From Candidatus Aminicenantes bacterium (lineage in GTDB: Bacteria > Acidobacteriota > Aminicenantia > Aminicenantales > Aminicenantaceae), in contig SOIV01000160.1 in the NCBI GenBank assembly GCA_004377005.1, positions 1 through 57,135 of the forward strand: 57,135 nucleotides of DNA, in the 5' to 3' direction. How positions within the stretch are numbered: the stretch's first letter is position 1; the number at the start of each line of letters is the position of its first letter. Below, in pieces: positions 1 through 57,135 of this stretch. The notes below the pieces were generated by a model, which did no database searches, was not told the origin of the DNA, and saw only the letters and a list, made by a program, of their open reading frames with translations. Both the position numbers and the translations under genes were made by a program.

Positions 1-13
1 GACAAATAAAATT

Positions 14-156
14 GGGGTCAGACTTGCAAAAAGAAATGGGGCCAGGCCCCATTTTTGCAAGAAAGAGGACGTTCTCAACTTGTGGACAGAACAGCAAAAA
101 ATGGGGCCTGTCCCCTTTTTCCATTTGTCCCCTTTTTCCATTGCAAGTCTGACCCC
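14..156. repeat. Palindromic repeat cluster: a perfect 16-bp inverted repeat enclosing GC-core hairpins
   Basis: GGGGTCAGACTTGCAA (14-29) is the exact reverse complement of TTGCAAGTCTGACCCC (141-156). Inside are the hairpin AAATGGGGCCAGGCCCCATTT (34-54) and a tandem TGTCCCCTTTTTCCA x2 (109-123, 126-140). Confidence 0.7.
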
Positions 157-213
157 AAGCTTATTGAACGAAAAAGGGATTTCCTATAGAATAATAATTA
201 AAAAAAAGGAAAT

Positions 214-726
214 ATGTCTATACTTCAAATCGTTAAGTACGGTAATCCAACCCTTACTAAAAAAGCCGAGGAAATAATAAATCTAGATAAATATATCGAG
301 AGACTTGCTCAGAATATGGTTCAAACCATGTATGCAGCTCCTGGAATTGGGCTTGCGGCTCCTCAAGTCAATGAAAGCAAGAGATTAATAACCGTTGATC
401 TTTCTGTTGGGGAGAACAGTCAAAATCTGATTATCCTCATAAATCCCGAACTCATTAGCCAGGAGGGAAAGCTCATCTCCGAAGAAGGCTGCTTATCGGT
501 TCCCGATATTAATGAAAAAGTCGCCAGACCCTCTCGCATTATTATCAGAGGCATTGATCTGAAAGGCAATGAAAAAACTGTTGAAGCAGAAGGACTTTTA
601 GCCAGAGTTCTCTGTCATGAGATTGACCATATTAATGGAAAATTATTTATAGACCACCTCTCTCTCCTCAAAAAAAGTCTTATCAAAAAGAAGCTAAAAA
701 AAGCGGTTCAAATGGGCAAGATTTAA
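214..726 (+). CDS. def: Peptide deformylase
   Basis: 170-aa ORF with the three signature motifs GIGLAAPQV, EGCLSVP and HEIDHINGKLF. Its stop overlaps the fmt start by 1 nt (TAATG). Confidence 0.95.
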   Translation: MSILQIVKYGNPTLTKKAEEIINLDKYIERLAQNMVQTMYAAPGIGLAAPQVNESKRLITVDLSVGENSQNLIILINPELISQEGKLISEEGCLSVPDINEKVARPSRIIIRGIDLKGNEKTVEAEGLLARVLCHEIDHINGKLFIDHLSLLKKSLIKKKLKKAVQMGKI

Positions 727-1661
727 TGAAAATTGTCTTCTTTGGCAGCCCTGTCTTAGCTCTTCCTTCCTTAAAAAAACTCCTGGAGACTGATCACAGC
801 ATCGATCTCATTATTACCCAGCCTGACAGACCCTCAGGAAGAGGGAAAAAACTTAAGCCTTGTCCTGTAAAAAAAACTGCTTTGGATCTGAACATCCCTT
901 ATTATCAGCCTTTAAAAATCAGGAAAGATGAAATCGCGCTTGATAAAATAAAAGAAATCGAGCCAGACCTTAATGTGGTCGTGGCCTACGGACAGATTAT
1001 CCCCTCCTCAATCATCTATCTTCCCAGATATAACTCTTTGAATGTTCATTTTTCCCTTTTACCCAAGTACCGAGGGGCATCTCCTGTCCAGAAGGCTCTC
1101 TTAGATGGAGAAGCGAAAACAGGAATCACTATTTTTGAACTCAACGAGAAGATGGATGAAGGAGATATCCTTGTCCAGGAAGAAGTCAATATTTTTCCTG
1201 ATGAGAATGCAGCAGAGCTTGAAGCTCGCTTAGCACAAAAGGGAGCAGATCTTTTAATAAAGGCGATAGCTCAAATTGATAAATTAAAGCACCGCAAACA
1301 GGATCATTCTCAGGCTACTTACGCCCCTAAAATTAGGAAAGAAGATGGAAAAATTGACTGGACAAAAAATTCTCTCTACATAGAAAGGCGGGTAAGGGCG
1401 TTCACTCCCTGGCCTTCAGCTTATGCTTTCCTTAAAGACATAAGGATAAAAATTCATAGAGGAATAAAAATAGAAAAAGAAGCCCCGCCTGGCTCTTCTG
1501 CCGGGGAAATTTCAGGAATAAAAAAAGAAGGCATCGAGGTATGTTGTGGAGAGGGAAGCATCTATCTTATCGAAAGCCTTCAGCCTGAAAATAGAAAACG
1601 TATGGATGCTTATGCTTTTTCTCTTGGAGCAGAAATTAAGCCCGGGGATATATTTGCTTAG
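726..1661 (+). CDS. fmt: Methionyl-tRNA formyltransferase
   Basis: 311 aa. N-terminal formyltransferase fold (MKIVFFGSP..., HFSLLPKYRGASPVQ) and the conserved def-fmt gene pair. Confidence 0.93.
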   Translation: MKIVFFGSPVLALPSLKKLLETDHSIDLIITQPDRPSGRGKKLKPCPVKKTALDLNIPYYQPLKIRKDEIALDKIKEIEPDLNVVVAYGQIIPSSIIYLPRYNSLNVHFSLLPKYRGASPVQKALLDGEAKTGITIFELNEKMDEGDILVQEEVNIFPDENAAELEARLAQKGADLLIKAIAQIDKLKHRKQDHSQATYAPKIRKEDGKIDWTKNSLYIERRVRAFTPWPSAYAFLKDIRIKIHRGIKIEKEAPPGSSAGEISGIKKEGIEVCCGEGSIYLIESLQPENRKRMDAYAFSLGAEIKPGDIFA

Positions 1662-1674
1662 TTCTAAGGGATAG

Positions 1675-2574
1675 TTATTCTTCCAGAATATATTGGTAGG
1701 GATTGACAGCCTTTCCGTTTCGGCGAACCTCATAATGAACATGAGGGCCTAAAGCTTTTCCTGTTTGTCCAATGTACCCGATGACATCCCATCTTTTGAT
1801 TTTTTGTCCGGCTCTGACTGCAAATTTGCTCAAATGACAGTAGACTGTCGTAAAGCCTCCCCCGTGACTTATGATAACCGTATTTCCTCCGATTTTCTCT
1901 CTCTTGACATGAGAAACAAAACCATCAGCAGTAGCAACAATAGAATTTCCAAAACTAGAAGCGATATCGATACCATAGTGGAAAGCCTTTTTCCCTGTAA
2001 ATGGATCCATTCTCGAGCCAAAGGCAGAAGTCAGCCATCCCGTTGTTGGCCAGATAGTGGGAGTAGAAGCAAGTTTTGCAGTCTGGTTTTCGAAGAATCT
2101 CACCAATGTATCCAAATTCTTATCGATGCCATCTGCTTTCCTGCTAATCCTCTTTGCATGATTGAGGCCAGCATCCTGACTATAACTTAAAGAGCCCAAT
2201 TCTTGGCCACTACCTCTGTCTCCTCCCCCAACTCCAACCTCTTTCAGAACATCAGGTGATTTGAGTCCTGCCATAACATTGATCTTTTTGGCATAGGTTT
2301 CAAATTCGTTAATATTTTTCTTCAGCTTGTTTAGAGATACTTTATATTCAGTAATTGCCTGTTTTTGACGGTTATTCTCATCAAAAAGTTCTCTATATTT
2401 CTGTCTGGTGACATTCATTGAAAAATAATCGATGAGGAAAACGGTGAGAGCAGAAAAAACTAAGGTGAGGACCGTTATTAAAATTTTAACTTTCTTTTCA
2501 GAAAGAGTGATTGTTTTGAATTTACCTCTGTTGTGGGGGACAATTATCAGCGAAAAATACTTCTTAGCCATCAA
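1675..2574 (-). CDS. M23 family metallopeptidase (membrane-anchored, coiled-coil N-terminus)
   Basis: 299 aa. N-terminal TM segment followed by a C-terminal LytM/M23 domain with the motifs HYGIDI and GPHVHYEV. Confidence 0.85.
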   Translation of the reverse strand: MMAKKYFSLIIVPHNRGKFKTITLSEKKVKILITVLTLVFSALTVFLIDYFSMNVTRQKYRELFDENNRQKQAITEYKVSLNKLKKNINEFETYAKKINVMAGLKSPDVLKEVGVGGGDRGSGQELGSLSYSQDAGLNHAKRISRKADGIDKNLDTLVRFFENQTAKLASTPTIWPTTGWLTSAFGSRMDPFTGKKAFHYGIDIASSFGNSIVATADGFVSHVKREKIGGNTVIISHGGGFTTVYCHLSKFAVRAGQKIKRWDVIGYIGQTGKALGPHVHYEVRRNGKAVNPYQYILEE

Positions 2575-2634
2575 CTTCTCCCTTAATTATCATGAAAAAA
2601 AATTTTAAGTCAAGAATTTTATTAAATTTATTCA

Positions 2635-3051
2635 TTATGGCCTCTTCCTCACATTTTCCTTAATCCAATCAGCAATATCCTGTGTAGATGAACCCGGCAA
2701 AAAAGTCTTGGATATTCCTATTTTTTCCAAAAAAGGGATATCTTTATCAGGAATAATTCCGCCTGCAATAACAGCGATATCATCTGCTCCTTTTTCTTTA
2801 AGGAGATCCATGATTTTTGGAAAAAGCACATTATGGGCACCAGAAAGGATGCTCAAACCTACCACATCAACATCCTCCTGAACGGCTGCATTGACAATTT
2901 CATCCGGTGTTCGCCTTAGGCCTGTATAGATCACTTCATACCCAGCATCCCTTAAAGATCGACAGATCACTTTAGCACCCCGGTCATGCCCATCCAGACC
3001 TGGTTTTGCTATCAGCACCCTAATGTTCTCGCCAGTCATAAAATCCTCCAT
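2635..3051 (-). CDS. Methylmalonyl-CoA mutase family, small B12-binding subunit
   Basis: 138 aa with the canonical DxHxxG motif (DGHDRG) and a flavodoxin-like B12-binding fold. It lies directly downstream of the large mutase subunit. Confidence 0.9.
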
Positions 3052-3126
3052 TCATCAAGCAAGATTAACGGACATGACATCTTTTCTCATCCTCCTACTT
3101 ATTTAGTCGTTTTTCTCATCTATTAA

Positions 3127-4806
3127 TTAATATGTAATAGGTTCTTGGTATTCTCCGTAAACTTCTCTCAAAGAATCCATGATCTCCCCTAAAGTTGCGT
3201 ATGACTTGACACAACTCAATATATAGGGCATCAAATTCTGTTTATCTGAAGCTGCCTTTTTCAGGTCGAGTATTTTTTCCCCGACTTGGGCATTATTCCT
3301 TGTTTTCTTAACATCATGCAAGCGAGCCATGTGCTGTTTAGCAACAGCTTCATCGATTTTTAAAAAGGGAATAGGCTTATGTTCCATCTCATAGGCGTTA
3401 ACTCCCACAATTATCTTTTCTTTTTTTTCAACGGCTTTTTGATACAAATACGCACTATCAGCTATCTCCTTTTGAGGAAATCCGAGTTCTATAGCTTTAA
3501 CCATCCCTCCCATATCATCAATTTTTCTGATATATTCCTTAGCATCCCTTTCCATTTCATCTGTCAGCTTTTCAATAAAATAGGATCCCCCCAAGGGATC
3601 AATACAATTGATTACGCCACTCTCATGAGCGATGATCTGCTGAGTTCTCAGGGCAATAGTCACAGCCTCTTCAGAGGGTAAAGCATAAGTTTCGTCAAGA
3701 GAATTTGTATGGAGGGATTGGGATCCACCTAAAACTGCGGCCAGAGCTTGGATGGCAACTCTTACCACATTGTTATAAGGCTGTTGGGCCATCAAAGAGA
3801 CTCCCGATGTCTGAGTGTGAAACCTCAGCCACCCGCACCTCTGATCCTTTGCTCTAAACCTTTCTTTCATCACCTCTGCCCAAATCCTTCGGGCCGCTCG
3901 AAATTTGGCAACTTCCTCAAAAAAATCATTGTGAGCATTAAAGAAGAAGGAAAGTCGAGGCACAAACTCTTCGACATCAAGTCCTCTCTCCTGTGCCCAC
4001 TCCACGTACTCGATCCCATCCCTGAGAGTAAAAGCCAGTTCCTGGACAGCTGTAGATCCCGCTTCCCTTATATGATAGCCTGAAATGGAAATGGTATTCC
4101 ACCTGGGAACTTCTTGGGATCCGTATTCAAATGTGTCAACAATCAGTTTCATAGAAGGTTCTGGGGGGAAAATGAAGGTTTTTTGAGCGATATATTCCTT
4201 TAGAATATCATTCTGAATTGTTCCCGAGATTACTTTTGGAGAAACGCCCTGTTTTTCAGCAACAGCAATGTACATGGCCCACAAAACTGCAGCAGGGGCA
4301 TTTATAGTCATAGATGTCGATATCTTGTCCAGGGGAATCTCGTTAAAAAGAATTTCCATATCCGCCAAGGAATCTATTGCTACTCCGCATTTTCCTATTT
4401 CTCCCTGAGCCAGAGGATGGTCAGAATCAAAGCCCATTATGGTAGGAAGATGGAAGGCAACACTCAATCCTGTTTGTCCATGAGAGAGAAGATATTTGTA
4501 TCTTTTATTTGTGTCTTCAGCTGTCCCGAAACCTGAAAACTGTCTCATGGTCCACAGGCGGCCGCGATACATGGTCGGATGGATTCCCCTGGTATACGGA
4601 TATTCCCCGGGAAAACTCAATTGCTTCAAGTAATCGAAACCATCAAGATCAAGAGGTGTGTAAAGCTCTTTAATTTTTTTCCCTGAAATCGTTGTGTATT
4701 CCATCTTCTTAGAAGAAGCCTTTTTCAATGCCTTATCGTACTTTTCCGCTTTCCAGTGGCTAAATGAGTGTTTCAAGCTCACCTCGGAGGAGCTATTCTT
4801 TTTCAA
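3127..4806 (-). CDS. Methylmalonyl-CoA (acyl-CoA) mutase family, large catalytic TIM-barrel subunit
   Basis: 559 aa with typical mutase stretches ([44 protein letters not shown]). Substrate specificity (methylmalonyl- versus isobutyryl-CoA) cannot be determined by eye. Confidence 0.9.
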
Positions 4807-5052
4807 GTGAGCCTCACTCCTTTTTTCTTATTTCTCGTCTGGATAATTTTCATGTTTTATATTTACAGAGTGCCCTCTTACAGTCAATAGCTATACAAGA
4901 TGATTCAAGGGGTGATTTTTTCCTCCTCAATTATCACCTCAAAAGGGTATGTTATGCCACCAGTTTCAGGTGACAATTCTAAGGAAATATTCAAAAATTT
5001 CAGGGCAGCGTTTTGCAGAAAGCAATTTTACCTTAACATTAATCAAATTATT

Positions 5053-5310
5053 TTATTCCTCTGTAACTTTAAAAACTACATCGTTCTCTCTAACAGAGTT
5101 TTCCACTTTTATTCCTACTGGCTCACCTGGTTTTACTTTATCTACAGGGTCATGCTCCAGCTGCATTGACTCTATTTTTTGGTAAAAATCAGAGGTGTGT
5201 CCCTTGATGTGGATTGTATCGCCAACCTGAAGAGTTCCCTTGGATAATTCTAAAATACCTACATTTATTTTAGAGAAATAGTGAGTGATTTTTCCAATCT
5301 CTTCCTCCAT
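5053..5310 (-). CDS. Small EF-Tu domain-2-like beta-barrel protein ('translation elongation factor-like')
   Basis: 85 aa. The pattern GxLxVGDTIHIKGHTSDFxQxIESMQxEHxxVxxxxxGxxVGIKV resembles stand-alone EF-Tu_D2-like proteins. GGAGG-type RBS upstream. Confidence 0.55.
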   Translation of the reverse strand: MEEEIGKITHYFSKINVGILELSKGTLQVGDTIHIKGHTSDFYQKIESMQLEHDPVDKVKPGEPVGIKVENSVRENDVVFKVTEE

Positions 5311-5475
5311 GAAGGCCTCCTTCTTGAAAGGTTATTTAAAATTACCAGAATCATTCGAATTTCGCAAGCAATTTCCTAAGAGAGTATTTGGGGATGGATG
5401 AAGCGACCTTAAAAGAAAGGCTCAGGCAATATGGTTAAAAAACAAGTTGCTTTTGACCCAGCGAATAAATGAGCG

Positions 5476-5503
5476 AATAAATGGGGCCTGGCCCCATTTA
5501 TTT
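5476..5503 (-). terminator. GC-core palindrome, possible bidirectional terminator downstream of the SDR gene
   Basis: GAATAAATGGGGCC-T-GGCCCCATTTATTT forms a perfect hairpin flanked by A/T runs, about 50 nt after the stop of the minus-strand SDR gene. Confidence 0.4.
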
Positions 5504-5549
5504 CCCCATTTATTTCCTAAGAGAGTATTTGGAGATGCTTCCAACTATT

Positions 5550-6308
5550 TCAAGTGCAAAGGACAGAGCCGCCGTTCACATTTAAAACTTCGCCAGTAAT
5601 ATGCCGAGCCAGGTCTGAGGCAAGAAACAATATCGGTCCTGCAATATCCTCAGGAGGAGGAATTCTTCTTAAAGGAATAGACTCCTGAACCTTATCTCTA
5701 AAATCAGGATCACTGAAAACCCCGGAGCACATATCTGTATCCACCCATCCTGGTGCGACACAGTTGACGCGGATATTATAAGGGCCCAGTTCTGCTGCAA
5801 GGGATTTTGTAAAAGATACTAGAGCCCCTTTGCTCGCTGCATAATGGGAATGAAAGGCTTCACCCCTAACTGCCGCCGTGGAAGAAACACTGATAATCCA
5901 ACCTCTTTTTTTTTCTTTCATATGGGGCACAACTGCATTGCAGGTATAAAAAACACCATCCACATTTATCTTCATCGTTTCTGCCCAGGTTTTTTCCGAC
6001 ATCTTGCCCATCTCTCCATAGGTCCAGATCCCCGCATTGTTTACCAGGATATCTATTCGGCCCCATTTATCTATTACTTCTTTTACCATTGAATTGACAT
6101 CATTATTCTGAGAGATATCTGCTTTAAACACCAGACACTCCCTTCCGATTTTATCAATTTCCTCTCTAACCTTCTCGGCCGCTTCTTTTTGATTCATAAA
6201 GTTTATGGCCAAATCGCACCCTGCCTTAGCAAATAAAATGGCGGTTGCTCGCCCAATTCCTCTTGAGCCTCCAGTGATCAAAACCTTCCTTCCCTCTAGG
6301 AAAATCAT
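5550..6308 (-). CDS. Short-chain dehydrogenase/reductase (FabG-like 3-oxoacyl reductase family)
   Basis: 252 aa with the TGGSRGIGRA cofactor motif, NNAG, and the catalytic S...YAASK (YxxxK). Confidence 0.88.
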   Translation of the reverse strand: MIFLEGRKVLITGGSRGIGRATAILFAKAGCDLAINFMNQKEAAEKVREEIDKIGRECLVFKADISQNNDVNSMVKEVIDKWGRIDILVNNAGIWTYGEMGKMSEKTWAETMKINVDGVFYTCNAVVPHMKEKKRGWIISVSSTAAVRGEAFHSHYAASKGALVSFTKSLAAELGPYNIRVNCVAPGWVDTDMCSGVFSDPDFRDKVQESIPLRRIPPPEDIAGPILFLASDLARHITGEVLNVNGGSVLCT

Positions 6309-6415
6309 GGAACCTCCTCCCCTATTTTCTTATGACTTGGCGGCCCAGCAGATAATAAAAGCAATCCATATGCTTTATGCTTTCTCTTGCTGCGCAGCGA
6401 GTCATTGTATTTATT

Positions 6416-8944
6416 TTAGAGATAATTCTCCATCTCATCGAACTGATGATATCGATAGACCTCATCCTCATGAGGAAGTATCTTTTCTTTAAAGACCGAG
6501 AAGTATTCCTCAGGGTTAGGAAGTTTACCCGAAAGAGCTGCTACGGCAGCCAGTTCTGCCGATCCCAGGTAAACGCGTGCTTTATCTCCCATACGATTAT
6601 CAAAGTTTCGAGTAGAGGTTGAAATAATGGTTACTCCAGGACGAACCCTGGCCTGATTCCCCATACAAAGGGAACAGCCGGGGATTTCAGTCCGGGCGCC
6701 GACGCTGGAATAAATCGAATAATACCCCTCTTTCATCAGCTGAGCCCTATCCATTTTTGTGGGGGGCGTTAACCAGATACGAGTATTGAGATATCCCTTA
6801 CCCTCAAAAATCTTTCCAGCTGCCCGGAAATGTCCGATGTTAGTCATACAGGACCCGATGAAGATCTCGTCGATCTTGTCACCTGAAACATCAGAAAGGA
6901 GTCTCACATCATCAGGGTCATTGGGGCAAGCCACGATCGGCTCCTTTATATTTGCAAGGTTTATCTCAAGAACGGCTGTATACTTAGCATTATCATCTCT
7001 TCTTAGAAGCGCTGGTTTTTCTAACCATTCCTGACAGGCTTCTATCCTTCTCTGCAGAGTATTAGCATTCTGGTAACCGTCCTTTATCATTCTTTTCATT
7101 AAAGCAATATTGCTTCTCAGATACTTGCTAACGCTCTCGCTACTCAGGGCGACAGTCCCTCCTGCTGCAGAACGCTCAGCAGTGGCATTTGTCAGCTCAA
7201 ATGCCTGCTCCACTTCCAGGTTGGGCAATCCTTCCATTTCAATAATTCGGCCGTTAAAAATATTTTTTTTGCCCTCTTTAGCTACCGTCAACAGCCCCTC
7301 TTGGATAGCAAAATAGGGAATAGCATTTACCACATCTCTCAGGGTTATTCCGGGATTAAGCTCGCCCTTGAATTTCACCAGGACTGAATCAGGCATATCC
7401 AGGGGCATAAAACCGAGAACCCCTGCAAAAGCAACGAGGCCAGAGCCTGCTGGAAAGCTGAGCCCGATGGGGAAACGGGTGTGGGAATCACCAGCAGTTC
7501 CCAGTGTGTCAGGAACCAAGAAGCGATTCATCCAGGAATGTATAATCCCATCACCGGGTCTAAGGGCTACACCTTTTCGTTCCGTAATGAACTCGGTAAG
7601 CGATTTATGCATTTTGACATCTGCAGGCTTTGGGTAGGCGGCGGTATGACAGAAGGACTGCATGAACAAATCTGCCTGGAATTCCATACAGGCAAGTTCT
7701 TTCAATTCATCCGCAGTCATCGGGCCTGTAGTATCCTGAGAACCGACCGTCGTCATCTTCACATCACAGGCAGCACCTGGGAGTATACCTTCTAAGCCAC
7801 AGGCTTTCTCTACAATCTTTTGGGCCAGGGAATATCCCTGCCCTGGTTCTGGCGTAGGTCTCTCAAGAACTGTGAAAAAATCTGCTTCGTCCTTTCCCAA
7901 GGCTTTTCGTGCTTTGGCAGTTAACGACCGACCTATAATAAGGCTAAGACGTCCTCCGGCGCGGTATTCATCCTTGATTGTCGCCGGCTGAAATTCAAAC
8001 GAGGCTATGACTTCCCCTGCTTCGTTAGCGATAGTCTGAAATTTTGTATCGATGGAGAGGATGTCGCCAGTCTTCATCTTCGCCACATCACACACAAGAG
8101 GCAGACCTCCGGAATCTTCTACTGTATTGAAGAAAATTGGAGCGATCAAACTCCCGATTACAACTCCTTCTTTGTGCTTGTTCGGCACAAAAGGAATATC
8201 CTCTCCAATGTGCCATAACAAGGAATTAGTAGCGGACTTTCTTGAAGAGCCAGTGCCCACAACATCAGCTACGAAAGCTACACGGTGCCCTTCGTTACGG
8301 AAATCTCTGATTGTATCGATCCCTCCCGGAAATCTCGTCTCTCCCATGGAGAGGGCATGAAAAGGGATGTCTGGCCTGTTCCAGGCATACTTTGCTGCGG
8401 ATAAATCATCGGTGTTAACCTCGCCATCAACTTTGAATACCTTGAGGGATAGCTTTTCTGGAAACTTCGGTCTGGAAAGGAACCAATCTCCATCCGCCCA
8501 GGATGTAAGAACCTCTTTTGCATAGCGGTTGCTTTTCGACATTTCAACAACCTTATCGAAAGCACTGTAAACCAGGATAATCTGCTTCAATGCTTTAGCG
8601 GACTCTCCAGCAAGTTCTTCGTCTTCCAAAAAGCCGAGCAAAGACTCTATATTATAACCTCCAAGCATTGTGCCCAGCAGAAAAACTGCCTCCGTTTTGG
8701 ATAATAACGGAGAAGAGACCTTTTTTTCTGCAACCTTTGTCAACCAGGCTGCTTTAACCTTTGCCGAAGCATCAACTCCTGGCGAAACCCTATTTCTTAA
8801 GAGGCTCAAAAGAAGCTCTTCCTTACCCGCGGGCGGATTTTCCAGCAGTTTACAAACTTCCTCGGTCTCTTCAGGGCTTAAAGGCAAAGGAGGAACTCCC
8901 TGTTTTTGCCTTTCAGCTTCATGTTTGAAATATGATTCCAGCAT
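6416..8944 (-). CDS. acnB: Aconitate hydratase B type (aconitase 2 / 2-methylisocitrate dehydratase)
   Basis: 842 aa. The N-terminal HEAT-like domain closely resembles AcnB (LENPPAGKEELLLSLLRNRVSPGVD...). The C-terminal aconitase Fe-S domain carries GSCMTN and CSLCMGNQARV cysteine motifs. Confidence 0.9.
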   Translation of the reverse strand: MLESYFKHEAERQKQGVPPLPLSPEETEEVCKLLENPPAGKEELLLSLLRNRVSPGVDASAKVKAAWLTKVAEKKVSSPLLSKTEAVFLLGTMLGGYNIESLLGFLEDEELAGESAKALKQIILVYSAFDKVVEMSKSNRYAKEVLTSWADGDWFLSRPKFPEKLSLKVFKVDGEVNTDDLSAAKYAWNRPDIPFHALSMGETRFPGGIDTIRDFRNEGHRVAFVADVVGTGSSRKSATNSLLWHIGEDIPFVPNKHKEGVVIGSLIAPIFFNTVEDSGGLPLVCDVAKMKTGDILSIDTKFQTIANEAGEVIASFEFQPATIKDEYRAGGRLSLIIGRSLTAKARKALGKDEADFFTVLERPTPEPGQGYSLAQKIVEKACGLEGILPGAACDVKMTTVGSQDTTGPMTADELKELACMEFQADLFMQSFCHTAAYPKPADVKMHKSLTEFITERKGVALRPGDGIIHSWMNRFLVPDTLGTAGDSHTRFPIGLSFPAGSGLVAFAGVLGFMPLDMPDSVLVKFKGELNPGITLRDVVNAIPYFAIQEGLLTVAKEGKKNIFNGRIIEMEGLPNLEVEQAFELTNATAERSAAGGTVALSSESVSKYLRSNIALMKRMIKDGYQNANTLQRRIEACQEWLEKPALLRRDDNAKYTAVLEINLANIKEPIVACPNDPDDVRLLSDVSGDKIDEIFIGSCMTNIGHFRAAGKIFEGKGYLNTRIWLTPPTKMDRAQLMKEGYYSIYSSVGARTEIPGCSLCMGNQARVRPGVTIISTSTRNFDNRMGDKARVYLGSAELAAVAALSGKLPNPEEYFSVFKEKILPHEDEVYRYHQFDEMENYL

Positions 8945-9021
8945 TATCGCTTCTCCGTGTATATTTTGCTTTGATTAGTATACTGTATAAAATGTTTGTA
9001 CTTATTTGTCAAAATCATTTT

Positions 9022-9279
9022 ACCTGAATTATTCATAAGATATGCCGACACTATATATTATTTTCAATGATATTAGCTCTTTAGGTAGGTTTTTCTCAAG
9101 ATCAAGATTCAAACTTTCTTTTATGTCCATTAATTCATTCTATGTCGGCATCTTTTACCTTTCAGGCGAGCCGATCTCACTGCATCTGCTTCGTTGCGGC
9201 CCAATCGCGGTGAAAAACCACAGCTTCATGGGCCGACGCCTCGCATCTACAGCAACTTCGACTCGTGAATAATCCAGGT
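9022..9279. repeat. 258-bp TIR-bounded repeat element, copy A (candidate MITE or structured RNA)
   Basis: Terminal inverted repeats ACCTGAATTATTCA (9022-) and TGAATAATCCAGGT (-9279). Internal pairing of ATGCCGACA (9042-9050) with TGTCGGCAT (9143-9151), and a stem 9197-9203/9229-9235. A second copy of identical length lies at 18650-18907. Confidence 0.8.
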
Positions 9280-9291
9280 TTATAAAAGAAG

Positions 9292-9450
9292 AAAATGGGG
9301 ACAGGCTACTTTTTTCTCACAGCCAATTCACTCTTCCTTGCCTAAATTAATCGTCATGGCGGGCAACTTATAGAGTATATCAATATCAAGGTGTTGTTAG
9401 AAAATCATGGACTGACTTTCTAATATAAAAAAGTAGCCTGTCCCCTTTTT
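9292..9450. repeat. Inverted-repeat-bounded element of the 'AAAA(A/T)GGGGACAG' family
   Basis: GGGGACAGGCTACTTTTTT (9297-9315) is the perfect reverse complement of AAAAAAGTAGCCTGTCCCC (9427-9445). These arms enclose about 110 nt containing GTCATGGCGGGCAAC, which is related to a word in the 23811-24203 element. Confidence 0.75.
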
Positions 9451-9550
9451 ATTAACGTCGGTTTCATGAGTTGATTTTCATTGAAAAAAATTATAATATT
9501 CATTTTCCGTTTTTATTCATTCATATACTTTATAATAGGGAGGCTTAATC

Positions 9551-10753
9551 ATGGATAATAGCGCAATTGAGAAGGCAAAAGATCATTTTAGCCAGATTAT
9601 CGAAGACCAGCTAAGCCGCGTTGAGGCAATGAAAAAAGCTGCGGATTGGATTGATTATTCTCAAGTAAAACCCATCATCGTTGGAGTCATAGGCGGAGAT
9701 GGAATTGGTCCTTCTATCGCCAAAGAATCACGCCGCATTCTGGAATTCCTGCTTCAGAAGGAAATAGAAAAAGGGGAAGTTAAGATTCGGGATATAGAAG
9801 GGCTAACGATAGAAAACCGTTCCAAACATAAGAAAGCTATTCCTGATGATGTCCTGGAAGAGATTAAAAAATGCCACGTTACACTTAAGGGCCCAACCAC
9901 AACGCCTAGAAAAGGGGATCCCTGGCCTAATATTGAGAGTGCCAACGTTGCTATGCGGCGCTACTTAGACCTTTTTGCCAACGTGAGACCCGTAAAAGTC
10001 CCTAAAGAAGGAATAGACTGGATGTTTTTCCGAGAAAACACAGAAGGCGCTTATATCTTGGGGAGTAAAGGAATCAATGTCACTGATGATCTAGCCTTTG
10101 ACTTTAAAGTTATCACTACTCAAGGCGCAGAGAGAATTATCCGTTTGGCTTTTGATTATGCCCAAAAAAATAAAATTAACCGAGTCACTATTGTAACAAA
10201 GGCCAATGTGATTAAAACCTCTGATGGAAAATTTTTAGATATCGGCTATAAGATTGCTAAAGAATATCCTGAGATCGAATGCGACGATTGGTACATCGAT
10301 ATCATGACCGCTAAGCTTGTGGATCCCAAGCGCAGGACCCAATTCAGGGTTGTCGTCCTCCCCAACCTTTATGGAGATATCCTTACTGACGAAGCTGCTG
10401 AATTCCAGGGAGGTGTTGGAACTGCTGGAAGTGCCAATATCGGAAAACAGTATGCCATGTTTGAAGCAATCCACGGTTCTGCCCCCCGTATGGTTAAAGA
10501 GGGGCGAGCTCAGTACGCAGATCCATGCAGCATGATTCGAGCTGCAGCCTTACTGATCAGCCATATAGGCTATCCTGAAAGAGGAAAAAACCTAGAAATG
10601 GCGCTGGATATTTGCGGCCAATATGAGAAGAAACTGGTTATAACTGGCCGAGATACTGGATGTGCTGGAGCAGAATATGCCAACTACCTCATGGAAACTC
10701 TTCAGAACCCTGGACTGAAAGATAAGTGGGAAAGCTACACAAAACAGCTTTGA
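9551..10753 (+). CDS. icd: Isocitrate/isopropylmalate dehydrogenase family, probable isocitrate dehydrogenase
   Basis: 400 aa with the motifs GGDGIGPSI and NLYGDILTDEAAEFQGGVGTAGSANIG. The TCA-gene context favours IDH. It has an N-terminal extension of about 40 aa, and its cofactor specificity is unknown. Confidence 0.75.
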   Translation: MDNSAIEKAKDHFSQIIEDQLSRVEAMKKAADWIDYSQVKPIIVGVIGGDGIGPSIAKESRRILEFLLQKEIEKGEVKIRDIEGLTIENRSKHKKAIPDDVLEEIKKCHVTLKGPTTTPRKGDPWPNIESANVAMRRYLDLFANVRPVKVPKEGIDWMFFRENTEGAYILGSKGINVTDDLAFDFKVITTQGAERIIRLAFDYAQKNKINRVTIVTKANVIKTSDGKFLDIGYKIAKEYPEIECDDWYIDIMTAKLVDPKRRTQFRVVVLPNLYGDILTDEAAEFQGGVGTAGSANIGKQYAMFEAIHGSAPRMVKEGRAQYADPCSMIRAAALLISHIGYPERGKNLEMALDICGQYEKKLVITGRDTGCAGAEYANYLMETLQNPGLKDKWESYTKQL

Positions 10754-10853
10754 ATAAAGTAGTTCATCCCTTTTTAGAAGTAAAAAAAGGGCCTGTCTCC
10801 TTATAGTGTTATTTTCAAATTGTACGAAAAAAAGGGGCCTGCAGCCTTTTTGC

Positions 10854-10882
10854 TTGACTGCTATAAAAATTTGCATTATATT
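10854..10882 (+). promoter_or_regulatory. Putative sigma70-type promoter for the mdh-fumarase-sucCD operon
   Basis: TTGACT (10854-10859), a 17-nt spacer, then TATATT (10877-10882), about 160 nt upstream of the mdh ATG. This is a sequence match only. Confidence 0.3.
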
Positions 10883-11042
10883 CAGATTTCAAATAAGCAC
10901 GGTTTCTTTTCAAAACATCTAAAAGTTTTTCGCACCTGAAAAAAAAGCTGGGTTAATCAATAAAGACAAAAAAACTCAAAAGAAATAACTGGCTATAAAT
11001 AATTTTTATTCATAATAATCAAAAATTAGAGGAGGTTTAATA

Positions 11043-11969
11043 ATGAGGAAAAAAATAACAGTGATCGGAGCCGGACATGTTGGAGAAGTCACCGCATTCA
11101 AGATCGCTGAGAAGGAATTAGGAGATGTAGTGCTGCTTGATGTCGTAGAAGATATGCCCATCGGAAAGGGCTTGGATATGCGCGAAGGCGGACCTGTTGG
11201 AAAATACGACTCCGCTATCATGGGCACAAACTCCTTTGCAGACACTGCCGATTCCGATATCGTTGTCATCACTGCAGGAAAGCCACGAAAGCCTGGAATG
11301 AGTAGGGATGAACTTCTTGAAGCAAATGTCAATATTATCAAGCCTGTAACCGAAGAAGTCATCAAATTCTCTCCCAATGCTATGCTGCTTGTTGTCACCA
11401 ATCCTCTCGACGCCATGGTTTACACAGCTTTTAAAGTCAGCAAATTCCCAAAAAACAGAGTCTTCGGGATGGCAGGAATTCTGGACACAACGCGATTCAG
11501 GGCTTTTATTTCAATGGAGCTCAATGTCTCGGTTGAGAACATTCAGGCTCTTGTTCTGGGAGGACACGGAGATACCATGGTTCCCATTGCCCGGTGCACA
11601 ACCGTCGCTGGAATTCCTCTTACTCATTTCCTGCGGCCGGACAGGATTGATGCTATTATCGACAGAACAAGAAAGGGTGGCGGTGAAATCGTCAAATACC
11701 TGAAAACAGGAAGCGCTTACTATGCACCCTCCCTTGCTGTAGCAGAAATGGTAGAATCCATCGTCAAAGACAAGAAAAAAATACTCCCCTGTTCAGCATA
11801 TCTTGAAGGAGAATACGGAATCAATGACCTTTATTTTGGAGTACCCATCAAATTAGGTGCCGGTGGAGTTGAAGAAATCATACAGATAGAGCTTACCGAC
11901 GGGGAGAAAGAGGCTATCAAAAACTCAGAGACTGCTGTTCGCACCGTGGTAGACCTGCTTAAACTCTGA
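11043..11969 (+). CDS. mdh: Malate dehydrogenase (LDH-like type)
   Basis: 308 aa with an N-terminal [11 protein letters not shown] Rossmann motif, [17 protein letters not shown], and GGHGDTMVP. Confidence 0.92.
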
Positions 11970-11974
11970 GGAGA

Positions 11975-12529
11975 ATGGCTGAACACAGAATCGAAACCCC
12001 TGTCTCGGATGAAGACATCGCCAAACTGCGGGCTGGAGACAAAATTTTCATCACCGGCTATCTTTATACAGGGAGAGACTCTGCTCATAAAAAACTGATT
12101 GAACTTGTCAAAGAAGGCAAAGAATTGCCGATAGACGTTAAAGGGCAAATTATCTATTATGTTGGCCCTACACCTGCTCGTCCTGGAAATCCCATCGGTT
12201 CTGCAGGACCAACGACAAGCTACAGGATGGACTCCTATGCCCCAACTCTTCACTCTCTCGGTCTTAAAGGAACAATCGGAAAAGGATCCAGGAATGAAGA
12301 AGTCAAAGAATCCTTAAAGAAATACAAAAGTGTTTATCTTGCCGCAGTCGGTGGAGCTGGAGCTCTCATATCTAAAAGTATCGAAGAATCTGAAGTCATT
12401 GCTTATCCAGAATTGGGGCCTGAAGCGATAAGGAGAATAAAAGTCAAAGATTTTCCATGTATTGTTATCAACGATATGTATGGTGGCGATCTGTATCAAG
12501 AAGGCAAAAAGAAGTACCAGAAGGATTGA
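11975..12529 (+). CDS. Class I Fe-S fumarate hydratase / tartrate dehydratase, beta (C-terminal) subunit
   Basis: 184 aa with the pattern typical of a FumA_C / Fe-S hydro-lyase beta domain (GxxYTGRDxAHKKL, GPTTSxRMD, GKG). No alpha subunit is adjacent. Confidence 0.85.
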   Translation: MAEHRIETPVSDEDIAKLRAGDKIFITGYLYTGRDSAHKKLIELVKEGKELPIDVKGQIIYYVGPTPARPGNPIGSAGPTTSYRMDSYAPTLHSLGLKGTIGKGSRNEEVKESLKKYKSVYLAAVGGAGALISKSIEESEVIAYPELGPEAIRRIKVKDFPCIVINDMYGGDLYQEGKKKYQKD

Positions 12530-12675
12530 AGAAGAGACTTAAAAACAAACCGTAAACTCATCTCTCCTTTCTTCCTCTTGGAGGAAGAGTTCTGGGTTCA
12601 AAGAAAATATTATCACTTTATTCAAAAGACAATTGGAAAAAACAGGCATGAAGATCTTATAAAAGGATAAATACA

Positions 12676-13836
12676 ATGAAAATTCATGAGTATCAAGCCA
12701 AACAAATTCTCAGCAAGTATGACGTTCAAATTCCCCGGGGAGAGGTGGCTGATAATCCTTCCAGAGCTCGCGAAATTGCAGATAAAATCGGCCCGAGGGT
12801 CGTGCTCAAAGCTCAGGTTCATGCGGGAGGAAGAGGCAAAGGAGGAGGCATCAAACTGGCAAAGAATCCTCAAGAAACAGAAAAAATTGCCAAGGAAATG
12901 ATCGGAATGACCCTGGTCACTCCCCAAACCGGACCAGAAGGAAAACTAGTAAAAAAAATCCTTGTGGAAGAAGCACTTGATATTGCTCGAGAACTTTACA
13001 TAGGAATTGTTATAGACAGAGCAAAGGAGGTTCCTGTTGTCATGGCTTCTTCAGAAGGGGGAGTTGAGATAGAAAAAGTCGCTGCTGAAACACCAGAGCT
13101 TATCTTTAAAGAATATATCAACCCGGCCACCGGATTTCTCCCGTTTCAAGCTAGAAACCTAGCTTTTAAACTATGTCTCGAGGGAGGGACCTTTAAACAA
13201 GCCGTTAAATTTATCATTAGTCTTTATAAAACATTCAGAGCGACAGATGCGTCACTCGCAGAAATAAATCCCTTACTCATCACAGAACAAGGAAATGTCC
13301 TTGCTCTTGACGCCAAGATGAACTTCGATGACAATGCCCTCCTCCGTCACCCCGATATCAAAGAGATGAGGGATCTGGACGAGGAAGATCCTTTAGAAGT
13401 CGAGGCATCGTCTTTCAACTTGAACTACATAAAACTGGATGGAAACGTAGGCTGTATGGTGAACGGAGCAGGCCTGGCCATGGCAACCATGGATATCATA
13501 ATGCACTCTGGAGGAATGCCGGCAAACTTCCTCGATGTTGGCGGTGGAGTATCAGAAGAAGCAGTCAAGAATGCCTTTAAAATTCTCGTCTCGGATAAAG
13601 ATGTAAAAGCAGCCTTGGTCAATATTTTTGGAGGCATTGTCCGCTGCGATTTGGTGGCAAACGGTATTGTTAAAGCGGCCAAAGAATTCGGTCTCAAGGT
13701 GCCCATGGTGGTCCGACTCGAAGGAACCAACGCAGAGCTTGGAAAAAAGATCCTAAAAGAATCGGGGCTTTCTTTCTACCCCGCAGAGACGATGAGAGAA
13801 GCGGCTGAAAAAGTTGTTCCCCTTGCCAAACAATAA
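12676..13836 (+). CDS. sucC: Succinyl-CoA synthetase, beta subunit
   Basis: 386 aa starting [12 protein letters not shown], with an ATP-grasp domain and [10 protein letters not shown]. Confidence 0.95.
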
Positions 13837-13850
13837 GAAAGGAGTGGAAT

Positions 13851-14726
13851 ATGAGCATAATCATCGATGAAAAGACACGAGTTGTGGTTCAGGGAATCAC
13901 AGGAGGAGAAGGCACCTTCCATACTCAAAGAATGCAGGAGTACGGAACAGCCGTGGTTGCCGGAGTCACCCCCGGAAAAGGAGGAACTACCCACCTCAAT
14001 GTTCCTGTTTATAACTCAGTTGCTGATGCGGTTGAAAAGGAAGGAGCAGATGCCTCTGCAATTTTTGTCCCCGCCTTTTTTGCCGCAGATGCTATCATGG
14101 AGGCCGCAGATGCAGGGATTAAATGCATCGTCTGCATTACCGAAGGAATTCCGACCTTTGATATGATTAAAGTAAAATTATTCCTTAAGGGAAAAGATTG
14201 CTGCCTGATTGGACCAAACACTCCTGGGATCATCTCTCCTGGAAAGTGCAAAATCGGGATCATGCCAGGCCCCATTCATACTCCTGGAACAATCGGCATT
14301 ATTTCCCGCTCCGGCACACTAACCTACGAGGCTGTAGACCAGGTGACTAAGTTGGGATATGGCCAGTCGACTGCAGTGGGCATAGGCGGTGATCCCATTG
14401 TTGGCCTTCAATTCATAGATCTTCTGAGATTCTTCAAAGATGACAAGGATACAGAGGCAGTTATCCTGATCGGAGAGATCGGAGGAACTGCAGAGGAAGA
14501 AGCTGCTGAATACGTCAAGAAAGAATTTCCAAAGCCAGTCGTGAGCTTTATCGCCGGCCAGACCGCTCCCCCAGGAAGAAGGATGGGCCATGCAGGTGCT
14601 ATCATCTCAGGAGGAAAAGGCACAGCTAAAGAAAAGATGAAAGCCTTAGAAGAAGCTGGAGTCCATGTAGCCAAAAGTCCGGCTGAAATCGGTCAAAAAG
14701 TTAAAAAAGCACTTACTGGGGCCTGA
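13851..14726 (+). CDS. sucD: Succinyl-CoA synthetase, alpha subunit
   Basis: 291 aa with [15 protein letters not shown], and the phosphohistidine loop GHAGAII. Confidence 0.95.
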
Positions 14727-14738
14727 TTCTTCAAATAT

Positions 14739-14870
14739 TGCAGGGGTTTGATTTATCTGATTTTTATTAATTGTAGGGGCTTGATTTATCTGCAGGAGCT
14801 TGATTCATCAAACATGGAAAAACAGGAAGTATCCTTTGTAGGGGCTTGATTTATCAAGCCCACCTTTTTT
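14739..14870 (+). repeat. Four degenerate tandem copies of the 'GTAGGGGCTTGATTTATC' word. The last copy forms a complete hairpin plus T-run, a likely sucD terminator.
   Basis: TGCAGGGGTTTGATTTATCTG, TGTAGGGGCTTGATTTATCTG, CAGGAGCTTGATTCATCAA and TGTAGGGGCTTGATTTATCAAGCCCACCTTTTTT. The palindrome GGGCTTGATTTATCAAGCCC lies at 14842-14861 and is followed by TTTTTT. Confidence 0.7.
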
Positions 14871-14909
14871 ATATGAGATGATTAAAAATATAAATCAAGG
14901 AGGTCTATC

Positions 14910-15788
14910 ATGAAAAATGCCATTAAGTTTTTCTTTCTCACAGTGTTTATCTTGACCTTTTCTCTCTCTTCGTCTATAACTGCCCAGCAGCAAGAGCCAG
15001 TCCCTGTTAAAGCTTCTCAAGTCAAAGGAAATATCTATGAAGTAGAGGGAGGAAGAGGCGCCAATGCTGGATTCTTCATAGGAGAAAAAGAGGTTCTGGT
15101 CATAGATGCAAAAATGACCGAAGAATCGGCTAAACAGATGATTGCTGAAATCAAAAAATTGACTTCCAATCCCATAAAGTATGTTATTCTAACCCACAGC
15201 GACGGCGACCATGTCAACGGCCTTGTCGGATTCCCGGCAGATGTAATCATTGCCGCTCATCATCAAACAGCAAAGGACATGGACGCTGCTTTCAAAGATG
15301 CGAAGTTAAGATCTTACCTTCCTGACTTTACGTTTTCCAAAAAACTGAAGCTCCATTCTGGAGACAAGACAGTCAAGTTATTTCATTTTGGTCCTGCTCA
15401 CACAAGCGGGGATGTCGTCGTCTATTTTCCCGAAGAGAAAGTCGCTTTCATCGGAGATCTCCTGTTTCTCGGAAGAGATCCCTTGATCCACAGACATAAA
15501 AACGGAAACTCCTTCGGACTTGTCAAGACGCTAAAAAGCATCCTGAAACTTGGCGCCGACACATTTATCCACGGCCACGGCAGCATTGCCAGCCCCAGTG
15601 ATCTGGAAGGCGTGATAAAATCTCTTGAAGAAAAGCAGACAAAAATAAAGGCTCTTATCAAAGAAGGAAAATCCTTAGAGGAAATTAAGAAAATTTTTAA
15701 TGTGGAGGACCGCCCGCCTCGTCCAGGCAGAAGCAGAAGGCCCGGTCTTGTCGAGACGATTTATCTCGAACTTACAGAGAAAAAATAG
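14910..15788 (+). CDS. Secreted MBL-fold metallo-hydrolase
   Basis: 292 aa with an N-terminal signal peptide. The metallo-beta-lactamase fold carries LTHSDGDHVNG, a variant of HxHxDH, and downstream His residues (GPAHTSGD, HGHG). Confidence 0.8.
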   Translation: MKNAIKFFFLTVFILTFSLSSSITAQQQEPVPVKASQVKGNIYEVEGGRGANAGFFIGEKEVLVIDAKMTEESAKQMIAEIKKLTSNPIKYVILTHSDGDHVNGLVGFPADVIIAAHHQTAKDMDAAFKDAKLRSYLPDFTFSKKLKLHSGDKTVKLFHFGPAHTSGDVVVYFPEEKVAFIGDLLFLGRDPLIHRHKNGNSFGLVKTLKSILKLGADTFIHGHGSIASPSDLEGVIKSLEEKQTKIKALIKEGKSLEEIKKIFNVEDRPPRPGRSRRPGLVETIYLELTEKK

Positions 15789-15797
15789 CTCTCCTGT

Positions 15798-17501
15798 CTA
15801 TCTTCGCCAATTTTTATACGGGATAAGGGGTAGCGTTTTCTTGCCAACGAATCTGTAGAAAGGAAAGATATCGCCCGTCTCAGGAACCAATTTGAACTTC
15901 CAGTAGCGGATGAATCCGTACTGGGACTGGGGTTCAAGTAGGCAAGGAACTAAGTTAGCCCCCCACTGAGCACAGCTTACATAAAAATCGCCTCGTTTTA
16001 TAATCGTCTGCAACTTTTTCTTTTCCACTTCAATCTTTTGAGGGGGGAGATAATCGAACCTTGCCGGCACAATCTCTTTAGTCTGGTAAGATTCGATCTC
16101 AAGATGGATGTCTTTAGCAAACATTTCAACTTTTATATCATGACCGAGAAGAGTTTCCACGACATCCAGATGTTTGGCGGGAATAATATAGCCCAAAGGA
16201 CGTGGAACGCTCAGAGTTGGTTCCACGTTAGGAAACCAGTTCGTGACGACTTCTTTAGCGACTTTATACTCTGAAGCATAGGGATAGGGAGCAATATCAT
16301 CCCGAGCAAGAAGATCGCCTGCCTTTTTGTCGACTTTGAGGATTCCCCTTATCGGAACCTCCGTTCGCTCGAATTTCTGTATGGTCAACTCTGGCTCTTT
16401 CTCATCCCTGGCATATTGCATTCTCAAATGAACTAAATCATCTTCAGAAAATACGTTTGCCTTCACAAGAAGTTTTTTCCTAAGGCCATTCACTAAAGAG
16501 ATGATTTCTTCTCCATGCCCAGCAATGCTTTCTGCAAAATATCTGATTCCGTAATACTGGTAGTTCGTTCTTTCTTTTAAAGTTTTAAGGTCGTGCCGGG
16601 AAGCTCCTTCCTGAATAAAAGAGAGAGTTTCATAGATCCCTAAACTATTGCGGCCATCGTTGAGGTCAGTTGTGCTATAGCGTTTCATCATTTCCCTTCT
16701 TTCCAGATCCTCCTGCCTGTAGCGCACTCCAGCGGATGAGTCGATTCCCATAGCTTGAGTTATAAGGTACTCATGGTGGGTTATTCGTTTCTTCTCAAGT
16801 TTTTTCCACACTTCAGCTAATATCTTTGACCGGGACAATTCTTGAAGACTCTGATGGATATTTACATTAGAAACACAGCCGATGGATACACGGTAGAAAT
16901 CATCACCTTTTTCATGAACATCCATTGTCACTTCAGGCATCCAGGTTCTGAAGACATGATGGATGGCTTCGACTTCTGGCGCCTCGAGCTTGACATGATC
17001 CCTGTTCAGGTCCAAATTCTGTTCGTTTCTGCGCTGGTCGAAAAAGCTCCCGTAAGGATTTGCCTGAGGGATGATCAGGAAATTAACCTTCTTCAATAGA
17101 CTCTCAAGCTTGCCTGTTGCCAGGTCTCTGATAAGCCACAAAGCAGCTTCTTTGGCAGACTGTTCATTTCCGTGCTGGGCTGCCACAAGCAGAAAAGTCG
17201 GTTTCTTCCGGTTTAGCTTATGGGGAGAATCTGCCCCCTCTTCACTTATGATACACAGGTAAATGTCTTTTGAAGGATAATTCCTTCTCTCTCTTGTCTG
17301 ACCGATTATCTGGACTTTCATCTTTTTTGAAAGATGACTCACACGGCTCAAAAATTCCGTTATTTTTTCATATTGGCTGTATTGAGTGTAGTTTGTCTCC
17401 TCCGCAGGGGTTTTAACAGTTGCTGCCATGGAGATAAAAGAAGAAAAGCAAAGGAAAAAAATTGCTAGAATCAGAGCTTTAAAATATTTTTTTTCAAACA
17501 T
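15798..17501 (-). CDS. Secreted M14 family zinc carboxypeptidase
   Basis: 567 aa with a signal peptide. Zn-binding HxxE (AAQHGNEQS), NRDH, and a downstream HE motif (DVHEKG). Confidence 0.75.
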   Translation of the reverse strand: MFEKKYFKALILAIFFLCFSSFISMAATVKTPAEETNYTQYSQYEKITEFLSRVSHLSKKMKVQIIGQTRERRNYPSKDIYLCIISEEGADSPHKLNRKKPTFLLVAAQHGNEQSAKEAALWLIRDLATGKLESLLKKVNFLIIPQANPYGSFFDQRRNEQNLDLNRDHVKLEAPEVEAIHHVFRTWMPEVTMDVHEKGDDFYRVSIGCVSNVNIHQSLQELSRSKILAEVWKKLEKKRITHHEYLITQAMGIDSSAGVRYRQEDLERREMMKRYSTTDLNDGRNSLGIYETLSFIQEGASRHDLKTLKERTNYQYYGIRYFAESIAGHGEEIISLVNGLRKKLLVKANVFSEDDLVHLRMQYARDEKEPELTIQKFERTEVPIRGILKVDKKAGDLLARDDIAPYPYASEYKVAKEVVTNWFPNVEPTLSVPRPLGYIIPAKHLDVVETLLGHDIKVEMFAKDIHLEIESYQTKEIVPARFDYLPPQKIEVEKKKLQTIIKRGDFYVSCAQWGANLVPCLLEPQSQYGFIRYWKFKLVPETGDIFPFYRFVGKKTLPLIPYKNWRR

Positions 17502-17612
17502 TGTAACCTCCGTTTTGTTATATAAGATTGCCGCACGCCCTCCGGCTATTTACAATGATTTATCCTTTTCTATTGCCAAGCTACTCACGGTCACTGGCAA
17601 TGAAATATCCGG

Positions 17613-18632
17613 TCAAGATGTAAAATAGAAGTAATCATATACAAATTTGGCAATCTGAGCGATTATTTGGTCTACATCTTTTCCCTTCAAGGTCATATCT
17701 TTCGTAAAAATAGTCAAGGCTACCTGGCCCAAATTGTCAGGCAAGTAGATTATTCCGCTGTCGTTGACCGTTCCTCCGATTGTACCAGTTTTATGAGCAA
17801 CCTTTGTCCTACCTGGAAGGTCACCCTTGATTCTCCCCTTTCCTGTTTGACATTCAAGCATTACGGAAAGAATGAGATCACAGCTCTCCTCATTAAGCAC
17901 GTCTTTTTTGTAGATCATCTCTAAAAGCCTGTTCATAGCCCGAGGAGTACTCTGATCCTTCATTATCTGACTAAATTTTTTTTTAGCATCCTCAAAGGCT
18001 TCAGGATCCTTCTTTCTCTCAGCTCTGTAAACCTCAGAGAATTCATCAAGGGAAATTCCTTTGTATTTCTCATAATCCAATCCGACAAAATCCATTATAA
18101 GATGCTGGCATGTTCTGTTGACTGTAATCTTTCCTATCCCATAACTTCGAAGACGGTTGTTGACATTTTCAGCTCCAACCTTGGTCAAAAGAATATCTGT
18201 GGCTGAATTGTCACTGATGATCATCATCATGGTTATGAGGTTTCTCAAAGACAGCTTAATTCCCGGTGCCTCCAGGTCAGAAAGCATACCACTGCCAAGG
18301 TGCTGATCTGTCTTTTGGATGCTTATTTCATCTTTTAAGGTAAATTTCCCTTCTTTAATCTGAGCCAGAACTTCAACCAGAATAGGAACCTTAAAAACAC
18401 TGGCCATCGGAAAATTCATATCGCCGTTTATGTACAGCTCCTGGCCCGATTCCAAATGCTTGACGGCCACACCAACTTCCCCTTCTGTTCCGCGAATAAC
18501 CCCTTCTATCTGTTTTTTTAGTCTTTCGATTCCTGTTGGAGCTTGAGCTTCTTGTTCCGTCCAAACAGAAAACTGCATAAAGACGATAAAAAAAACTAAA
18601 AGAACTGTAATTTTAGATATTTTAGATCGCAT
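17613..18632 (-). CDS. Secreted class A beta-lactamase-like serine hydrolase
   Basis: 339 aa with a signal peptide. It has the SxxK (SVFKV), SDN (ISDNSATD) and KTG (HKTGT) motifs in the class A order. Activity on beta-lactams is not established. Confidence 0.72.
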   Translation of the reverse strand: MRSKISKITVLLVFFIVFMQFSVWTEQEAQAPTGIERLKKQIEGVIRGTEGEVGVAVKHLESGQELYINGDMNFPMASVFKVPILVEVLAQIKEGKFTLKDEISIQKTDQHLGSGMLSDLEAPGIKLSLRNLITMMMIISDNSATDILLTKVGAENVNNRLRSYGIGKITVNRTCQHLIMDFVGLDYEKYKGISLDEFSEVYRAERKKDPEAFEDAKKKFSQIMKDQSTPRAMNRLLEMIYKKDVLNEESCDLILSVMLECQTGKGRIKGDLPGRTKVAHKTGTIGGTVNDSGIIYLPDNLGQVALTIFTKDMTLKGKDVDQIIAQIAKFVYDYFYFTS

Positions 18633-18649
18633 ATACTCCTCCTCCGTTA

Positions 18650-18907
18650 ACCTGATTTATTCATAAATTATGCCAACACTGATATTTATTTTCATTGATA
18701 TCTGCTCGTTACTCTGATTTCACTTCTAGCATAACATTCAATCGGTCTCAAATGTTTTTCTTTTTATTATATGTCGGCATAATTTACCCTTCGGGCGGGC
18801 CGATTTCACCGCATCTGCTTCGTTACAGGGCATTTGCAGTGGAGAACCACAGCCGCATACCCTGTGCCTTGCATCTGCGGCAAACTCGATCCGTGAATAA
18901 TCCAGGT
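18650..18907. repeat. 258-bp TIR-bounded repeat element, copy B
   Basis: Same length, same termini (ACCTGATTTATTCA ... TGAATAATCCAGGT) and same conserved blocks (TATGTCGGCAT, GCATCTGCTTCGTT, CCACAGC) as 9022-9279. It sits 16 nt upstream of the beta-lactamase-like start, next to its GGAGGAGG RBS. Confidence 0.8.
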
Positions 18908-19003
18908 TAATAAATTTTATCTATTAATAAATCATATATTTCAGTTTTTCTCTGCGCTCTGTGATGAAATAAAATTCATTTCTACTCTACTCCAGTCAAT
19001 TTA

Positions 19004-20251
19004 TCAACTTCCCTGTCCTTTCTTCTCAGGAGGTTGAAACTTCAATAAAACTTCTAGCTGTTGAGCATTTCTGAGAAGACAGAATTTTACTTCATCATCC
19101 CAGTTGAATTCGGCTAAATAGATTCTAAGCTCATTTATGTCAGAGAAGCTCTTTCCATCGACTGAAAGAACGACATCTCCCTTCTCAAAATTTGCATTTT
19201 TAGAAATTCCATCTATTGGTTTACTTTCGATCACCAAATTATCCAGCCTGTCAAATTTCTTAAATCTCAACCCGATGGAAGGAAAAATAGGCATCTTTTC
19301 TTCATTAATGCTCCAAACATAATCTGCAAGACTCCTTGCTACTTTAATGCTCTTTTTCCCTTCAGGGATAACAACACATATAACTGTTTTAAAGGGAAGA
19401 CGATTTTTTTCGTATGCTCGGCGGTTTATCCCCAAATTATAAAGAAGATGACCTGAGCCGACCAGAACAACCATCTTTCGCCCCTCTCTCTCCCGGGACT
19501 GGAGAGCATTGAAAGCCATGACCTCATCCCAGGCAGATTGAGCCCGGTAAAGACCCTCGAATACCATGTCCAGATCTCCACCTTTCATCTGATGAGGGAG
19601 TTCCATTGACTCAAAAATCGTTCGAATAAGGATCCTGTGTTCTTCATGAGAGACGTCAGGCTTGGGAACGGCTTTTTTTTCATCTTCTGATAGCTTACCC
19701 CAACCTTTCATCCTGATTTTTCTGATGATTGCTCTCGGAGCATTCAAGGCATATAGGGGAATTTTATTGTTTTTAGCAAGCTTAAATATCTTTTCATAAA
19801 AGCCAAAGTTGAAATTCCAATTGACATACCATCGAGATTCTCGAATGAACTCGTCCTGGGAAAGAATAGCCATGCTCCATTTATTCAAAGCTTCCTGGAA
19901 ACTGACAGGAAACATCTCCAAGCCAATGGATAAATTTCTATCTTGCTCGTATAATGCCTGAATTATCTTTGATTGAATATCATGCATAGGCAGGCTGTTG
20001 TGAGTTTCTCCTACATAAATGAATTCACTTTCTTTCATCTCCTTAATCATTTTTTGGAAAGAAATATGGCTTCCGGCGCGTGCTGAATAAATTTTTCCTG
20101 CTGAAACGTTAATTGTTTTATCTTTGAGCTTTTTGTCCCCGATCTTGAGAAGCAGGATTTTATCCTCTTCTTCCTGTCCGCAGAGAATGGAAAACGTTAA
20201 AAGAAAAATCGAAATTGCCGTGATTTTTTTAATGGTCATTCTTTCTCTCAC
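19004..20251 (-). CDS. ChaN/Tiki-superfamily (haem-binding-uptake-like) protein with a C-terminal PDZ domain
   Basis: 415 aa with a signal peptide. ChaN-like blocks (YVGETHNS, LSIGLEMF, ALNAPR) and a C-terminal PDZ-like segment (GDVVLSVDGKSF). Confidence 0.7.
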   Translation of the reverse strand: MRERMTIKKITAISIFLLTFSILCGQEEEDKILLLKIGDKKLKDKTINVSAGKIYSARAGSHISFQKMIKEMKESEFIYVGETHNSLPMHDIQSKIIQALYEQDRNLSIGLEMFPVSFQEALNKWSMAILSQDEFIRESRWYVNWNFNFGFYEKIFKLAKNNKIPLYALNAPRAIIRKIRMKGWGKLSEDEKKAVPKPDVSHEEHRILIRTIFESMELPHQMKGGDLDMVFEGLYRAQSAWDEVMAFNALQSREREGRKMVVLVGSGHLLYNLGINRRAYEKNRLPFKTVICVVIPEGKKSIKVARSLADYVWSINEEKMPIFPSIGLRFKKFDRLDNLVIESKPIDGISKNANFEKGDVVLSVDGKSFSDINELRIYLAEFNWDDEVKFCLLRNAQQLEVLLKFQPPEKKGQGS

Positions 20252-20363
20252 TTTATATTTTTTTATGTATCATATCTCCGATTTTTTGTTGATGTCAATT
20301 TACTTATGCGTCTGTTTACATTCCAGCATCTTGAATTTATACTAACGGAAGCAAAATCTTTTT

Positions 20364-21515
20364 ATGAAATACCAAAGCGCAGAACCAAAAAAAACAATCC
20401 GAACATTTGCCCTCGCCTCCTTTCTGAATGACTTAGGCTCTGACATAATCTACCCTGTCTGGCCTCTCTTTGTGACCACAATTTTAAAGGCAAACATGGC
20501 TGTCCTGGGTTTTTTGGACGGGCTCGGAGACGCTCTTGTCTCCATCTCCCAGGCTGGTTCAGGGTATATATCGGACAGAATCAAAAAACGAAAGGTCTTT
20601 ATCTGGACAGGCTATTTGCTTGGAGCCCTCTCAAGACTGGGTTATTCGATCTCAACAATCTGGCCGCATCTCATTCCCTTTAGAGTATTGGATCGTGCGG
20701 GAAAAATCAGAAGCGCTCCACGCGATGCAATAGTAGCTGATGTTTCAACCAAAGAAAACAGGGGCAAAAACTTTGGTCTTTTGAGAGCCATGGATCACCT
20801 GGGCGCAGTGTTTGGTATTCTTATCTGTATTGCACTTTTTAGTTTATTGGGATACCGAATTTTATTTGCCCTGGCAGCCATCCCCTCAGTAGTCAGTGCC
20901 TTCCTTGTTTTTACCTTAATAAAAGAAAGAAAAACTGAGCCTATCAAAATCTACAAAGGAATCTCACTGAAAGATTTGAACAAAAACTTCAGGCTTTTCC
21001 TTGTTTTGAGTTCGCTCTATGCTCTAGGAGCCTTCAGCTATTCTTTTTTACTCATCTACGCCAAAAAATTTGGCTTTAGGCTGTCCTTTGTCCCAGTCCT
21101 TTATTTAATCTTTACGTTCTCTGCCTTTCTTTTTTCTTATCCTTTCGGAAGGCTCTCGGATAAGATAGGAAGAAAATCCGTACTCTTAATCTCTTACCTT
21201 TTCTGGATCGCAGTCTGTCTTATCGTAATTTCCGCACCAAATCGAATGATGATAATACTCGTCTTTATTCTTTATGGAGCTCATAAGGGAGCCTTAGAGC
21301 CTGTGCAAAGAACCTTTGTCTGCGAGCTTGCTCCCCCAGAATTCAGAGCAAGCTGCTTGGGCGGATTCCAGATGATAATCGGTTTATGCGCCCTGCCAGC
21401 TTCCTTTGTCGCAGGAGTGCTCTGGGATACACTCGGTATTCTTGTCCCCTTCTATCTTTCACTCATTCTTACAATTATATCGGGAACTATGCTCCTTTTT
21501 GTAAAAAGACGTTAG
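20364..21515 (+). CDS. MFS transporter
   Basis: 383 aa with about 10-12 hydrophobic segments and an MFS loop motif (GRLSDKIGRK). Confidence 0.8.
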   Translation: MKYQSAEPKKTIRTFALASFLNDLGSDIIYPVWPLFVTTILKANMAVLGFLDGLGDALVSISQAGSGYISDRIKKRKVFIWTGYLLGALSRLGYSISTIWPHLIPFRVLDRAGKIRSAPRDAIVADVSTKENRGKNFGLLRAMDHLGAVFGILICIALFSLLGYRILFALAAIPSVVSAFLVFTLIKERKTEPIKIYKGISLKDLNKNFRLFLVLSSLYALGAFSYSFLLIYAKKFGFRLSFVPVLYLIFTFSAFLFSYPFGRLSDKIGRKSVLLISYLFWIAVCLIVISAPNRMMIILVFILYGAHKGALEPVQRTFVCELAPPEFRASCLGGFQMIIGLCALPASFVAGVLWDTLGILVPFYLSLILTIISGTMLLFVKRR

Positions 21516-21601
21516 TCCACGACTCATCTCATGATTTTTACAATTCAGAATATTATTTTGGCTCCCTTGCTTTGCAAACTCATAAAAATGGTTTTGCTTA
21601 T

Positions 21602-23689
21602 TTATTCTTCTTCCTCTTCTGGTTTAATCCGGCCTTCTTTGATGGCCTCTTTAATGACTTTTTGATGAAGATGGATTGGAACTTCTTCGTAATGAGAAAA
21701 TTCCATGATAAAGGATCCCCTGCCCCCAGTGATTGATGTGAGGGTAGGTTCAAAATCCAACATTTCGGCCATGGGAGCCTGGGCTTTTATGATGCGCAAA
21801 TTTCCCCTCTGCTCCATACCCTGAACCTTCCCTCTCCGCCCGTTAAGGTTTCCCATGATGTCTCCCATGTAGGCTTCGGGCGTGTAGACTTCAATATTCA
21901 TGAGAGGCTCAAGCAGTGTTGACTTTGCTTCTTTCATCCCTTTTTTAAAAGCCATAGAGGCAGCAACCTTGAAGGCGATATCGGAAGAGTCAACATCATG
22001 GTAAGTGCCATCATACAGGATTACCTTAAAATCAATAACGGGATAACCAGCTATCACACCTTTTTTTCGCGCTTCTTGAATTCCTTTCTCGATAGAAGGA
22101 ATGTAGTTTTTAGGAATAGACCCTCCGAATATTTTATCAACAAATTCAAAATCCTTTCCTTTGGGGAGAGGCTCCATTTTTATCCTAACGTCTCCATACT
22201 GCCCGCGGCCTCCTGTCTGCTTCTTATACTTACCCTGAACATCTGATTTTCCCTTAATGGTTTCCTTGTAAGGTATTTTAGGAGGCTTGAGCTCGACATC
22301 TACATTATATCTCTTTTTTAACCGATTGATAATGATCTCCACATGGAGCTGGCCGTTCCCAGAAATGATTAATTCGTTTGTTTGGGGCTCCCTTTCAATT
22401 CTTACGGTGGGGTCCTCTTCTGTAATCCGGTGAATTGCCTGGGAAATTCTATCCTCATCTGCACGGGTTTTGGGTTCAATGGCAAAAGAGATAGATGGCT
22501 CGGGAAATCCGATAGGAAAAAATTCAACAGAACTCCCCTTGGCACAAAGTGTATCTCCTGTTGAGGTTTCTTTTAATTTAGCCGTGGCTACAATATCACC
22601 AGCTTTAGCCTGCCCTGCTGGTATCTGTTCCTTTCCTTGAAGGAAAAAAAGTCCTCCCAGCTTTTCAGCCCCATCCTTACTGGAATTCATTACAGTTGAA
22701 TCCGGGTTTACTCTTCCGGAGAAAACTCTCAATAAGGAAATTCTTCCGGTGTAGGGATCGGAAATTGTTTTAAAAACTAGAGCAGAGAAAGGCTGGTCAA
22801 GAGAAAGCTTAACAGTTCCCTTCTCTCCTTCTATTTCTCCTCTCTCAAGAGCAGAAGGCAAGAAATTCACAATTCCGTCAAGGATAGGTTGAGTTCCTAT
22901 GTTTAAGAGGGCAGACGCAATAAAGATGGGAAATATCTGCCTGTTGAGTATACTTCTCCTAAGGCCCTCAATGAGCTCCTCAGGAGAAAGCTCTCCTTTT
23001 TCAAAATATTTTTCCATCAATTGCTCATCGTTTTCGGCAACCATCTCTGTCAGTTCTTCAATCTTCTTGTCAGCTTCCTCTTTTAAGTCTGAAGGAATCT
23101 CTTCTTCTTTGAATTTTCCGCTTTCATTCTTTTCAAAAATGTAAGCCTTTCTGCTGATTAAATCCACAACTCCAGTAAACTTTTCCTCTTCTCCAATCGG
23201 GAGCTGAATTGGAACAGCTTGGCGACCGAAAGCTTGGCGGATGGATTCTACAGTTCGTTTATAGCTAGAGTTTTCCCGGTCTAATTTATTGATGATAAGG
23301 GTTCGAGGAAGGTTAAACTCTTTGAGCATTTCCCACACTTTTTCTGTTCCGACCTCGATACCTGCTACTCCACAGATCACAACCACTCCTGAATCCACTG
23401 CTCTCAAGCTCGCTCTTGTATCCCAGAGGAAATTAGTATAACCAGGACAATCCACAATATTAATCTTGTGGCCATTCCACTCTAAAAAACAGACAGCCGA
23501 ATTGATAGAAATATTTCTTTCTATTTCATCTGGATCATAATCAGTCACCGTATTGCCTTTCTCAACTTTTGTAAATCTGGTTGTTACCTTCGAATTAAAC
23601 AAGAAGGCGGACGTCAGTGAGGTTTTCCCTGAAGATCCATGACCGATGATTGCAATATTCCTGATTTTATCTACAGTATAATCTTTCAT
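21602..23689 (-). CDS. Elongation factor G paralogue (EF-G2-like GTPase)
   Basis: 695 aa with the full EF-G domain order, DCPG (G3) and NKLD (G4) motifs. The P-loop is GHGSSGKT rather than the canonical AHIDAGKT, and the gene is not in an rpsL-rpsG-fusA context. Confidence 0.85.
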   Translation of the reverse strand: MKDYTVDKIRNIAIIGHGSSGKTSLTSAFLFNSKVTTRFTKVEKGNTVTDYDPDEIERNISINSAVCFLEWNGHKINIVDCPGYTNFLWDTRASLRAVDSGVVVICGVAGIEVGTEKVWEMLKEFNLPRTLIINKLDRENSSYKRTVESIRQAFGRQAVPIQLPIGEEEKFTGVVDLISRKAYIFEKNESGKFKEEEIPSDLKEEADKKIEELTEMVAENDEQLMEKYFEKGELSPEELIEGLRRSILNRQIFPIFIASALLNIGTQPILDGIVNFLPSALERGEIEGEKGTVKLSLDQPFSALVFKTISDPYTGRISLLRVFSGRVNPDSTVMNSSKDGAEKLGGLFFLQGKEQIPAGQAKAGDIVATAKLKETSTGDTLCAKGSSVEFFPIGFPEPSISFAIEPKTRADEDRISQAIHRITEEDPTVRIEREPQTNELIISGNGQLHVEIIINRLKKRYNVDVELKPPKIPYKETIKGKSDVQGKYKKQTGGRGQYGDVRIKMEPLPKGKDFEFVDKIFGGSIPKNYIPSIEKGIQEARKKGVIAGYPVIDFKVILYDGTYHDVDSSDIAFKVAASMAFKKGMKEAKSTLLEPLMNIEVYTPEAYMGDIMGNLNGRRGKVQGMEQRGNLRIIKAQAPMAEMLDFEPTLTSITGGRGSFIMEFSHYEEVPIHLHQKVIKEAIKEGRIKPEEEEE

Positions 23690-23810
23690 TTTGGAGCCTC
23701 CCTAGAAATACTAGATTCGATTCGTAATAATTTATATTTTCGGCTTCTTTTGAAAAATGACAACGGATATAATACAACAAAAATCCCCTTCTTCTCAAGA
23801 TAAAAAAAGT

Positions 23811-24203
23811 AAAAAAAGGGGACAGCTCTTTATTCTCGGTAATTAGGCCACACTTTCTGTGATGATATATAAAATAATAGTGTCATTGCGGGCGACCAAA
23901 GGGAGTATGGCAATCCGTCGTTGCGAGCGAAGCGCGGCAATTTCAACCTTTTATTATGAGATTACCGCGTCGCTACGCTCCTCGCAATCAGACTGGGTCA
24001 CAATTCAAAAATATGAAAAAGTTTGATAAAAATTTCCCATTTAAGGCTATAATTAAGGTGAACAAGCATTTTAGATACTCTTTTTTAGGTAGAATGTTTT
24101 GTTTGTTTCCCATTTTAAATCTGGCAATTAATTGCGACACAGTCTGAATGACATCATAAAAGTGTTACCGAATTATTGAGCTAGTACACCTGTCCCCTTT
24201 TTT
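23811..24203. repeat. About 390-bp nested inverted-repeat element of the 'AAAAAAGGGGACAG' family
   Basis: The outer arms AAAAAAAGGGGACAG... (23811-) and ...CTGTCCCCTTTTTT (-24203) extend as imperfect inverted repeats of about 65 nt. An inner inverted repeat pairs CGTTGCGAGCGAAGCGCGGCAAT with ATTACCGCGTCGCTACGCTCCTCGCAAT. The right arm supplies the last codons of rluD. Confidence 0.7.
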
Positions 24204-25122
24204 CCTTGTTTTCTTCCAGCTTGTCTAAAAAACTTTTTAAATCTTGCGGCAAGGGAGAAGAAAATTCCACCTTCTCTTGTGTCTCAGGGTGGATAAACGA
24301 AAGACAAGAGGCATGAAGGAAAAGACGTGGAAAGCTTGGCTTTGACTTTCGACGCCCATAACGGGTATCACCTGCTAAAGGATGGCCAGAGGCAGCCATG
24401 TGGACTCTTATCTGATGAGTCCTTCCTGTGAGCGGTTTTATTTCCAGGAGCGAAAATTTTTCATATTCTTTCTGGACAGAGTAGTAAGTCTCGGCCTCCC
24501 TTGGTTTTTTGGTTTTCACCGAAATCCTCTCTCCATGCTTTACATGGCGTCCTATAGGCCAACTCATTTTCCCTTTTTTTTCGGGCATTCTTCCCCATAT
24601 AAGCCCCAGATAGGTCTTTTCCACTTCCCTCTTTCTGAATTGCTGCTGGAGCAGCTCATAAGCTTTTAGGTTTCTGGCGACAACCATCAATCCTGATGTT
24701 TCCTTATCCAAACGATGGACGATTCCTGGCCTCTCTTCTGGGCCAACTTCCTTGAGATCCGGAAAACGGTAAAGTAAAGCATTGATAAGAGTATGATGCC
24801 TCTTCCCTGCTCCAGGGTGAACGATCATCCCTGAATGTTTATCAATAATTGCTATATGATCATCGCTGTAAAGCACATCTATAGGGATGTTTTCGGATTG
24901 AATCTCTTGAGGCTTGGCAAGTTCATATTCTATCTCCACCTTCTCACCCGGTTTCAACTTATAGCTTGACTTTCTGGCAATCCCGTCGACCTTGACCCTC
25001 CTCTCCTCAATGAATCTTTGAACCTGAGATCGTGTCAGTTCATTGATTCTCTCGGATAGGAAAACATCCAGCCTCTGATTTAATCCGGACAAGGGAGCAG
25101 TCAGGAATTCTCTTTTAGGCAC
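24181..25122 (-). CDS. rluD: 23S rRNA pseudouridine synthase, RluD/RluA family
   Basis: 313 aa with an N-terminal S4 domain and the catalytic HRLDKETSGL motif. It overlaps lgt by 8 nt. Confidence 0.9.
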   Translation of the reverse strand: MPKREFLTAPLSGLNQRLDVFLSERINELTRSQVQRFIEERRVKVDGIARKSSYKLKPGEKVEIEYELAKPQEIQSENIPIDVLYSDDHIAIIDKHSGMIVHPGAGKRHHTLINALLYRFPDLKEVGPEERPGIVHRLDKETSGLMVVARNLKAYELLQQQFRKREVEKTYLGLIWGRMPEKKGKMSWPIGRHVKHGERISVKTKKPREAETYYSVQKEYEKFSLLEIKPLTGRTHQIRVHMAASGHPLAGDTRYGRRKSKPSFPRLFLHASCLSFIHPETQEKVEFSSPLPQDLKSFLDKLEENKEKRGQVY

Positions 25123-25912
25123 TTTTCCTTTTTCTCAGGATGAGAAGCAGAGTCACTCCGGCAATCAAGCCTAAAATGCAAAAAAGCTGGGGGACAGAAA
25201 GGCTGAGGTATGGAGAGGGATTGTGGAAGATGAAGGCCTTTGTAGGATGATCGCCCCGATAAAATTCAACAATATACCTTATTATGGAATAATTTATGAT
25301 ATAGAAGGAAAAAACCTGCCCATCAAATCTTTTCTTCCTCAGGATAAGAAATAAAACAAAAAAGTTCAGAAAATTCAAAGCAGACTCATAAAGCTGAGTT
25401 GGATGAAGAGGAATTCCGAGGGGAACGCCTGTTAGGTCACTGGCATATTTATTGTTAAAAATCACTCCCCAGAGTAGAGATGATTCCGTTCCATAACAGC
25501 ACCCTGCACTGAAACAGCCAATTCGGCCAAACCCATGCCCCAAAGCTAAAGCTGGCCCGACAATATCAGCTGCTTTCCAGGTGGGAATCTTATGTCTCCG
25601 AAAATACCAGAGAGCAAAAATAATCCCAAAAGTGAGTCCGCCCTGAAAAACACCTCCTGAACGCGCCAAGCTTAGAAGCTCCCGCCAGTAACGCATATAA
25701 TAGGAGAAATTTCCGACAAGAAGAATAAGTTTGGCCCCGATTAAAGAAACAATGATTGTGTAGAAAGCCATATCTATGATTTTCGAGCTGGGAAGGTTCT
25801 GTTTTTTAGACTGGACGAAAAGAAACAACAGGGCACAAGCAACTCCCACTGCCATCATAAGCCCATAGGTATGAATGGTTATCGGACCTATCTTTAAGAT
25901 TATAGGGAACAT
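25115..25912 (-). CDS. lgt: Prolipoprotein diacylglyceryl transferase
   Basis: 265 aa polytopic membrane protein with Lgt blocks (HTYGLMMA, GRIGCF, HPTQLYE). It overlaps lspA by 13 nt. Confidence 0.9.
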   Translation of the reverse strand: MFPIILKIGPITIHTYGLMMAVGVACALLFLFVQSKKQNLPSSKIIDMAFYTIIVSLIGAKLILLVGNFSYYMRYWRELLSLARSGGVFQGGLTFGIIFALWYFRRHKIPTWKAADIVGPALALGHGFGRIGCFSAGCCYGTESSLLWGVIFNNKYASDLTGVPLGIPLHPTQLYESALNFLNFFVLFLILRKKRFDGQVFSFYIINYSIIRYIVEFYRGDHPTKAFIFHNPSPYLSLSVPQLFCILGLIAGVTLLLILRKRKSA

Positions 25913-26388
25913 TTTAGCCCTTTTCTAAAAAAGAATATAAAAATAATAAAAAAAGCACCAATAGTTATACTGGCATCAGAAATGTTAAAGGATGGCCAGT
26001 GCCATTTTTTTACATAGAAATCCAGAAAATCTATCACATACCCCCTGAAGATTCTATCTATCATGTTACCTAGAGCTCCTGCCAGGATAAGAGATAGCGA
26101 AATTAACATAAGCCTCTCTGAAGTCGGAGTCTTGAAAAAATAAAAGACAACAAAAACCAAAGCTGCCAAAGAGGCCAGCGTTAGCATTACATAGATAAGC
26201 TGGTTTCCAGATTGAGAAAAAAAACCAAAGATTGCTCCGCGGTTTCTTATATGAGTGAGATTAAAAAAACCGGGAATAATGATTTTACTGTTCAAAAAAG
26301 GTATCTTTTGGGCTACGATCGCCTTAGTCAGCTGGTCAGCAGCAAGCAAGATGAGAATGAATAAAAAATAGAATATTCTGCGGTTCAT
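25900..26388 (-). CDS. lspA: Lipoprotein signal peptidase (signal peptidase II)
   Basis: 162 aa, four TM segments, motifs NRGAIFG and FNISD. It sits in the conserved ileS-lspA arrangement and overlaps ileS by 4 nt. Confidence 0.9.
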   Translation of the reverse strand: MNRRIFYFLFILILLAADQLTKAIVAQKIPFLNSKIIIPGFFNLTHIRNRGAIFGFFSQSGNQLIYVMLTLASLAALVFVVFYFFKTPTSERLMLISLSLILAGALGNMIDRIFRGYVIDFLDFYVKKWHWPSFNISDASITIGAFFIIFIFFFRKGLKCSL

Positions 26389-29162
26389 GAATTCATCGCC
26401 TTAACCACTTCCTCGCAACGCTTACAGAAGTGGGGATATTCAGAGCTTTTTCCTACATATGGAGAAAAATTCCAGCATCTCTGGCATTTTACCCCAGGAG
26501 CCTTTGATACCTCTGCCTCTAACTCTTCGCCAGATTGCGATTGAAGTTCCACAGCCGAAACAATAAAAAGTGAGGGCAACTCCTTTTTGTACTTTTTCAA
26601 AAGTTCCTGTTGAGAAGAGGGAACTCTTAGGACTACGCTTGCCCCCAGAGAATTCCCGATGCGTTCTACTTCTCTTGCTATCTCAAGCTCTTTAAGGACT
26701 TTCTCTCTAGCGAGTAACAGACTCTCACCTTCTTCAAACAAAGCATCATCTAGCCATTTCTCCTTGAATGCCGGAAATTCCTCTAAATGAATGGACTCCT
26801 CTTTTCCCTTAAAGGCAGGCATAATATCCCATACCTCTTCTGTTGTAAAAGGCAAAATCGGAGCCATCAACGCCAGCGTGGATTTAAGCAGATTAAAGAG
26901 AGCTGTTTGAGCTGATCTTCGAAGCAGTGATTTTTTACCGGAACAATAGAGCCTATCCTTGAGTACATCCAAGTAAAAAGAACTCAACTCTACAGTGAAG
27001 AAATTGTAGATAGTATGAAAGATAATATGATACTCATAATTCTCGTAGGCTTTAAGGATCTTTTTCCCTGTCCTGAAACATTTTTCCAGCATCCATCTAT
27101 CCAAAAACTCCATCTCTTGAGGAGTAACACTCTCTTCATCTGGAGAAAAGTCGTTAATATTCCCCAGGATAAATCTCCACGTATTTCTGATCTTGCGGTA
27201 AGCTTCAACAAGCCTCTGCAAGGTCTCCTGTCCGAAACGCGCATCTTCTTTGTAATTGAGCATCGCTACCCAAAGCCTAAGGATTTCGGCTCCATTTTGA
27301 GAAATGATTTCTTCAGGGTCGATGAAATTTCCAAGGGATTTAGACATTCCCCTTCCGTGCTCATCCAGGACAAAGCCATGGGTTATGACGGACTTGTATG
27401 GAGAAGCCTTTTTTGCAGCAACTCCCACGAAAAGCGAGCTGTTGAACCAACCTCTGTATTGGTCATGACCCTCCACATAGACGTCCGCTGGCCAGGGTAG
27501 ATCACTCCTTCTTCCCAAAACATTATGGCTTGCTCCAGATTCAAACCAAACATCAAGTATGTTTTCTTCTTTATTGAATTTATTTGAACCGCATTGAGGA
27601 CATTTTGAATTTGGAGGAAGAAGTTCTTCTGCTTTTTTTGCGAACCAGGAGTCAGAACCATTTTTCGAAAAGATGTCTGCAATCCTGAGAGTTATTTTTT
27701 CGTCAGCAAGAATGTGTCCACAATCATGGCAGTAAAATGCCGGAATGGGGATACCCCAGGACCGCTGCCTGGAAATACACCAGTCTGGTCGAGCTTTCAC
27801 CATGTTAGCGATTCTCTCCTCTCCCCAGGGGGGAATCCAGCGAACCTTCTTTATCTCCTTCATCGCCTTTTCCCTCAAATCATTTTTATCCATGGAGATG
27901 AACCACTGTGCCGTTGCTCGAAAAATCACAGGATTCTTGCACCGCCAGCAATGGGGATAGGAATGGACAATCTCATCTTCTTTCAAAAGAGTGCCGTCTC
28001 TCTTCATATCCTCAGTAATAGATTTATTGGCTTCAAAGACATTCAACCCCCCGTATTTTTCGACCTGGGGAATAAACTTTCCTTCGCTATCCACAGGAGT
28101 ATAGATATCAAGACCATAAGCTATTCCTGTCAGATAATCTTCATGACCGTGGCCGGGAGCAGTATGAACACAGCCTGTACCCTGGTCAAGAGTTACATAA
28201 TCAGCCAAAACAAAAACAGACTCTCTATCAATAAAGGGATGACGAGCTTTGAAACCCTCCATATCTTTTCCGAAAAAAGTCATAAGAATTTTAGTCTTTT
28301 TGAATCCCAACTCTTCAGCAAGAACAGGGATCAACCGTTTGGCCGCAATATAGACTTCTCCGTCGGTCTGGAAAGCAGCATATTCATAGTTCGGATGAAA
28401 AGCTATGGCCAGATTTGCGGGCAAGGTCCAGGGAGTTGTGGTCCAGATTAGGACAAAGACTTTTTTCGTCATTAACGCAGGAAATTTTTTGGAAAGATCT
28501 GAAATCATAGGAAATTTTACATAGATAGAAGGAGACTTACGGTCTTCATACTCTATTTCAGCTTCAGCTAGTGCTGTCTGGCAGTGGGGACACCAATGAA
28601 CAGGTCTCTTTCCTTTGTAAACATTCCCTGAAGCAAAAAAGGCAGCCAGATAACGAATGACTTCCCCTTCATACTCGGGGTTCATGGTTAGATAAGGCTT
28701 TTCCCATTCGCCAAAAACTCCTAACCTTTTGAATTGGGCTCTCTGGATATCAACGTATTTAAGTGCATACTTTTTACATTCTTCCCTAATTTTTAGGATA
28801 GAAAGTTCTCTCTTCTTTTTTCCTAAGAGTTGGTCTACTTTTATCTCGATAGGAAGACCGTGGCAATCCCATCCTGGTAAATAAGGAGATTTGAAGCCCT
28901 GCATGGTTTTTGTCTTGACGATGAAATCCTTTAAAATCTTGTTCATCGCAGTTCCCAGATGAATACTCCCGTTGGCATATGGGGGGCCGTCATGCAGAAC
29001 AAACGAAGGGCTCTTCTCTCTCTTCTTCTGAATTTTCTGATAAAGATCCATTTCCTCCCATTTTTTAATAAGCTCAGGCTCTTTTTGCGAGAGCTTTGCC
29101 TTCATAGAAAAAGACGTCTTCGGGAGGTTTAAAGTATCTTTTATCTTCTCACCGTCTGCCAT
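26385..29162 (-). CDS. ileS: Isoleucyl-tRNA synthetase
   Basis: 925 aa with a HIGH-type motif (PYANGSIHLGT), KMSKS (GMSKSLGN), and a C-terminal Zn-finger (CPQCG, CQRCW...CKRC). Confidence 0.95.
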   Translation of the reverse strand: MADGEKIKDTLNLPKTSFSMKAKLSQKEPELIKKWEEMDLYQKIQKKREKSPSFVLHDGPPYANGSIHLGTAMNKILKDFIVKTKTMQGFKSPYLPGWDCHGLPIEIKVDQLLGKKKRELSILKIREECKKYALKYVDIQRAQFKRLGVFGEWEKPYLTMNPEYEGEVIRYLAAFFASGNVYKGKRPVHWCPHCQTALAEAEIEYEDRKSPSIYVKFPMISDLSKKFPALMTKKVFVLIWTTTPWTLPANLAIAFHPNYEYAAFQTDGEVYIAAKRLIPVLAEELGFKKTKILMTFFGKDMEGFKARHPFIDRESVFVLADYVTLDQGTGCVHTAPGHGHEDYLTGIAYGLDIYTPVDSEGKFIPQVEKYGGLNVFEANKSITEDMKRDGTLLKEDEIVHSYPHCWRCKNPVIFRATAQWFISMDKNDLREKAMKEIKKVRWIPPWGEERIANMVKARPDWCISRQRSWGIPIPAFYCHDCGHILADEKITLRIADIFSKNGSDSWFAKKAEELLPPNSKCPQCGSNKFNKEENILDVWFESGASHNVLGRRSDLPWPADVYVEGHDQYRGWFNSSLFVGVAAKKASPYKSVITHGFVLDEHGRGMSKSLGNFIDPEEIISQNGAEILRLWVAMLNYKEDARFGQETLQRLVEAYRKIRNTWRFILGNINDFSPDEESVTPQEMEFLDRWMLEKCFRTGKKILKAYENYEYHIIFHTIYNFFTVELSSFYLDVLKDRLYCSGKKSLLRRSAQTALFNLLKSTLALMAPILPFTTEEVWDIMPAFKGKEESIHLEEFPAFKEKWLDDALFEEGESLLLAREKVLKELEIAREVERIGNSLGASVVLRVPSSQQELLKKYKKELPSLFIVSAVELQSQSGEELEAEVSKAPGVKCQRCWNFSPYVGKSSEYPHFCKRCEEVVKAMNS

Positions 29163-29401
29163 GATTTTCTCCAGCTCGCATCTTTTTAATTTCCTATTAT
29201 AAAATAAGTTATTTTATTTCTCTACACCAAAAAGTCAATCCACGGATTAATGTTTTAAGCACTTCCAATTCCGTGATTAGAGGAGGGTTTGCCTCCAATA
29301 CAGCGAATATCCATCACGCATTTGGAGACACTTCCCTTCAGACTTTATAAATTTTTCATGCCTGTTTGACGGAAAATTAATAACAGTACAGAAAGACAGA
29401 G

Positions 29402-30976
29402 TTAATCCAGTAAATAGTGGGACCCCAGGCTGACCGGGTTACCTAAGGCTGCATAAGTGATCAACAGAGCAACTTGGATTCCGTGTTTCAGTCCCACCAC
29501 TTTCGCATCCATTCTTACCTCTTTGTAAAACTTCTCGATCCTGTGGCGGAGATAATCCAGGTCAGCTCTCGCCCTCTCCAGACGTTTTTCTGTCCGAATG
29601 ATCCCCGCATAATTCCACATGGTTGACCGGATGGATATCCAATCCTGATTGATCAAAGCCAGGTCAACCTCCTCCCCTTTTTTAGGATAATACCATTCGT
29701 GGATATCTGAGGATTCATAAGACACTGCAGGATTAAAATGGGAAGCTATAAATTTGGAAGCCCTCGTTCCCCATACCAGGCCTTCTAAAAGTGAGGTTGA
29801 GGCTAAACGGTTTGCACCATGGACGCCAGTACAAGAAACCTCCCCCACAGCAAAAAGACTTTTGAGCGAACTTCTTCCCCATTCGTCAACAAGAATCCCG
29901 CCGCAGCAATAGTGAGCAGCAGGAACAACGGGGATGGCTTCCTTTGTTATGTCTATTCCATATTTTAAGCATGTCCTGTAGATATTGGGAAACCTTTTTT
30001 TGATATCAAATTTCGCATAAGAAGCCAAATCCAAGTAAACATAACTTGAATTACTGTTTGTCATCTCCTCATAGATAGCCCTTGCCACCTCATCCCGTGG
30101 AGCCAGCTCTCTCCTCTTGTTGTAATTCTCCATAAAGGTCTGGCCCTCCTTGGTCTTTAATCGGGCACCTTCTCCTCTCACCGTCTCTGAAATCAAAAAA
30201 CTATCTGCATCCCGATGAAAAAGCGAGGTCGGATGAAACTGGATGTATTCCATATTGACAATTCTGGCTCCTGCTTTGTAAGCCATAGCGTAGCCATCTC
30301 CGATGGCTCCCCTGGGGTTGGAAGTATAAAGATAGACGGTTCCGCAGCCGCCAGTAGCCAGAATCGTGTAATGGGCAAAAATCGTGTTAACCCTGCTGCT
30401 TTTGTTGTCTAAAACATAAGCTCCTATGCACTGCGGTTCTTCATAATAAAATGTGGGATTCTTAGAATGATGGGGCACGGTCAACAAATCCACAGCGGTA
30501 TGCTCGGGGAGAAGCGTTACATTGGAGTACTTCTTTAAAGCCCGGATAAATCTTTCCTCGATTGTCTTACCTGTCGTATCCTTTATATGAAGAATCCGCC
30601 TCCGAGAGTGCCCAGCTTCCTGCGCATAATCTAAAGAATCTGGAGAACTCCTGGTAAAAGGAATCTTGAGCTCTTTAATCAAGATATCTTCTACAGCCTT
30701 TTTCCCTTCGCTGGCCAAAATCTCAACAGCTCCCGGATTATTGATACCATCACCTGATTGGATTATATCGTCTTTCAAGAGCTCTGGATGGTCATCGTGT
30801 CCAAGAGAAACAATCCCTCCTTGAGCATAATATGTGTTTGATTCCTCAAGGTTAGAATTTTTGGTTACCACAATCACTCTTAGGCCGCTCTTCGCTGCCT
30901 CCAAAGCTGTACTGGCTCCAGCAATCCCACAGCCAATTATCAGAATATCTGCATTTAAACTCTCTTTTTCACTCAT
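29402..30976 (-). CDS. nadB: L-aspartate oxidase
   Basis: 524 aa with an N-terminal FAD motif (ILIIGCGIAGAS) and the flavoprotein fold of the succinate dehydrogenase/fumarate reductase family. It is adjacent to nadC. Confidence 0.92.
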   Translation of the reverse strand: MSEKESLNADILIIGCGIAGASTALEAAKSGLRVIVVTKNSNLEESNTYYAQGGIVSLGHDDHPELLKDDIIQSGDGINNPGAVEILASEGKKAVEDILIKELKIPFTRSSPDSLDYAQEAGHSRRRILHIKDTTGKTIEERFIRALKKYSNVTLLPEHTAVDLLTVPHHSKNPTFYYEEPQCIGAYVLDNKSSRVNTIFAHYTILATGGCGTVYLYTSNPRGAIGDGYAMAYKAGARIVNMEYIQFHPTSLFHRDADSFLISETVRGEGARLKTKEGQTFMENYNKRRELAPRDEVARAIYEEMTNSNSSYVYLDLASYAKFDIKKRFPNIYRTCLKYGIDITKEAIPVVPAAHYCCGGILVDEWGRSSLKSLFAVGEVSCTGVHGANRLASTSLLEGLVWGTRASKFIASHFNPAVSYESSDIHEWYYPKKGEEVDLALINQDWISIRSTMWNYAGIIRTEKRLERARADLDYLRHRIEKFYKEVRMDAKVVGLKHGIQVALLITYAALGNPVSLGSHYLLD

Positions 30977-30982
30977 GATCGC

Positions 30983-31816
30983 CTATCTCAAAAACTCAAT
31001 GCTTATGTCCACCGATTTGTAAGAATGAGTTAAGCTTCCCACAGAGATGAAGTCAACTCCCAAGGAGGCTATCTCCTTGACTCTTCTTAGGGAAACTTTG
31101 CCTGAAACTTCCAAAGGAACTTTCCCTTTCACCCGTTTGACAACTTCTTTCATTGCTTCTTTCGGCATATTGTCGAGCATAATCATATCGGCCCCGCTTT
31201 GAACAGCTTCTTGAACTTCTTCTATACTGGTAGCTTCTACCTCAACTCTCACTCCAGGCTTTATACTTTCCTTAGCACTCTTTACAGCCTGAGAAATGCT
31301 GCCAACAATCCTCAGGTGATTATCCTTTATCAACACCATTTCAGAAAGATTGAAGCGGTGATTCACACCTCCGCCCATCCTCACCGCATATTTTTCAAGA
31401 CTTCTCAAGCCAGGTGTTGTTTTACGGGTATCAAGAATCTTTGTTTTTGTTCCTTGAAGCACCCGAACAAACTTCTGCGTGGTGGTGGCAATTCCAGACA
31501 TCCTTTGGAGAAAATTAAGAGCTATTCTCTCTCCCTTGAGGATGGAAACTGAACGGCCTTGAATCGTGGCTAATGTCAGACCTTCTCTGAACTTCTGGCC
31601 GTCATTTAAATTCTTTTTAAAGATAACGGATGGATCAATTTTACTAAAGACTCTCCTGGCAACATCAATCCCTGCCAGAACACCTTCTTCTTTGGCTAAA
31701 ATTATTGCCTCTGACTCAGAATCTGCAGGGATAATGTTTTCAGAGGTGATATCACCCTGAGGCATGTCTTCTTTTAAGGCAGTCTCGATGAGCGCATCTG
31801 TCGCATCTTCTTTCAT
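30983..31816 (-). CDS. nadC: Nicotinate-nucleotide pyrophosphorylase (quinolinate phosphoribosyltransferase)
   Basis: 277 aa with typical QPRTase blocks (ILDTRKTTPGLR, KYAVRMGGG.NHR, MLDN). Confidence 0.92.
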   Translation of the reverse strand: MKEDATDALIETALKEDMPQGDITSENIIPADSESEAIILAKEEGVLAGIDVARRVFSKIDPSVIFKKNLNDGQKFREGLTLATIQGRSVSILKGERIALNFLQRMSGIATTTQKFVRVLQGTKTKILDTRKTTPGLRSLEKYAVRMGGGVNHRFNLSEMVLIKDNHLRIVGSISQAVKSAKESIKPGVRVEVEATSIEEVQEAVQSGADMIMLDNMPKEAMKEVVKRVKGKVPLEVSGKVSLRRVKEIASLGVDFISVGSLTHSYKSVDISIEFLR

Positions 31817-32029
31817 TTGAATAAATTATAGATTTTTCCTGCTCACCAGTCAAACCCCGCATTTGCCTTTCCAAATGCTATTTATTAAAATAAGCACGCT
31901 CTATCTAGAAATCAAAAATTAAAGTAGACTACAAAGTTCAAGTTTTCACTATATTTTGAAAAAGAAATTTTGATTATCAAGCAATTTTAATGGAAATAAA
32001 CAAAGCTTTTTAGCTGGGGATTGTAAAAA

Positions 32030-33193
32030 ATGAAAAAGAAAATAACAACAGCATCAGATTTAAGAAGAGCACAATACATAAAAAATCTCCTGGAAAAAAA
32101 ACCAAAAGATCAAAAATTCTGTGTTCTTGGGGCTGGACACGGCGGATTGGCCATGGCTGGTCATCTGGCCATTAAAGGATTCAATGTTAACCTTTATAAT
32201 CGGGGACGAAATAGGATCAAACCTGTCATACAAAGAAAAGGAATCAAGGTCGAAGGAGAAGTCAAAGGATTCGGAAAGATTGAGCTTGCTTCGACCAGCA
32301 TACAAGAATGTATCAAGGACGTAGATGTCCTCATGGTCGTTGTGCCAGCCTACGCTCACCCTTTCATCGCCGAAGCCTGTGCGCCATACCTTAAAGAGAA
32401 TCAGGTGGTTATCCTCAATCCTGGCCGGACAGGAGGAGCACTGGAATTCTATAACGTACTCAAGCAAAAGAAGCTGAAGCGATTTCCTTTTATCGCCGAA
32501 GCACAGACATTCCTTTACGCTTCAAGAGCTCTCGGACCGGCACATGCCAAAATATTTTCTATCAAAAATTCTGTTCCCCTGGCAACCCTTCCAGCTTACT
32601 GGATTCCCGGTGTTTTAAAAATCATCAATAGAGCTTTTCCCCAATTTATTCCTGGAGACAATATCTTCAAAACAAGTTTTGAAAATATCGGCGCCATATT
32701 TCATCCCGCCCTCACTATTCTGAATGCAGGCTGGATCGAATCGACTTATGGCGATTTCGAGTATTACATTAAAGGAGCAAGCCAATCTGTTGCCCAGGTT
32801 CTCGAAAAACTGGACAAGGAACGCCTGGATGTTGCAGCAGCTTTAGGCATAAAAGTCATGAGTGCCAGAGCCTGGCTTTACACAGCTTACAGTGCCACAG
32901 GAAATAACCTCCATGAAGCTATTCAAGACAACCCCGGGTATCTAGGAATTAAGGCTCCTGACAGGCTTCACCACCGCTATGTCGATGAGGACGTACCTAT
33001 GAGCCTCGTCCCTCTTGCTTCCATAGGAGACATGCTCAAAGTCGAAACGCCAACCATAAAATCCATCATCCGCCTTGCTTCAATAATGAGGGGAATAGAT
33101 TTCTGGAAAAAAGGCAGAACAGTTAAAAACTTAGGAATTAAAGGAATGACTATTAAAGAAATTCGCCTTCTGGCTGTGACCGGAGAACTATAA
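32030..33193 (+). CDS. NAD(P)-dependent opine (octopine/nopaline) dehydrogenase family protein
   Basis: 387 aa with an N-terminal Rossmann motif (VLGAGHGGLAMAGHLA) and a C-terminal region resembling the opine dehydrogenase helical domain. It is the first gene of a 4-gene coupled unit. Confidence 0.65.
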   Translation: MKKKITTASDLRRAQYIKNLLEKKPKDQKFCVLGAGHGGLAMAGHLAIKGFNVNLYNRGRNRIKPVIQRKGIKVEGEVKGFGKIELASTSIQECIKDVDVLMVVVPAYAHPFIAEACAPYLKENQVVILNPGRTGGALEFYNVLKQKKLKRFPFIAEAQTFLYASRALGPAHAKIFSIKNSVPLATLPAYWIPGVLKIINRAFPQFIPGDNIFKTSFENIGAIFHPALTILNAGWIESTYGDFEYYIKGASQSVAQVLEKLDKERLDVAAALGIKVMSARAWLYTAYSATGNNLHEAIQDNPGYLGIKAPDRLHHRYVDEDVPMSLVPLASIGDMLKVETPTIKSIIRLASIMRGIDFWKKGRTVKNLGIKGMTIKEIRLLAVTGEL

Positions 33194-33194
33194 A

Positions 33195-34835
33195 GTGGGG
33201 TCAGTCAACAAAAAAAAAATTTTAGGAGCTCCCGTAGGCAATTGTGTTCATGTCGCAGGCATCCTTAATTTTCTAAAATTAGCTGAACGCTGCGGCTATG
33301 AAACACTTTTCCTAGGTCCCGCCGTTTCTGTAGAAAAAATATCAGAAGCTATAAAACAGCACAATCCAAACCTTATCGCTATCAGTTATCGCTTAACTCC
33401 CGAAGTGCTTAAAAAATTATTGACTGCTTTAAAAAAAGAGGTCGAAAAAAACAGATGGCAGGATAAGACTTTTATATTTGGTGGAACACCGCCCACCGCC
33501 GAAGTCGCCCGTAAAAGCGGATTATTTGAAGCTACATTCGGGGGTCTCGAGCCTCGAGAAGACATAACCTCTTTTCTCAAAGGGAAAGTCGAAGAAGTAA
33601 AAAAAGATGAAATTCCTCCACAGAATCTCATCGACCGAATAGCTTTCAATGGTTCTTATCCTCTTCTCCGCCATCATTTCGGCCTGCCTACAGTCAAAGC
33701 GACTGTGGAGGGGGCCAGAGAAATTGCGCTCTCTGAAACAGTGGATGTCATTTCCATCGGACCTGACCAAAATGCCCAGGAGAGTTTTTTCCGTCCGGAT
33801 GAAATGAAAAAAGAGCAAGATGGCGCAGGAGGAGTTCCTTTGAGGAAACCTGAAGATCTTGAAGCCATTTATAAAGCAACACGCTGCGGCAACTATCCCC
33901 TGCTCCGTTGTTATTCCGGCACAAGAGACCTTATTAAATGGGCAGAGATGTCGCATAAAACCATAAACATTGCCTGGGGAGCTGTTCCTCTTTGCTGGTA
34001 CAATAAGCTTGATGGCCGCTCTGACCGAACTCCTGCAGATTCCATCGCAGAAAATCAGCAGGTAATGAAATGGTACGCTGAGCATAAAATCCCTCTCGAA
34101 GTTAATGAATCTCACCACTGGAGCCTGAGGGATGCTCATGACACAGTTGCAGTAACAGCGGCTTTTCTAGCAGCGTATAACGCAAAAAAAATGGGAATAA
34201 CTCATTATGTGGCCCAGTATATGTTCAACAATCCGGCTCAAACATCTCCTTTGATGGATTTAGCTAAGATGCTGGCAAAAATAGAGCTTATCGAATCTCT
34301 TCATGATGAAAATTTTACGAGTATTCGCCAGACGAGAACGGGTTTGGCTTGCCTTTCTCCCGATCCCGATGTTGCCAAAGGCCAGCTCTCCTCTTCCTGT
34401 TTGTTCCAGATGACCCTGGAACCAAAGATAGTCCATGTAGTCGGATTCTGCGAAGCAGACCATGCAGCAACTCCACCAGATATAATTGAAAGCGCCAAAA
34501 TCACGCTGGGCATCATAAAGAATTTCTCTTTGGGTGCTCCTCAAATTCTTGATGACCCCAGGATAAAAGAGAGAAAGGAGGAGCTTGTCGAGGAAACAAA
34601 ATATCTTCTCCAGGCATTTAAGAACCTCGCTGCTGATAAAGTCAAGGATCCCTGGACTGATCCTGAAACCCTTGCCCAGGCCATTCATAGAGGCCTTCTT
34701 GACGCCCCCCATCTTGCAGGTAACCCGTATGCCACCGGGAAGGTTCATACTCAAATCAGGGATGGAGCCTGTTATGCCGTTGATCCCCAATCAGGAAATC
34801 TTTTGAGTGAAAAGGAAAGAATCTCTCGAATTTAA
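33195..34835 (+). CDS. B12-binding-domain fusion protein, mutase-like (GlmS-like N-terminus plus a large, possibly GlmE-like C-terminal domain); function unknown
   Basis: 546 aa with a GTG start 1 nt after the upstream stop. Residues 8-125 align by eye with glutamate mutase S (KKILGAPVGNCVHVAG versus KTIVLGVIGSDCHAVG, and FIFGG versus LYVGG). The resemblance of the C-terminal ~400 aa to the E-subunit TIM barrel is only tentative. Confidence 0.5.
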   Translation: MGSVNKKKILGAPVGNCVHVAGILNFLKLAERCGYETLFLGPAVSVEKISEAIKQHNPNLIAISYRLTPEVLKKLLTALKKEVEKNRWQDKTFIFGGTPPTAEVARKSGLFEATFGGLEPREDITSFLKGKVEEVKKDEIPPQNLIDRIAFNGSYPLLRHHFGLPTVKATVEGAREIALSETVDVISIGPDQNAQESFFRPDEMKKEQDGAGGVPLRKPEDLEAIYKATRCGNYPLLRCYSGTRDLIKWAEMSHKTINIAWGAVPLCWYNKLDGRSDRTPADSIAENQQVMKWYAEHKIPLEVNESHHWSLRDAHDTVAVTAAFLAAYNAKKMGITHYVAQYMFNNPAQTSPLMDLAKMLAKIELIESLHDENFTSIRQTRTGLACLSPDPDVAKGQLSSSCLFQMTLEPKIVHVVGFCEADHAATPPDIIESAKITLGIIKNFSLGAPQILDDPRIKERKEELVEETKYLLQAFKNLAADKVKDPWTDPETLAQAIHRGLLDAPHLAGNPYATGKVHTQIRDGACYAVDPQSGNLLSEKERISRI

Positions 34836-36262
34836 TGAAAAATCCTCCATCCCTCGCATTTGAAGATCACTTTAACATTTCTCTGGGTGACCTCCAAAAA
34901 ATCTTGGATATTTCTCTTTCCCGTGGCGGCGATTTCTCGGAAATATACCTGGAGTATAAAATCTACAATTTTATCAACATGGAAGAAGATATCATCAAAG
35001 AAACAGCAGAGAGTATAAGTCTTGGGTTGGGCATAAGAGTTTTATCGGGCGAAAAAACAGGATACGGCTATACCAACGACCTCTCCTTTGCCAAAATCAA
35101 AAAAACTGCCCTTACAGCGGCCTCTATTGCCTCAAGTCGCGCCCTGAGGGAGGCTTCTCCCCTGAGTCCAGTCCAATTTCATCATAACTTTTATCCAGTC
35201 CTGGAGTCACCTCACAAGGAATCTCTTGAGAAAAAAATATCCTTTGTCAAAGAAACATATCATTCCGCCCAGAATTTCGATCGAAAAATAAAAAAAGTGA
35301 AGGTTTCCTTCCTGGATCACACTCAGTTCGTGACCATTCTCAATTCAGAAGGATTAAAGGTCTCCGATGTCCGTCCTCTTATTAAACTGGCCTGTCTGGC
35401 AATTGCTGAAAAAGAGGACAAAAGAGAGACAGGCTTCTCTGGAGGAGGAGGAAGAGTGGGCATGGAATATTTCTCCACCGATCTCACTCCTAAGGAAATA
35501 GGTCAAGATGCAGCAAAGGAAGCCTTGGAGCTTCTCGAAGCGGCCTTGCCGCCTGCCGGGGAGATGCCTGTAGTGCTTGCCCCTGGTCACAGCGGAGTTT
35601 TGGTTCATGAAGCAGTAGGACATCTGCTCGAAGCAGATTTTATCCGTAAGAAAACCTCAATTTTTTGGAATAAGATGGGAAAAAAAGTAGGCAGCAGCCA
35701 GGTTACGATCTACGATGACCCGACTATTCCCTATTTTCGAGGCTCTTATAATATAGACGATGAAGGCACAATCCCCAAAAAGACCCTTCTCATCGAAAGA
35801 GGAAAAATGGCAGGTCTTCTTCAAGACAGGCTTTCAGCCAAATTGATGCGAAGGCCTCTCACTGGTCACGGCCGAAGACAAGACTATTCATGCATTCCTA
35901 TTCCAAGGATGAGCAATACCTACATAGACAGAGGAAGGTACTCCCCGGATGAAATCATCAAGTCTGTGGAAAAGGGATTTTATGCCCACAAATTCCTGGG
36001 AGGTCAAGTGGAAGATTCAGGAAAGTTCACCTTTTCAGTCAGCTCAGGCTATCTTATAGAAAACGGAAAACTGACCGCACCTGTGAAGCAGGCTACTCTT
36101 ATAGGAACCAATATTGAGATCCTAAAAAATATTGCAATGATCGGCTCTGACCTTAAATTTGGTCTTCAAACAGGAACCTGCGGAAAAGAAGGCCAGGCGA
36201 TTCCGGTTATCGATGGCTGCCCCACGATAAAAATTTCCAGGATGACAGTGGGAGGACAATAG
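34835..36262 (+). CDS. tldD: TldD family metalloprotease
   Basis: 475 aa with an HExxxH motif (VHEAVGHLLE) and the conserved C-terminal PmbA_TldD fold ending ...MTVGG. TAATG overlap with the upstream gene. Confidence 0.9.
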   Translation: MKNPPSLAFEDHFNISLGDLQKILDISLSRGGDFSEIYLEYKIYNFINMEEDIIKETAESISLGLGIRVLSGEKTGYGYTNDLSFAKIKKTALTAASIASSRALREASPLSPVQFHHNFYPVLESPHKESLEKKISFVKETYHSAQNFDRKIKKVKVSFLDHTQFVTILNSEGLKVSDVRPLIKLACLAIAEKEDKRETGFSGGGGRVGMEYFSTDLTPKEIGQDAAKEALELLEAALPPAGEMPVVLAPGHSGVLVHEAVGHLLEADFIRKKTSIFWNKMGKKVGSSQVTIYDDPTIPYFRGSYNIDDEGTIPKKTLLIERGKMAGLLQDRLSAKLMRRPLTGHGRRQDYSCIPIPRMSNTYIDRGRYSPDEIIKSVEKGFYAHKFLGGQVEDSGKFTFSVSSGYLIENGKLTAPVKQATLIGTNIEILKNIAMIGSDLKFGLQTGTCGKEGQAIPVIDGCPTIKISRMTVGGQ

Positions 36263-37608
36263 TGGAAAAGGGAAAAAAGCCCATGAAGCTCAAAGAACTG
36301 GCAGAAAGCCTGGTGACTTTTGGAAAAGTCAACGGAGCGGATGAAGTTGAAATATCCATCTTGGACGGCTATGAATTCAGCGTCGATGTAAGATTGGGAA
36401 AAATAGAAAACCTGGTTGAGGCAGGTTCCAGGTCCTTGGGCTTGAGAGTCATCAAGGATAAAAAAACTGCCTTTGCCTCTTCTTCAGATTTATCCAAAGA
36501 GGCACTCGAGCATCTTGTGAAAAATGCCATAAAGCGGACGAAGTTAGCCAGCCCTGATGAATTCTCAGGACTCCCCGCTCTCTCAAAAAAAAGAGTTGAC
36601 ATCCCTTCCTTAAAGCTTTTTGACCCTGAAATCCCAAGCCTGGATTCAGAAAAGAAGATTGCTCTGGCTACAGAGACAGAAAAAATCGCTCTCGAGGATA
36701 AAAGAATCACAAACTCCCATGGATCAAGCTTTGAAACTACAGAAATAAGAATAATTTTTGCAAACTCGAACGGCTTCCTTGAGGAATACGAGCAAACATT
36801 TTGCGGCCTGAGTATTGGCCTCCTGGCTGGAGGAACAGACAATCAAGTTGAAGACTATTGGTCCTCCTCAAAGCTCCATTTCAAAGAATTAGATTCACCA
36901 GAAGAAGTCGCCAAAAAAGCAGTGGAGAGAACAGTGCGGCAAATTAAACCCAGGAAAATAAAGACACAAAAAGTTCCTGTTATCTTTGAACCTACGATGA
37001 CCTCCTGGCTTCTTGGTTTTCTTTTTGGATGTGTTTCTGGAGTGTCTATCTACAAGAAAACTTCCTTTTTGGTCGATAAGCTGGGAAAAAGGATTGGGAA
37101 TGAAAGAGTGACTGTTTATGACGACGGTCTTATGCCCGGAAGGCTGGGGACAAGACCTTTTGACGCCGAAGGTGTACCCAGCCAAAAAACTCTTGTTATG
37201 GATAAAGGAATTCTCAAAAACTACCTGTGCAACACTTACGCCGCCCGGAAACTGAAGCTCAAAGCAACAGGAAGCTCAAGCGGCACCAGTGTCAGTCCAA
37301 GTAATTTTTATCTTAAAGCCGGAAATACGCCTCCGGAAAAAATCGTCTCCTCCCTGGAAAAGGGCTTAATCCTTATCAGAACCATCGGGCATGGACTCAA
37401 TCCTGTAACCGGGGATATCTCCAGAGGAGCATTCGGCTTATGGGTTGAAAAAGGAGAAATTGTCTATCCGGTTTCAGAAATAACTATCTCCGGGAATCTC
37501 GGTGAAATCTTGAATAATATAGAAGTTGTTGGAAATGACCTTGACTTCCGGAGTCCCCTCGCCGGCCCGACAATAAAAATAAAGGAACTGACAGTAGCCG
37601 GCCAATAA
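36262..37608 (+). CDS. pmbA: PmbA/TldE family protein (TldD partner)
   Basis: 448 aa. The GTG start overlaps the tldD stop and has a GGGAGG RBS; an alternative ATG lies at 36283. PmbA_TldD fold without HExxxH, ending ...LTVAGQ. Confidence 0.88.
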   Translation: MEKGKKPMKLKELAESLVTFGKVNGADEVEISILDGYEFSVDVRLGKIENLVEAGSRSLGLRVIKDKKTAFASSSDLSKEALEHLVKNAIKRTKLASPDEFSGLPALSKKRVDIPSLKLFDPEIPSLDSEKKIALATETEKIALEDKRITNSHGSSFETTEIRIIFANSNGFLEEYEQTFCGLSIGLLAGGTDNQVEDYWSSSKLHFKELDSPEEVAKKAVERTVRQIKPRKIKTQKVPVIFEPTMTSWLLGFLFGCVSGVSIYKKTSFLVDKLGKRIGNERVTVYDDGLMPGRLGTRPFDAEGVPSQKTLVMDKGILKNYLCNTYAARKLKLKATGSSSGTSVSPSNFYLKAGNTPPEKIVSSLEKGLILIRTIGHGLNPVTGDISRGAFGLWVEKGEIVYPVSEITISGNLGEILNNIEVVGNDLDFRSPLAGPTIKIKELTVAGQ

Positions 37609-37718
37609 TGAAGCAAAAAATGATGCGAACCTCTAATTTTACTGCAATAGCGTTTTCGCTCTTAAGCGAGTGTGCATTTAGCCTTCGAAAACATCCCCTT
37701 TGGTTACGTTCTGTGGAA

Positions 37719-38861
37719 TCATAAACTTTTCAAAACATTTAACAGGCAATCAATATCTTCGAAGTTATTGAAGATATTTACAGATACTCTGATACCTTCT
37801 CCTCGAGCACCGACAAAGATTTTATTTTTAGCAAGCGTTTTAATGCATTGTTTATTTTTGTCTTCGAGTGTGAATGTCACTATGGCTGAACGCTCCTTTT
37901 TTCTGGCAACAGGTGAGGTAATCTTGATTTCCAGTTTTTCCAACCCTCTGATCAGGTAATCGGTCAATTCCATGACACGAGTCCGGATATTCTGAAATCC
38001 GATTGTTTTGAGGTAGTCCATCGCGGTTTGAAACGCCAATAAAGGCTGCAGGTTGTATGTTCCAATAATGTACCTCTCGGCAGTTTCATGAAGACGGAAG
38101 GGAGTGTTTTTAGCCGTGTGGATGAGACTCCCTTCTTCGGGGGCCACAGACATCCATCCTGCCCAGGGAGAAGGATATTTTTTCCGAAATAAGGAAGATG
38201 TGTAGAATAGAGTCCCGATATGGCCGGTGAATCCCCATTTGTGAACCGAAGCAGAGAGCACTTCGATGTTCATGGATCTGACATTAATCGGGAAAAAAGG
38301 AAAGGATTGAGTGGCATTGACGATAAAGAGAATTCCTCTTTTCTTCAGTTCTTCGCCAAGAGTTTTCAGGTCCTGGCGGAATCCCGTGGCGTACTGTACG
38401 TGTGAAGTAACAACTGCCAAGGTGTTCCGGTCTGACAGTTTCAGGATGTTATCAATGGGGTACCTTGCTTCCACGGGCTGGACATAGCGCATATCCAGGC
38501 CCTGGTATTCATAGCCGATCGTCGAGGCGGGAAACTCATCCTCCATCGAGACAATATTGAAGGGCTTCCGGATATGATTTTTAAAGGTCATGGCCAGAAG
38601 CGACATGACGGATGAGGTGTTTTGGACAAAGGTGACATCATCTCCTTTGGTGTGGATCATTCCCGCCAGTTCTGAACAAAGCTTACGGAATTTTTTTATA
38701 TCCTTCGTCCAGTGGGTATCTCCTTGTGTGTGGAGCTTGCGGTATTCTTTCAGAATGGCGTTTAAGACAGGAGTAGGAGAAGGAGACATCGCTGCGCTAT
38801 GAAAATAAGTCATGTTCTTGGTGATTGGAAAATCGCTCCGGATTTTTTTCCAGTCCGTCAT
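37719..38861 (-). CDS. Class V aminotransferase-fold PLP enzyme (cysteine desulfurase / selenocysteine lyase-like)
   Basis: 380 aa with a PLP-lysine motif (SASVHKW) and the fold-type I pattern. It lies inside the pmbA-bounded island. Confidence 0.78.
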   Translation of the reverse strand: MTDWKKIRSDFPITKNMTYFHSAAMSPSPTPVLNAILKEYRKLHTQGDTHWTKDIKKFRKLCSELAGMIHTKGDDVTFVQNTSSVMSLLAMTFKNHIRKPFNIVSMEDEFPASTIGYEYQGLDMRYVQPVEARYPIDNILKLSDRNTLAVVTSHVQYATGFRQDLKTLGEELKKRGILFIVNATQSFPFFPINVRSMNIEVLSASVHKWGFTGHIGTLFYTSSLFRKKYPSPWAGWMSVAPEEGSLIHTAKNTPFRLHETAERYIIGTYNLQPLLAFQTAMDYLKTIGFQNIRTRVMELTDYLIRGLEKLEIKITSPVARKKERSAIVTFTLEDKNKQCIKTLAKNKIFVGARGEGIRVSVNIFNNFEDIDCLLNVLKSL

Positions 38862-38907
38862 GTTTTTACCTCTGTTTTTTTGAGTTCAGCATAAAAAATA
38901 TAAGAAT

Positions 38908-39201
38908 TTGTTTTTTGTGTTTGCAATATTTTTCAACGTAATTACGGCAGGACAGCTAGCTCTAACTAAGTACCCAGAAACTGAATTAATTGGGCCATAT
39001 CCTTCATGGTGGTTTACTTTCAGCGGTCCTGAGTTGAAATCACACTATGCCATTCTGATTGAACAAGGAACTATGGAGACTTTTAGAGTTGTTCAATACT
39101 TAGACTATGGCCTGATGCTCTCTACAGGTTTATTCTTTTTTATTCTAGCTTTAATTATTGCAAGGCAACACAAAGAAGGTTCTTTCTTTAGAATATGTTA
39201 G
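38908..39201 (+). CDS. Hypothetical membrane protein or gene fragment (AT-rich orphan)
   Basis: 97-aa ORF with a non-ATG start, two hydrophobic segments and no recognisable family. It is embedded in a patchwork of mobile-element debris. Confidence 0.3.
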   Translation: MFFVFAIFFNVITAGQLALTKYPETELIGPYPSWWFTFSGPELKSHYAILIEQGTMETFRVVQYLDYGLMLSTGLFFFILALIIARQHKEGSFFRIC

Positions 39202-39519
39202 ACCGCCATTTGCGACGGTTTGAATTGTCTCTTCTAGTAACTGGCACACAACTTCCGTGCTTGATTTAAGGTCACCGGACAGCACTGGGCATTTATTTCT
39301 TCTTTTCTCTTTTCAATTTTCGTTTTTCCTTTGGATTAAGCTTGGCCTTTTTCTGATGTTCCCTTTTGCCTTTATCTTTTTTTCCCTTATCACCCATATC
39401 TATTTCTCCTTGCTTGAAAATGACTTACGCCGAACTGTTCGCTATCTAATCGGATGTTACCAATATTACCGGTTAAAATCAATATTGTTTTTGAAATTAT
39501 ATGGAAGTTCCAACGTCTT

Positions 39520-39729
39520 CCATGGAAAACGGCATCCAGTGAAAATGGGAGAACCAGTTGTCATACATTCAGACATTCATTTGCCACGCATCTTTTAGAA
39601 GACGGATATGATATCCGAACAGTTCAAGAACTCCTAGGGCATAAAGATGTTCGAACAACAATGATTTATACACATGTCTTGAATCGAGGAGTTCGAGGAG
39701 TATTGAGTCCTGCAGGCAAATTGAAATAA
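39520..39729 (+). pseudogene. C-terminal remnant of an integron-integrase-type tyrosine recombinase
   Basis: The translation [51 protein letters not shown] contains box II (HxxR...Y) and the IntI-like tail NRGxxGVxSP. About 250 N-terminal residues, including the first catalytic Arg, are absent. Confidence 0.7.
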
Positions 39730-39916
39730 ATTCACCTCTTAGAATCGCAGAAAGCAATATTGATTTTGACCGACAATATTAGTAACATCCGTTTAGACAG
39801 CGAGAAATGCTGCAAAACACAAACGGCAAAAAGTGGACGATTACGACAAAACAGATTATATTCAATAAGTTATCCCCTGCTTCGTTCAAACTGCATAACG
39901 CAATAGACTGCGCTAA

Positions 39917-40200
39917 ATGCCGTATTTGCACAAGCAAAATGGCTGTATAATATATGTTAGGCTTCCAGCATACCTAATCAGGGCAAAAACCTCTCCATAC
40001 CATACTCTGAACACCAGATCCGCGCAAACCCATTCTTCGGATTGCTGCAATCGAGGTACTTCTCAACCACATCTTGCACAATGGGAAAGAAGTATCCGTA
40101 TTCTATCCCATATCGATATTCATATTCAGCCACAAACTGCTCAAAGTAATGAAAAAGCACGCTTTCCCCCTCAAAGGCCGAACGGATAGGATCAGGAAGG
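39917..40200 (-). pseudogene. N-terminal remnant of an IS91-family (Y2) transposase
   Basis: The translation FEQFVAEYEYRYGIEYGYFFPIVQDVVEKYLDCSNPKNGFARIWCSEYGMERF matches the Zn-ribbon N-terminus typical of IS91-type transposases (...YLDCGxxxNGFARVxCxxCGHE...). The Cys ligands are degraded, there is a premature stop, and no catalytic domain follows. Confidence 0.6.
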
Positions 40201-40438
40201 TTTGACTGTCCGAAGGGATTTGTATCAGAAGGCAGAATTTTATATTATAAATTATATATAAAATTATGGAAGAAATTGCGTCTCTTTTCGTCTAAATATG
40301 TAAGTTGCTTAGAGTACAGCTCTACCTGTTCAAGAAGAACGCAGTGAAAAAAGAAGGCATCCAGATAGCTACTATAATAACCGAGTTGGTAAGAGAAAAC
40401 GTACCGCGAAAAATAATTTATCATGTATCGTTAGGTGA

Positions 40439-41734
40439 GTGATTATGCGAAAATTAACCATCATCATATTGATCGTATTCCTGGCTCTAGCTGTGAGCTG
40501 TGGAAAATCGGGCGACAGCGGCATAGACAAAGGGACGAAGCCGGCAGAAAAACAACAGGCTGAGAAAACTCCAGATAAGAAAGGCACTCTAGGCAGGCCT
40601 GGCCAAAAGCCTGGAGCCAAATCTCAGGATGGCAAAGAGATCGATGTCGATAAGCTTGATATTCCCGACCACATGAAAGAGGCCATAAAATCAGGGCGCA
40701 TCCCGAAGGACCAAATCCCGGAGATCCTTGCCCGATTTCAGGGCGGTGGAGGGCCGGCGGCCCCGGTGAGTGTGACGCCAGTCCAGCGCCAAAACCTGAA
40801 CTCCTACCTCGTCCTCAACGGCATCGTCGAGCCCGAAAAGAAAGTCGAGATTTACTCTCACCTTTCCGCCTATGTCAAGAAGATCGTGAAGGAAGAAGGA
40901 GATTACGTCAAAGAAAATGATGTCCTGGCCCAACTCGATGACACGGAAATCATAATTATCTACAACCAGGCAAAGATCCAACTGGACCAGGCCAAACTAA
41001 ACCTTGAGGAAGCAGAAAATAACTACATCCGCAGTCAGGAGCTTGTCAAGCGTTCGCTCGTTTCCGAACAGGATTTCCAGGCTACCGAAGCGCAGTTCAA
41101 GCAAAGCCAGTTAGAGTACCAGAACCGTATGGAGAATTTCAATAATCTCAAGCTCCAGCTGGACTGGACTAAAATTCGGGCGCTTTCCGAAGGCTATATC
41201 ACCGAGCGGCTCATCGAAGCCGGAGATCGCGTTAACTCCAACACGCAGGTGTATACGATCGAAGATTTCAATCCCTTGCTTATCCGCGTGTTCGTCCCCA
41301 CGTCTGATGCTATCAATCTCGCTCTTGGTATGTCCGCGGAAGTGACCACCGATGTTCTGAAGGGATTAGGGTTCGAAGGTAAGGTCAAGCTTATCAACCC
41401 TCGGATCGATGTCGAGACCGGAACAGTCAAAGTCACCGTCGAGATCTTCGACAATTCCCTCCGTCTGCAGCCGGGGATGTTTGTGAAAGTCCAGATAGCC
41501 ATCGGGATGAAAGAGAACGTCTTGGTTATCCCTCGGAAAGCCATCCTTTACAAGCAGAACAAGAGTTATGTCTTTGTCCTGAATCGGCGCCAAGTGTCCC
41601 AGCGCGAGGTCCTTCTCGGCCTTCTCGAGGAAGACCACGTAGAAGTGACAGAAGGGCTGAATGAAGGCGAAGTCATCGTAATAGTTGGAGTCGAAGGGCT
41701 CAAAGACGGCCAAAGAGTCGACGTGGTTCAATGA
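40439..41734 (+). CDS. RND efflux periplasmic adaptor (membrane fusion protein), probable lipoprotein
   Basis: 431 aa. Signal peptide ending LAVSCGK, a Lys/Pro/Gly-rich linker, then the HlyD/MFP pattern of barrel-sandwich, coiled-coil hairpin and beta-barrel. It overlaps the next gene by 4 nt. Confidence 0.88.
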   Translation: MIMRKLTIIILIVFLALAVSCGKSGDSGIDKGTKPAEKQQAEKTPDKKGTLGRPGQKPGAKSQDGKEIDVDKLDIPDHMKEAIKSGRIPKDQIPEILARFQGGGGPAAPVSVTPVQRQNLNSYLVLNGIVEPEKKVEIYSHLSAYVKKIVKEEGDYVKENDVLAQLDDTEIIIIYNQAKIQLDQAKLNLEEAENNYIRSQELVKRSLVSEQDFQATEAQFKQSQLEYQNRMENFNNLKLQLDWTKIRALSEGYITERLIEAGDRVNSNTQVYTIEDFNPLLIRVFVPTSDAINLALGMSAEVTTDVLKGLGFEGKVKLINPRIDVETGTVKVTVEIFDNSLRLQPGMFVKVQIAIGMKENVLVIPRKAILYKQNKSYVFVLNRRQVSQREVLLGLLEEDHVEVTEGLNEGEVIVIVGVEGLKDGQRVDVVQ

Positions 41735-44700
41735 AAATCGTTAAGTTTTCCATCAATCGTCCAGTAACCATCTTTATGTTCACAGTCGCCGCGATCATCT
41801 TTGGCTTTATCTCCTATACCAAACTAAACCTGAATTTACTGCCAAAGATTTCCTATCCCACTCTTACCATCCTGACAGAATACCCTGGAACCGCCCCTTC
41901 GGAAATCGAGAACATCATCTCCAAGCCGATTGAGGAGACCTGCGGAGTTGTTGACAATGTCGTGCGTATCTCTTCGGTCTCCCGTGCGGAGCTCTCCGAG
42001 ATCACGGTCGAGTTTGCCTGGCACACCAACATGGATTTCGCTACCCTGAAACTCAGAGAAAAGCTGGACCTGCTTCGCCTTCCCAGGGACGCAACTAAGC
42101 CGGTCATCCTCAGGTACGATCCCAACCAGGAACCCATCATGAGATTAGGTTTGACCGGCGATGCTGATCTGGCCCGCATCCGTTTTATAGCAGAGAGAGA
42201 AGTCAAACAGGCCTTGGAGAGTATCGAGGGGGTTGCAGCTTGCTCCATATCAGGCGGTCTGGAAGATGAAATCCACATCGACATCGACGAGCAAAAAATC
42301 AGCCTTCTCAATATCCCCATCACTACCGTGACCAATCGCCTTGCGCAGGAAAACGTGAACCTCTCCGCCGGGATCCTGAAACAAAAAGACAGCCAGTTTC
42401 TGGTTCGGACCGTCAATCAGTTCAAAACCGTGGAGGAAATTAAGGATATCATCATCGAAAAACGGGGCGATGTCCAGCTCACCCTGGGAAGCATTGCGGA
42501 TGTGTACCGTGGCCATAAAGAACGGAAAGTCATTTCTCGCATCAATGGTCGAGAATGTATCGAAGCTGCCATCTACAGGGCCGCGGATGCCAACACTGTC
42601 GCAGTAGCTAATGCTGTCACCGACAAGCTGAAGGTAGTTCAAGCAAATATCCTGAAGCCCAGGAATATGGATTATCTGATTATCACCAACCAGTCAAAAT
42701 TCATCAAAAACACCATCAAGAAAGTCAAGCAAACCGCCCTTATCGGGGGCGTACTGGCCATCCTTGTTTTACTTTACTTTTTGAAAAACTTCCGTAGCAC
42801 CCTGATCATCGGCGCTACTATACCCATTTCCGTCGTCATTACATTCTTTCTCATGTATTCCTCCAATATCTCCTTGAACATAATCTCGCTCGGAGGATTG
42901 GCACTCGGGATCGGGATGCTGGTTGACAACTCCATCGTTGTCTTGGAGTCTATCCAACGTTACAGGGAAAAGGGAACAGACTCGTACAAAGCCGCTTTGC
43001 AGGGAACATCCGAGGTAGCTGGAGCCGTAACTGCCTCCACTTTCACAACGGTAGCGGTATTTTTTCCGATTGTGTTCGTGGAGGGAATTGCGGGTCAGCT
43101 TTTTAAAGATATGGCCCTGACGGTGACTTACTCTCTGCTGGCTTCTTTAGCTGTGTCCTTGACTCTCGTTCCGATGCTCAATGCAACCCTGCGCCGTGAA
43201 AATTCTAAGGAGTGGCTGACCGGATGGCTTAAGGTGCTTTTTAAACCACTGGATAAGATTTACAGCCAATTTTATCTCTCTTATAAAAAAATCCAGGATT
43301 TCTCCTTTGGGCATAAAAAAATCATTTTCATTACTGTGATAGTGCTCTTTTTCACAGCCATCTTCATGACCCGCTTCATGGGCAAGGAATTGATCCCGGT
43401 CATTTCCCAGGGAGAATTTTTAATCAATGTCGAGTTTCAGCCTGGAACCGCCCTCAAAGAAAACACCGCTATAATCACAGATATATCTGAAGTCCTAAAA
43501 AAACACAAAGAAATAGAGAGCATCTACGAGCTCATAGGGAAAGGCTCCAGGGGCGGCATCTCCTTTCAAGAAGAACGGGAAAACCTCTCCGAGTTCACTC
43601 TCCGCTTGAAACCGGGAATCCTGGGAAAAAAGGAAGATCGAATCATGGATCTGGTCAGAGCCGACCTGGAAAAGTTTCCAACAACCAAAGTCAAAGTCTA
43701 CAAACCCCGCTTGTTCTCTTTCAAAGCTCCTCTCGAAGTAGTAGTCCTGGGAAACGACCTCGAGATGATCAAACAGGTCTCAGACGAACTCCTGGAGAAA
43801 ATCCGGGGTGTGGACGGAATCACCGACCTGAAATCCAGCATGGAAGAAGGCTATCCAGAAATCCAGATCATTTTCAACCGGGCCCTGCTTGCTTCTCAAA
43901 ACATGACCATAAACTCGGTAGGAGTCCAGATCAGGAATAAAATCGAGGGAGATGTCGCAACACGCTTTATCGAAAGCGACCGTGAGGTAGACATCCGGGT
44001 TCGCCTCTCGGAGGGTTTCCGAGACCGCGTGGATAAGATCGGCCGGATCAATATCCGCAACGGTTTGGGCATGATGGTGCCGTTGAAAGCGCTGGCAGAG
44101 ATCCGAATTAAAGAAGGTCCGGCAGAAATACGCCGTATCCTCCAGCAAAAATCTGCGGTCATCACCGGGAACATCTCCGGAATTTCCCTGGATACCGCCA
44201 AGGAAAAAGTCATGGCAGCAGCCGCGTCCATAGACTGTGGTCCCGAATGCTCGATCTACCTGGCCGGACAGAGCATGGAGCAGGACGTGGCCTTTTCCTC
44301 CATGATTTTCGCTATTTTCCTAGCCGTGTTTCTGGTCTATCTGGTCATGGCCTCCCAGTTCGAATCCTTTATAAAGCCGTTTATCATCATGTTCACCATC
44401 CCATTCGGTATTATCGGGGTCGTTATCGTCGGACTCGTGTTCAGCATGTCAATCAACGTGATCGTACTCATCGGCCTGATCATTCTTTCCGGTATCATCG
44501 TGAACAACGCTATCGTGCTGGTCGATTACATCGGAAAGCTCGAGAAACAAGGAATGTCTAAGATGGAAGCCATCAAAACCGCTGCGCAGGTAAGGTGGCG
44601 GCCGATCATCATGACCTCGATTACGACAGTGCTGGCACTTGTGCCCATGGCACTGGATTTTAATGAGGGATTCGAGATCCGTATCCCCCTGGCCCTGACA

Positions 44701-44877
44701 TTGATCGGAGGTTTGGTCTTCGGCACCTTTCTAACCCTGATCTTTATCCCCTTGGTCTACAGCATGGTGGTCAGGGAGACTAAGGTTACCGAAGAGAAGC
44801 AAAGCCGCTTCTTGGGTTTTCCAAAGAGCTTCAAAATGACTCCGCCTCTGGACAAGGCTAAAGCGAAAAAACCATGA
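41731..44877 (+). CDS. RND (AcrB/HAE1-type) efflux transporter, first of two tandem pumps
   Basis: 1048 aa with 12-TM AcrB architecture (MKIVKFSINRPV..., two large periplasmic loops, GLALGIGMLVDNSIVVLE). 4-nt overlap with the downstream pump. Confidence 0.93.
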   Translation: MKIVKFSINRPVTIFMFTVAAIIFGFISYTKLNLNLLPKISYPTLTILTEYPGTAPSEIENIISKPIEETCGVVDNVVRISSVSRAELSEITVEFAWHTNMDFATLKLREKLDLLRLPRDATKPVILRYDPNQEPIMRLGLTGDADLARIRFIAEREVKQALESIEGVAACSISGGLEDEIHIDIDEQKISLLNIPITTVTNRLAQENVNLSAGILKQKDSQFLVRTVNQFKTVEEIKDIIIEKRGDVQLTLGSIADVYRGHKERKVISRINGRECIEAAIYRAADANTVAVANAVTDKLKVVQANILKPRNMDYLIITNQSKFIKNTIKKVKQTALIGGVLAILVLLYFLKNFRSTLIIGATIPISVVITFFLMYSSNISLNIISLGGLALGIGMLVDNSIVVLESIQRYREKGTDSYKAALQGTSEVAGAVTASTFTTVAVFFPIVFVEGIAGQLFKDMALTVTYSLLASLAVSLTLVPMLNATLRRENSKEWLTGWLKVLFKPLDKIYSQFYLSYKKIQDFSFGHKKIIFITVIVLFFTAIFMTRFMGKELIPVISQGEFLINVEFQPGTALKENTAIITDISEVLKKHKEIESIYELIGKGSRGGISFQEERENLSEFTLRLKPGILGKKEDRIMDLVRADLEKFPTTKVKVYKPRLFSFKAPLEVVVLGNDLEMIKQVSDELLEKIRGVDGITDLKSSMEEGYPEIQIIFNRALLASQNMTINSVGVQIRNKIEGDVATRFIESDREVDIRVRLSEGFRDRVDKIGRINIRNGLGMMVPLKALAEIRIKEGPAEIRRILQQKSAVITGNISGISLDTAKEKVMAAAASIDCGPECSIYLAGQSMEQDVAFSSMIFAIFLAVFLVYLVMASQFESFIKPFIIMFTIPFGIIGVVIVGLVFSMSINVIVLIGLIILSGIIVNNAIVLVDYIGKLEKQGMSKMEAIKTAAQVRWRPIIMTSITTVLALVPMALDFNEGFEIRIPLALTLIGGLVFGTFLTLIFIPLVYSMVVRETKVTEEKQSRFLGFPKSFKMTPPLDKAKAKKP

Positions 44878-47800
44878 ATTTACCTGAATTTTCCATAAAA
44901 AAACCTGTTTCCATTATCGTAGTCATGCTTATTTTCATCACCATTGGGGTGATATCCATACTCAAACTTCCGCTGGAAATGATGCCCGACATCTCCTTCC
45001 CAGGACTCATGGTACAAATTCCATATCCTTCCTCCTCTCCTGAGGAGGTGGAGCGCACCATTACCCGGCCAATGGAAGATATCCTGGCCACTATCAACAA
45101 TCTCGAGAATCTCAGATCTACCTCGTCCTCATCATCCTCCCGTATCCATCTTCAGTTCAAGGGAGACACAAACATGGACCTGGCTACCATGCAGATCAGG
45201 GACAAAATCGACCAAATCCGGAACGACCTCCCAGATGACATCGAAAATATTCGAATCCGCCGCTTTTCGATGAGCGACCGGCCTGTGATCCAATTCAACC
45301 TGGCTTTGCCCGGCGACCTGGAAAACATGTATTATTGGTCCGAAAATTACATCATGCAGCAGTTGGAACGGATAGAGGGCGTGGCCAATGTGGAAACCCG
45401 GGGAATCCGCAATAAATTGTTGACCATCTATCTTAAACCCGAGGTTTTCTATTCTTCATCTATCCGCATCATGGATCTAACTGACACCATCCGTAACAAC
45501 AACATCAACATATCAGCCGGTTATGTGGAAGAAGGCCCCCTGCGCTTAGTGACACGCATTCCGGGGGAACTGAAGATCCTTGAGGATGTGAAAAACCTTC
45601 CTGTTAGCGACAGAGGCCTTACTATCGCCGACGTTGCTCGCGTGACCTACGATTACCCTCCCAAAGAGGAATATAACCGCCTGGACAGGAAAGAGACTGT
45701 TCGCTTCCAGATCTACCGTGCTTCCAACGCCAATATCGTGGATGTGTGCAACAATGTCAAAGCGACTATGGCACGGATCAAAGAGACAGAACCTGAGCTT
45801 AAAGATATGACCGTAATATTCTACCGCGATCAATCGCGGGATATTTTAAAGAGTCTCAAAGATCTGAGCTTTTCCGGAATCGTCGGCGGCCTTCTAGCTG
45901 TATTCGTCCTGCTCTTCTTCCTGAGAAAATTGCGTTCCACCATTATCATCGCCATGGCCATCCCCATGGCTATTGTATTTACTTTCAGCTTTATGTACCT
46001 TTACCGCGACATTTTCCGCGCTGATATTTCCATCAACATCATATCCCTCAGCGGACTTATGATGGCGGTGGGAATGCTGGTGGATAACAGCGTAGTGGTC
46101 CTGGAGAACATATTCCGGCTGCGTCAGGAGAAGAATTATTCCCCGATAAAAGCTTCCATGACTGGAGCCAGTGAGGTGGTCATGGCTGTCACCGCTTCCA
46201 CTTTGACAACCTTGGTCGTTTTTATCTCATTGGGTTTCATGGCGCGGTCGGGATTCGGGCGCTTCATGAAGGACTTTGCTCTGACTATCTCCCTGGCCCT
46301 GATTGCCTCTCTGATCGTTTCCCTGTCGTTCATTCCGCTGGCAACAAGCCGACTCCTGGCCGGTAAAACCAAGGAGAAAGCTCGTTGGCTGGTTAAATTA
46401 ACAACGATTTACGAGCGTATCATCAGCTTTACTATCAAAAACTGGAGGACCAAGCTTCTTGTTGTTGGTCTGGCCGTCGGGATCTTTTTCGTCTCCTTCC
46501 AGATTTTCAAAAACATCGAGCAGGAGTTCATGCCGAGCAGTGACCAGCGGGAAATAGATATCTCGGTCTATATGCCGCGCAGTTTCACACTGAACGAGAT
46601 GAAATCCCTTTTCTTTAATATCGAGGATATCCTCCTTTCTCGGAAGGACGAACTCGCCATCAAATATCTGGAAACCGAATTCGGCGTGCGACGTATGCGG
46701 CAAGGACGGTTCCGCGGGTCAATAGAACTGGAATTGGAAGAAAAAGGAGCGTCAGTAACCGAAATCAAAGAAAAGCTTAAGAACCTGCTTCCCAGGCGGG
46801 CCGGCATCACCTACGAGTACGGGCAGCGTTTTGGCCGTCACGGATTCCACCGCGGAATTTCTGTGGAATTGATCGGTCTGGATTACACAAAACTAACCGA
46901 GTTGGCCCCGATGGTAATCGAAAAGCTGCGGACGGTCGAAAATGTGGAGGATATTACCAGTGACTTGGAGGGTGGAGACACGCAGCTTTTGGTCGAAGTG
47001 GACCGTGCCAAGGCAGAAAGTTCTGGTGTGAGCAGCCGTATGGTGGCCCAGACCATTTCCTCCTCTATTTCTGAAAGGGCTATCGGAAAATTCAAAACAG
47101 AAAACCGAGAGATCGACATCATCTTGAAAATCCAGGGAGAGGATGGATTTACCGAAGAAGACCTCCGGAATATCAGCCTGCGGACCCGCTCCAAACGGAT
47201 TCCCCTCTCAGCAATATCGACTATTTCTTACCGTTTAGGATCGACTTCCATCCAAAAAGAAAATAAAAAATCCAAATTGAACATACGCATCAATACAAAA
47301 ACACAGGGCATGATGGCTATCTCCAACGACGTACGCCAGGTCTTGAGTACCATCCAATTCCCCGAAGGCTATACGTGGAGCCTGGGATCCGGGTGGAGGC
47401 GTTTCCGTGAATCCCGAGGAGAATCCAATATGGCCATCATCCTCGCCCTTATCTTCATCTATATCATTATGGCCTCTCTATTCGAGTCCTTCGTACATCC
47501 TTTTACGATTCTTCTAACTGTTCCCCTGGCATTGTTCGGAGTGGCTGTATTTTTCACCCTCACGAATATCACCTTGAACACGACCTCCTATTTAGGGCTT
47601 TTGGTTCTGTTCGGGATTGTGGTGAATAACGGGATCATCCTCATCGATCACATCCGGACACTTCGCAAATCCGGGATGGAAAAGAACGAGTCTATCGTCC
47701 AGGGAGGCAAAGACAGAATGCGGCCGATCATCATGACTGCCATCACAACTATTTTCGGGGTGCTGCCGTTGGCGCTCCCCGTCCTTCTGCCCCAGTTCTT

Positions 47801-47975
47801 TCAGGCTGCAGGACGGAGAGCACAAATGTGGGCACCTATATCCGTGGCCATTATCGGCGGGCTGACCACCTCAACTTTCTTTACGTTGATCTTCCTGCCT
47901 ACTTTTTACTCCATCTCGGATACAGTGGGGACTAAGGTCAAATCCCTCCTTGGGTTCAAAAGCACCAAAATCTGA
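44874..47975 (+). CDS. RND (AcrB/HAE1-type) efflux transporter, second tandem pump
   Basis: 1033 aa with the same architecture (MNLPEFSIKKPV..., GLMMAVGMLVDNSVVVLE). Confidence 0.93.
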   Translation: MNLPEFSIKKPVSIIVVMLIFITIGVISILKLPLEMMPDISFPGLMVQIPYPSSSPEEVERTITRPMEDILATINNLENLRSTSSSSSSRIHLQFKGDTNMDLATMQIRDKIDQIRNDLPDDIENIRIRRFSMSDRPVIQFNLALPGDLENMYYWSENYIMQQLERIEGVANVETRGIRNKLLTIYLKPEVFYSSSIRIMDLTDTIRNNNINISAGYVEEGPLRLVTRIPGELKILEDVKNLPVSDRGLTIADVARVTYDYPPKEEYNRLDRKETVRFQIYRASNANIVDVCNNVKATMARIKETEPELKDMTVIFYRDQSRDILKSLKDLSFSGIVGGLLAVFVLLFFLRKLRSTIIIAMAIPMAIVFTFSFMYLYRDIFRADISINIISLSGLMMAVGMLVDNSVVVLENIFRLRQEKNYSPIKASMTGASEVVMAVTASTLTTLVVFISLGFMARSGFGRFMKDFALTISLALIASLIVSLSFIPLATSRLLAGKTKEKARWLVKLTTIYERIISFTIKNWRTKLLVVGLAVGIFFVSFQIFKNIEQEFMPSSDQREIDISVYMPRSFTLNEMKSLFFNIEDILLSRKDELAIKYLETEFGVRRMRQGRFRGSIELELEEKGASVTEIKEKLKNLLPRRAGITYEYGQRFGRHGFHRGISVELIGLDYTKLTELAPMVIEKLRTVENVEDITSDLEGGDTQLLVEVDRAKAESSGVSSRMVAQTISSSISERAIGKFKTENREIDIILKIQGEDGFTEEDLRNISLRTRSKRIPLSAISTISYRLGSTSIQKENKKSKLNIRINTKTQGMMAISNDVRQVLSTIQFPEGYTWSLGSGWRRFRESRGESNMAIILALIFIYIIMASLFESFVHPFTILLTVPLALFGVAVFFTLTNITLNTTSYLGLLVLFGIVVNNGIILIDHIRTLRKSGMEKNESIVQGGKDRMRPIIMTAITTIFGVLPLALPVLLPQFFQAAGRRAQMWAPISVAIIGGLTTSTFFTLIFLPTFYSISDTVGTKVKSLLGFKSTKI

Positions 47976-47983
47976 TTATTTTC

Positions 47984-48180
47984 AGGGACATCCCCACAGA
48001 ATCATTCAGCTTATGGATTGAAGAAGGAGAAATTGTCTATCCTGTTTTAAGAATAATCATCTCCGGGAATCTGGGGGAATCCTGAATGATAGGGAAATAG
48101 TTAGAAATAATCTCGACTTTTGGACTGCCCTCTCCGGTCAGATAATTAAGACCAGCGAAATGACCGTAGCCGGGCAGTAA
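47984..48180 (+). pseudogene. Displaced, frameshifted duplicate of the last 198 nt of pmbA
   Basis: It aligns by hand to 37411-37608 with about 46 differences, including a 1-nt deletion. There is a shared 19-nt identical core AAGGAGAAATTGTCTATCC (37451-37469 / 48024-48042). Correcting the deletion gives ...GNLGE(I)LNDREIVRNNLDF...MTVAGQ*, ending at a TAA in the same position as pmbA. Confidence 0.85.
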
Positions 48181-48207
48181 GAATGTAATCTATTATTTTT
48201 TTCTTTT

Positions 48208-48354
48208 TTATTTTTTCTTAGTCAAATAAGAAATAATAACAATTACAACTCCCAAACCCATCAATACCCAAGCAAGGATGTCCATGGATGCGGATTGGGT
48301 AAGTATTCTTACGAGAAAGCCGCCGATCAGTAAAACCAGGCCAAAAATACGCAT
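48208..48354 (-). CDS. Small (48 aa) two-TM membrane protein, hypothetical
   Basis: Below the 60-aa ORF-track cutoff. ATG at 48354 is preceded by AGGAGGAGGAG with a 5-nt spacer. Translation: MRIFGLVLLIGGFLVRILTQSASMDILAWVLMGLGVVIVIISYLTKKK. Confidence 0.45.
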   Translation of the reverse strand: MRIFGLVLLIGGFLVRILTQSASMDILAWVLMGLGVVIVIISYLTKKK

Positions 48355-48419
48355 TTCTTCTCCTCCTCCTTACCTCTTTATCCCTTAATACCCCCCCGGT
48401 ATAATAATCAATTCTGTAT

Positions 48420-48439
48420 GGGCTTGATTTATCAAGCCC
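48420..48439. repeat. Second complete copy of the GGGCTTGATTTATCAAGCCC palindrome
   Basis: Identical 20-nt palindrome, with the same flank (...CACCT), as at 14842-14861. Confidence 0.8.
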
Positions 48440-48518
48440 ACCTGTATTAAATCTAAGAAAGCATATCATTAATTCATCCTCACTTTTTAAGGATGATGTA
48501 AGCACCATGGGCAATTAG

Positions 48519-49094
48519 TCAAAAAACATTAAAATGAATGATATCCTCTAATTTTCTCTTGGGGACATGAAGACATTCCTGCTTGTCTTTCCAATATTTT
48601 AAGGAGCCCTCTATATCCTCCACTACAGGTTTCTCATCAGGATATCCCAAAGCCAACACAGAGTCAATTTTATAATTCATGGGAATTTTTAGCATTTCCT
48701 GGACTTTATCTCTTTCCACAGATAGGAGCCAACAGCTCCCGATTCCTTCCTCCCAAACAGTAAGGATCATGTTTTCAACTGCTGCTCCCACATCCCTTTC
48801 ATACCCTTTATCTCTCACCTGCAAATTGACCAGGACGACAATGTAAGCGACGGGTTCATGCCCCTGTTTGGGATTACCTTCTGGGGCAATATATCCTGCC
48901 CATTTCAAACAGGGAAAGAACTGCTTTCTTAGCTCGGCTTCATCGACAACGATAAACTCAAGAGGTTGAAGATTAGATGCTGAAGGAGCTAACCTTGCAG
49001 CGCTGACAAGTCTTTCTAGGATTTCCCTTGAAACAGGTTCAGGCTTGAACTGACGTATCGACCTTCGTGAAATAATCAGCTCGTATAAGCTCAT
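48519..49094 (-). CDS. Nitroreductase family protein
   Basis: 191 aa with N-terminal RRSIRQF and the APSASNLQP block typical of FMN nitroreductases. Confidence 0.85.
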   Translation of the reverse strand: MSLYELIISRRSIRQFKPEPVSREILERLVSAARLAPSASNLQPLEFIVVDEAELRKQFFPCLKWAGYIAPEGNPKQGHEPVAYIVVLVNLQVRDKGYERDVGAAVENMILTVWEEGIGSCWLLSVERDKVQEMLKIPMNYKIDSVLALGYPDEKPVVEDIEGSLKYWKDKQECLHVPKRKLEDIIHFNVF

Positions 49095-49269
49095 CTTTTT
49101 CTTTTTATCTCACAGGATTTTTAAAGTTCTGCTTATTTTTTTACGGATATTAATAAAATACATTCAAATTGTAAAGGAAAATAAAATTGAAATCTCCTCC
49201 AGTATAATAAAGTGCTATCACTTATTTAGTCGTAGTTATCCCTTAGATTTTGAGCTTTACTGAAAAAAA

Positions 49270-50277
49270 TCAGCCCTGGGCTAGAATTGATTTTAATTTT
49301 TTTGCATACTCGCGGCTTGCTCTATCAGGGGTGATGAACTCAATCTGATCAGGCTTGCTTATCCCCAAGCCTAACTCGACTGCTCTTTTAATTTGCTCTT
49401 GTTCAAAGATTTTGCGTTCCATTATGGCTTTGTTCGAGCCCAACTCTTTTAAAATAGCCACTCCTGCTGCGTCTACAGCAATACGATCCCTTCCTCCTAT
49501 GAAAACGTTGGCTTCTTTTCTGGTTCCTCTTGAAGGGCCTCCATCAACAAAAGCCTCTATTCCGTCAAGAACAATAAATTGAGGCTTATAGCCGAGATTT
49601 ATCTCAGCTATCATTTTCCTCATGGCGTTATCCCTTTCACCATGAAGCTCTCTCATCAGCTTCTTGGGTGTTAATCCTACCGCTAATTTTATTGACAAAG
49701 TAAAGACACCTCCGTACTGATGTGTCTTCAGACAGCAGGTAGAAACAACATATTCAGACTCAACAGCTGGGCGGGCTACATAAAATCCCTCTTTCCAGTG
49801 ATTTCCAGGCGGATTAAAGTGAACCCAATCCTTTTCTTCCAGTTCTTCGAAATTTATAATCTTGAAGTTTAATTCTTGGGCCAGGTCGAAAATCCCCTTA
49901 TCTTCTAAAACACTTTTTGTTGAGGGTGGGCCGCTTCTTTCGCCGATTGTAATCTCCGAAGCTCCCCTCTCTTGGAGCTCCTTAATCAACTGGCTCAAAG
50001 TATCGTTATGAGTTGAACCAGGTGTCGGATCAGCCGTATTGAAATTAGGTTTCAGCATAACTTTTTTACCGTCTACAGAGGCAAAATCTATAAGTTCTAA
50101 AATTTTCTGAACTCCTTCCTTCCTATCTTTGGTTTTAAAAAGTGCGATTTTAGCTTTCTTGCTGGTTTCTTTTGCCATCAGAGGTTTAAATCTTAATGCA
50201 GGCAAGCTTGCCAAGCCTATGACAGATCCTTTGATAAATTCGCGGCGATTTAAAGTCAATATTTTGCTTTTTCTCAT
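49270..50277 (-). CDS. DUF362 domain protein with a Tat-like signal
   Basis: 335 aa with N-terminal RREFIKGSVIGLASLP. DUF362 core pattern (VMLKPNFNTADP...ITIGERSG). Confidence 0.7.
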   Translation of the reverse strand: MRKSKILTLNRREFIKGSVIGLASLPALRFKPLMAKETSKKAKIALFKTKDRKEGVQKILELIDFASVDGKKVMLKPNFNTADPTPGSTHNDTLSQLIKELQERGASEITIGERSGPPSTKSVLEDKGIFDLAQELNFKIINFEELEEKDWVHFNPPGNHWKEGFYVARPAVESEYVVSTCCLKTHQYGGVFTLSIKLAVGLTPKKLMRELHGERDNAMRKMIAEINLGYKPQFIVLDGIEAFVDGGPSRGTRKEANVFIGGRDRIAVDAAGVAILKELGSNKAIMERKIFEQEQIKRAVELGLGISKPDQIEFITPDRASREYAKKLKSILAQG

Positions 50278-50479
50278 ATTTTCCTTCCTGAATTTTTCTC
50301 ATAATTTTCTTTTTCGTGACATATATTATATTTGGAAATTTTCTCTTTTTAAAATTTTTTTTTATTTTTTTCCAGATCCTATTCATACTTTACTCGCGAC
50401 CCATAGCGCAAAATCTGCCTCAGGAAGAGCGCCGCTTGTTCGGCCCTTGATGAATCAAACCCCTCCATTAATAAAGTAT

Positions 50480-53400
50480 TTATTTGTCCTTCTTCTTATA
50501 GGGAGGAATTGGAGGCAGTTCTTTTTCTTTGGTTTTCAACTCTTCAAGAATAACTTCAATGGCTTTGTTCAGTTGTTGGTCCTCTCCTTCAAATTCTTTA
50601 GCTGGATCATTATCCACATAAATATCCGGCTCAACACCATGCCCTTCAATGATCCACTCTTTTCCGTCAACACTGTAAGAGGCAAACTCGGGTTTCATGA
50701 GAGAGCCACCGTCAACCAGCGGCAGTGAGCCACGAATTCCGACAACACCACCCCACGTACGCTTTCCAATCAATTTGCCGAGCTTATGCTTTTTAAATCG
50801 ATAGGGAAAAAGGTCTCCATCAGAGGCAGAAAACTCATCTATCAAACAGACTTTAGGTCCTAGCATTATGGCTTCAGGATCAGGTCCGGGGATTGTATCA
50901 CGGGACATATCTATCATCACTATCTCTCGCCTCAATCGCTCTATAAGCATTGGTGAAACATTTCCACCGCCATTACCGCGCACATCGATGATGAGAGCCT
51001 TTTTCCGCAGTTGAGGATAAAAATGCTTGACAAATTCGTTCAATCCTTGGCGTCCCATATCAGGAAGATGAATATAGCCGACTTTCCCTTTTGTTGCTTT
51101 GTCAACCTTCTCCATGTTGTTCTGGACCCAATTGTAGTAAATGAGCGAGAGCTCATCCTTAATAGGAACAACTACCTCTTCTCTGCTTCCTTTTTCTGCA
51201 GGTTTCGAGTTCACCCGGAGTGTCACCTGTTTCCCTACAGTGTTAAGCAGAACTTCATACATGTCAGCCATCTTGTTTGTCGGTTTTCCGTTGATGGCAA
51301 TCAAATAATCTCCGTCTTTTACGTTAACACCAACCTCAGTTAGGGGAGATCGCAAGGATTTATTCCAGTTCTCCCCTCTCAGGATCTTCTTGATTTTGTA
51401 ATAGCCAGAGTTTGCATCACGCTTAAACTGAGCACCAAGCATCCCCACAGGAACTCGTTTTGGCTGGGGAGTATCACCACCACCAACATAAGTGTGACCG
51501 ACATTCAATTCACCTATCATCTCTCCAATAACGTAAGTTAAATCTGCCCTATGGCTAACAGCCTCTGCTAAGGGTTTGTAGCGTGCTTTCATCGCCGCCC
51601 AATCCACTCCGTGCATATTCGGTGCATAGAAGAAGTATTTCATCTGACGCCAGCATTCGTTGAAAATCTGGTTCCACTCCTGCCTGAAGTCCACTTTGGT
51701 CTCCATGTTGGATAAATCCAGCTTATCCTTTATTTTTACTAGCTTATCCTTTATTTTTAAGGGATCTTTTGGGAGGTCGAGGATGGCGTAGGATTTCTCC
51801 TGAGAGACCAGAATCTTCTTCTGATCGTGAGAGATTTCATAATCGTTGATCTTTCCAAGGTCTATCTCTTTCTGCTCTTTCAAATCATACATTTTCAAAG
51901 AGGACTTCCTATCCCGGTCACTTCTCATCATGTAGTAGATTTTCTCTCCAACAGAGGTTATGTGCCGGTAATTAGCAACTCCGATTGGCAAACCGATGAT
52001 GCGATCCTTTAAACCGGAAGGGTCAACTTTTATCTTTGCCTTTTTTTTCTGGGCACTCTTCTTTTCCTTATCTGCCTTTTTTCTGTCTTTTTCTGCTCCT
52101 TTTTCAGACTTTTGACTTTTCTCGCTCTCTTTCTTTACAGTCACCTCATCACTCTTCGGTTCGAAGGGAGACTTCACGTCTTTGGAAAGAGTAACCAGGT
52201 AGACTCTGGCCATGGATGAATAGGCATGATTCCATTCTGTTCGGCTGTAGATAGGACTGAAATCTCTGTCTGATACAAAAAAGAGATACTTTCCATCCGA
52301 ACTAAAGGAAGGTGAATCGGAAGAGTACCACCCCTCTGTGACTTCATAGGTTTTTTTTGTCGTGCAGTTGTAAAGATAAATTTTTGTCATTGATTTTGCT
52401 TCAGGCTTTTGATAAGAAATCCAATTGCTATCAGGAGACCAGGCGTACCTTCTTATTTCCCAGCTTTTTGCCCTTGCGACCTCAACAATCTTTTTCGTCT
52501 CAATATCAACATAATTGAGACGAAGCAGCTTATCACCCCAGAGAATTTTCCTGGAATCAGGAGACCAGTAAACCTGATATTTGTATGTGTCCCCACCTTT
52601 TGTGATTTGCCGGGGTGCTCCTGAGCCATCCTGCAACATGATATAAATTTCATCTTCGCCACTTTGATCAGAGATATAAGCAACCCACTTCCCGTCAGGA
52701 GACCATTTTGAATTCCTCTCATGAATCCCAGAAGTGTTTGTCAGGTTGCGTGTGTTTCCATGTTTAGCCGGTATAGTAAAAATCTCTCCGCGTGCACCGA
52801 ATAAGGCCCGTTTTCCATCGGGAGAGATTTCGAAATTTGTAATCCTATCACTGACCTTGACAAATTTTCCCCGGCTGGACATCATATCATCGGAGATGCT
52901 AACAGGAACTTTTTTAGCCTCTTTTTTCTCAAGGTCAAAGCGATAGATAAAGCCTCCGTTTTCAAAAACAATTGCCTTCGGGCCAAGGGAAGGAAACTTA
53001 ATATCGAAATCATCGAAACTTGTCAGCTTCCTGGTTTCCTCGGTGGTAAGATCATAGACAAATAGATTCATCTTTTTATTCTCATCCCTGTCTGAAAGAA
53101 AATAGATGTTGTTGCCGCTCCACATGGGGATAATATCCTGAGCAGGATTATTGGTGATGTTTTTGACTTTCTTTGTCTCAAAATCATAAATCCAGATATC
53201 ATCTGCCATGCCACCACGATAACGTTTCCAAGTTCTGAATTCCCGGAAAATTCGATTATAGGCCATCATTTTATCATTGGCAGAAAACGAACAAAATCCA
53301 CCCCGAGGCAAAGGAAGCTGTTCGGGTGTTCCTCCCTCAACAGAAGCCAAATACAACTGGCCGTTAAAGCTGTTCCATTCCCTCATGCGTGAACGAAAAA

Positions 53401-53806
53401 CTACATGTTTATTATCATGTTTCCAGGTCATCACTATATTATTCGGACCCATCCTATCTGATACGTCATCACGACCGAGAGTGGGAGTGTAGGTTAGTCT
53501 TTTGGGTATTCCACCTGAGCTGGGAATCAAATAGACCTCACGGTTTCCGTCATACTCACCTGTAAAAGCTATGTACTCTCCATCAGGGGAAAAACGGGCA
53601 AAAACTTCAAACCCATTATGACTGGTAAGCTTTCGGGCAAAACCTCCTATCGAGGAAACTGTGTACAGATCGCCGGCATATGTAAATACAATCTGATCAT
53701 TGTGGATAGATGGGAAGCGAAGTACGCGAGCTTCTTGTGGAGCATAGGCAATACCCGAAAACATTAATAAAATGCAAAATAGAAATAAAAACACCTTCGT
53801 TTTCAT
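50480..53806 (-). CDS. Tricorn protease homologue (beta-propellers, PDZ and S41 peptidase domain)
   Basis: 1108 aa with a signal peptide. The N-terminus P.IHNDQIVFTYAGDLYTV...FSPDG is repeated in propeller blades. A PDZ domain (GDYLIAINGKP) is followed by a C-terminal S41 domain (DVRGNGGG, DEFSASDGD). Confidence 0.85.
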   Translation of the reverse strand: MKTKVFLFLFCILLMFSGIAYAPQEARVLRFPSIHNDQIVFTYAGDLYTVSSIGGFARKLTSHNGFEVFARFSPDGEYIAFTGEYDGNREVYLIPSSGGIPKRLTYTPTLGRDDVSDRMGPNNIVMTWKHDNKHVVFRSRMREWNSFNGQLYLASVEGGTPEQLPLPRGGFCSFSANDKMMAYNRIFREFRTWKRYRGGMADDIWIYDFETKKVKNITNNPAQDIIPMWSGNNIYFLSDRDENKKMNLFVYDLTTEETRKLTSFDDFDIKFPSLGPKAIVFENGGFIYRFDLEKKEAKKVPVSISDDMMSSRGKFVKVSDRITNFEISPDGKRALFGARGEIFTIPAKHGNTRNLTNTSGIHERNSKWSPDGKWVAYISDQSGEDEIYIMLQDGSGAPRQITKGGDTYKYQVYWSPDSRKILWGDKLLRLNYVDIETKKIVEVARAKSWEIRRYAWSPDSNWISYQKPEAKSMTKIYLYNCTTKKTYEVTEGWYSSDSPSFSSDGKYLFFVSDRDFSPIYSRTEWNHAYSSMARVYLVTLSKDVKSPFEPKSDEVTVKKESEKSQKSEKGAEKDRKKADKEKKSAQKKKAKIKVDPSGLKDRIIGLPIGVANYRHITSVGEKIYYMMRSDRDRKSSLKMYDLKEQKEIDLGKINDYEISHDQKKILVSQEKSYAILDLPKDPLKIKDKLVKIKDKLDLSNMETKVDFRQEWNQIFNECWRQMKYFFYAPNMHGVDWAAMKARYKPLAEAVSHRADLTYVIGEMIGELNVGHTYVGGGDTPQPKRVPVGMLGAQFKRDANSGYYKIKKILRGENWNKSLRSPLTEVGVNVKDGDYLIAINGKPTNKMADMYEVLLNTVGKQVTLRVNSKPAEKGSREEVVVPIKDELSLIYYNWVQNNMEKVDKATKGKVGYIHLPDMGRQGLNEFVKHFYPQLRKKALIIDVRGNGGGNVSPMLIERLRREIVMIDMSRDTIPGPDPEAIMLGPKVCLIDEFSASDGDLFPYRFKKHKLGKLIGKRTWGGVVGIRGSLPLVDGGSLMKPEFASYSVDGKEWIIEGHGVEPDIYVDNDPAKEFEGEDQQLNKAIEVILEELKTKEKELPPIPPYKKKDK

Positions 53807-53984
53807 CTTTCCTCCTTACTGAAAAATGACTTGATATAAAAGAGGTAGAATATAGCACACAGTTTTTTTCGGGGCAAGTTTCATAGCCAATATCTTAATG
53901 GGTGACCCCATCGATTCCCATCGATTTGTTGATTTTTCGAGCGGAGGGAATTACAATGTTTAAAAATGAATAGGAAGTAAATAT

Positions 53985-54680
53985 ATGGAAATATTAAACA
54001 AAGAAGTCGTAGAAGCGACAAGGAAAAAATTCGACGAGGAGATGAAAGAGAAAGTAACTCTTCTCCTTTTTACACAAGAACCAAGTCGACTGACCGTTCC
54101 TGATCATCTAAAAGGACAGGAATGTATCTTTTGCAAGGAAACAAGAGGATTGCTGAAAGAAGTCAGTGCTCTCTCTGATAAAATAGAACTTGTTATCTAC
54201 GATTTTAGTGGAGATAAAGAAAAAGCGGCCGAGTACGGAATCGATAAGATCCCGGCTACAATCATCTTGGGCCAGAAAGATTATGGCCTAAGATTTTTCG
54301 GCGTCCCTTCTGGATACGAGTACACAAGCCTTATTGAAGCCATCCTTGATGTTTCCAAGGGAAAGACTGGGCTGAGTCAAAAAACCAGAGAAGCTTTAAA
54401 AACTATTGACAAGGATATACACATTCAGGTCTTTGTGACTCCTACCTGCCCTTATTGCCCTCAGGTCGTCCACTTAGGTCATCAATTTGCTCTAGAGTCT
54501 CCTCGAATAAGGGCTGACATGGTCGAATCCACAGAATTTCCCCATATTTCACATAAGTACAATGTCTTCGGAGTTCCAAAGACAGTAATAAACGAGAATA
54601 TTTTCATAGATGGTGCCGTTCCAGAAGAAACATTTCTTGAGCATGTGCTAAAAGCTTCAAGCTCTGAAGGCCAAAAATAA
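53985..54680 (+). CDS. Protein disulfide oxidoreductase (PDO-type, two thioredoxin folds)
   Basis: 231 aa with two CxxC motifs (CIFC in the N-terminal unit, CPYC in the C-terminal unit). The size and layout match glutaredoxin-like PDO proteins. Confidence 0.7.
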   Translation: MEILNKEVVEATRKKFDEEMKEKVTLLLFTQEPSRLTVPDHLKGQECIFCKETRGLLKEVSALSDKIELVIYDFSGDKEKAAEYGIDKIPATIILGQKDYGLRFFGVPSGYEYTSLIEAILDVSKGKTGLSQKTREALKTIDKDIHIQVFVTPTCPYCPQVVHLGHQFALESPRIRADMVESTEFPHISHKYNVFGVPKTVINENIFIDGAVPEETFLEHVLKASSSEGQK

Positions 54681-54730
54681 GCAGGGAAGGCTTGATCCCT
54701 CAAATGATAAGTTAGCGAGGTTTATCGCCA

Positions 54731-56881
54731 ATGGAAAAATCAAAAGTACAAGATAAGACCGCCGGCAAACTTAGCTCGATTTTCTATCCTAAAACCATGG
54801 CTATCATCGGTGCTTCAAGACAGCAAGGCTCTGTTGGCCAAGCCCTTCTCGCCAACATAATCGACAGCCGCTTCCAGGGAATCGTCTATCCTGTTAATCC
54901 CCGAGCCAAAGGAATTCTCGGAATAAAATGCTATGCCAGAGTGATGGATATTCCTGATGAAGTGGACCTGGCAGTCGTCATAGTTCCTTCACGCTTTGTC
55001 CCTGGTATTCTAGAAGAATGCGGGAAAAAGAAGATCAAAGGAGCCATAGTTATTTCAGCCGGATTCAAGGAAATAGGAGGAGAGGGAATAGAACTGGAGA
55101 AAAAGGTCCAGAAGATTATCCAGAAGTATGATATTTCCCTTGTAGGACCGAATTGCCTGGGCATTATGAACACCGACCTTGAGTCATCTATGAACGCTAC
55201 ATTCGGCACACCGATGTCCAAAGAAGGAAATATTGCTTTCATCTCTCAAAGCGGCGCCCTCTGTGTGGCAGTGCTTGATTATGCCAAAGAGTCCAACATC
55301 GGATTTTCCAAATTTATCAGCATGGGGAATAAAGCAGGCCTGACTGAGAATGAGCTTTTGCTCTACTTAAAAAATGACCCGAAAACAGACGTCATCTTGA
55401 TGTATCTTGAAGACCTTGTCAACGGAAGAGAATTCATGAAAATAGCCCACGATATCACCAGCAGCCCTACGAATCCCAAACCTATCATCGCCCTTAAAGC
55501 AGGGCGCACTCAGTTAGGTGCCAAAGCAGCTTCTTCTCACACCGGCTCTCTGGCTGGTTCGGACCGAGTTTACGATGCCATCTTTAGCCAGTGTGGAGTG
55601 CTCAGGGGAGAGACTTTGGAGGAGCTCTTTGATTATGTCAAGGCTTTCTCCAGCCAGCCTTTGCCAAAAGGGAAAAACGTCGCCATCATCACAAACTCAG
55701 GAGGACCAGGAATATTAGCCACTGATTCCTGCATTCGCCATGGTCTGAATATTGCTCCCTTTAGCCGAAATACAGTAAAAACTTTAAAGACGATCCTGCC
55801 TCCCCAGGCAAGTTTAAATAATCCTGTTGATTTGATCGCAGACGCCCAATATGAACAGTATGAGGCAACTCTACGGGAAATATTGAAAGACAAAAACGTT
55901 CATTCTTCCATCATTATCCTGACTGCTACTTCTTTCACCAACGTGGATAAAATTGCCGATTCCATTGTCAAAACAACCAAAAAATTCCAAAAGCCGGTCT
56001 TATGCAGTTTTTTGGGAGTTTATGATGTATCTTCAGGAATCGATATCCTGGAAGAAAACGGAATTCCTTCTTACAGGTTTCCTGAATCAGCAGCCCGGGC
56101 GCTTTCTGAGATGACCAAGTTCAACTTGTGGCTCAACCGGCCAAAAACTGGAGTTAAAAAATTCAGCGTAAATAAAGCCGGGGCCAAAAAAATCATAGAT
56201 TCTGTCAAAAAAGAAGGCCGATTTTTCCTGTTAGAGCATGAATCTTACGAGGTTCTTAAGGCTTATCAATTCCCTTTAGTCAAATCCTCTCTTGCTAGAA
56301 ACAAAACAGAAGCAGCCAATGCAGCCCAAAAAATCGGCTTTCCTGTAGTCCTGAAAATCGCCTCTCCTGATATCCTCCATAAATTTGACTTCGGAGGAGT
56401 CAAACTCAACTTAAAGAATAAAAACGAAGTCCATGAGGCCTATCAAGAAATCCTTAAAAATATCATGTCTAAAAAACCTAAGGCAAAAATTAGAGGTATG
56501 CTTGTAGAAGAAATGGCCTCCCAGGGAAAAGAAATTATTCTGGGAATGAGCAGAGACCCTCAGTTTGGACCCATTCTGATGTTTGGGCTGGGAGGAATTT
56601 ATGTTGAAGTCCTGGAGGATGTCAGCTTCCGCCTTGCTCCTATTCGTGAGCGCACAGCAGACATGATGATCGCAAAAACAAAAACTCATAAAATCCTGGA
56701 AGGATTTAGAGGTGAGCCGGCTTACGACATAAAGGCTGTAGCTGAATGCTTGAAAAGACTATCTCAGCTCGTCACAGACTTTGAGGAAATCAAAGAACTG
56801 GATATAAACCCGCTTTTTGTCTATGAGAGAGGAAAAGGCTGTGCTATCGTTGATGCCAGGATCATCCTCGAATCCAGTTAA
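54731..56881 (+). CDS. ADP-forming acetyl-CoA synthetase / acetate--CoA ligase family (fused alpha-beta)
   Basis: 716 aa with an N-terminal CoA-binding domain (IAIIGASRQQGSVG), a phosphohistidine loop (SHTGSLAGS) and a C-terminal ATP-grasp domain. Confidence 0.88.
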   Translation: MEKSKVQDKTAGKLSSIFYPKTMAIIGASRQQGSVGQALLANIIDSRFQGIVYPVNPRAKGILGIKCYARVMDIPDEVDLAVVIVPSRFVPGILEECGKKKIKGAIVISAGFKEIGGEGIELEKKVQKIIQKYDISLVGPNCLGIMNTDLESSMNATFGTPMSKEGNIAFISQSGALCVAVLDYAKESNIGFSKFISMGNKAGLTENELLLYLKNDPKTDVILMYLEDLVNGREFMKIAHDITSSPTNPKPIIALKAGRTQLGAKAASSHTGSLAGSDRVYDAIFSQCGVLRGETLEELFDYVKAFSSQPLPKGKNVAIITNSGGPGILATDSCIRHGLNIAPFSRNTVKTLKTILPPQASLNNPVDLIADAQYEQYEATLREILKDKNVHSSIIILTATSFTNVDKIADSIVKTTKKFQKPVLCSFLGVYDVSSGIDILEENGIPSYRFPESAARALSEMTKFNLWLNRPKTGVKKFSVNKAGAKKIIDSVKKEGRFFLLEHESYEVLKAYQFPLVKSSLARNKTEAANAAQKIGFPVVLKIASPDILHKFDFGGVKLNLKNKNEVHEAYQEILKNIMSKKPKAKIRGMLVEEMASQGKEIILGMSRDPQFGPILMFGLGGIYVEVLEDVSFRLAPIRERTADMMIAKTKTHKILEGFRGEPAYDIKAVAECLKRLSQLVTDFEEIKELDINPLFVYERGKGCAIVDARIILESS

Positions 56882-56914
56882 TTTAAACGGTTCTCTGCTA
56901 TAATAAGGAGTTTC

Positions 56915-57135
56915 ATGTCGCTTTTTAAGAAAAAAAAGAAAAAAAGAGTTATGGTGATAGGCCTGGATGGAGTTCCTTACTCTCTCCTACTAGAACTCGC
57001 TCAAAAAGGTGTAATGCCCGCAACTTCAAAGCTTATTGACTCAGGCCACATTCAGCGGATGAAAGCAAGCCTTCCTGAAGTTTCTGCTGTAAGCTGGACA
57101 AATTTTATGACTGGAACAAATCCCGGAACTCACGG
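56915..57135 (+). CDS. Alkaline phosphatase / nucleotide pyrophosphatase (type I phosphodiesterase) family protein, 5' partial
   Basis: ATG at 56915 after a GGAG RBS. The translation MSLFKKKKKKRVMVIGLDGVPYSLL...SWTNFMTGTNPGTH matches the N-terminal metal-binding block of this family. It runs off the window end. Confidence 0.6.
   Translation, partial: MSLFKKKKKKRVMVIGLDGVPYSLLLELAQKGVMPATSKLIDSGHIQRMKASLPEVSAVSWTNFMTGTNPGTH

Follow-up and report, generated by a model that had tools for sequence, protein, structure and literature searches.

Bacillus, Neisseria, enterobacteria and pneumococci are known hosts of small mobile repeats that carry conserved RNA folds and affect the genes beside them. 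The Correia elements have 26-bp terminal inverted repeats (TIRs), a TA duplication and an IHF site. The effects of the ERIC/IRU, BOX, RUP and REP/BIME repeats depend in some cases on orientation, and the REP elements, which have neither TIRs nor a target-site duplication (TSD), are moved by RAYT enzymes. IS200/IS605 PATEs and omega-RNA modules lack TIRs and a TSD and insert 3' of a fixed tetra- or pentanucleotide motif. Correia elements are co-transcribed and modulate the genes next to them; RNase III binds or cleaves their RNA hairpin, and their ends can give rise to promoters (PMC2649163). The ERIC/IRU, BOX, RUP and REP/BIME repeats lie between genes and are transcribed, and the structure of their RNA has an effect on mRNA stability or expression; bcr1 is transcribed with an RNA fold that is kept by compensatory changes (PMC3184786).

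The repeat described here is of the same kind as known transcribed miniature inverted-repeat elements (MITEs) with a compensatorily kept RNA fold, and may be compared with bcr1, Correia and ERIC. With bcr1 and the group A bcr repeats of the Bacillus cereus group it has in common that it is small, non-coding and mobile, is bordered by short direct repeats and varies in distribution among strains (PMC3184786). In both bcr1, for which transcription is known, and our element compensatory changes keep a multi-stem fold (PMC3184786). However, bcr1 is about 155 bp long, is flanked by 5-bp direct repeats, occurs in Firmicutes and shows no apparent sequence similarity to the element, which is about 255 bp long, has a 4-bp TTAR duplication, folds into a rod plus a stem around an AT-rich segment and resides in Aminicenantes. 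The Correia elements (CREE/NEMIS, Neisseria) resemble it in being high-copy, intergenic and gene-adjacent MITEs. Yet the Correia hairpin is made of the long TIRs themselves, whereas the main hairpin of our element is internal and apart from its 13-bp TIRs, and Correia ends can create promoters whereas no conserved promoter was found in the element. A Correia element was ruled out by the different sequence of the 13-bp TIRs and by the 4-bp TTAR TSD. ERIC/IRU, BOX, RUP and REP/BIME are unrelated to it in sequence, size and host. IS200/IS605 PATEs and omega-RNA or bridge-RNA modules have, as the element has, a structured RNA or hairpin on one strand, but the TIRs and the variable duplicated tetramer ruled out an IS200/IS605 PATE or omega-RNA module. 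The initial annotation had not recognised the repeat as any named RNA family, in agreement with Rfam 15, which gave no match at the gathering score over the whole window and chance-level matches only at E up to 10 for copy A and the canonical copy in locus L069. A survey of the literature on Aminicenantes miniature inverted-repeat elements yielded no description of it. For a major uncultured lineage, in which none was described, this is a well-defined mobile element of high copy number.

In the window (the whole 57,135-nt stretch of DNA that was analysed), two copies of equal length had been annotated at 9022-9279 and 18650-18907. Both are real; they measure 258 nt as delimited there, are about 80% identical and have the same orientation. 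Their alignment shows a diverged AT-rich centre between conserved ends, the right half of both copies being GC-richer and conserved and the left half AT-rich and diverged. The 258-bp limits, however, were off by one base per side, because the outermost bases belong to the 4-bp TSD. The element proper runs from CCTG to CAGG and is 256 bp long in both copies, as established by the TSD analysis and by an empty site. TIR and profile searches detected no copies in the window beyond A and B.

Copy A (9023-9278; nhmmer E = 6e-62 against the family profile) folds on the minus strand, which is the sense of acnB, and lies between identical TTTA tetramers at 9019-9022 and 9279-9282. Its left TIR (9023-9035, CCTGAATTATTCA) pairs with the right TIR (9266-9278, TGAATAATCCAGG) as the closing stem of the minimum-free-energy (MFE) fold of the minus strand. 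Next to the left TIR, the minus-strand stem P1 is formed by arms at 9042-9050 (ATGCCGACA) and 9143-9151 (TGTCGGCAT), which enclose the AT-rich variable segment (9051-9142), the P1 loop, where only weak sigma-70-like sites were seen in this copy. A small minus-strand hairpin at 9158-9166 (on the plus strand CCTTTCAGG, of the form CCY-TTC-RGG) is followed by the rod (9167-9265, minus strand), an irregular hairpin of about 100 nt with helices P2, P2', P3 and P4. The rod includes the helix on which the initial annotation had based its structural claim, and the coordinates given for it proved correct in both copies: CGGCCCA (9197-9203) with TGGGCCG (9229-9235) in copy A, and ACAGGG (18825-18830) with CCCTGT (18860-18865) in copy B. 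Copy B (18651-18906, 256 bp, minus strand; nhmmer E = 4e-60) is bordered by identical TTAA tetramers at 18647-18650 and 18907-18910 and has the same parts on the same strand: left TIR (18651-18663), P1 arms (18665-18678 and 18772-18785), small hairpin (18787-18795), rod (18796-18893) and right TIR (18894-18906). Its minus-strand fold, with TIR stem, rod, small hairpin and P1, has an energy of -95.1 kcal/mol (RNAfold).

The two minus-strand genes that had been placed 3' of the copies were identified as such by Pfam. Downstream of copy A is acnB, which encodes aconitase B (6416-8944, minus strand; Pfam Aconitase_2_N, Aconitase_B_N and Aconitase), with its start codon (8944) 77 nt from the left end of the copy as first delimited (9022). 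Downstream of copy B is a gene of the class A beta-lactamase family (17613-18632, minus strand; Pfam Beta-lactamase2, E = 7e-58), with 17 nt between its start (18632) and the left end as first delimited (18650); its ribosome-binding site (RBS), GGAGG, sits in the flank of copy B.

Both repeats belong to a MITE family that abounds in uncultured Aminicenantes. A scan of species-representative genomes with the pattern GCATCTGC-N55-85-GAATAATCCAGGT gave the further copies that the initial annotation had called for: at least 118 loci from at least about 40 species-level genomes. Among the matches listed, nearly all hosts are metagenome-assembled genomes (MAGs) of Candidatus Aminicenantes/Acidobacteriota, some six chance matches aside, with Ca. 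Aminicenans sakinawicola and MAGs under the name 'uncultured Eubacteriales' among them; the richest single genome among these matches holds at least 17 loci. A profile search returned at least 138 matches, and a later one at least 86 full-length copies, mostly of 253-258 bp. Because the pattern requires them, the first GCATCTGC and the right end are invariant throughout the sample, and part of the apparent invariance is imposed by the search; the covariation tests are unaffected. Many contigs stop exactly where the conserved right half begins, as expected because the repeat breaks assemblies; a model of the element would improve the annotation of Aminicenantes genomes.

The suggestion of a novel MITE in the initial annotation was borne out by the TIRs, the 4-bp TSD, more than 100 copies and a pair of filled and empty sites. 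A parent element apart, it has all the traits that define a MITE. With 253-258 bp and neither a transposase nor a conserved coding frame, the element has the size of a prokaryotic MITE, and the 13-bp TIRs CCTGRAYTATTCA / TGAATAATCCAGG are present in all full copies. The ends can be given as CCTGGATTATTCA, with a 4-bp TTAR duplication. Target-site duplications were found on inspection of 81 copies: the 4-bp flanks were identical in 37 and matched at three or more of the four positions in 65, whereas the next 4 bp outward matched in only two of the 81 and randomly re-paired flanks averaged 10.6 matches. The tetramer is mostly TTAA, TTAG, TTTA or TTAT, TTAA being the commonest (13 times), and rare tetramers (TACA, TCAC, TATA, TTCA, TCAA and TAAT) are duplicated too. 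A 2-bp TA duplication of the IS630-like kind was rejected, since the variable 'first base' is itself duplicated, which makes the TSD 4 bp long. That the element moves follows from two related genomes, in one of which (L008) TTCA-[CCTG...CAGG]-TTTA occupies the place of a single TTTA in the other (L076). Apart from near-identical genomes, the flanks of different copies are unrelated; insertions are therefore lineage-specific, and orthologous retention was rejected. No gene was interrupted by the element among the retrieved copies.

The MITE is a non-autonomous DNA transposon that would be mobilised in trans by a putative DDE-type transposase; a candidate enzyme would bind the 13-bp CCTG... ends and make a staggered 4-bp cut at TTAR. 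No transposase was found in 0.8 Mb of loci, whether between TIR pairs, beside shortened copies or in the window. TIR pairs 400-4000 bp apart enclosed only host genes, a relaxed TIR search returned noise, self-BLAST of all loci revealed no other long repeat, and the copies shortened to the rod are followed by host genes and not by a transposase. A 65-aa ORF adjoining the copy of locus L014 had no Pfam match. The CC... ends and the 4-bp duplication recall the IS1380 family, though no transposase found supports such a parent. The ends of IS1380 members begin with CC and their duplications are of 4-5 bp, whereas the IS5 group has a 4-bp duplication at YTAR but GG... ends. The ISEcp1 end, which we take to be CCTAGATTCTACGT, matches CCTGGATTATTCAC at nine of 14 positions, and IS1380 parentage is offered as a lead only.

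On the plus strand, the parts of the element follow each other in the order left TIR (13 bp), P1 5' arm, AT-rich segment of about 85-90 nt, P1 3' arm, 3-bp hairpin CCY-TTC-RGG, rod of about 100 nt and right TIR. An A-run often precedes the P1 5' arm and a T-run often comes after the P1 3' arm. Among 76 full copies the AT-rich segment was the least conserved part, its length being kept and its sequence not. The repeat has a fold supported by covariation beyond shuffled and slid controls. In an alignment of 101 right halves from other genomes, the helix of the initial annotation and five others covary, so that the candidate structured RNA proposed there did not rest on chance pairing in two copies. 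An unbiased mutual-information scan of these right halves placed nested Watson-Crick pairs at the top, which correspond to P2, P2', P3 and the apical stem. Of all cells, 91.6% were paired as against 84.2% in shuffles, and none of 500 shuffles reached the observed value. The covariation score was 0.245 (0.123 in shuffles), double-sided changes were present in 21 of the 31 pairs, and double-change cells numbered 274 compared with 86 in shuffles, counts that overstate the independent events because the copies are related by descent. When the 3' partners were slid by 1-3 columns, only 25-38% of cells paired and the scores fell to 0.04-0.08. In the small hairpin, column pair 25:31 covaries (C:G 35, T:A 35). 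The helix first annotated, P3, exists in at least six mutually compensated versions, among them ACAGGGCA/TGCCCTGT, GCGGCCCA/TGGGCCG, GTGACCCA/TGGGTCAC, GCAAAGGA/TCCTTTGC and ATGAGACA/TGTCTCAT. P1 likewise has at least six compensated versions among subfamilies, with variants such as GGCGAT/ATCGCC, GTCGAT/ATCGAC, GCCGAT/ATCGGC, GCTGAT/ATCAGC and GGTTGC/GCAACC. An explanation by chance is untenable because there are many compensated states per helix and the slid controls collapse.

The fold is specific to the minus strand, the sense strand of the neighbouring genes. The initial annotation had seen a hint of this in imperfect pairs that favoured the minus strand by 4 to 1, and the larger sample agrees: in a pair set chosen regardless of wobble, plus-strand A:C pairs, which are G:U on the minus strand, outnumbered G:T pairs by 155 to 61. 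Transcription-linked mutation bias was discarded as the source of this excess, since unpaired columns show no matching bias per column (G>A 59 over five G columns, C>T 140 over 13 C columns). With three further plus-strand A:C pairs included, 95.0% of the cells pair on the minus strand versus 86.3% on the plus strand. RNAfold gave mean energies of -89.6 kcal/mol for the minus and -70.3 kcal/mol for the plus strand, the former being the more stable in all 86 of 86 copies. Mismatches between the TIRs are of the A:C type, which makes the closing stem continuous on the minus strand, and two conserved mismatch motifs, which on the plus strand would set pyrimidine against pyrimidine, form tandem G·A pairs on the minus strand (GCAGAUGC opposite GCAGAUGC, and GA/AG near the apex). 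For both window copies, the MFE fold joins the TIR stem, the rod, the small hairpin and P1 in one junction.

Concerning the gene context, for which positions were taken from a simple ORF-based gene call, the two ends of the element differ. Next to the left end lies a gene start in 55 of 74 cases and a gene end in the other 19; at the right end the figures are 23 for a start and 39 for an end (Fisher p = 1.4e-5). Of the copies between co-directional genes, 25 have the minus-sense orientation and 7 the opposite one. From the left end to the start codon the median distance is 23 nt, and it is often 3-20 nt, just 5' of the RBS as in copy B; this is the location of the mobile 5' leader that the initial annotation had envisaged for the two window copies. 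Start codons faced by the right end are farther off (median 87 nt), so that a native promoter can fit in between. The rod-only shortened copies lie 24-119 nt 5' of host genes in the same sense. The proteins encoded downstream (n=51) fell into 126 Pfam families, each with at most two members; aconitase B, H+-PPase, SRP54 and IspD are among them, and housekeeping functions are represented. A riboswitch or regulon was rejected on the basis of these 51 proteins, in which no function was enriched.

We consider it probable that the element is a selfish MITE, moved in trans by a putative transposase, which is read in the minus sense as a structured leader or intercistronic RNA. From the orientation and the wobble statistics we infer that it is co-transcribed in this sense with its host genes; transcription would read through from the host because no conserved promoter fits 5' of the rod inside the element. 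The surviving copies lie between genes, in an orientation in which host transcription would read the minus strand. The RNA would be a self-contained junction closed by the paired TIRs, with G:U pairs where the DNA repeats mismatch, and from this junction would extend the rod of about 100 nt with its two tandem G·A motifs, the 3-bp hairpin, and P1, which would sequester the AT-rich segment. Such a compact fold may allow the element to sit 3-40 nt from the start codons of housekeeping genes without abolishing their expression. Copies in the other orientation, or with the right end near a start codon, would be removed by selection, while lineages that keep the fold would persist and seed new copies, and compensatory changes would in this way accumulate between subfamilies. 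Its roughly 100 copies, its six covarying helices and the clear choice of strand make the element a strongly supported example of a MITE whose propagating lineages are constrained as a single-stranded fold, and a good system for asking whether selfish elements keep RNA structure for host compatibility, mRNA processing or the mechanism of transposition. By analogy with the Correia, ERIC, REP and bcr1 repeats, and with low confidence, the rod and closing stem may act as an RNA processing or stability module, for example as a target of a double-strand-specific RNase or as a protective structure. It is unlikely that the rod is a functional RNA module (a protein or RNase site, or a self-processing RNA) which the MITE would have spread 5' of dozens of unrelated genes; if true, these genes would share post-transcriptional control and constitute a mobile 5'-UTR regulon in an uncultured bacterial class.

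The rod and P1 could also be explained at the DNA level, as subterminal structures that a purely selfish MITE presents to the transposition machinery or to host DNA-binding proteins in the form of cruciforms or transient single-stranded DNA, with the orientation bias arising from replication-linked or site-linked insertion. The TIRs, the TSD and the empty site are indeed those of an active DNA transposon, and the insertions are almost all lineage-specific, so that selection acts on propagating lineages, which fits a need in transposition. The minus strand is the coding strand of the neighbours and, for leading-strand genes, would be the lagging-strand template; gene orientation correlates with replication direction, and a DNA-level hairpin on that template therefore stays compatible with the orientation data. 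Moreover, G:T and G·A pairs are tolerated in single-stranded DNA too, which counts against a reading as RNA only. However, in DDE-type elements that have TIRs and a TSD it is double-stranded ends that are bound, and these elements are not known to need a 100-nt hairpin on one strand; start codons lie nearer to the left end (23 nt) than to the right end (87 nt), which suggests a constraint from gene expression and not from replication; and the combination of tandem G·A and G:U pairs is typical of RNA helices. We hold the DNA-level explanation to be unlikely. Donation of a promoter, which the initial annotation had listed, strikes us as rather unlikely. The AT-rich left half would drive the gene at the left end, and the rod would be conserved as a remnant of the 5' UTR of the parental transposase, outside the host mRNAs. 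The rod is the part farthest from the downstream gene, and a transcription start in the AT-rich segment, if there is one, would leave it out of the mRNA. Even between divergent genes, where a native promoter was necessarily displaced, the distance from the left end to the start codon is 3-40 nt, and minus-strand sigma-70-like sites cluster 30-50 nt from this end; those of the window copies are TTGAGA-18-TAATAT at 9099-9070 and ATGAAA-17-CATAAT at 18695-18667. A consistent site is nevertheless present at that position in only about one third of the copies, so that a conserved outward promoter was not established, and conservation is lowest in the AT-rich segment. Transcription from a native promoter beyond the element could equally read through it, no autonomous element with a rod was found in the 0.8 Mb of loci and the window, and continued selection on the minus-strand rod fold across MITE subfamilies would be left without explanation.

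The strong covariation, the near-invariant internal loops with two tandem G·A motifs and the constant place in 5' leaders might suggest a dedicated functional RNA, that is, a riboswitch, a ribozyme, a protein-binding regulatory RNA or a small RNA gene, for which the MITE serves as vehicle. We find this quite improbable: the absence of a common function among the downstream genes argues against a ligand-specific riboswitch and the absence of space for a conserved promoter 5' of the rod against a self-contained sRNA gene, while Rfam gave no match up to E 10 and some of the invariance is imposed by the search pattern. Far less credible is a small protein encoded on the plus strand, even though about 40% of the copies have one stop-free plus frame of 76 codons, from around position 17 to the TAA of the right TIR, and the longest stop-free stretches have a median of 74 codons on the plus and 47 on the minus strand. 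Subfamilies, which are separated by single-base indels, do not share one open frame, and identical rod nucleotides fall into different frames; neither a start codon nor a ribosome-binding site is conserved, the substitutions obey base pairing and not codons, and the host genes run in the opposite direction. A coding role was rejected, the frame not being conserved.

Two further features concern the limits of the neighbouring transcripts and genes. No intrinsic terminator was predicted on either strand of either window copy; the P1 loop, of about 85-90 nt, is not that of the GC-rich, short-loop hairpin followed by a U-run by which such terminators are recognised. P1 with its flanking A-run and T-run, as present in most subfamilies, might in principle terminate transcription, and the window copies lack clean runs of either kind beside P1. 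At the right end, the stop codon of the upstream gene overlaps the duplicated TTA in eight cases, seven of them at -1 nt and one at 0.

The divergent intergenic region at window positions 8945-9550, which holds copy A of the main MITE, lies between two TCA-cycle genes. On its left is the aconitase B gene acnB (6416-8944, minus strand); the plus-strand gene on its right, at 9551-10753, belongs to the isocitrate/isopropylmalate dehydrogenase family. The region is filled by copy A together with a second inverted-repeat element (9289-9453), which is located 10 nt from copy A on its right side. This second element consists of two 27-nt arms, AAGAAAATGGGGACAGGCTACTTTTTT and AAAAAAGTAGCCTGTCCCCTTTTTATT, that show 93% complementarity and are separated by 111 nt, and it is unrelated to the main MITE. 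Its ends, GGGGACAGGCTAC, were also found as an inverted pair in two of the loci from the scan of species-representative genomes, namely L022 and L072; in the latter the pair (approximately 1197-1348) directly adjoins a main MITE copy. One lone match to these ends was located in L033. The 9289-9453 element may represent a second MITE family.

Truncated copies of the main MITE, in which only the rod (the irregular hairpin of the right half) and the right terminal inverted repeat (TIR) are kept, were identified at six loci: L062 (11-146), L107 (180-363), L038 (5091-5196), L085 (3214-3357), L063 (6656-6811) and L043 (5743-5832). Host genes begin 24 to 119 nt downstream of these rod-only copies, in the same sense as for full copies. 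Seven further loci (L027, L037, L092, L098, L101, L104 and L116) carry main MITE copies arranged back to back, with 2 to 4 nt from the end of one copy to the start of the next, which suggests insertion beside or into existing copies, or common hot spots.

Among the main MITE copies, taking copy A (9023-9278) together with most of those in L001-L118, about 40% have one plus-strand frame that is stop-free over nearly the entire element, spanning 76 codons from approximately position 17 to a TAA within the right TIR. For the longest stop-free stretch, the median length was 74 codons on the plus strand versus 47 on the minus strand. This frame differs among the main MITE subfamilies and is not conserved, and therefore looks compositional rather than coding.

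Full-length copies were also found on short contigs from a MAG labelled as a Methanosarcinales archaeon (L039) and from a Thermodesulfobacteriota MAG (L032), both placed in phyla unrelated to the usual hosts; these are more likely mis-binned Aminicenantes contigs than cases of horizontal transfer.

Two other repeats were noted in the window. A short hairpin repeat, TGTAGGGGCTTGATTTATCAAGCCCACC, which may be REP-like or terminator-like, occurs at the distant sites 14837-14874 and 48415-48452 with 89% identity between them, and a weaker copy is located at 14772-14809. A 95-nt direct repeat (37412-37506 and 47985-48079; 83% identity, 10.6 kb spacing) probably lies within paralogous coding sequences.

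Follow-up and report, generated by a model that had tools for sequence, protein, structure and literature searches.

A four-gene stretch of a Candidatus Aminicenantes genome probably consists of two independent units, an opine dehydrogenase and cobalamin mutase pair and a TldD/PmbA protease pair

We analyzed four closely packed genes in a stretch of 57,135 nucleotides (contig SOIV01000160.1, hereafter the window) from the genome of a Candidatus Aminicenantes bacterium. The reading that we favor, and consider likely, is that the genes form two independent two-gene units which are packed as one operon in the window's genus and neither of which needs the other. The first unit (32030-34835) would be a widely conserved metabolic pair, consisting of an NAD(P)H opine dehydrogenase and a single-chain radical isomerase that has the build of glutamate mutase with a different substrate pocket. 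The second unit (34835-37608) would be TldD/PmbA, the cytoplasmic peptide-degrading metalloprotease that is core to the family, located in a conserved gene backbone where the first unit fills a variable slot between nadC and tldD. The spacer between the units appears to have shrunk to an overlap in the window's genus, so that the promoter of the first unit probably reads through into tldD-pmbA. The original prediction for this stretch was a single co-translated unit of four proteins; the operon packing holds in the window's genome, and the single four-protein pathway is the part that the analysis does not support.

Gene arrangement and expression signals

The four genes lie on the same strand at 32030-37608. 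By direct reading the successive junctions measure +1, -1 and -1 nt, which confirms the tight spacing originally described, and all four family assignments made at that time were also correct (Pfam, NCBIfam, PDB 1bg6). The features are as follows.

31817-32029, strand not applicable: 213-nt spacer from which nadC (-) and the opine dehydrogenase gene (+) diverge
32030-33193, + strand: 387-aa opine dehydrogenase homologue; Rossmann domain for NAD(P), plus an Octopine_DH helical domain
33195-34835, + strand: predicted glutamate-mutase-like cobalamin enzyme, single chain, 546 aa; GTG start
34835-36262, + strand: TldD metalloprotease subunit, 475 aa
36262-37608, + strand: PmbA (TldE) subunit, 448 aa; GTG start

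The stop codon TAA of the dehydrogenase gene (33191-33193) is separated by one base from the GTG at 33195, the mutase and tldD genes overlap in TAATG (34833-34837), and tldD and pmbA overlap in TAGTG (36260-36264), with an alternative pmbA start possible at the ATG at 36283, seven codons further 3'. Tight or overlapping junctions are the most frequent internal spacing in bacterial operons, and they are consequently evidence of operon packing, not of common function. The mutase start is preceded by GGAG at 10 nt and the pmbA start by GGGAGGA at 8 nt. The tldD gene has no well-placed Shine-Dalgarno sequence (the nearest AGGA is ~19 nt upstream), which fits re-initiation at the TAATG.

Within 31500-38200, neither promoter-like sites (11 vs 8.6 in shuffles) nor terminator-like sites (8 vs 8.0) exceed the numbers found in shuffled sequences, and no terminator-like site falls at the junctions of the four-gene stretch. 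The promoter of the dehydrogenase gene is presumably in 31817-32029, where a weak sigma-70-like site at 31863-31891 matches at 9 of 12 positions, a score not above chance. This 213-nt region has no Rfam match and its folding is ordinary (z 0.03). An RNA-library contig of 1846 nt spans 33849-35694, i.e., across the mutase-tldD junction, and a second one spans 33009-33376. DNA contamination of such libraries is possible and the contigs are no proof of a single transcript; co-transcription of the four genes in the window's genus is plausible.

The dehydrogenase and the cobalamin protein

The 387-aa protein matches Pfam PF02317 (Octopine_DH; E 1.5e-47) and, over residues 28-379, PDB 1bg6 (E 6.4e-72), the N-(1-D-carboxyethyl)-L-norvaline dehydrogenase of Arthrobacter. 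The similarity extends over the full length and the two-domain layout is common to both proteins, but the window's dehydrogenase belongs to a clade whose defining feature is a B12 mutase as partner. We know of no characterised opine dehydrogenase with such a partner.

Judging by sequence comparison and a structural model, the 546-aa protein is a relative of glutamate mutase in which the S and E chains are fused into one. It contains a B12-binding domain at residues 8-107 (Pfam E 2.4e-10) with the cobalamin motif C17-x-H19-x-x-G22 (CxHxxG), followed by a GlmE-like TIM barrel at approximately residues 145-546. The AF2 model (pLDDT 93) has as its top Foldseek match 1cb7_B, the E chain of glutamate mutase (E 7.6e-17, TM 0.68), with B12 aminomutases and methylmalonyl-CoA mutase as runners-up, and hhalign comparison with 36 GlmE sequences gives probabilities of 94.8-96.8%. 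The earlier description of the protein as mutase-like was thus correct. It is probably a radical isomerase dependent on adenosylcobalamin, the form of the cofactor being our deduction. Of 29 near-full-length proteins of this mutase form, 28 have the CxHxxG motif; among the relatives, three (P0154, P0163 and P0155) are fusions to MutL (PF13941) and another (P0135) matches Met_asp_mut_E (E 1.5e-6).

The closest known system is glutamate (methylaspartate) mutase, GlmS/GlmE with GlmL (EC 5.4.99.1; PDB 1cb7, 1ccw, 1i9c, 6h9e). Both have a B12 Rossmann domain and a GlmE-type TIM barrel, the cobalamin motif retains its His and Gly, and GlmL/MutL, the partner of glutamate mutase, is the protein fused to some relatives of the 546-aa protein. 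In contrast, the window's protein is one chain instead of two, its motif is CxHxxG instead of DxHxxG, and, by alignment, five residues with a presumed role in the GlmE substrate pocket are replaced (R66, R100, R149, E171 and Y181 by H161, Q195, Y240, P265 and D273). The Pfam GlmE model has no match in the 546-aa protein, and one genome (G229) encodes a true GlmE together with this B12 protein. We therefore rejected glutamate mutase as the identity of the 546-aa protein, which by the tests run is a different enzyme.

Conservation of the pair across phyla

We surveyed 80 mutase loci, including 73 non-Aminicenantes loci from ~12 phyla. The dehydrogenase gene is directly upstream of the mutase gene in 68 of the 72 loci with room for it, in many phyla, which supports the narrower part of the original prediction, that these two proteins function together. 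The same prediction was made in 2009 by Zhang, Rodionov, Gelfand and Gladyshev (BMC Genomics, PMC2667541), who predicted a new family of B12-dependent proteins. In the portion of that paper available to us, the family is described from 11 genomes in four phyla; its members carry a distant B12-binding domain at the N-terminus, and their genes invariably adjoin one for an octopine/nopaline dehydrogenase (pfam02317), in some genomes with D-Ala-D-Ala ligase and asparagine synthase close to the pair; the reaction is not named in that portion. Our survey reproduces the B12 domain, the adjacency and both kinds of neighbour. Relative to the same portion of the paper, the glutamate-mutase-like barrel fold is assigned here, the window's pair is joined to tldD-pmbA with the AsnB-like gene unlinked, and in 11 of 24 genomes of the window's family the mutase is replaced by a second form (~630 aa, DxHxxG).

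The third gene in other phyla is usually one for an AsnB-like protein (25 of the 80 loci) or for Ddl (10 of the 80). A c-di-AMP riboswitch (RF00379, 98-117 bits) is located just 5' of the dehydrogenase gene in 7 of the 8 Bacillota loci tested. Genes under the control of this riboswitch more typically have osmotic or cell-envelope functions. Among 46 genomes of the window's family, an orthologue of the AsnB-like protein occurs in 15 of the 25 with the dehydrogenase vs 1 of the 21 others. A new observation is that in the window's genome this gene is unlinked to the pair, being located on another contig (C304), and encodes a Cys-less AsnB homologue. The protein begins V/M-S-G-I-A-G, with Ser at the position of the AsnB nucleophile, which in AsnB is Cys.

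From these associations we infer a possible pathway. The dehydrogenase would produce an N-(carboxyalkyl) amino acid by reductive coupling of an amino acid and a 2-oxo acid. The mutase would rearrange the carbon skeleton of this compound or its precursor, and the Cys-less asparagine synthetase homologue would amidate a carboxylate. The end product would be a modified amino acid of small size, with a compatible solute as the likeliest candidate. The solute idea is based on the riboswitch context in Bacillota; the region upstream of the window's dehydrogenase gene has no riboswitch (Rfam).

The pair could instead be catabolic: an opine-type compound could be imported and oxidatively split by the dehydrogenase, or the mutase could open an amino-acid fermentation, with TldD/PmbA co-expressed for general peptide and amino-acid degradation in a proteolytic sediment bacterium. 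Opine dehydrogenases are reversible, the top structural neighbours of the mutase (glutamate mutase, lysine aminomutase and ornithine aminomutase) all serve amino-acid fermentations, and the genome is rich in peptidases (M1, M14, S41 and tricorn peptidases in addition to four TldD/PmbA pairs). However, the 80 loci show no conserved transporter, lyase or CoA-transferase gene beside the pair, the recurrent partners are the amide-forming AsnB-like and Ddl proteins, and the riboswitch points in another direction; we regard this explanation as improbable.

Still less credible, with a very small probability in our estimation, is a RiPP-like maturation cluster in which a ribosomal peptide would be modified by the B12 enzyme together with the dehydrogenase and freed of its leader by TldD/PmbA. 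TldD/E, a heterodimeric metalloprotease, does cut off the microcin B17 leader (PMC5810440), and TldD/E genes also figure in articles about biphenomycin-type clusters in which cobalamin is mentioned. Against this, the 213-nt upstream region contains no + strand ORF of at least 20 aa, in agreement with the original failure to find a precursor peptide there; the B12 protein folds like a small-molecule isomerase and lacks radical-SAM, YcaO and other domains for peptide modification; the 1bg6 match of the dehydrogenase is to an enzyme acting on free amino acids; and the pair occurs without nearby TldD/PmbA in 73 of the 80 loci.

Linkage of the pair to tldD-pmbA

All seven loci (of 80) with TldD/PmbA near the mutase are of Aminicenantes type, one of them labelled Eubacteriales yet 94% identical to the window; the count among the 73 non-Aminicenantes loci is zero. 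Within the family, a tldD orthologue is present in 42 of the 46 genomes (60-97% identity; next-best matches at most 45%), including 20 of the 21 genomes without dehydrogenase or mutase. These counts do not support the single four-protein module, for which a gene-neighbourhood comparison had been proposed: co-occurrence with tldD/pmbA is confined to a narrow lineage, essentially the pattern named beforehand as telling against the module.

The dehydrogenase and the mutase, in contrast, go together. All 24 family genomes with a mutase also have the dehydrogenase (13 with the CxHxxG form, 11 with the DxHxxG form and none with both), and the 21 dehydrogenase-less genomes have no mutase. Hence the dehydrogenase is accompanied by one of two alternative mutase forms in 24 of 25 family genomes, an association that is new here; the sole exception (G014) is 82% complete. 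The two forms have 13 of 14 barrel signature residues in common.

The conserved backbone in the family is ileS-nadB-nadC<>tldD-pmbA><nitroreductase-tricorn. In 20 tldD loci the slot between nadC and tldD is empty in 11, holds the dehydrogenase only in six and the dehydrogenase with the mutase in two, and is cut by a contig end at tldD in one. The seam between mutase and tldD varies from -4 to 206 nt, being tight in the window's genus (g1) and in G176 and G016, whereas the junctions within the pairs are tight, with 0-10 nt between dehydrogenase and mutase in 13 of 13 loci measured and a tldD/pmbA overlap of 1 or 4 nt in 27 of 28 loci with both gene ends readable; this pattern, too, speaks against one module. 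Among the 13 genomes with the window's mutase form, the four-gene order is on a single contig in eight and split over contig ends but consistent in two, and in the other three (G013, G223 and G007) the pair is apart from tldD or tldD is absent. In 8 of the 11 genomes with the DxHxxG form located elsewhere, the dehydrogenase adjoins tldD; G010 has the order dehydrogenase-tldD-pmbA-mutase. In a provisional tree (quick search only), the 29 locus-linked TldD proteins fall into a single clade (SH-aLRT 96), in which the three slot states are interspersed. The frequent linkage within the family could reflect selection for co-expression. It persists as much as that of nadC-nadB-ileS on the other side and is therefore indistinguishable from plain synteny.

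The TldD and PmbA proteins

Each of the two window proteins has three PmbA_TldD domains; TldD carries HEAVGH at residue 258, and HExxxH is absent from PmbA. The best NCBIfam models are TldD (E 1.1e-121) and PmbA (E 2.7e-94). The window's TldD has no signal peptide (only eight open codons upstream, with no Tat motif), and the three other TldD/PmbA pairs of the genome carry Tat or Sec signals. Tat-like signals are found on TldD in 0 of 12 four-gene loci vs 5 of 19 other loci, so the protease could be kept cytoplasmic where it is downstream of the mutase, a comparison of small numbers in related genomes.

These data bear on the possibility that TldD/PmbA was recruited into the pathway in this Aminicenantes family, taking the place of the AsnB-like enzyme, either to free an amino-acid substrate from peptides or to hydrolyse an amide or pseudopeptide that the pair makes or consumes. 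In the other Aminicenantia families sampled, the AsnB-like enzyme is third after the mutase in all five loci running past the mutase 3' end (L113-L117), and in the window's family tldD-pmbA occupies that position. The eight loci where the dehydrogenase stays beside tldD with the adjacent mutase missing, the tight mutase-tldD junctions, the missing export signal and the RNA-library contig across the junction also agree with recruitment. However, tldD is nearly universal in the family genomes without the pair, the pair mostly lacks TldD/PmbA elsewhere, three genomes with the window's mutase form have the units split or no tldD, and the AsnB-like gene has not been replaced, since it exists elsewhere in the window's genome. 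Furthermore, the TldD adjoining the dehydrogenase in G014, G224 and G011 bears a Tat-like signal and is therefore probably exported from the compartment where NAD(P)H and B12 chemistry takes place. We consider recruitment unlikely, though less so than a catabolic role of the pair, and retain the reading of two independent units.

The window's proteins resemble Escherichia coli TldD/TldE (PmbA) in forming an adjacent pair, in the three domains per protein and in the restriction of HExxxH to TldD. They differ from it in scoring below the equivalog cut-offs (406.6 vs 513 bits for TldD, 316.4 vs 438 bits for PmbA), in being one of four pairs in the genome, and in the Tat-like signal on some orthologues in the family. 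As a separate observation, the final ~200 nt of pmbA are duplicated ~10.6 kb downstream.

The four-gene block and its junctions

Direct reading of the sequence bears out the block of four ORFs and its junctions TAA-a-GTG (a gap of 1 nt between the dehydrogenase and mutase genes), TAATG and TAGTG. Here "mutase" denotes the 546-aa protein, "family" the bacterial family of the window, from which 46 genomes were sampled, and G-, C- and L-numbers denote genomes, contigs and loci, G000 being the genome of the window (assembly of 1.9 Mb, 83% complete). Judged by the closest named relatives, it is a metagenome-assembled genome of an Aminicenantes bacterium.

Open reading frames of the four-gene block (assigned with Pfam/NCBIfam)
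32030-33193, + strand, opine dehydrogenase
33195-34835, + strand, 546-aa protein with a B12-binding domain (mutase)
34835-36262, + strand, tldD
36262-37608, + strand, pmbA

The genes nadC, nadB and ileS lie upstream on the opposite strand and a convergent class V aminotransferase gene lies downstream (Pfam/NCBIfam). The original prediction noted the lack of a precursor-peptide ORF in the 213-nt upstream region, and this is confirmed: positions 31817-32029 contain no + strand ORF of at least 20 aa, no Rfam match and no unusual fold. Together with the absence of radical-SAM, YcaO or similar domains from the four proteins (Pfam), this speaks against a peptide-maturation (RiPP) cluster with TldD/E as the leader peptidase, which we regard as extremely unlikely. 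Searches of the leader revealed neither a riboswitch nor a structured element, and a scan for promoter-like and terminator-like sites gave counts at chance level, with no terminator-like site at any junction.

The dehydrogenase-mutase pair across phyla

More than 8000 relatives of the 546-aa protein passed the word filter, and 598 genome loci were found in bacteria and archaea. We analyzed the best 80 of these 598 loci (at least 51% identity), which represent the most query-like part of the mutase family. According to the record titles they span Acidobacteriota, Gemmatimonadota, Bacteroidota, Ignavibacteria-type bacteria, Bacillota, Armatimonadota, Chloroflexi, Cloacimonadota, several candidate phyla, and Asgard and methanogen-type archaea. 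An opine dehydrogenase gene is located directly upstream of the mutase gene in 68 of the 72 loci that include at least 1.2 kb of upstream sequence; two of the four loci without it stop at the 3' end of the mutase gene, and in one further locus the dehydrogenase follows the mutase. Clustering of 939 neighbouring ORFs identified two other recurrent partners, an asparagine-synthetase-like protein (25/80 loci) and a D-Ala-D-Ala ligase (10/80). In seven of eight chosen Bacillota loci a c-di-AMP riboswitch is located just upstream of the dehydrogenase gene; the window has none.

The pair and its partners were predicted from 11 genomes by Zhang et al. 2009 (PMC2667541). Members of the B12 family described there have a distant N-terminal B12-binding domain and an adjacent pfam02317 gene, and the window pair has both. 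A literature search, with most subscription journals outside it, found no characterised system with this gene set or this pair. We conclude that the dehydrogenase-mutase pair is a real and widespread system, already predicted in 2009. The family of the 546-aa protein is among the largest B12-enzyme families lacking an assigned reaction, so that any clue from its partner genes helps to narrow down its substrate.

Linkage to tldD and pmbA

The original prediction suggested that the four proteins could form one module and asked whether their genes co-occur across phyla. The neighbourhood analysis supports neither a four-protein pathway nor such co-occurrence: TldD/PmbA genes are found near the mutase gene in 7 of the 80 loci, all of Aminicenantes type, and in none of the 73 non-Aminicenantes loci. 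In other families of the same class, all five loci that run past the 3' end of the mutase gene continue with an AsnB-like gene.

A tldD orthologue is present in 42 of the 46 family genomes (60-97% identity; next-best matches at most 45%), including 20 of the 21 that have no dehydrogenase. The 20 family tldD loci examined show the backbone ileS-nadB-nadC<>tldD-pmbA, and the interval between nadC and tldD contains nothing recognisable in 11 of them, the dehydrogenase alone in six, dehydrogenase and mutase in two, and the end of the contig in one. The pair occurs on a separate contig from tldD in G013 and G223, and beside nadC in G007, where the tldD orthologue is absent. In a quick tree, 29 locus-linked TldD proteins form one clade apart from two G000 paralogues (SH-aLRT 96), and the three states of the interval are interspersed within this clade, at the low resolution of such a tree.

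The spacing of the genes follows the same division. The gap between dehydrogenase and mutase is 0-10 nt in all 13 family loci and tldD overlaps pmbA by 1 or 4 nt in 27 of 28, whereas the seam between mutase and tldD varies from -4 to 206 nt and is tight only in the genus of the window, in G176 and in G016. With tight junctions within the pairs and a variable seam between them, the block consists of two tightly coupled pairs. We therefore consider it probable that the four genes represent two separate units, the widespread pair and a core protease; TldD/PmbA is a neighbour of the pair by synteny within one family. Removing a false partner means that less effort need be spent on the peptide-modification hypothesis, and the case calls for caution in reading operons, as neighbouring genes that are unrelated can also acquire overlapping stop and start codons.

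The alternative, that TldD/PmbA has been functionally recruited into the pathway of the pair, is unlikely, with some points in its favour. Linkage within the family is frequent: all four genes share one contig in 8 of the 13 genomes with the window's form of the mutase (two more are split at contig ends), and the dehydrogenase stays next to tldD in 8 of the 11 genomes with the second form described below. One of the latter, G010, has the order dehydrogenase-tldD-pmbA-mutase. The linkage persists to the same extent as that of nadC-nadB-ileS, so that persistence by itself does not show selection.

Public sequencing runs matching the stretch or part of it number 20, including six RNA libraries. 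The mutase-tldD junction is bridged by an 1846-nt RNA-library contig (33849-35694, 41 differences) and the dehydrogenase-mutase junction by another contig (33009-33376); among the RNA-library records listed, none bridges the tldD-pmbA junction at 36262 by at least 31 nt. The RNA contigs come from four libraries of three studies, in which DNA may be present, and cannot prove a single transcript, so they point weakly to co-transcription in a closely related organism. Parts of the four genes have no contig in one or another RNA run, and such gaps carry no weight.

Export signals and TldD/PmbA paralogues

The window TldD and PmbA each carry three PmbA_TldD domains, with HEAVGH at residue 258 of TldD and no HExxxH in PmbA. 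They belong to the same families as E. coli TldD and PmbA but score below the NCBIfam equivalog cut-offs (406.6 vs 513 for TldD, 316.4 vs 438 for PmbA) and are thus not certified equivalogs. G000 has four pairs of TldD/PmbA type. The other three, on C36 (L150:7785-10683), C325 (L151:1676-4547) and C33 (L152:516-4027), are found beside further peptidase genes (M1, M14, S41). Two of the TldD paralogues have clear twin-arginine signals (RRKFLK, RRSFIK) and their PmbA partners have none, a sequence pattern suggesting that the two partners are exported together in folded form. The N termini of the C33 pair are Sec-like, and the window pair has no export signal.

Among 31 tldD orthologues, five are extended in frame by a Tat-like segment that has a ribosome-binding site of its own: L129 (G014), L146 (G224), L143 (G011), L130 (G015) and L135 (G023). 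The extension comprises about 30 codons with a twin-arginine motif and an N-C-K stretch, and AAGGAG-type sites precede its GTG or TTG start; the tldD gene of G219 has a degenerate remnant. Judged by these N termini, some genera seem to export this orthologous protease and others to keep it in the cytoplasm. The extension is found in none of the 12 four-gene loci, which is compatible with recruitment of TldD/PmbA into the pathway of the pair, in small numbers and among kin genomes. Against recruitment, three of the five extended tldD genes directly follow the dehydrogenase gene, which argues against an obligatory cytoplasmic partnership in those loci.

The opine dehydrogenase

The protein has the two-domain layout of opine dehydrogenases, an N-terminal NAD(P) Rossmann domain (Pfam models ApbA and NAD_Gly3P_dh_N match residues 30-129) and a C-terminal helical Octopine_DH domain (PF02317, E 1.5e-47, residues 210-353). 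It is similar over its full length to the characterised opine dehydrogenase 1bg6 (E 6.4e-72, residues 28-379 vs 5-355) and matches octopine dehydrogenase 3c7a more weakly (E 2.2e-07).

Fold and family of the 546-aa protein

Pfam detects a B12-binding domain at residues 8-107 and has no match for the remaining ~430 residues, Met_asp_mut_E included. An AlphaFold model built from 36 relatives has a mean pLDDT of 93, and its top Foldseek match is the glutamate mutase E chain 1cb7_B (E 7.6e-17, TM 0.60/0.68, 434 columns), followed by lysine 5,6-aminomutase, ornithine 4,5-aminomutase and methylmalonyl-CoA mutase. Searches of PDB chains with phmmer and a 36-sequence profile found the B12 domain only and did not reach the barrel. 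A comparison by hhalign with 36 true GlmE sequences, drawn from Bacillota genomes, gives probabilities of 94.8% (local) and 96.8% (global) over residues 106-545; this required the 36-sequence GlmE alignment, the probability against one single GlmE sequence being 1.2%. The GlmE-type TIM barrel of glutamate mutase (GlmS/GlmE) is thus found in the 546-aa protein by both Foldseek and hhalign. Three representatives of the family of the 546-aa protein are fused to MutL, the GlmL-type accessory protein of glutamate mutase, and the relative P0135, which has an ATP-grasp domain, just reaches Met_asp_mut_E (27.5 bits vs a cut-off of 26.6). The fold, the profile match and the MutL-fused relatives indicate that S-like and E-like parts of a glutamate-mutase-type enzyme are fused here into a single chain, whereas glutamate mutase itself consists of the two subunits S and E.

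By the sequence and structure comparisons made here, the protein is not a glutamate mutase. Instead of the DxHxxG motif of glutamate mutase it has C17-V-H19-V-A-G22, and CxHxxG is found in 28 of 29 near-full-length members of the window's form; in the alignment the position of Cys17 is occupied by Asp in the solved corrinoid protein 4jgi. In a profile alignment with numbering checked against 1cb7_B, the GlmE residues R66, R100, R149, E171 and Y181, which we take to be those gripping glutamate, correspond to H161, Q195, Y240, P265 and D273. The former are kept in 34, 34, 36, 32 and 34 of the 36 GlmE sequences and the replacements in 35, 34, 36, 33 and 36 of the 36 aligned members of the family of the 546-aa protein. 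A literature search on the roles of these glutamate mutase residues yielded no pertinent paper. In addition, one Halanaerobiales genome has both a true GlmE and a relative of the 546-aa protein. Indirectly, the conserved His19 and Gly22, the modelled mutase fold and the MutL-fused relatives lead us to predict that the enzyme depends on B12, more precisely on adenosylcobalamin.

Two mutase forms and an AsnB-like third enzyme

The dehydrogenase is found in 25 and a mutase in 24 of the 46 family genomes, with a mutase accompanying the dehydrogenase in all of the 25 but G014, whose assembly is 82% complete. The mutase occurs in two forms that are never found together. The window's form (13 genomes, 68-100% identity, ~546 aa) has CxHxxG; the second (11 of the 24 mutase-bearing genomes, including G010, G011, G019 and G022) is longer, ~620-650 aa at 31-37% identity, is usually unlinked from the dehydrogenase, and has DxHxxG (DAHTLG or similar) in all 14 extracted proteins. 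The forms have 13 of 14 checked barrel positions in common, the difference being W309 to F. This common barrel signature suggests that the two forms are isofunctional and that the Cys/Asp difference concerns cofactor handling and not the substrate. In G010 and G019 the gene of the second form adjoins one for a tricorn protease; in G078 its neighbour encodes an opine dehydrogenase of 41% identity.

The AsnB-like protein of the module is encoded on another G000 contig, C304, with 56% identity to the linked copy of a class relative. Its best match is E. coli AsnB (E 1.4e-50), with carbapenam and beta-lactam synthetases ranking lower, and in its N terminus, V/M-S-G-I-A-G, Ser takes the place of the nucleophile Cys of AsnB. 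Of the 25 family genomes with the dehydrogenase, 15 have an orthologue, as does 1 of the 21 others. In the region L149:9342-14578 the gene is convergent to hydantoinase/oxoprolinase A and B genes; a few genes away are a myo-inositol-1-phosphate synthase and two methyltransferases.

These patterns constrain the mutase family in two respects: the same dehydrogenase would work with either a CxHxxG or a DxHxxG mutase, and the occurrence of the AsnB-like third enzyme follows that of the pair also where the genes are unlinked. To the widespread pair the window adds an operon fusion specific to the family, the occurrence of the mutase in two forms, and a third enzyme encoded at an unlinked site.

Proposed mechanism

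With the pair and the protease taken as two separate units, an N-(carboxyalkyl) amino acid would be made or split by the dehydrogenase. The mutase would bind adenosylcobalamin His-on and rearrange the skeleton of that compound or of a precursor, and the Cys-less AsnB homologue would amidate a carboxylate. That the pair is instead catabolic seems to us decidedly unlikely. Since c-di-AMP riboswitches are associated with functions of the osmotic-balance type, the Bacillota riboswitch context suggests by analogy that the pair may have a role in osmotic balance. The protease encoded by tldD-pmbA would be the core enzyme with which the family degrades peptides in the cytoplasm, and in the window's genus these two genes are probably read through from the promoter of the module.

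A more specific scheme, to which we give even less credence than to a catabolic pair, is an unprecedented adenosylcobalamin rearrangement of an opine (CH3-CH(COO-)-X -> -OOC-CH2-CH2-X, where X is the N substituent, with no PLP). It would act on an N-(1-carboxyalkyl) amino acid made by the dehydrogenase, the Cys-less AsnB would then amidate or cyclise the product, and in the window's family a cytoplasmic TldD/PmbA, wired to the pathway, would feed it by peptide breakdown. If true, this would yield a new solute or signalling compound.

Other features of the window

A methylmalonyl-CoA mutase is encoded at 2635-4806 (- strand) as a large subunit and a separate small B12-binding subunit, so that the organism possesses one or more further adenosylcobalamin enzymes; genes of the TCA cycle come next, at 6.4-14.7 kb. 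Locus L026 (CAYTBG010000038.1), titled 'uncultured Eubacteriales bacterium', is 94% identical to the window from ileS to pmbA, and this label looks wrong for a sequence of Aminicenantes type.

The last ~200 nt of pmbA (37412-37608) recur at 47985-48185, 10,573 nt downstream (83% identity over 95 nt, 77% over 201 nt). The two copies flank an island (~37.6-48.0 kb) of GC content 0.48, compared to ~0.42 elsewhere, containing an aminotransferase gene, ORFs of unknown function, HlyD and two RND pump genes. In five other genera pmbA is directly followed by nitroreductase, DUF362 and tricorn genes, which in the window are found past the second copy, and the arrangement looks like a ~10.5-kb insertion into the 3' end of pmbA. 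In G002, of the same genus as the window, the pump genes are present and the aminotransferase gene is absent.

Follow-up and report, generated by a model that had tools for sequence, protein, structure and literature searches.

How does a housekeeping gene outlive an insertion into its own coding end? The question is raised by a locus on contig SOIV01000160.1 of a Candidatus Aminicenantes bacterium, in which the end of the protease gene pmbA occurs twice, on either side of an efflux operon. Here, the window denotes the entire 57,135-nt stretch of this contig that was analysed; related pmbA loci are referred to by L-numbers. An initial annotation attributed the arrangement to a site-specific integrating element that brought its own version of the pmbA 3' end, regenerating the gene at one junction and stranding the displaced native end at the other.

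Two copies of the pmbA end and the DNA between them

The intact pmbA gene (36262-37608, plus strand) directly follows tldD (34835-36262) and encodes a TldD/PmbA metalloprotease of 448 aa, assigned by Pfam (PF01523/PF19290/PF19289) and NCBIfam (PmbA, NF008268, E = 2.7e-94). Its functional last 198 nt form the proximal copy, P (37411-37608, plus strand). The distal copy, D (47984-48180, plus strand), is a frameshifted pseudogene fragment. Alignment of the two gives 152 identical columns out of 198 (76.8%), with 45 mismatches and one 1-nt gap, and blastn finds the repeat with E = 1e-37. The global alignment score of 104 lies far above that of 300 shuffled controls (-42 ± 7, maximum -23), which bears out the diverged repeat described in the initial annotation. 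Both copies terminate in TAA, and the 1-nt deletion reported for D is present and shifts the reading frame, with in-frame stops. A tandem duplication of the gene had been named as a different explanation; with the whole of pmbA as query, blastn found only the last 197 nt at D and no homology to the left of 47984, where the second permease gene of the operon ends close by (47975). On the other side, the homology between P and D stops at the stop codon or within a few nucleotides of it, and the post-stop flank of P is unrelated to the native flank.

The only long identical stretch shared by P and D is a run of 19 nt, AAGGAGAAATTGTCTATCC (37451-37469 and 48024-48042), previously proposed as a recombination core. 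The run is indeed there. It codes for the conserved WVEKGEIVYP motif of PmbA and is found with at most 3 mismatches in 20 of 47 pmbA loci, empty sites included; by our own estimate, about 0.3 such runs are expected by chance in a 198-nt alignment at 77% identity. Its coding function and its exclusion from a second, shorter pmbA-end duplicate at locus L009, described below, speak against a role as an att core. The run appears to be no more than the best-conserved part of the pmbA coding sequence.

The first 12 nt after the pmbA stop codon (37609-37620) are the start of a stretch of about 35 nt that is common to several close relatives; after nt 37620 the window diverges from all of them. There follows a secondary accretion zone (37621-40200), missing from the simple form of the insertion, which contains a class-V aminotransferase or cysteine-desulfurase-like gene (37719-38861, minus strand), an ORF without assigned function (38908-39201), a conserved module that includes a Lys-rich ORF of 34 aa (39237-39491) and inverted repeats (39439-39491 and 39751-39803). 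It also holds the last 56 residues of a tyrosine recombinase resembling integron integrases (39550-39717, plus strand) and what may be the N-terminal zinc finger of an IS91-family transposase (39978-40160, minus strand). A conserved, putative leader/promoter region (40201-40438, plus strand), which accompanies the operon in all contexts, leads into the efflux operon (40439-47975, plus strand; Pfam, NCBIfam). This comprises genes for a membrane-fusion protein (MFP, 40439-41734) and two RND permeases (41731-44877 and 44874-47975, the latter RND2), all on the plus strand. Beyond D lie a 48-aa membrane-protein gene (48208-48354, minus strand) and a nitroreductase-family gene (48519-49094, minus strand; PF00881), a synteny anchor conserved in about 35 loci. 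Rfam and tRNA scans of the region (Rfam over 36000-50000) gave nothing relevant.

Empty sites and the age of the insertion

Empty sites, which the initial annotation had suggested seeking in relatives, are abundant. In more than 25 related Aminicenantes species pmbA directly abuts the 48-codon membrane gene and the nitroreductase gene, and in about 30 of 47 Aminicenantes loci the distance from pmbA to the nitroreductase gene is 2-200 nt. The nearest empty-site relative of the window clade (L090, lineage GCA_030615525.1; PmbA identity 86%) has the order pmbA, 18 nt, 48-aa gene, nitroreductase gene. The flank downstream of D, including the 48-aa gene, can be aligned with the DNA that follows intact pmbA in L006, L010, L012 and L014. 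Because D occupies exactly the native context seen at empty sites, we regard it as the displaced original gene end, in agreement with the proposal that the gene was regenerated at one junction and its native end stranded at the other. An intact gene, inserted DNA and an orphan 3' fragment in its original context are all present, and the comparison supports an insertion of DNA that struck the ancestral pmbA gene at its 3' end, with the second 198-nt copy keeping the gene whole.

The D copies of the window and of L004, L005, L091, L093 and L101 have derived changes in common and a single, shared RND2-D junction. L004 is basal within this clade, and its identity to the window is 87.4% in the operon and 87.6% in core genes. 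Since identical junctions are found in a number of species-level lineages, and the operon and the core genes have diverged to the same extent, the event is old. The insertion is ancient and fixed and does not look like a working mobile island.

The ancestral consensus sequences of P and D differ at 39 of 179 comparable sites. Where they differ at codon positions 1 and 2, L090 agrees with P at 20 sites and with D at 2; at position 3 the agreement is 7 with P and 6 with D. By this comparison, D is a decaying pseudogene, and excision now would leave a frameshifted pmbA. An exact-sequence look-up of the window PmbA gave no match.

Origin of the duplicated gene end

The P copy shows no sign of having been brought in from afar. 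Over the last 198 nt its p-distance to L090 is 0.14, and the other bins of pmbA range over 0.08-0.20; the distance to L090 or L006 has no discontinuity over this segment. P appears to be lineage-native and not foreign, and the idea of an element carrying its own version of the gene end finds no support here, P being as distant from the nearest empty-site relative as the rest of the gene. Polarising the two copies as to which is native yields a trichotomy of P, D and L090 (third-position distances P-D 16/57, P-L090 14/63, D-L090 14/59), because there are only 198 nt and the outgroups are near saturation. A moderately diverged donor may have supplied P.

We read the locus, with a probability of roughly one half, as an ancient fixed insertion scar from gene-end ('C-terminal') displacement by homology-facilitated illegitimate recombination; how the DNA recombined and what kind of donor it came from are what we infer from the comparisons. 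In the ancestor, pmbA would have converged directly on the 48-codon membrane gene and the nitroreductase gene. Around the split of the window clade from its nearest empty-site relative, DNA from a closely related Aminicenantes, carrying a pmbA end followed by the MFP-RND-RND operon, would have entered. One end of it would have paired homologously within tldD/pmbA, and the other, about 10 nt past the RND2 stop, would have been linked to the resident pmbA by an illegitimate joint near nt 1150. No microhomology is readable at this joint because the junction has decayed. The incoming end (37411-37608) would have kept pmbA intact, while the resident last 198 nt (47984-48180) would have been displaced 8 kb downstream and left to neutral decay. 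Single-crossover integration of a circular molecule with the same DNA would be an alternative route to the same product. Later, the few nucleotides separating pmbA from the operon would have become a hot spot for further insertions, the window's spacer taking up the aminotransferase gene together with the remnants of a recombinase and an IS91 element (37621-40200).

Other insertions at the junction between pmbA and the nitroreductase gene bear on this reading. L009 has a 3.8-kb insert encoding two peptidases, which is followed, in the native context, by a 99-nt duplicate of the pmbA end that excludes the 19-nt core. This duplicate is closest to its own pmbA (distance 0.23, against at least 0.34 to all others). 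The breakpoint lies 99 nt before the stop codon in L009 and 198 nt before it in the window clade, and L009 represents a second, independent insertion. No duplicate was detectable with the inserts of L008, L013, L042 and L044. Such variable breakpoints, with some events leaving no orphan (198 nt, 99 nt, four without a duplicate), are as the displacement model requires. About ten different cargoes occupy the junction, among them efflux systems, peptidases and receptor genes, marking it as an insertion hot spot in Aminicenantes. No pmbA-end duplicate was found in 16 proteobacterial pmbA loci, and the expected donor arrangement (pmbA, then the operon, with no duplicate) was not found among the sampled genomes.

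Further observations count against displacement, beside the unreadable joint, the missing donor arrangement and the trichotomy of P, D and L090. The left boundary of D in L005 lies within about 20 nt of that in the window although the operon is absent there, a coincidence that random deletion does not readily explain. The homology between P and D ending at or near the stop codon also fits a gene-end mimic borne by an element.

There is a described precedent in T6SS effector arrays and rhs loci, where homology-facilitated illegitimate recombination leaves orphaned 3' gene ends (PMC5361080, citing PMC2935791 (Jackson et al. 2009), PMC122324 and PMC122325). In the C-terminal displacement of rhs, CDI and T6SS effector-immunity genes (PMC5361080; PMC2935791), as here, an incoming 3' part with its cargo pairs with the resident gene, the resident 3' end is pushed downstream as an orphan in its old context, breakpoints vary between events, and there is no integrase. 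In contrast to those systems, the gene here is a housekeeping protease and not a polymorphic toxin, the incoming end is the same sequence and not a new variant, the cargo is an efflux operon, the orphan is single and not part of an array, and the mechanism is deduced from its products. The locus needs no new biology or mechanism. It provides a clean natural example, from an uncultured phylum, of a housekeeping gene outliving insertion into its own coding end, in which the replacement end comes with the cargo and the old end remains as a datable fossil.

A tyrosine recombinase could also have produced this architecture, if an element with a mimic of the pmbA 3' end in its attP integrated at the core in pmbA and later lost its integrase. 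The insert is bounded by direct repeats with the gene regenerated, relatives have empty sites that could be unoccupied attB, the P-D homology ends at the stop codon, and an IntI-like remnant lies within the insert. Moreover, integrases that target and restore the ends of protein genes are known, for instance the dusA integrases (PMC4482086). Islands of this type, in the ends of tRNA or protein genes (PMC4482086), resemble the locus in their gene-end direct repeats, intact target gene and empty sites. Unlike them, the locus lacks an integrase, a clearly defined common core and any sign of excision; its repeats have diverged by 23%, the insertion has become fixed in several species-level lineages, and in the second event the breakpoint in pmbA lies elsewhere, outside the core. 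We consider this origin unlikely.

The recombinase remnant bears directly on the point. The ORF at 39454-39729 matches PF00589 (E = 4.9e-18) and positions 258-313 of 315 of the integron-integrase subfamily TIGR02249 (E = 2.7e-30), confirming the recombinase noted initially; the IS91 remnant noted with it is weakly supported, by a PF14319 match of E = 0.005, below the curated cut-off. An integron is defined by a full-length intI, an attI site and an array of cassettes bounded by attC, and here the IntI-like protein is reduced to its last 56 residues, about 18% of the full gene. Both remnants lie in the sub-segment 37621-40200, which is absent in L004, L091, L093 and L101 and so from the simple, basal form of the insert. 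A tblastn search of the pmbA loci with a full-length relative of the recombinase matched only the window's fragment, and the Pfam lists of all of about ten arrangement variants contain no integrase. The coding nature of the 19-nt core, the native character of P and the occurrence of the operon at other loci without a pmbA-like flank further argue against the site-specific element of the initial annotation. In a literature search for pmbA as an att site, none of the ten best-ranked matches contained the term pmbA.

Every one of the 120 best-ranked homologues of this fragment is a short protein (66-119 aa), which is unusual. The two examined on long contigs proved to be full-length genes broken by frameshifts in long-read assemblies prone to error, and many of the remaining ones are on very short contigs. 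We read the short homologues as a probable artefact.

The duplication might instead have arisen in situ, a possibility about as doubtful as a site-specific element. Here, entry of the operon, on a linear or circular molecule with or without a short pmbA segment, would have duplicated the recipient's own last 198 nt by repair or replication, or through one homologous crossover with a circular molecule, so that P and D were identical at time zero. Consistent with this, the third-position distance between P and D is as close as that of either to the nearest empty-site allele and closer than to any other lineage, synonymous changes are symmetric on both stems (6 versus 7), and L009 repeats the pattern (P-D 10/32, against 16-22/32 to other lineages). 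Against it, a target duplication ending exactly at a stop codon would be a coincidence, the post-stop flank of P does not resemble the native one, and we know of no bacterial insertion machinery that makes target duplications of 99-198 nt.

The efflux operon and its other locations

The RND genes of the operon match PF00873 (E = 3e-232 and 5e-207) over positions 1-1020 of 1021, and the adaptor matches PF16576 and TIGR01730. With an adaptor and permeases containing full-length ACR_tran domains, the operon is predicted to encode a tripartite efflux system of the RND (HAE1) type. It has the MFP-RND-RND order of MdtABC/MuxABC-type operons, and its best NCBIfam equivalog-type matches are MdtA, MdtB and MdtC. 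It departs from these in that all scores are far below the equivalog cut-offs and no outer-membrane factor gene is found in the operon; none is present in the island either.

The initial annotation had noted that this cargo is G+C-rich. Per kb, the operon has a G+C content of 0.465-0.50, compared with about 0.40-0.45 in the flanks, and GC3 in the three efflux genes is 0.61, compared with 0.41 ± 0.03 (maximum 0.455) in 32 genes outside the island. GC3 of the operon is uniformly high (0.56-0.67) in Aminicenantes hosts at 0.23-0.51, and since it shows such values in every Aminicenantes genome examined, other loci included, the high G+C is intrinsic to the operon and is not evidence of recent import. 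In combination, a direct repeat, a shift in G+C and a piece of a recombinase enclosed between the repeats can pass for an integrative island where none is active.

The operon is located at three different loci in three lineages, and its four-fold degenerate sites differ less than those of core genes (0.45 versus 0.63-0.66). There is a slim chance that the unit of leader, MFP and two RND genes is a mobile module that moves among Aminicenantes without a recognisable mobility gene, the pmbA 3' end being one preferred landing site, reached by an undescribed mechanism that duplicates the gene end. We leave this open because of the three locations, the uniformly high GC3, the low four-fold differences and the two independent pmbA-end duplications. 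The sequence of the operon tail, TTATTTTCAG, is also conserved where the operon lies elsewhere, and pmbA similarity beyond it is not significant. A remnant attP in the 3' flank of the operon in L096 and L097 was considered and rejected: there are a few colinear short matches, and 209 and 62 of 500 dinucleotide shuffles, respectively, reached the observed local-alignment score against the ancestral P end. No repeats were found flanking the operon in L096 or L097.

A chimeric contig joining the pmbA ends of two strains through misassembly or misbinning might be suspected in an uncultured lineage, the more so as the related MAG HyVt-373 has pmbA split over two contigs (L035, L045), and is effectively refuted because independent assemblies from different projects (L004, L081, L091, L093, L101, L102) show the same RND2-D junction and P end. 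Look-ups of the nitroreductase and aminotransferase returned short contigs only, which confirm the junctions.

The pmbA repeat and the native position of the distal copy

In the window, tldD and pmbA are followed by a minus-strand class-V aminotransferase gene, a stretch of debris of about 1.5 kb, genes for a membrane-fusion protein (MFP) and two RND permeases, and a second copy of the pmbA 3' end. A 48-codon membrane gene, a nitroreductase gene and a DUF362 gene come next, each on the minus strand. The last 198 nt of intact pmbA (proximal copy, P; 37411-37608) and the distal copy (D; 47984-48180) are identical in 152 of 198 columns, with 45 mismatches and one 1-nt gap. The repeat described in the initial annotation is borne out by blastn (E = 1e-37) and by a global alignment score of 104, far above shuffled controls (-42 ± 7, n = 300). 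D carries a frameshift and has stop codons in all frames. The second permease gene (RND2) stops at 47975, just before D, and a search leftward of 47984 found no pmbA homology.

Scanning one genome per species placed the window in Candidatus Aminicenantes. Empty sites were found: in about 30 of 47 Aminicenantes pmbA loci a nitroreductase gene lies 2-200 nt after pmbA on the opposite strand. The nearest empty-site relative, L090 (86% PmbA identity), has pmbA, 18 nt, the 48-codon gene and the nitroreductase gene in succession. The DNA downstream of D, with the 48-codon gene in it, can be aligned to what lies directly after intact pmbA in four further loci (L006, L010, L012, L014), and D therefore sits at the original position of the gene end. 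The inserted material consists of 37609-47983 plus P, and the proposal that an insertion displaced the native end to its far junction holds.

The identical 19-nt run in both copies, proposed as an attachment core, is present as described but is conserved coding sequence. It codes for part of the motif WVEKGEIVYP, where PmbA is most conserved; the peptide WVEKGEIV is among the conserved patterns picked by the one-genome-per-species search, and the 19-mer occurs with at most three mismatches in 20 of the 47 loci, empty sites included. Recombination seems unnecessary to explain its identity.

A 23-nt palindromic element, GGGCTTGATTTATCAAGCCCACC, is found in identical form at 14842-14864 and 48420-48442, where chance predicts no such match. 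Its copy number between the 48-codon and nitroreductase genes differs among relatives (higher in L004 and L005), and it resembles a REP-type repeat.

A variable spacer upstream of the efflux operon

Where the insertion has its simple form (L004, L091, L093), pmbA and the conserved operon leader are just 85-230 nt apart, and this spacer is variable. Window 37621-40200 is one of several alternative contents at this position. Other loci hold two small ORFs (L101-L103); a histidine kinase, response regulator and TonB receptor (L099 and L100), joined in L035 by an M28 peptidase, thrB and thrC; GWxTD, TPR and outer-membrane genes (L003); or an outer-membrane-like gene (L005). None of these alternative cargoes contains an integrase. 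In the window, the debris includes part of an integron-integrase-like recombinase, its C-terminal 56 residues (TIGR02249, E = 2.7e-30), and a weak IS91 zinc-finger match below cut-off (E = 0.005). In a tblastn search, a full-length IntI-like protein matched nothing beyond this recombinase fragment and 19 residues in L003. The recombinase remnant and the possible IS91 remnant are absent from the simple form and are a later addition.

About 35 nt past the pmbA stop codon (37609-37645; consensus TGAAGCAAAAAANNGGNGAAAATCACCGCAACCTA) are common to the L003, L004, L099 and L101 variants, beyond which these split into unrelated cargo. The spacer is a hypervariable accretion zone. Inverted repeats of 53 nt, 87% complementary, lie on both sides of the recombinase fragment (39439-39803); in L003 (20646-20789) the inner segment is flipped beside the same left arm, as would be expected from inversion between the arms. 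A module of about 200 nt with a Lys-rich 34-aa ORF (minus strand, 39293-39397) occurs at window 39237-39491, L003 20492-20698 and L035 10684-10844, in the latter two downstream of a TonB-receptor gene. The copies are 95-98% identical, above the flanking DNA, and may represent a small conserved gene or a rearrangement-mediating repeat. On an unrelated metagenome contig (L088, 600-4225), a relative of the recombinase fragment, full-length yet frameshifted, adjoins DUF433/DUF5615 toxin-antitoxin-like pairs, in what looks like a chromosomal integron.

Age and probable source of the inserted DNA

Six loci (L004, L091, L093, L101, L102, L081) share derived substitutions in D with the window and also its RND2-D junction, and L005 keeps D, with its left boundary within about 20 nt of that in the window, and has lost the operon. 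L004 is the basal member of the clade by tldD and pmbA distance and carries the operon beside D, which therefore is the ancestral arrangement. Between the window and L004 the operon is 87.4% identical over 9 kb and the core 87.6%; descent of the operon has been vertical since their split. Against L090, the ancestral consensus of D had 20 changes at first and second codon positions and that of P had 2; third positions were symmetric (7 vs 6). This asymmetry indicates that D was a decaying pseudogene well before the clade diversified.

P is not detectably foreign in these comparisons. Over the last 198 nt the window and L090 are at a distance of 0.14, compared with 0.08-0.20 in the thirteen other 198-nt tldD-pmbA bins; with L006 and L012 as reference there is likewise no anomaly. 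Third-position differences (P-D 16/57, P-L090 14/63, D-L090 14/59; 25-42 of about 64 between either copy and remoter lineages) leave P, D and the nearest empty-site allele as a trichotomy. The replacement end probably came from the same or a very close lineage, roughly when the split from L090 took place.

The RND cargo had been noted as more G+C-rich. GC3 of the three efflux genes is indeed raised (0.61 vs 0.41 ± 0.03 in 32 genes outside the island). This does not speak for recent import: it is likewise high elsewhere in Aminicenantes. The complete leader-MFP-RND-RND unit (window 40201-47985) also occurs at other loci in L096 (5330-13104; from the same MAG as empty-site locus L014) and L097 (4811-12493). 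Its GC3 is 0.56-0.67 at the three genomic locations (0.58-0.67 in L096 and L097); core genes of the Aminicenantes loci carrying it have 0.23-0.51. Neither a target duplication nor a pmbA-like flank was found at the L096 and L097 locations. RND2 matches homologues across Aminicenantes at 74-86% identity, and the unit is 81% identical in nucleotides between lineages with just 72-73% identity in the tldD and PmbA proteins. Four-fold degenerate sites differ less in the operon than in pmbA, both within the clade (0.29 vs 0.40) and between distant lineages (0.45 vs 0.63-0.66). Composition and low divergence would fit either codon-usage constraint or transfer within the phylum.

A second event and a proposed mechanism of displacement

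In an independent event, the L009 lineage (75% PmbA identity to the window) gained a 3.8-kb insert with two peptidase genes (C69 and M28) after pmbA (5574-9451); behind it, with the native context retained, stands a 99-nt copy of the end of L009's own pmbA. This copy is still open in frame and 78% identical to the P copy of L009, at a distance of 0.23 compared with at least 0.34 to all other lineages. Other inserts at the junction, with an ABC efflux system and other genes (L008), an S8 peptidase (L042/L044) or in L013, contain no detectable pmbA-end duplicate. The downstream junction of pmbA is a general insertion hot spot, and insertions inside the gene survive only with an accompanying replacement end.

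The locus has an intact gene followed by cargo and an orphan 3' fragment in its old context; breakpoints vary between events and an integrase is absent. This architecture matches the 'C-terminal displacement' of rhs loci and T6SS effector-immunity arrays, which has been ascribed to homology-facilitated illegitimate recombination (PMC5361080). The best explanation, with a probability of roughly one half, is that DNA of a close relative, bearing its pmbA end together with the operon, was anchored by homology within tldD/pmbA, and that its far end would have formed an illegitimate joint inside the resident pmbA. A site-specific element that subsequently lost its integrase is also compatible with P-D homology stopping at the stop codon, but is unlikely; the L009 breakpoint lies 99 nt, not 198 nt, before the stop, which excludes the proposed core there. 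Comparably unlikely is a duplicative insertion in situ, or a circle integrated by a single crossover. An assembly artefact is ruled out by independent assemblies. Of the integrative island originally envisaged, the inserted DNA and the displacement of the native end stand; site specificity, attachment core and recombinase machinery are not supported. The locus is a known kind of evolutionary scar, with both the gene and the phylum new.

In HyVt-373 (L035 and L045), the closest public MAG, pmbA falls on two contigs whose overlap spans residues 168-212, pointing to strain heterogeneity or a break in the assembly within the gene.
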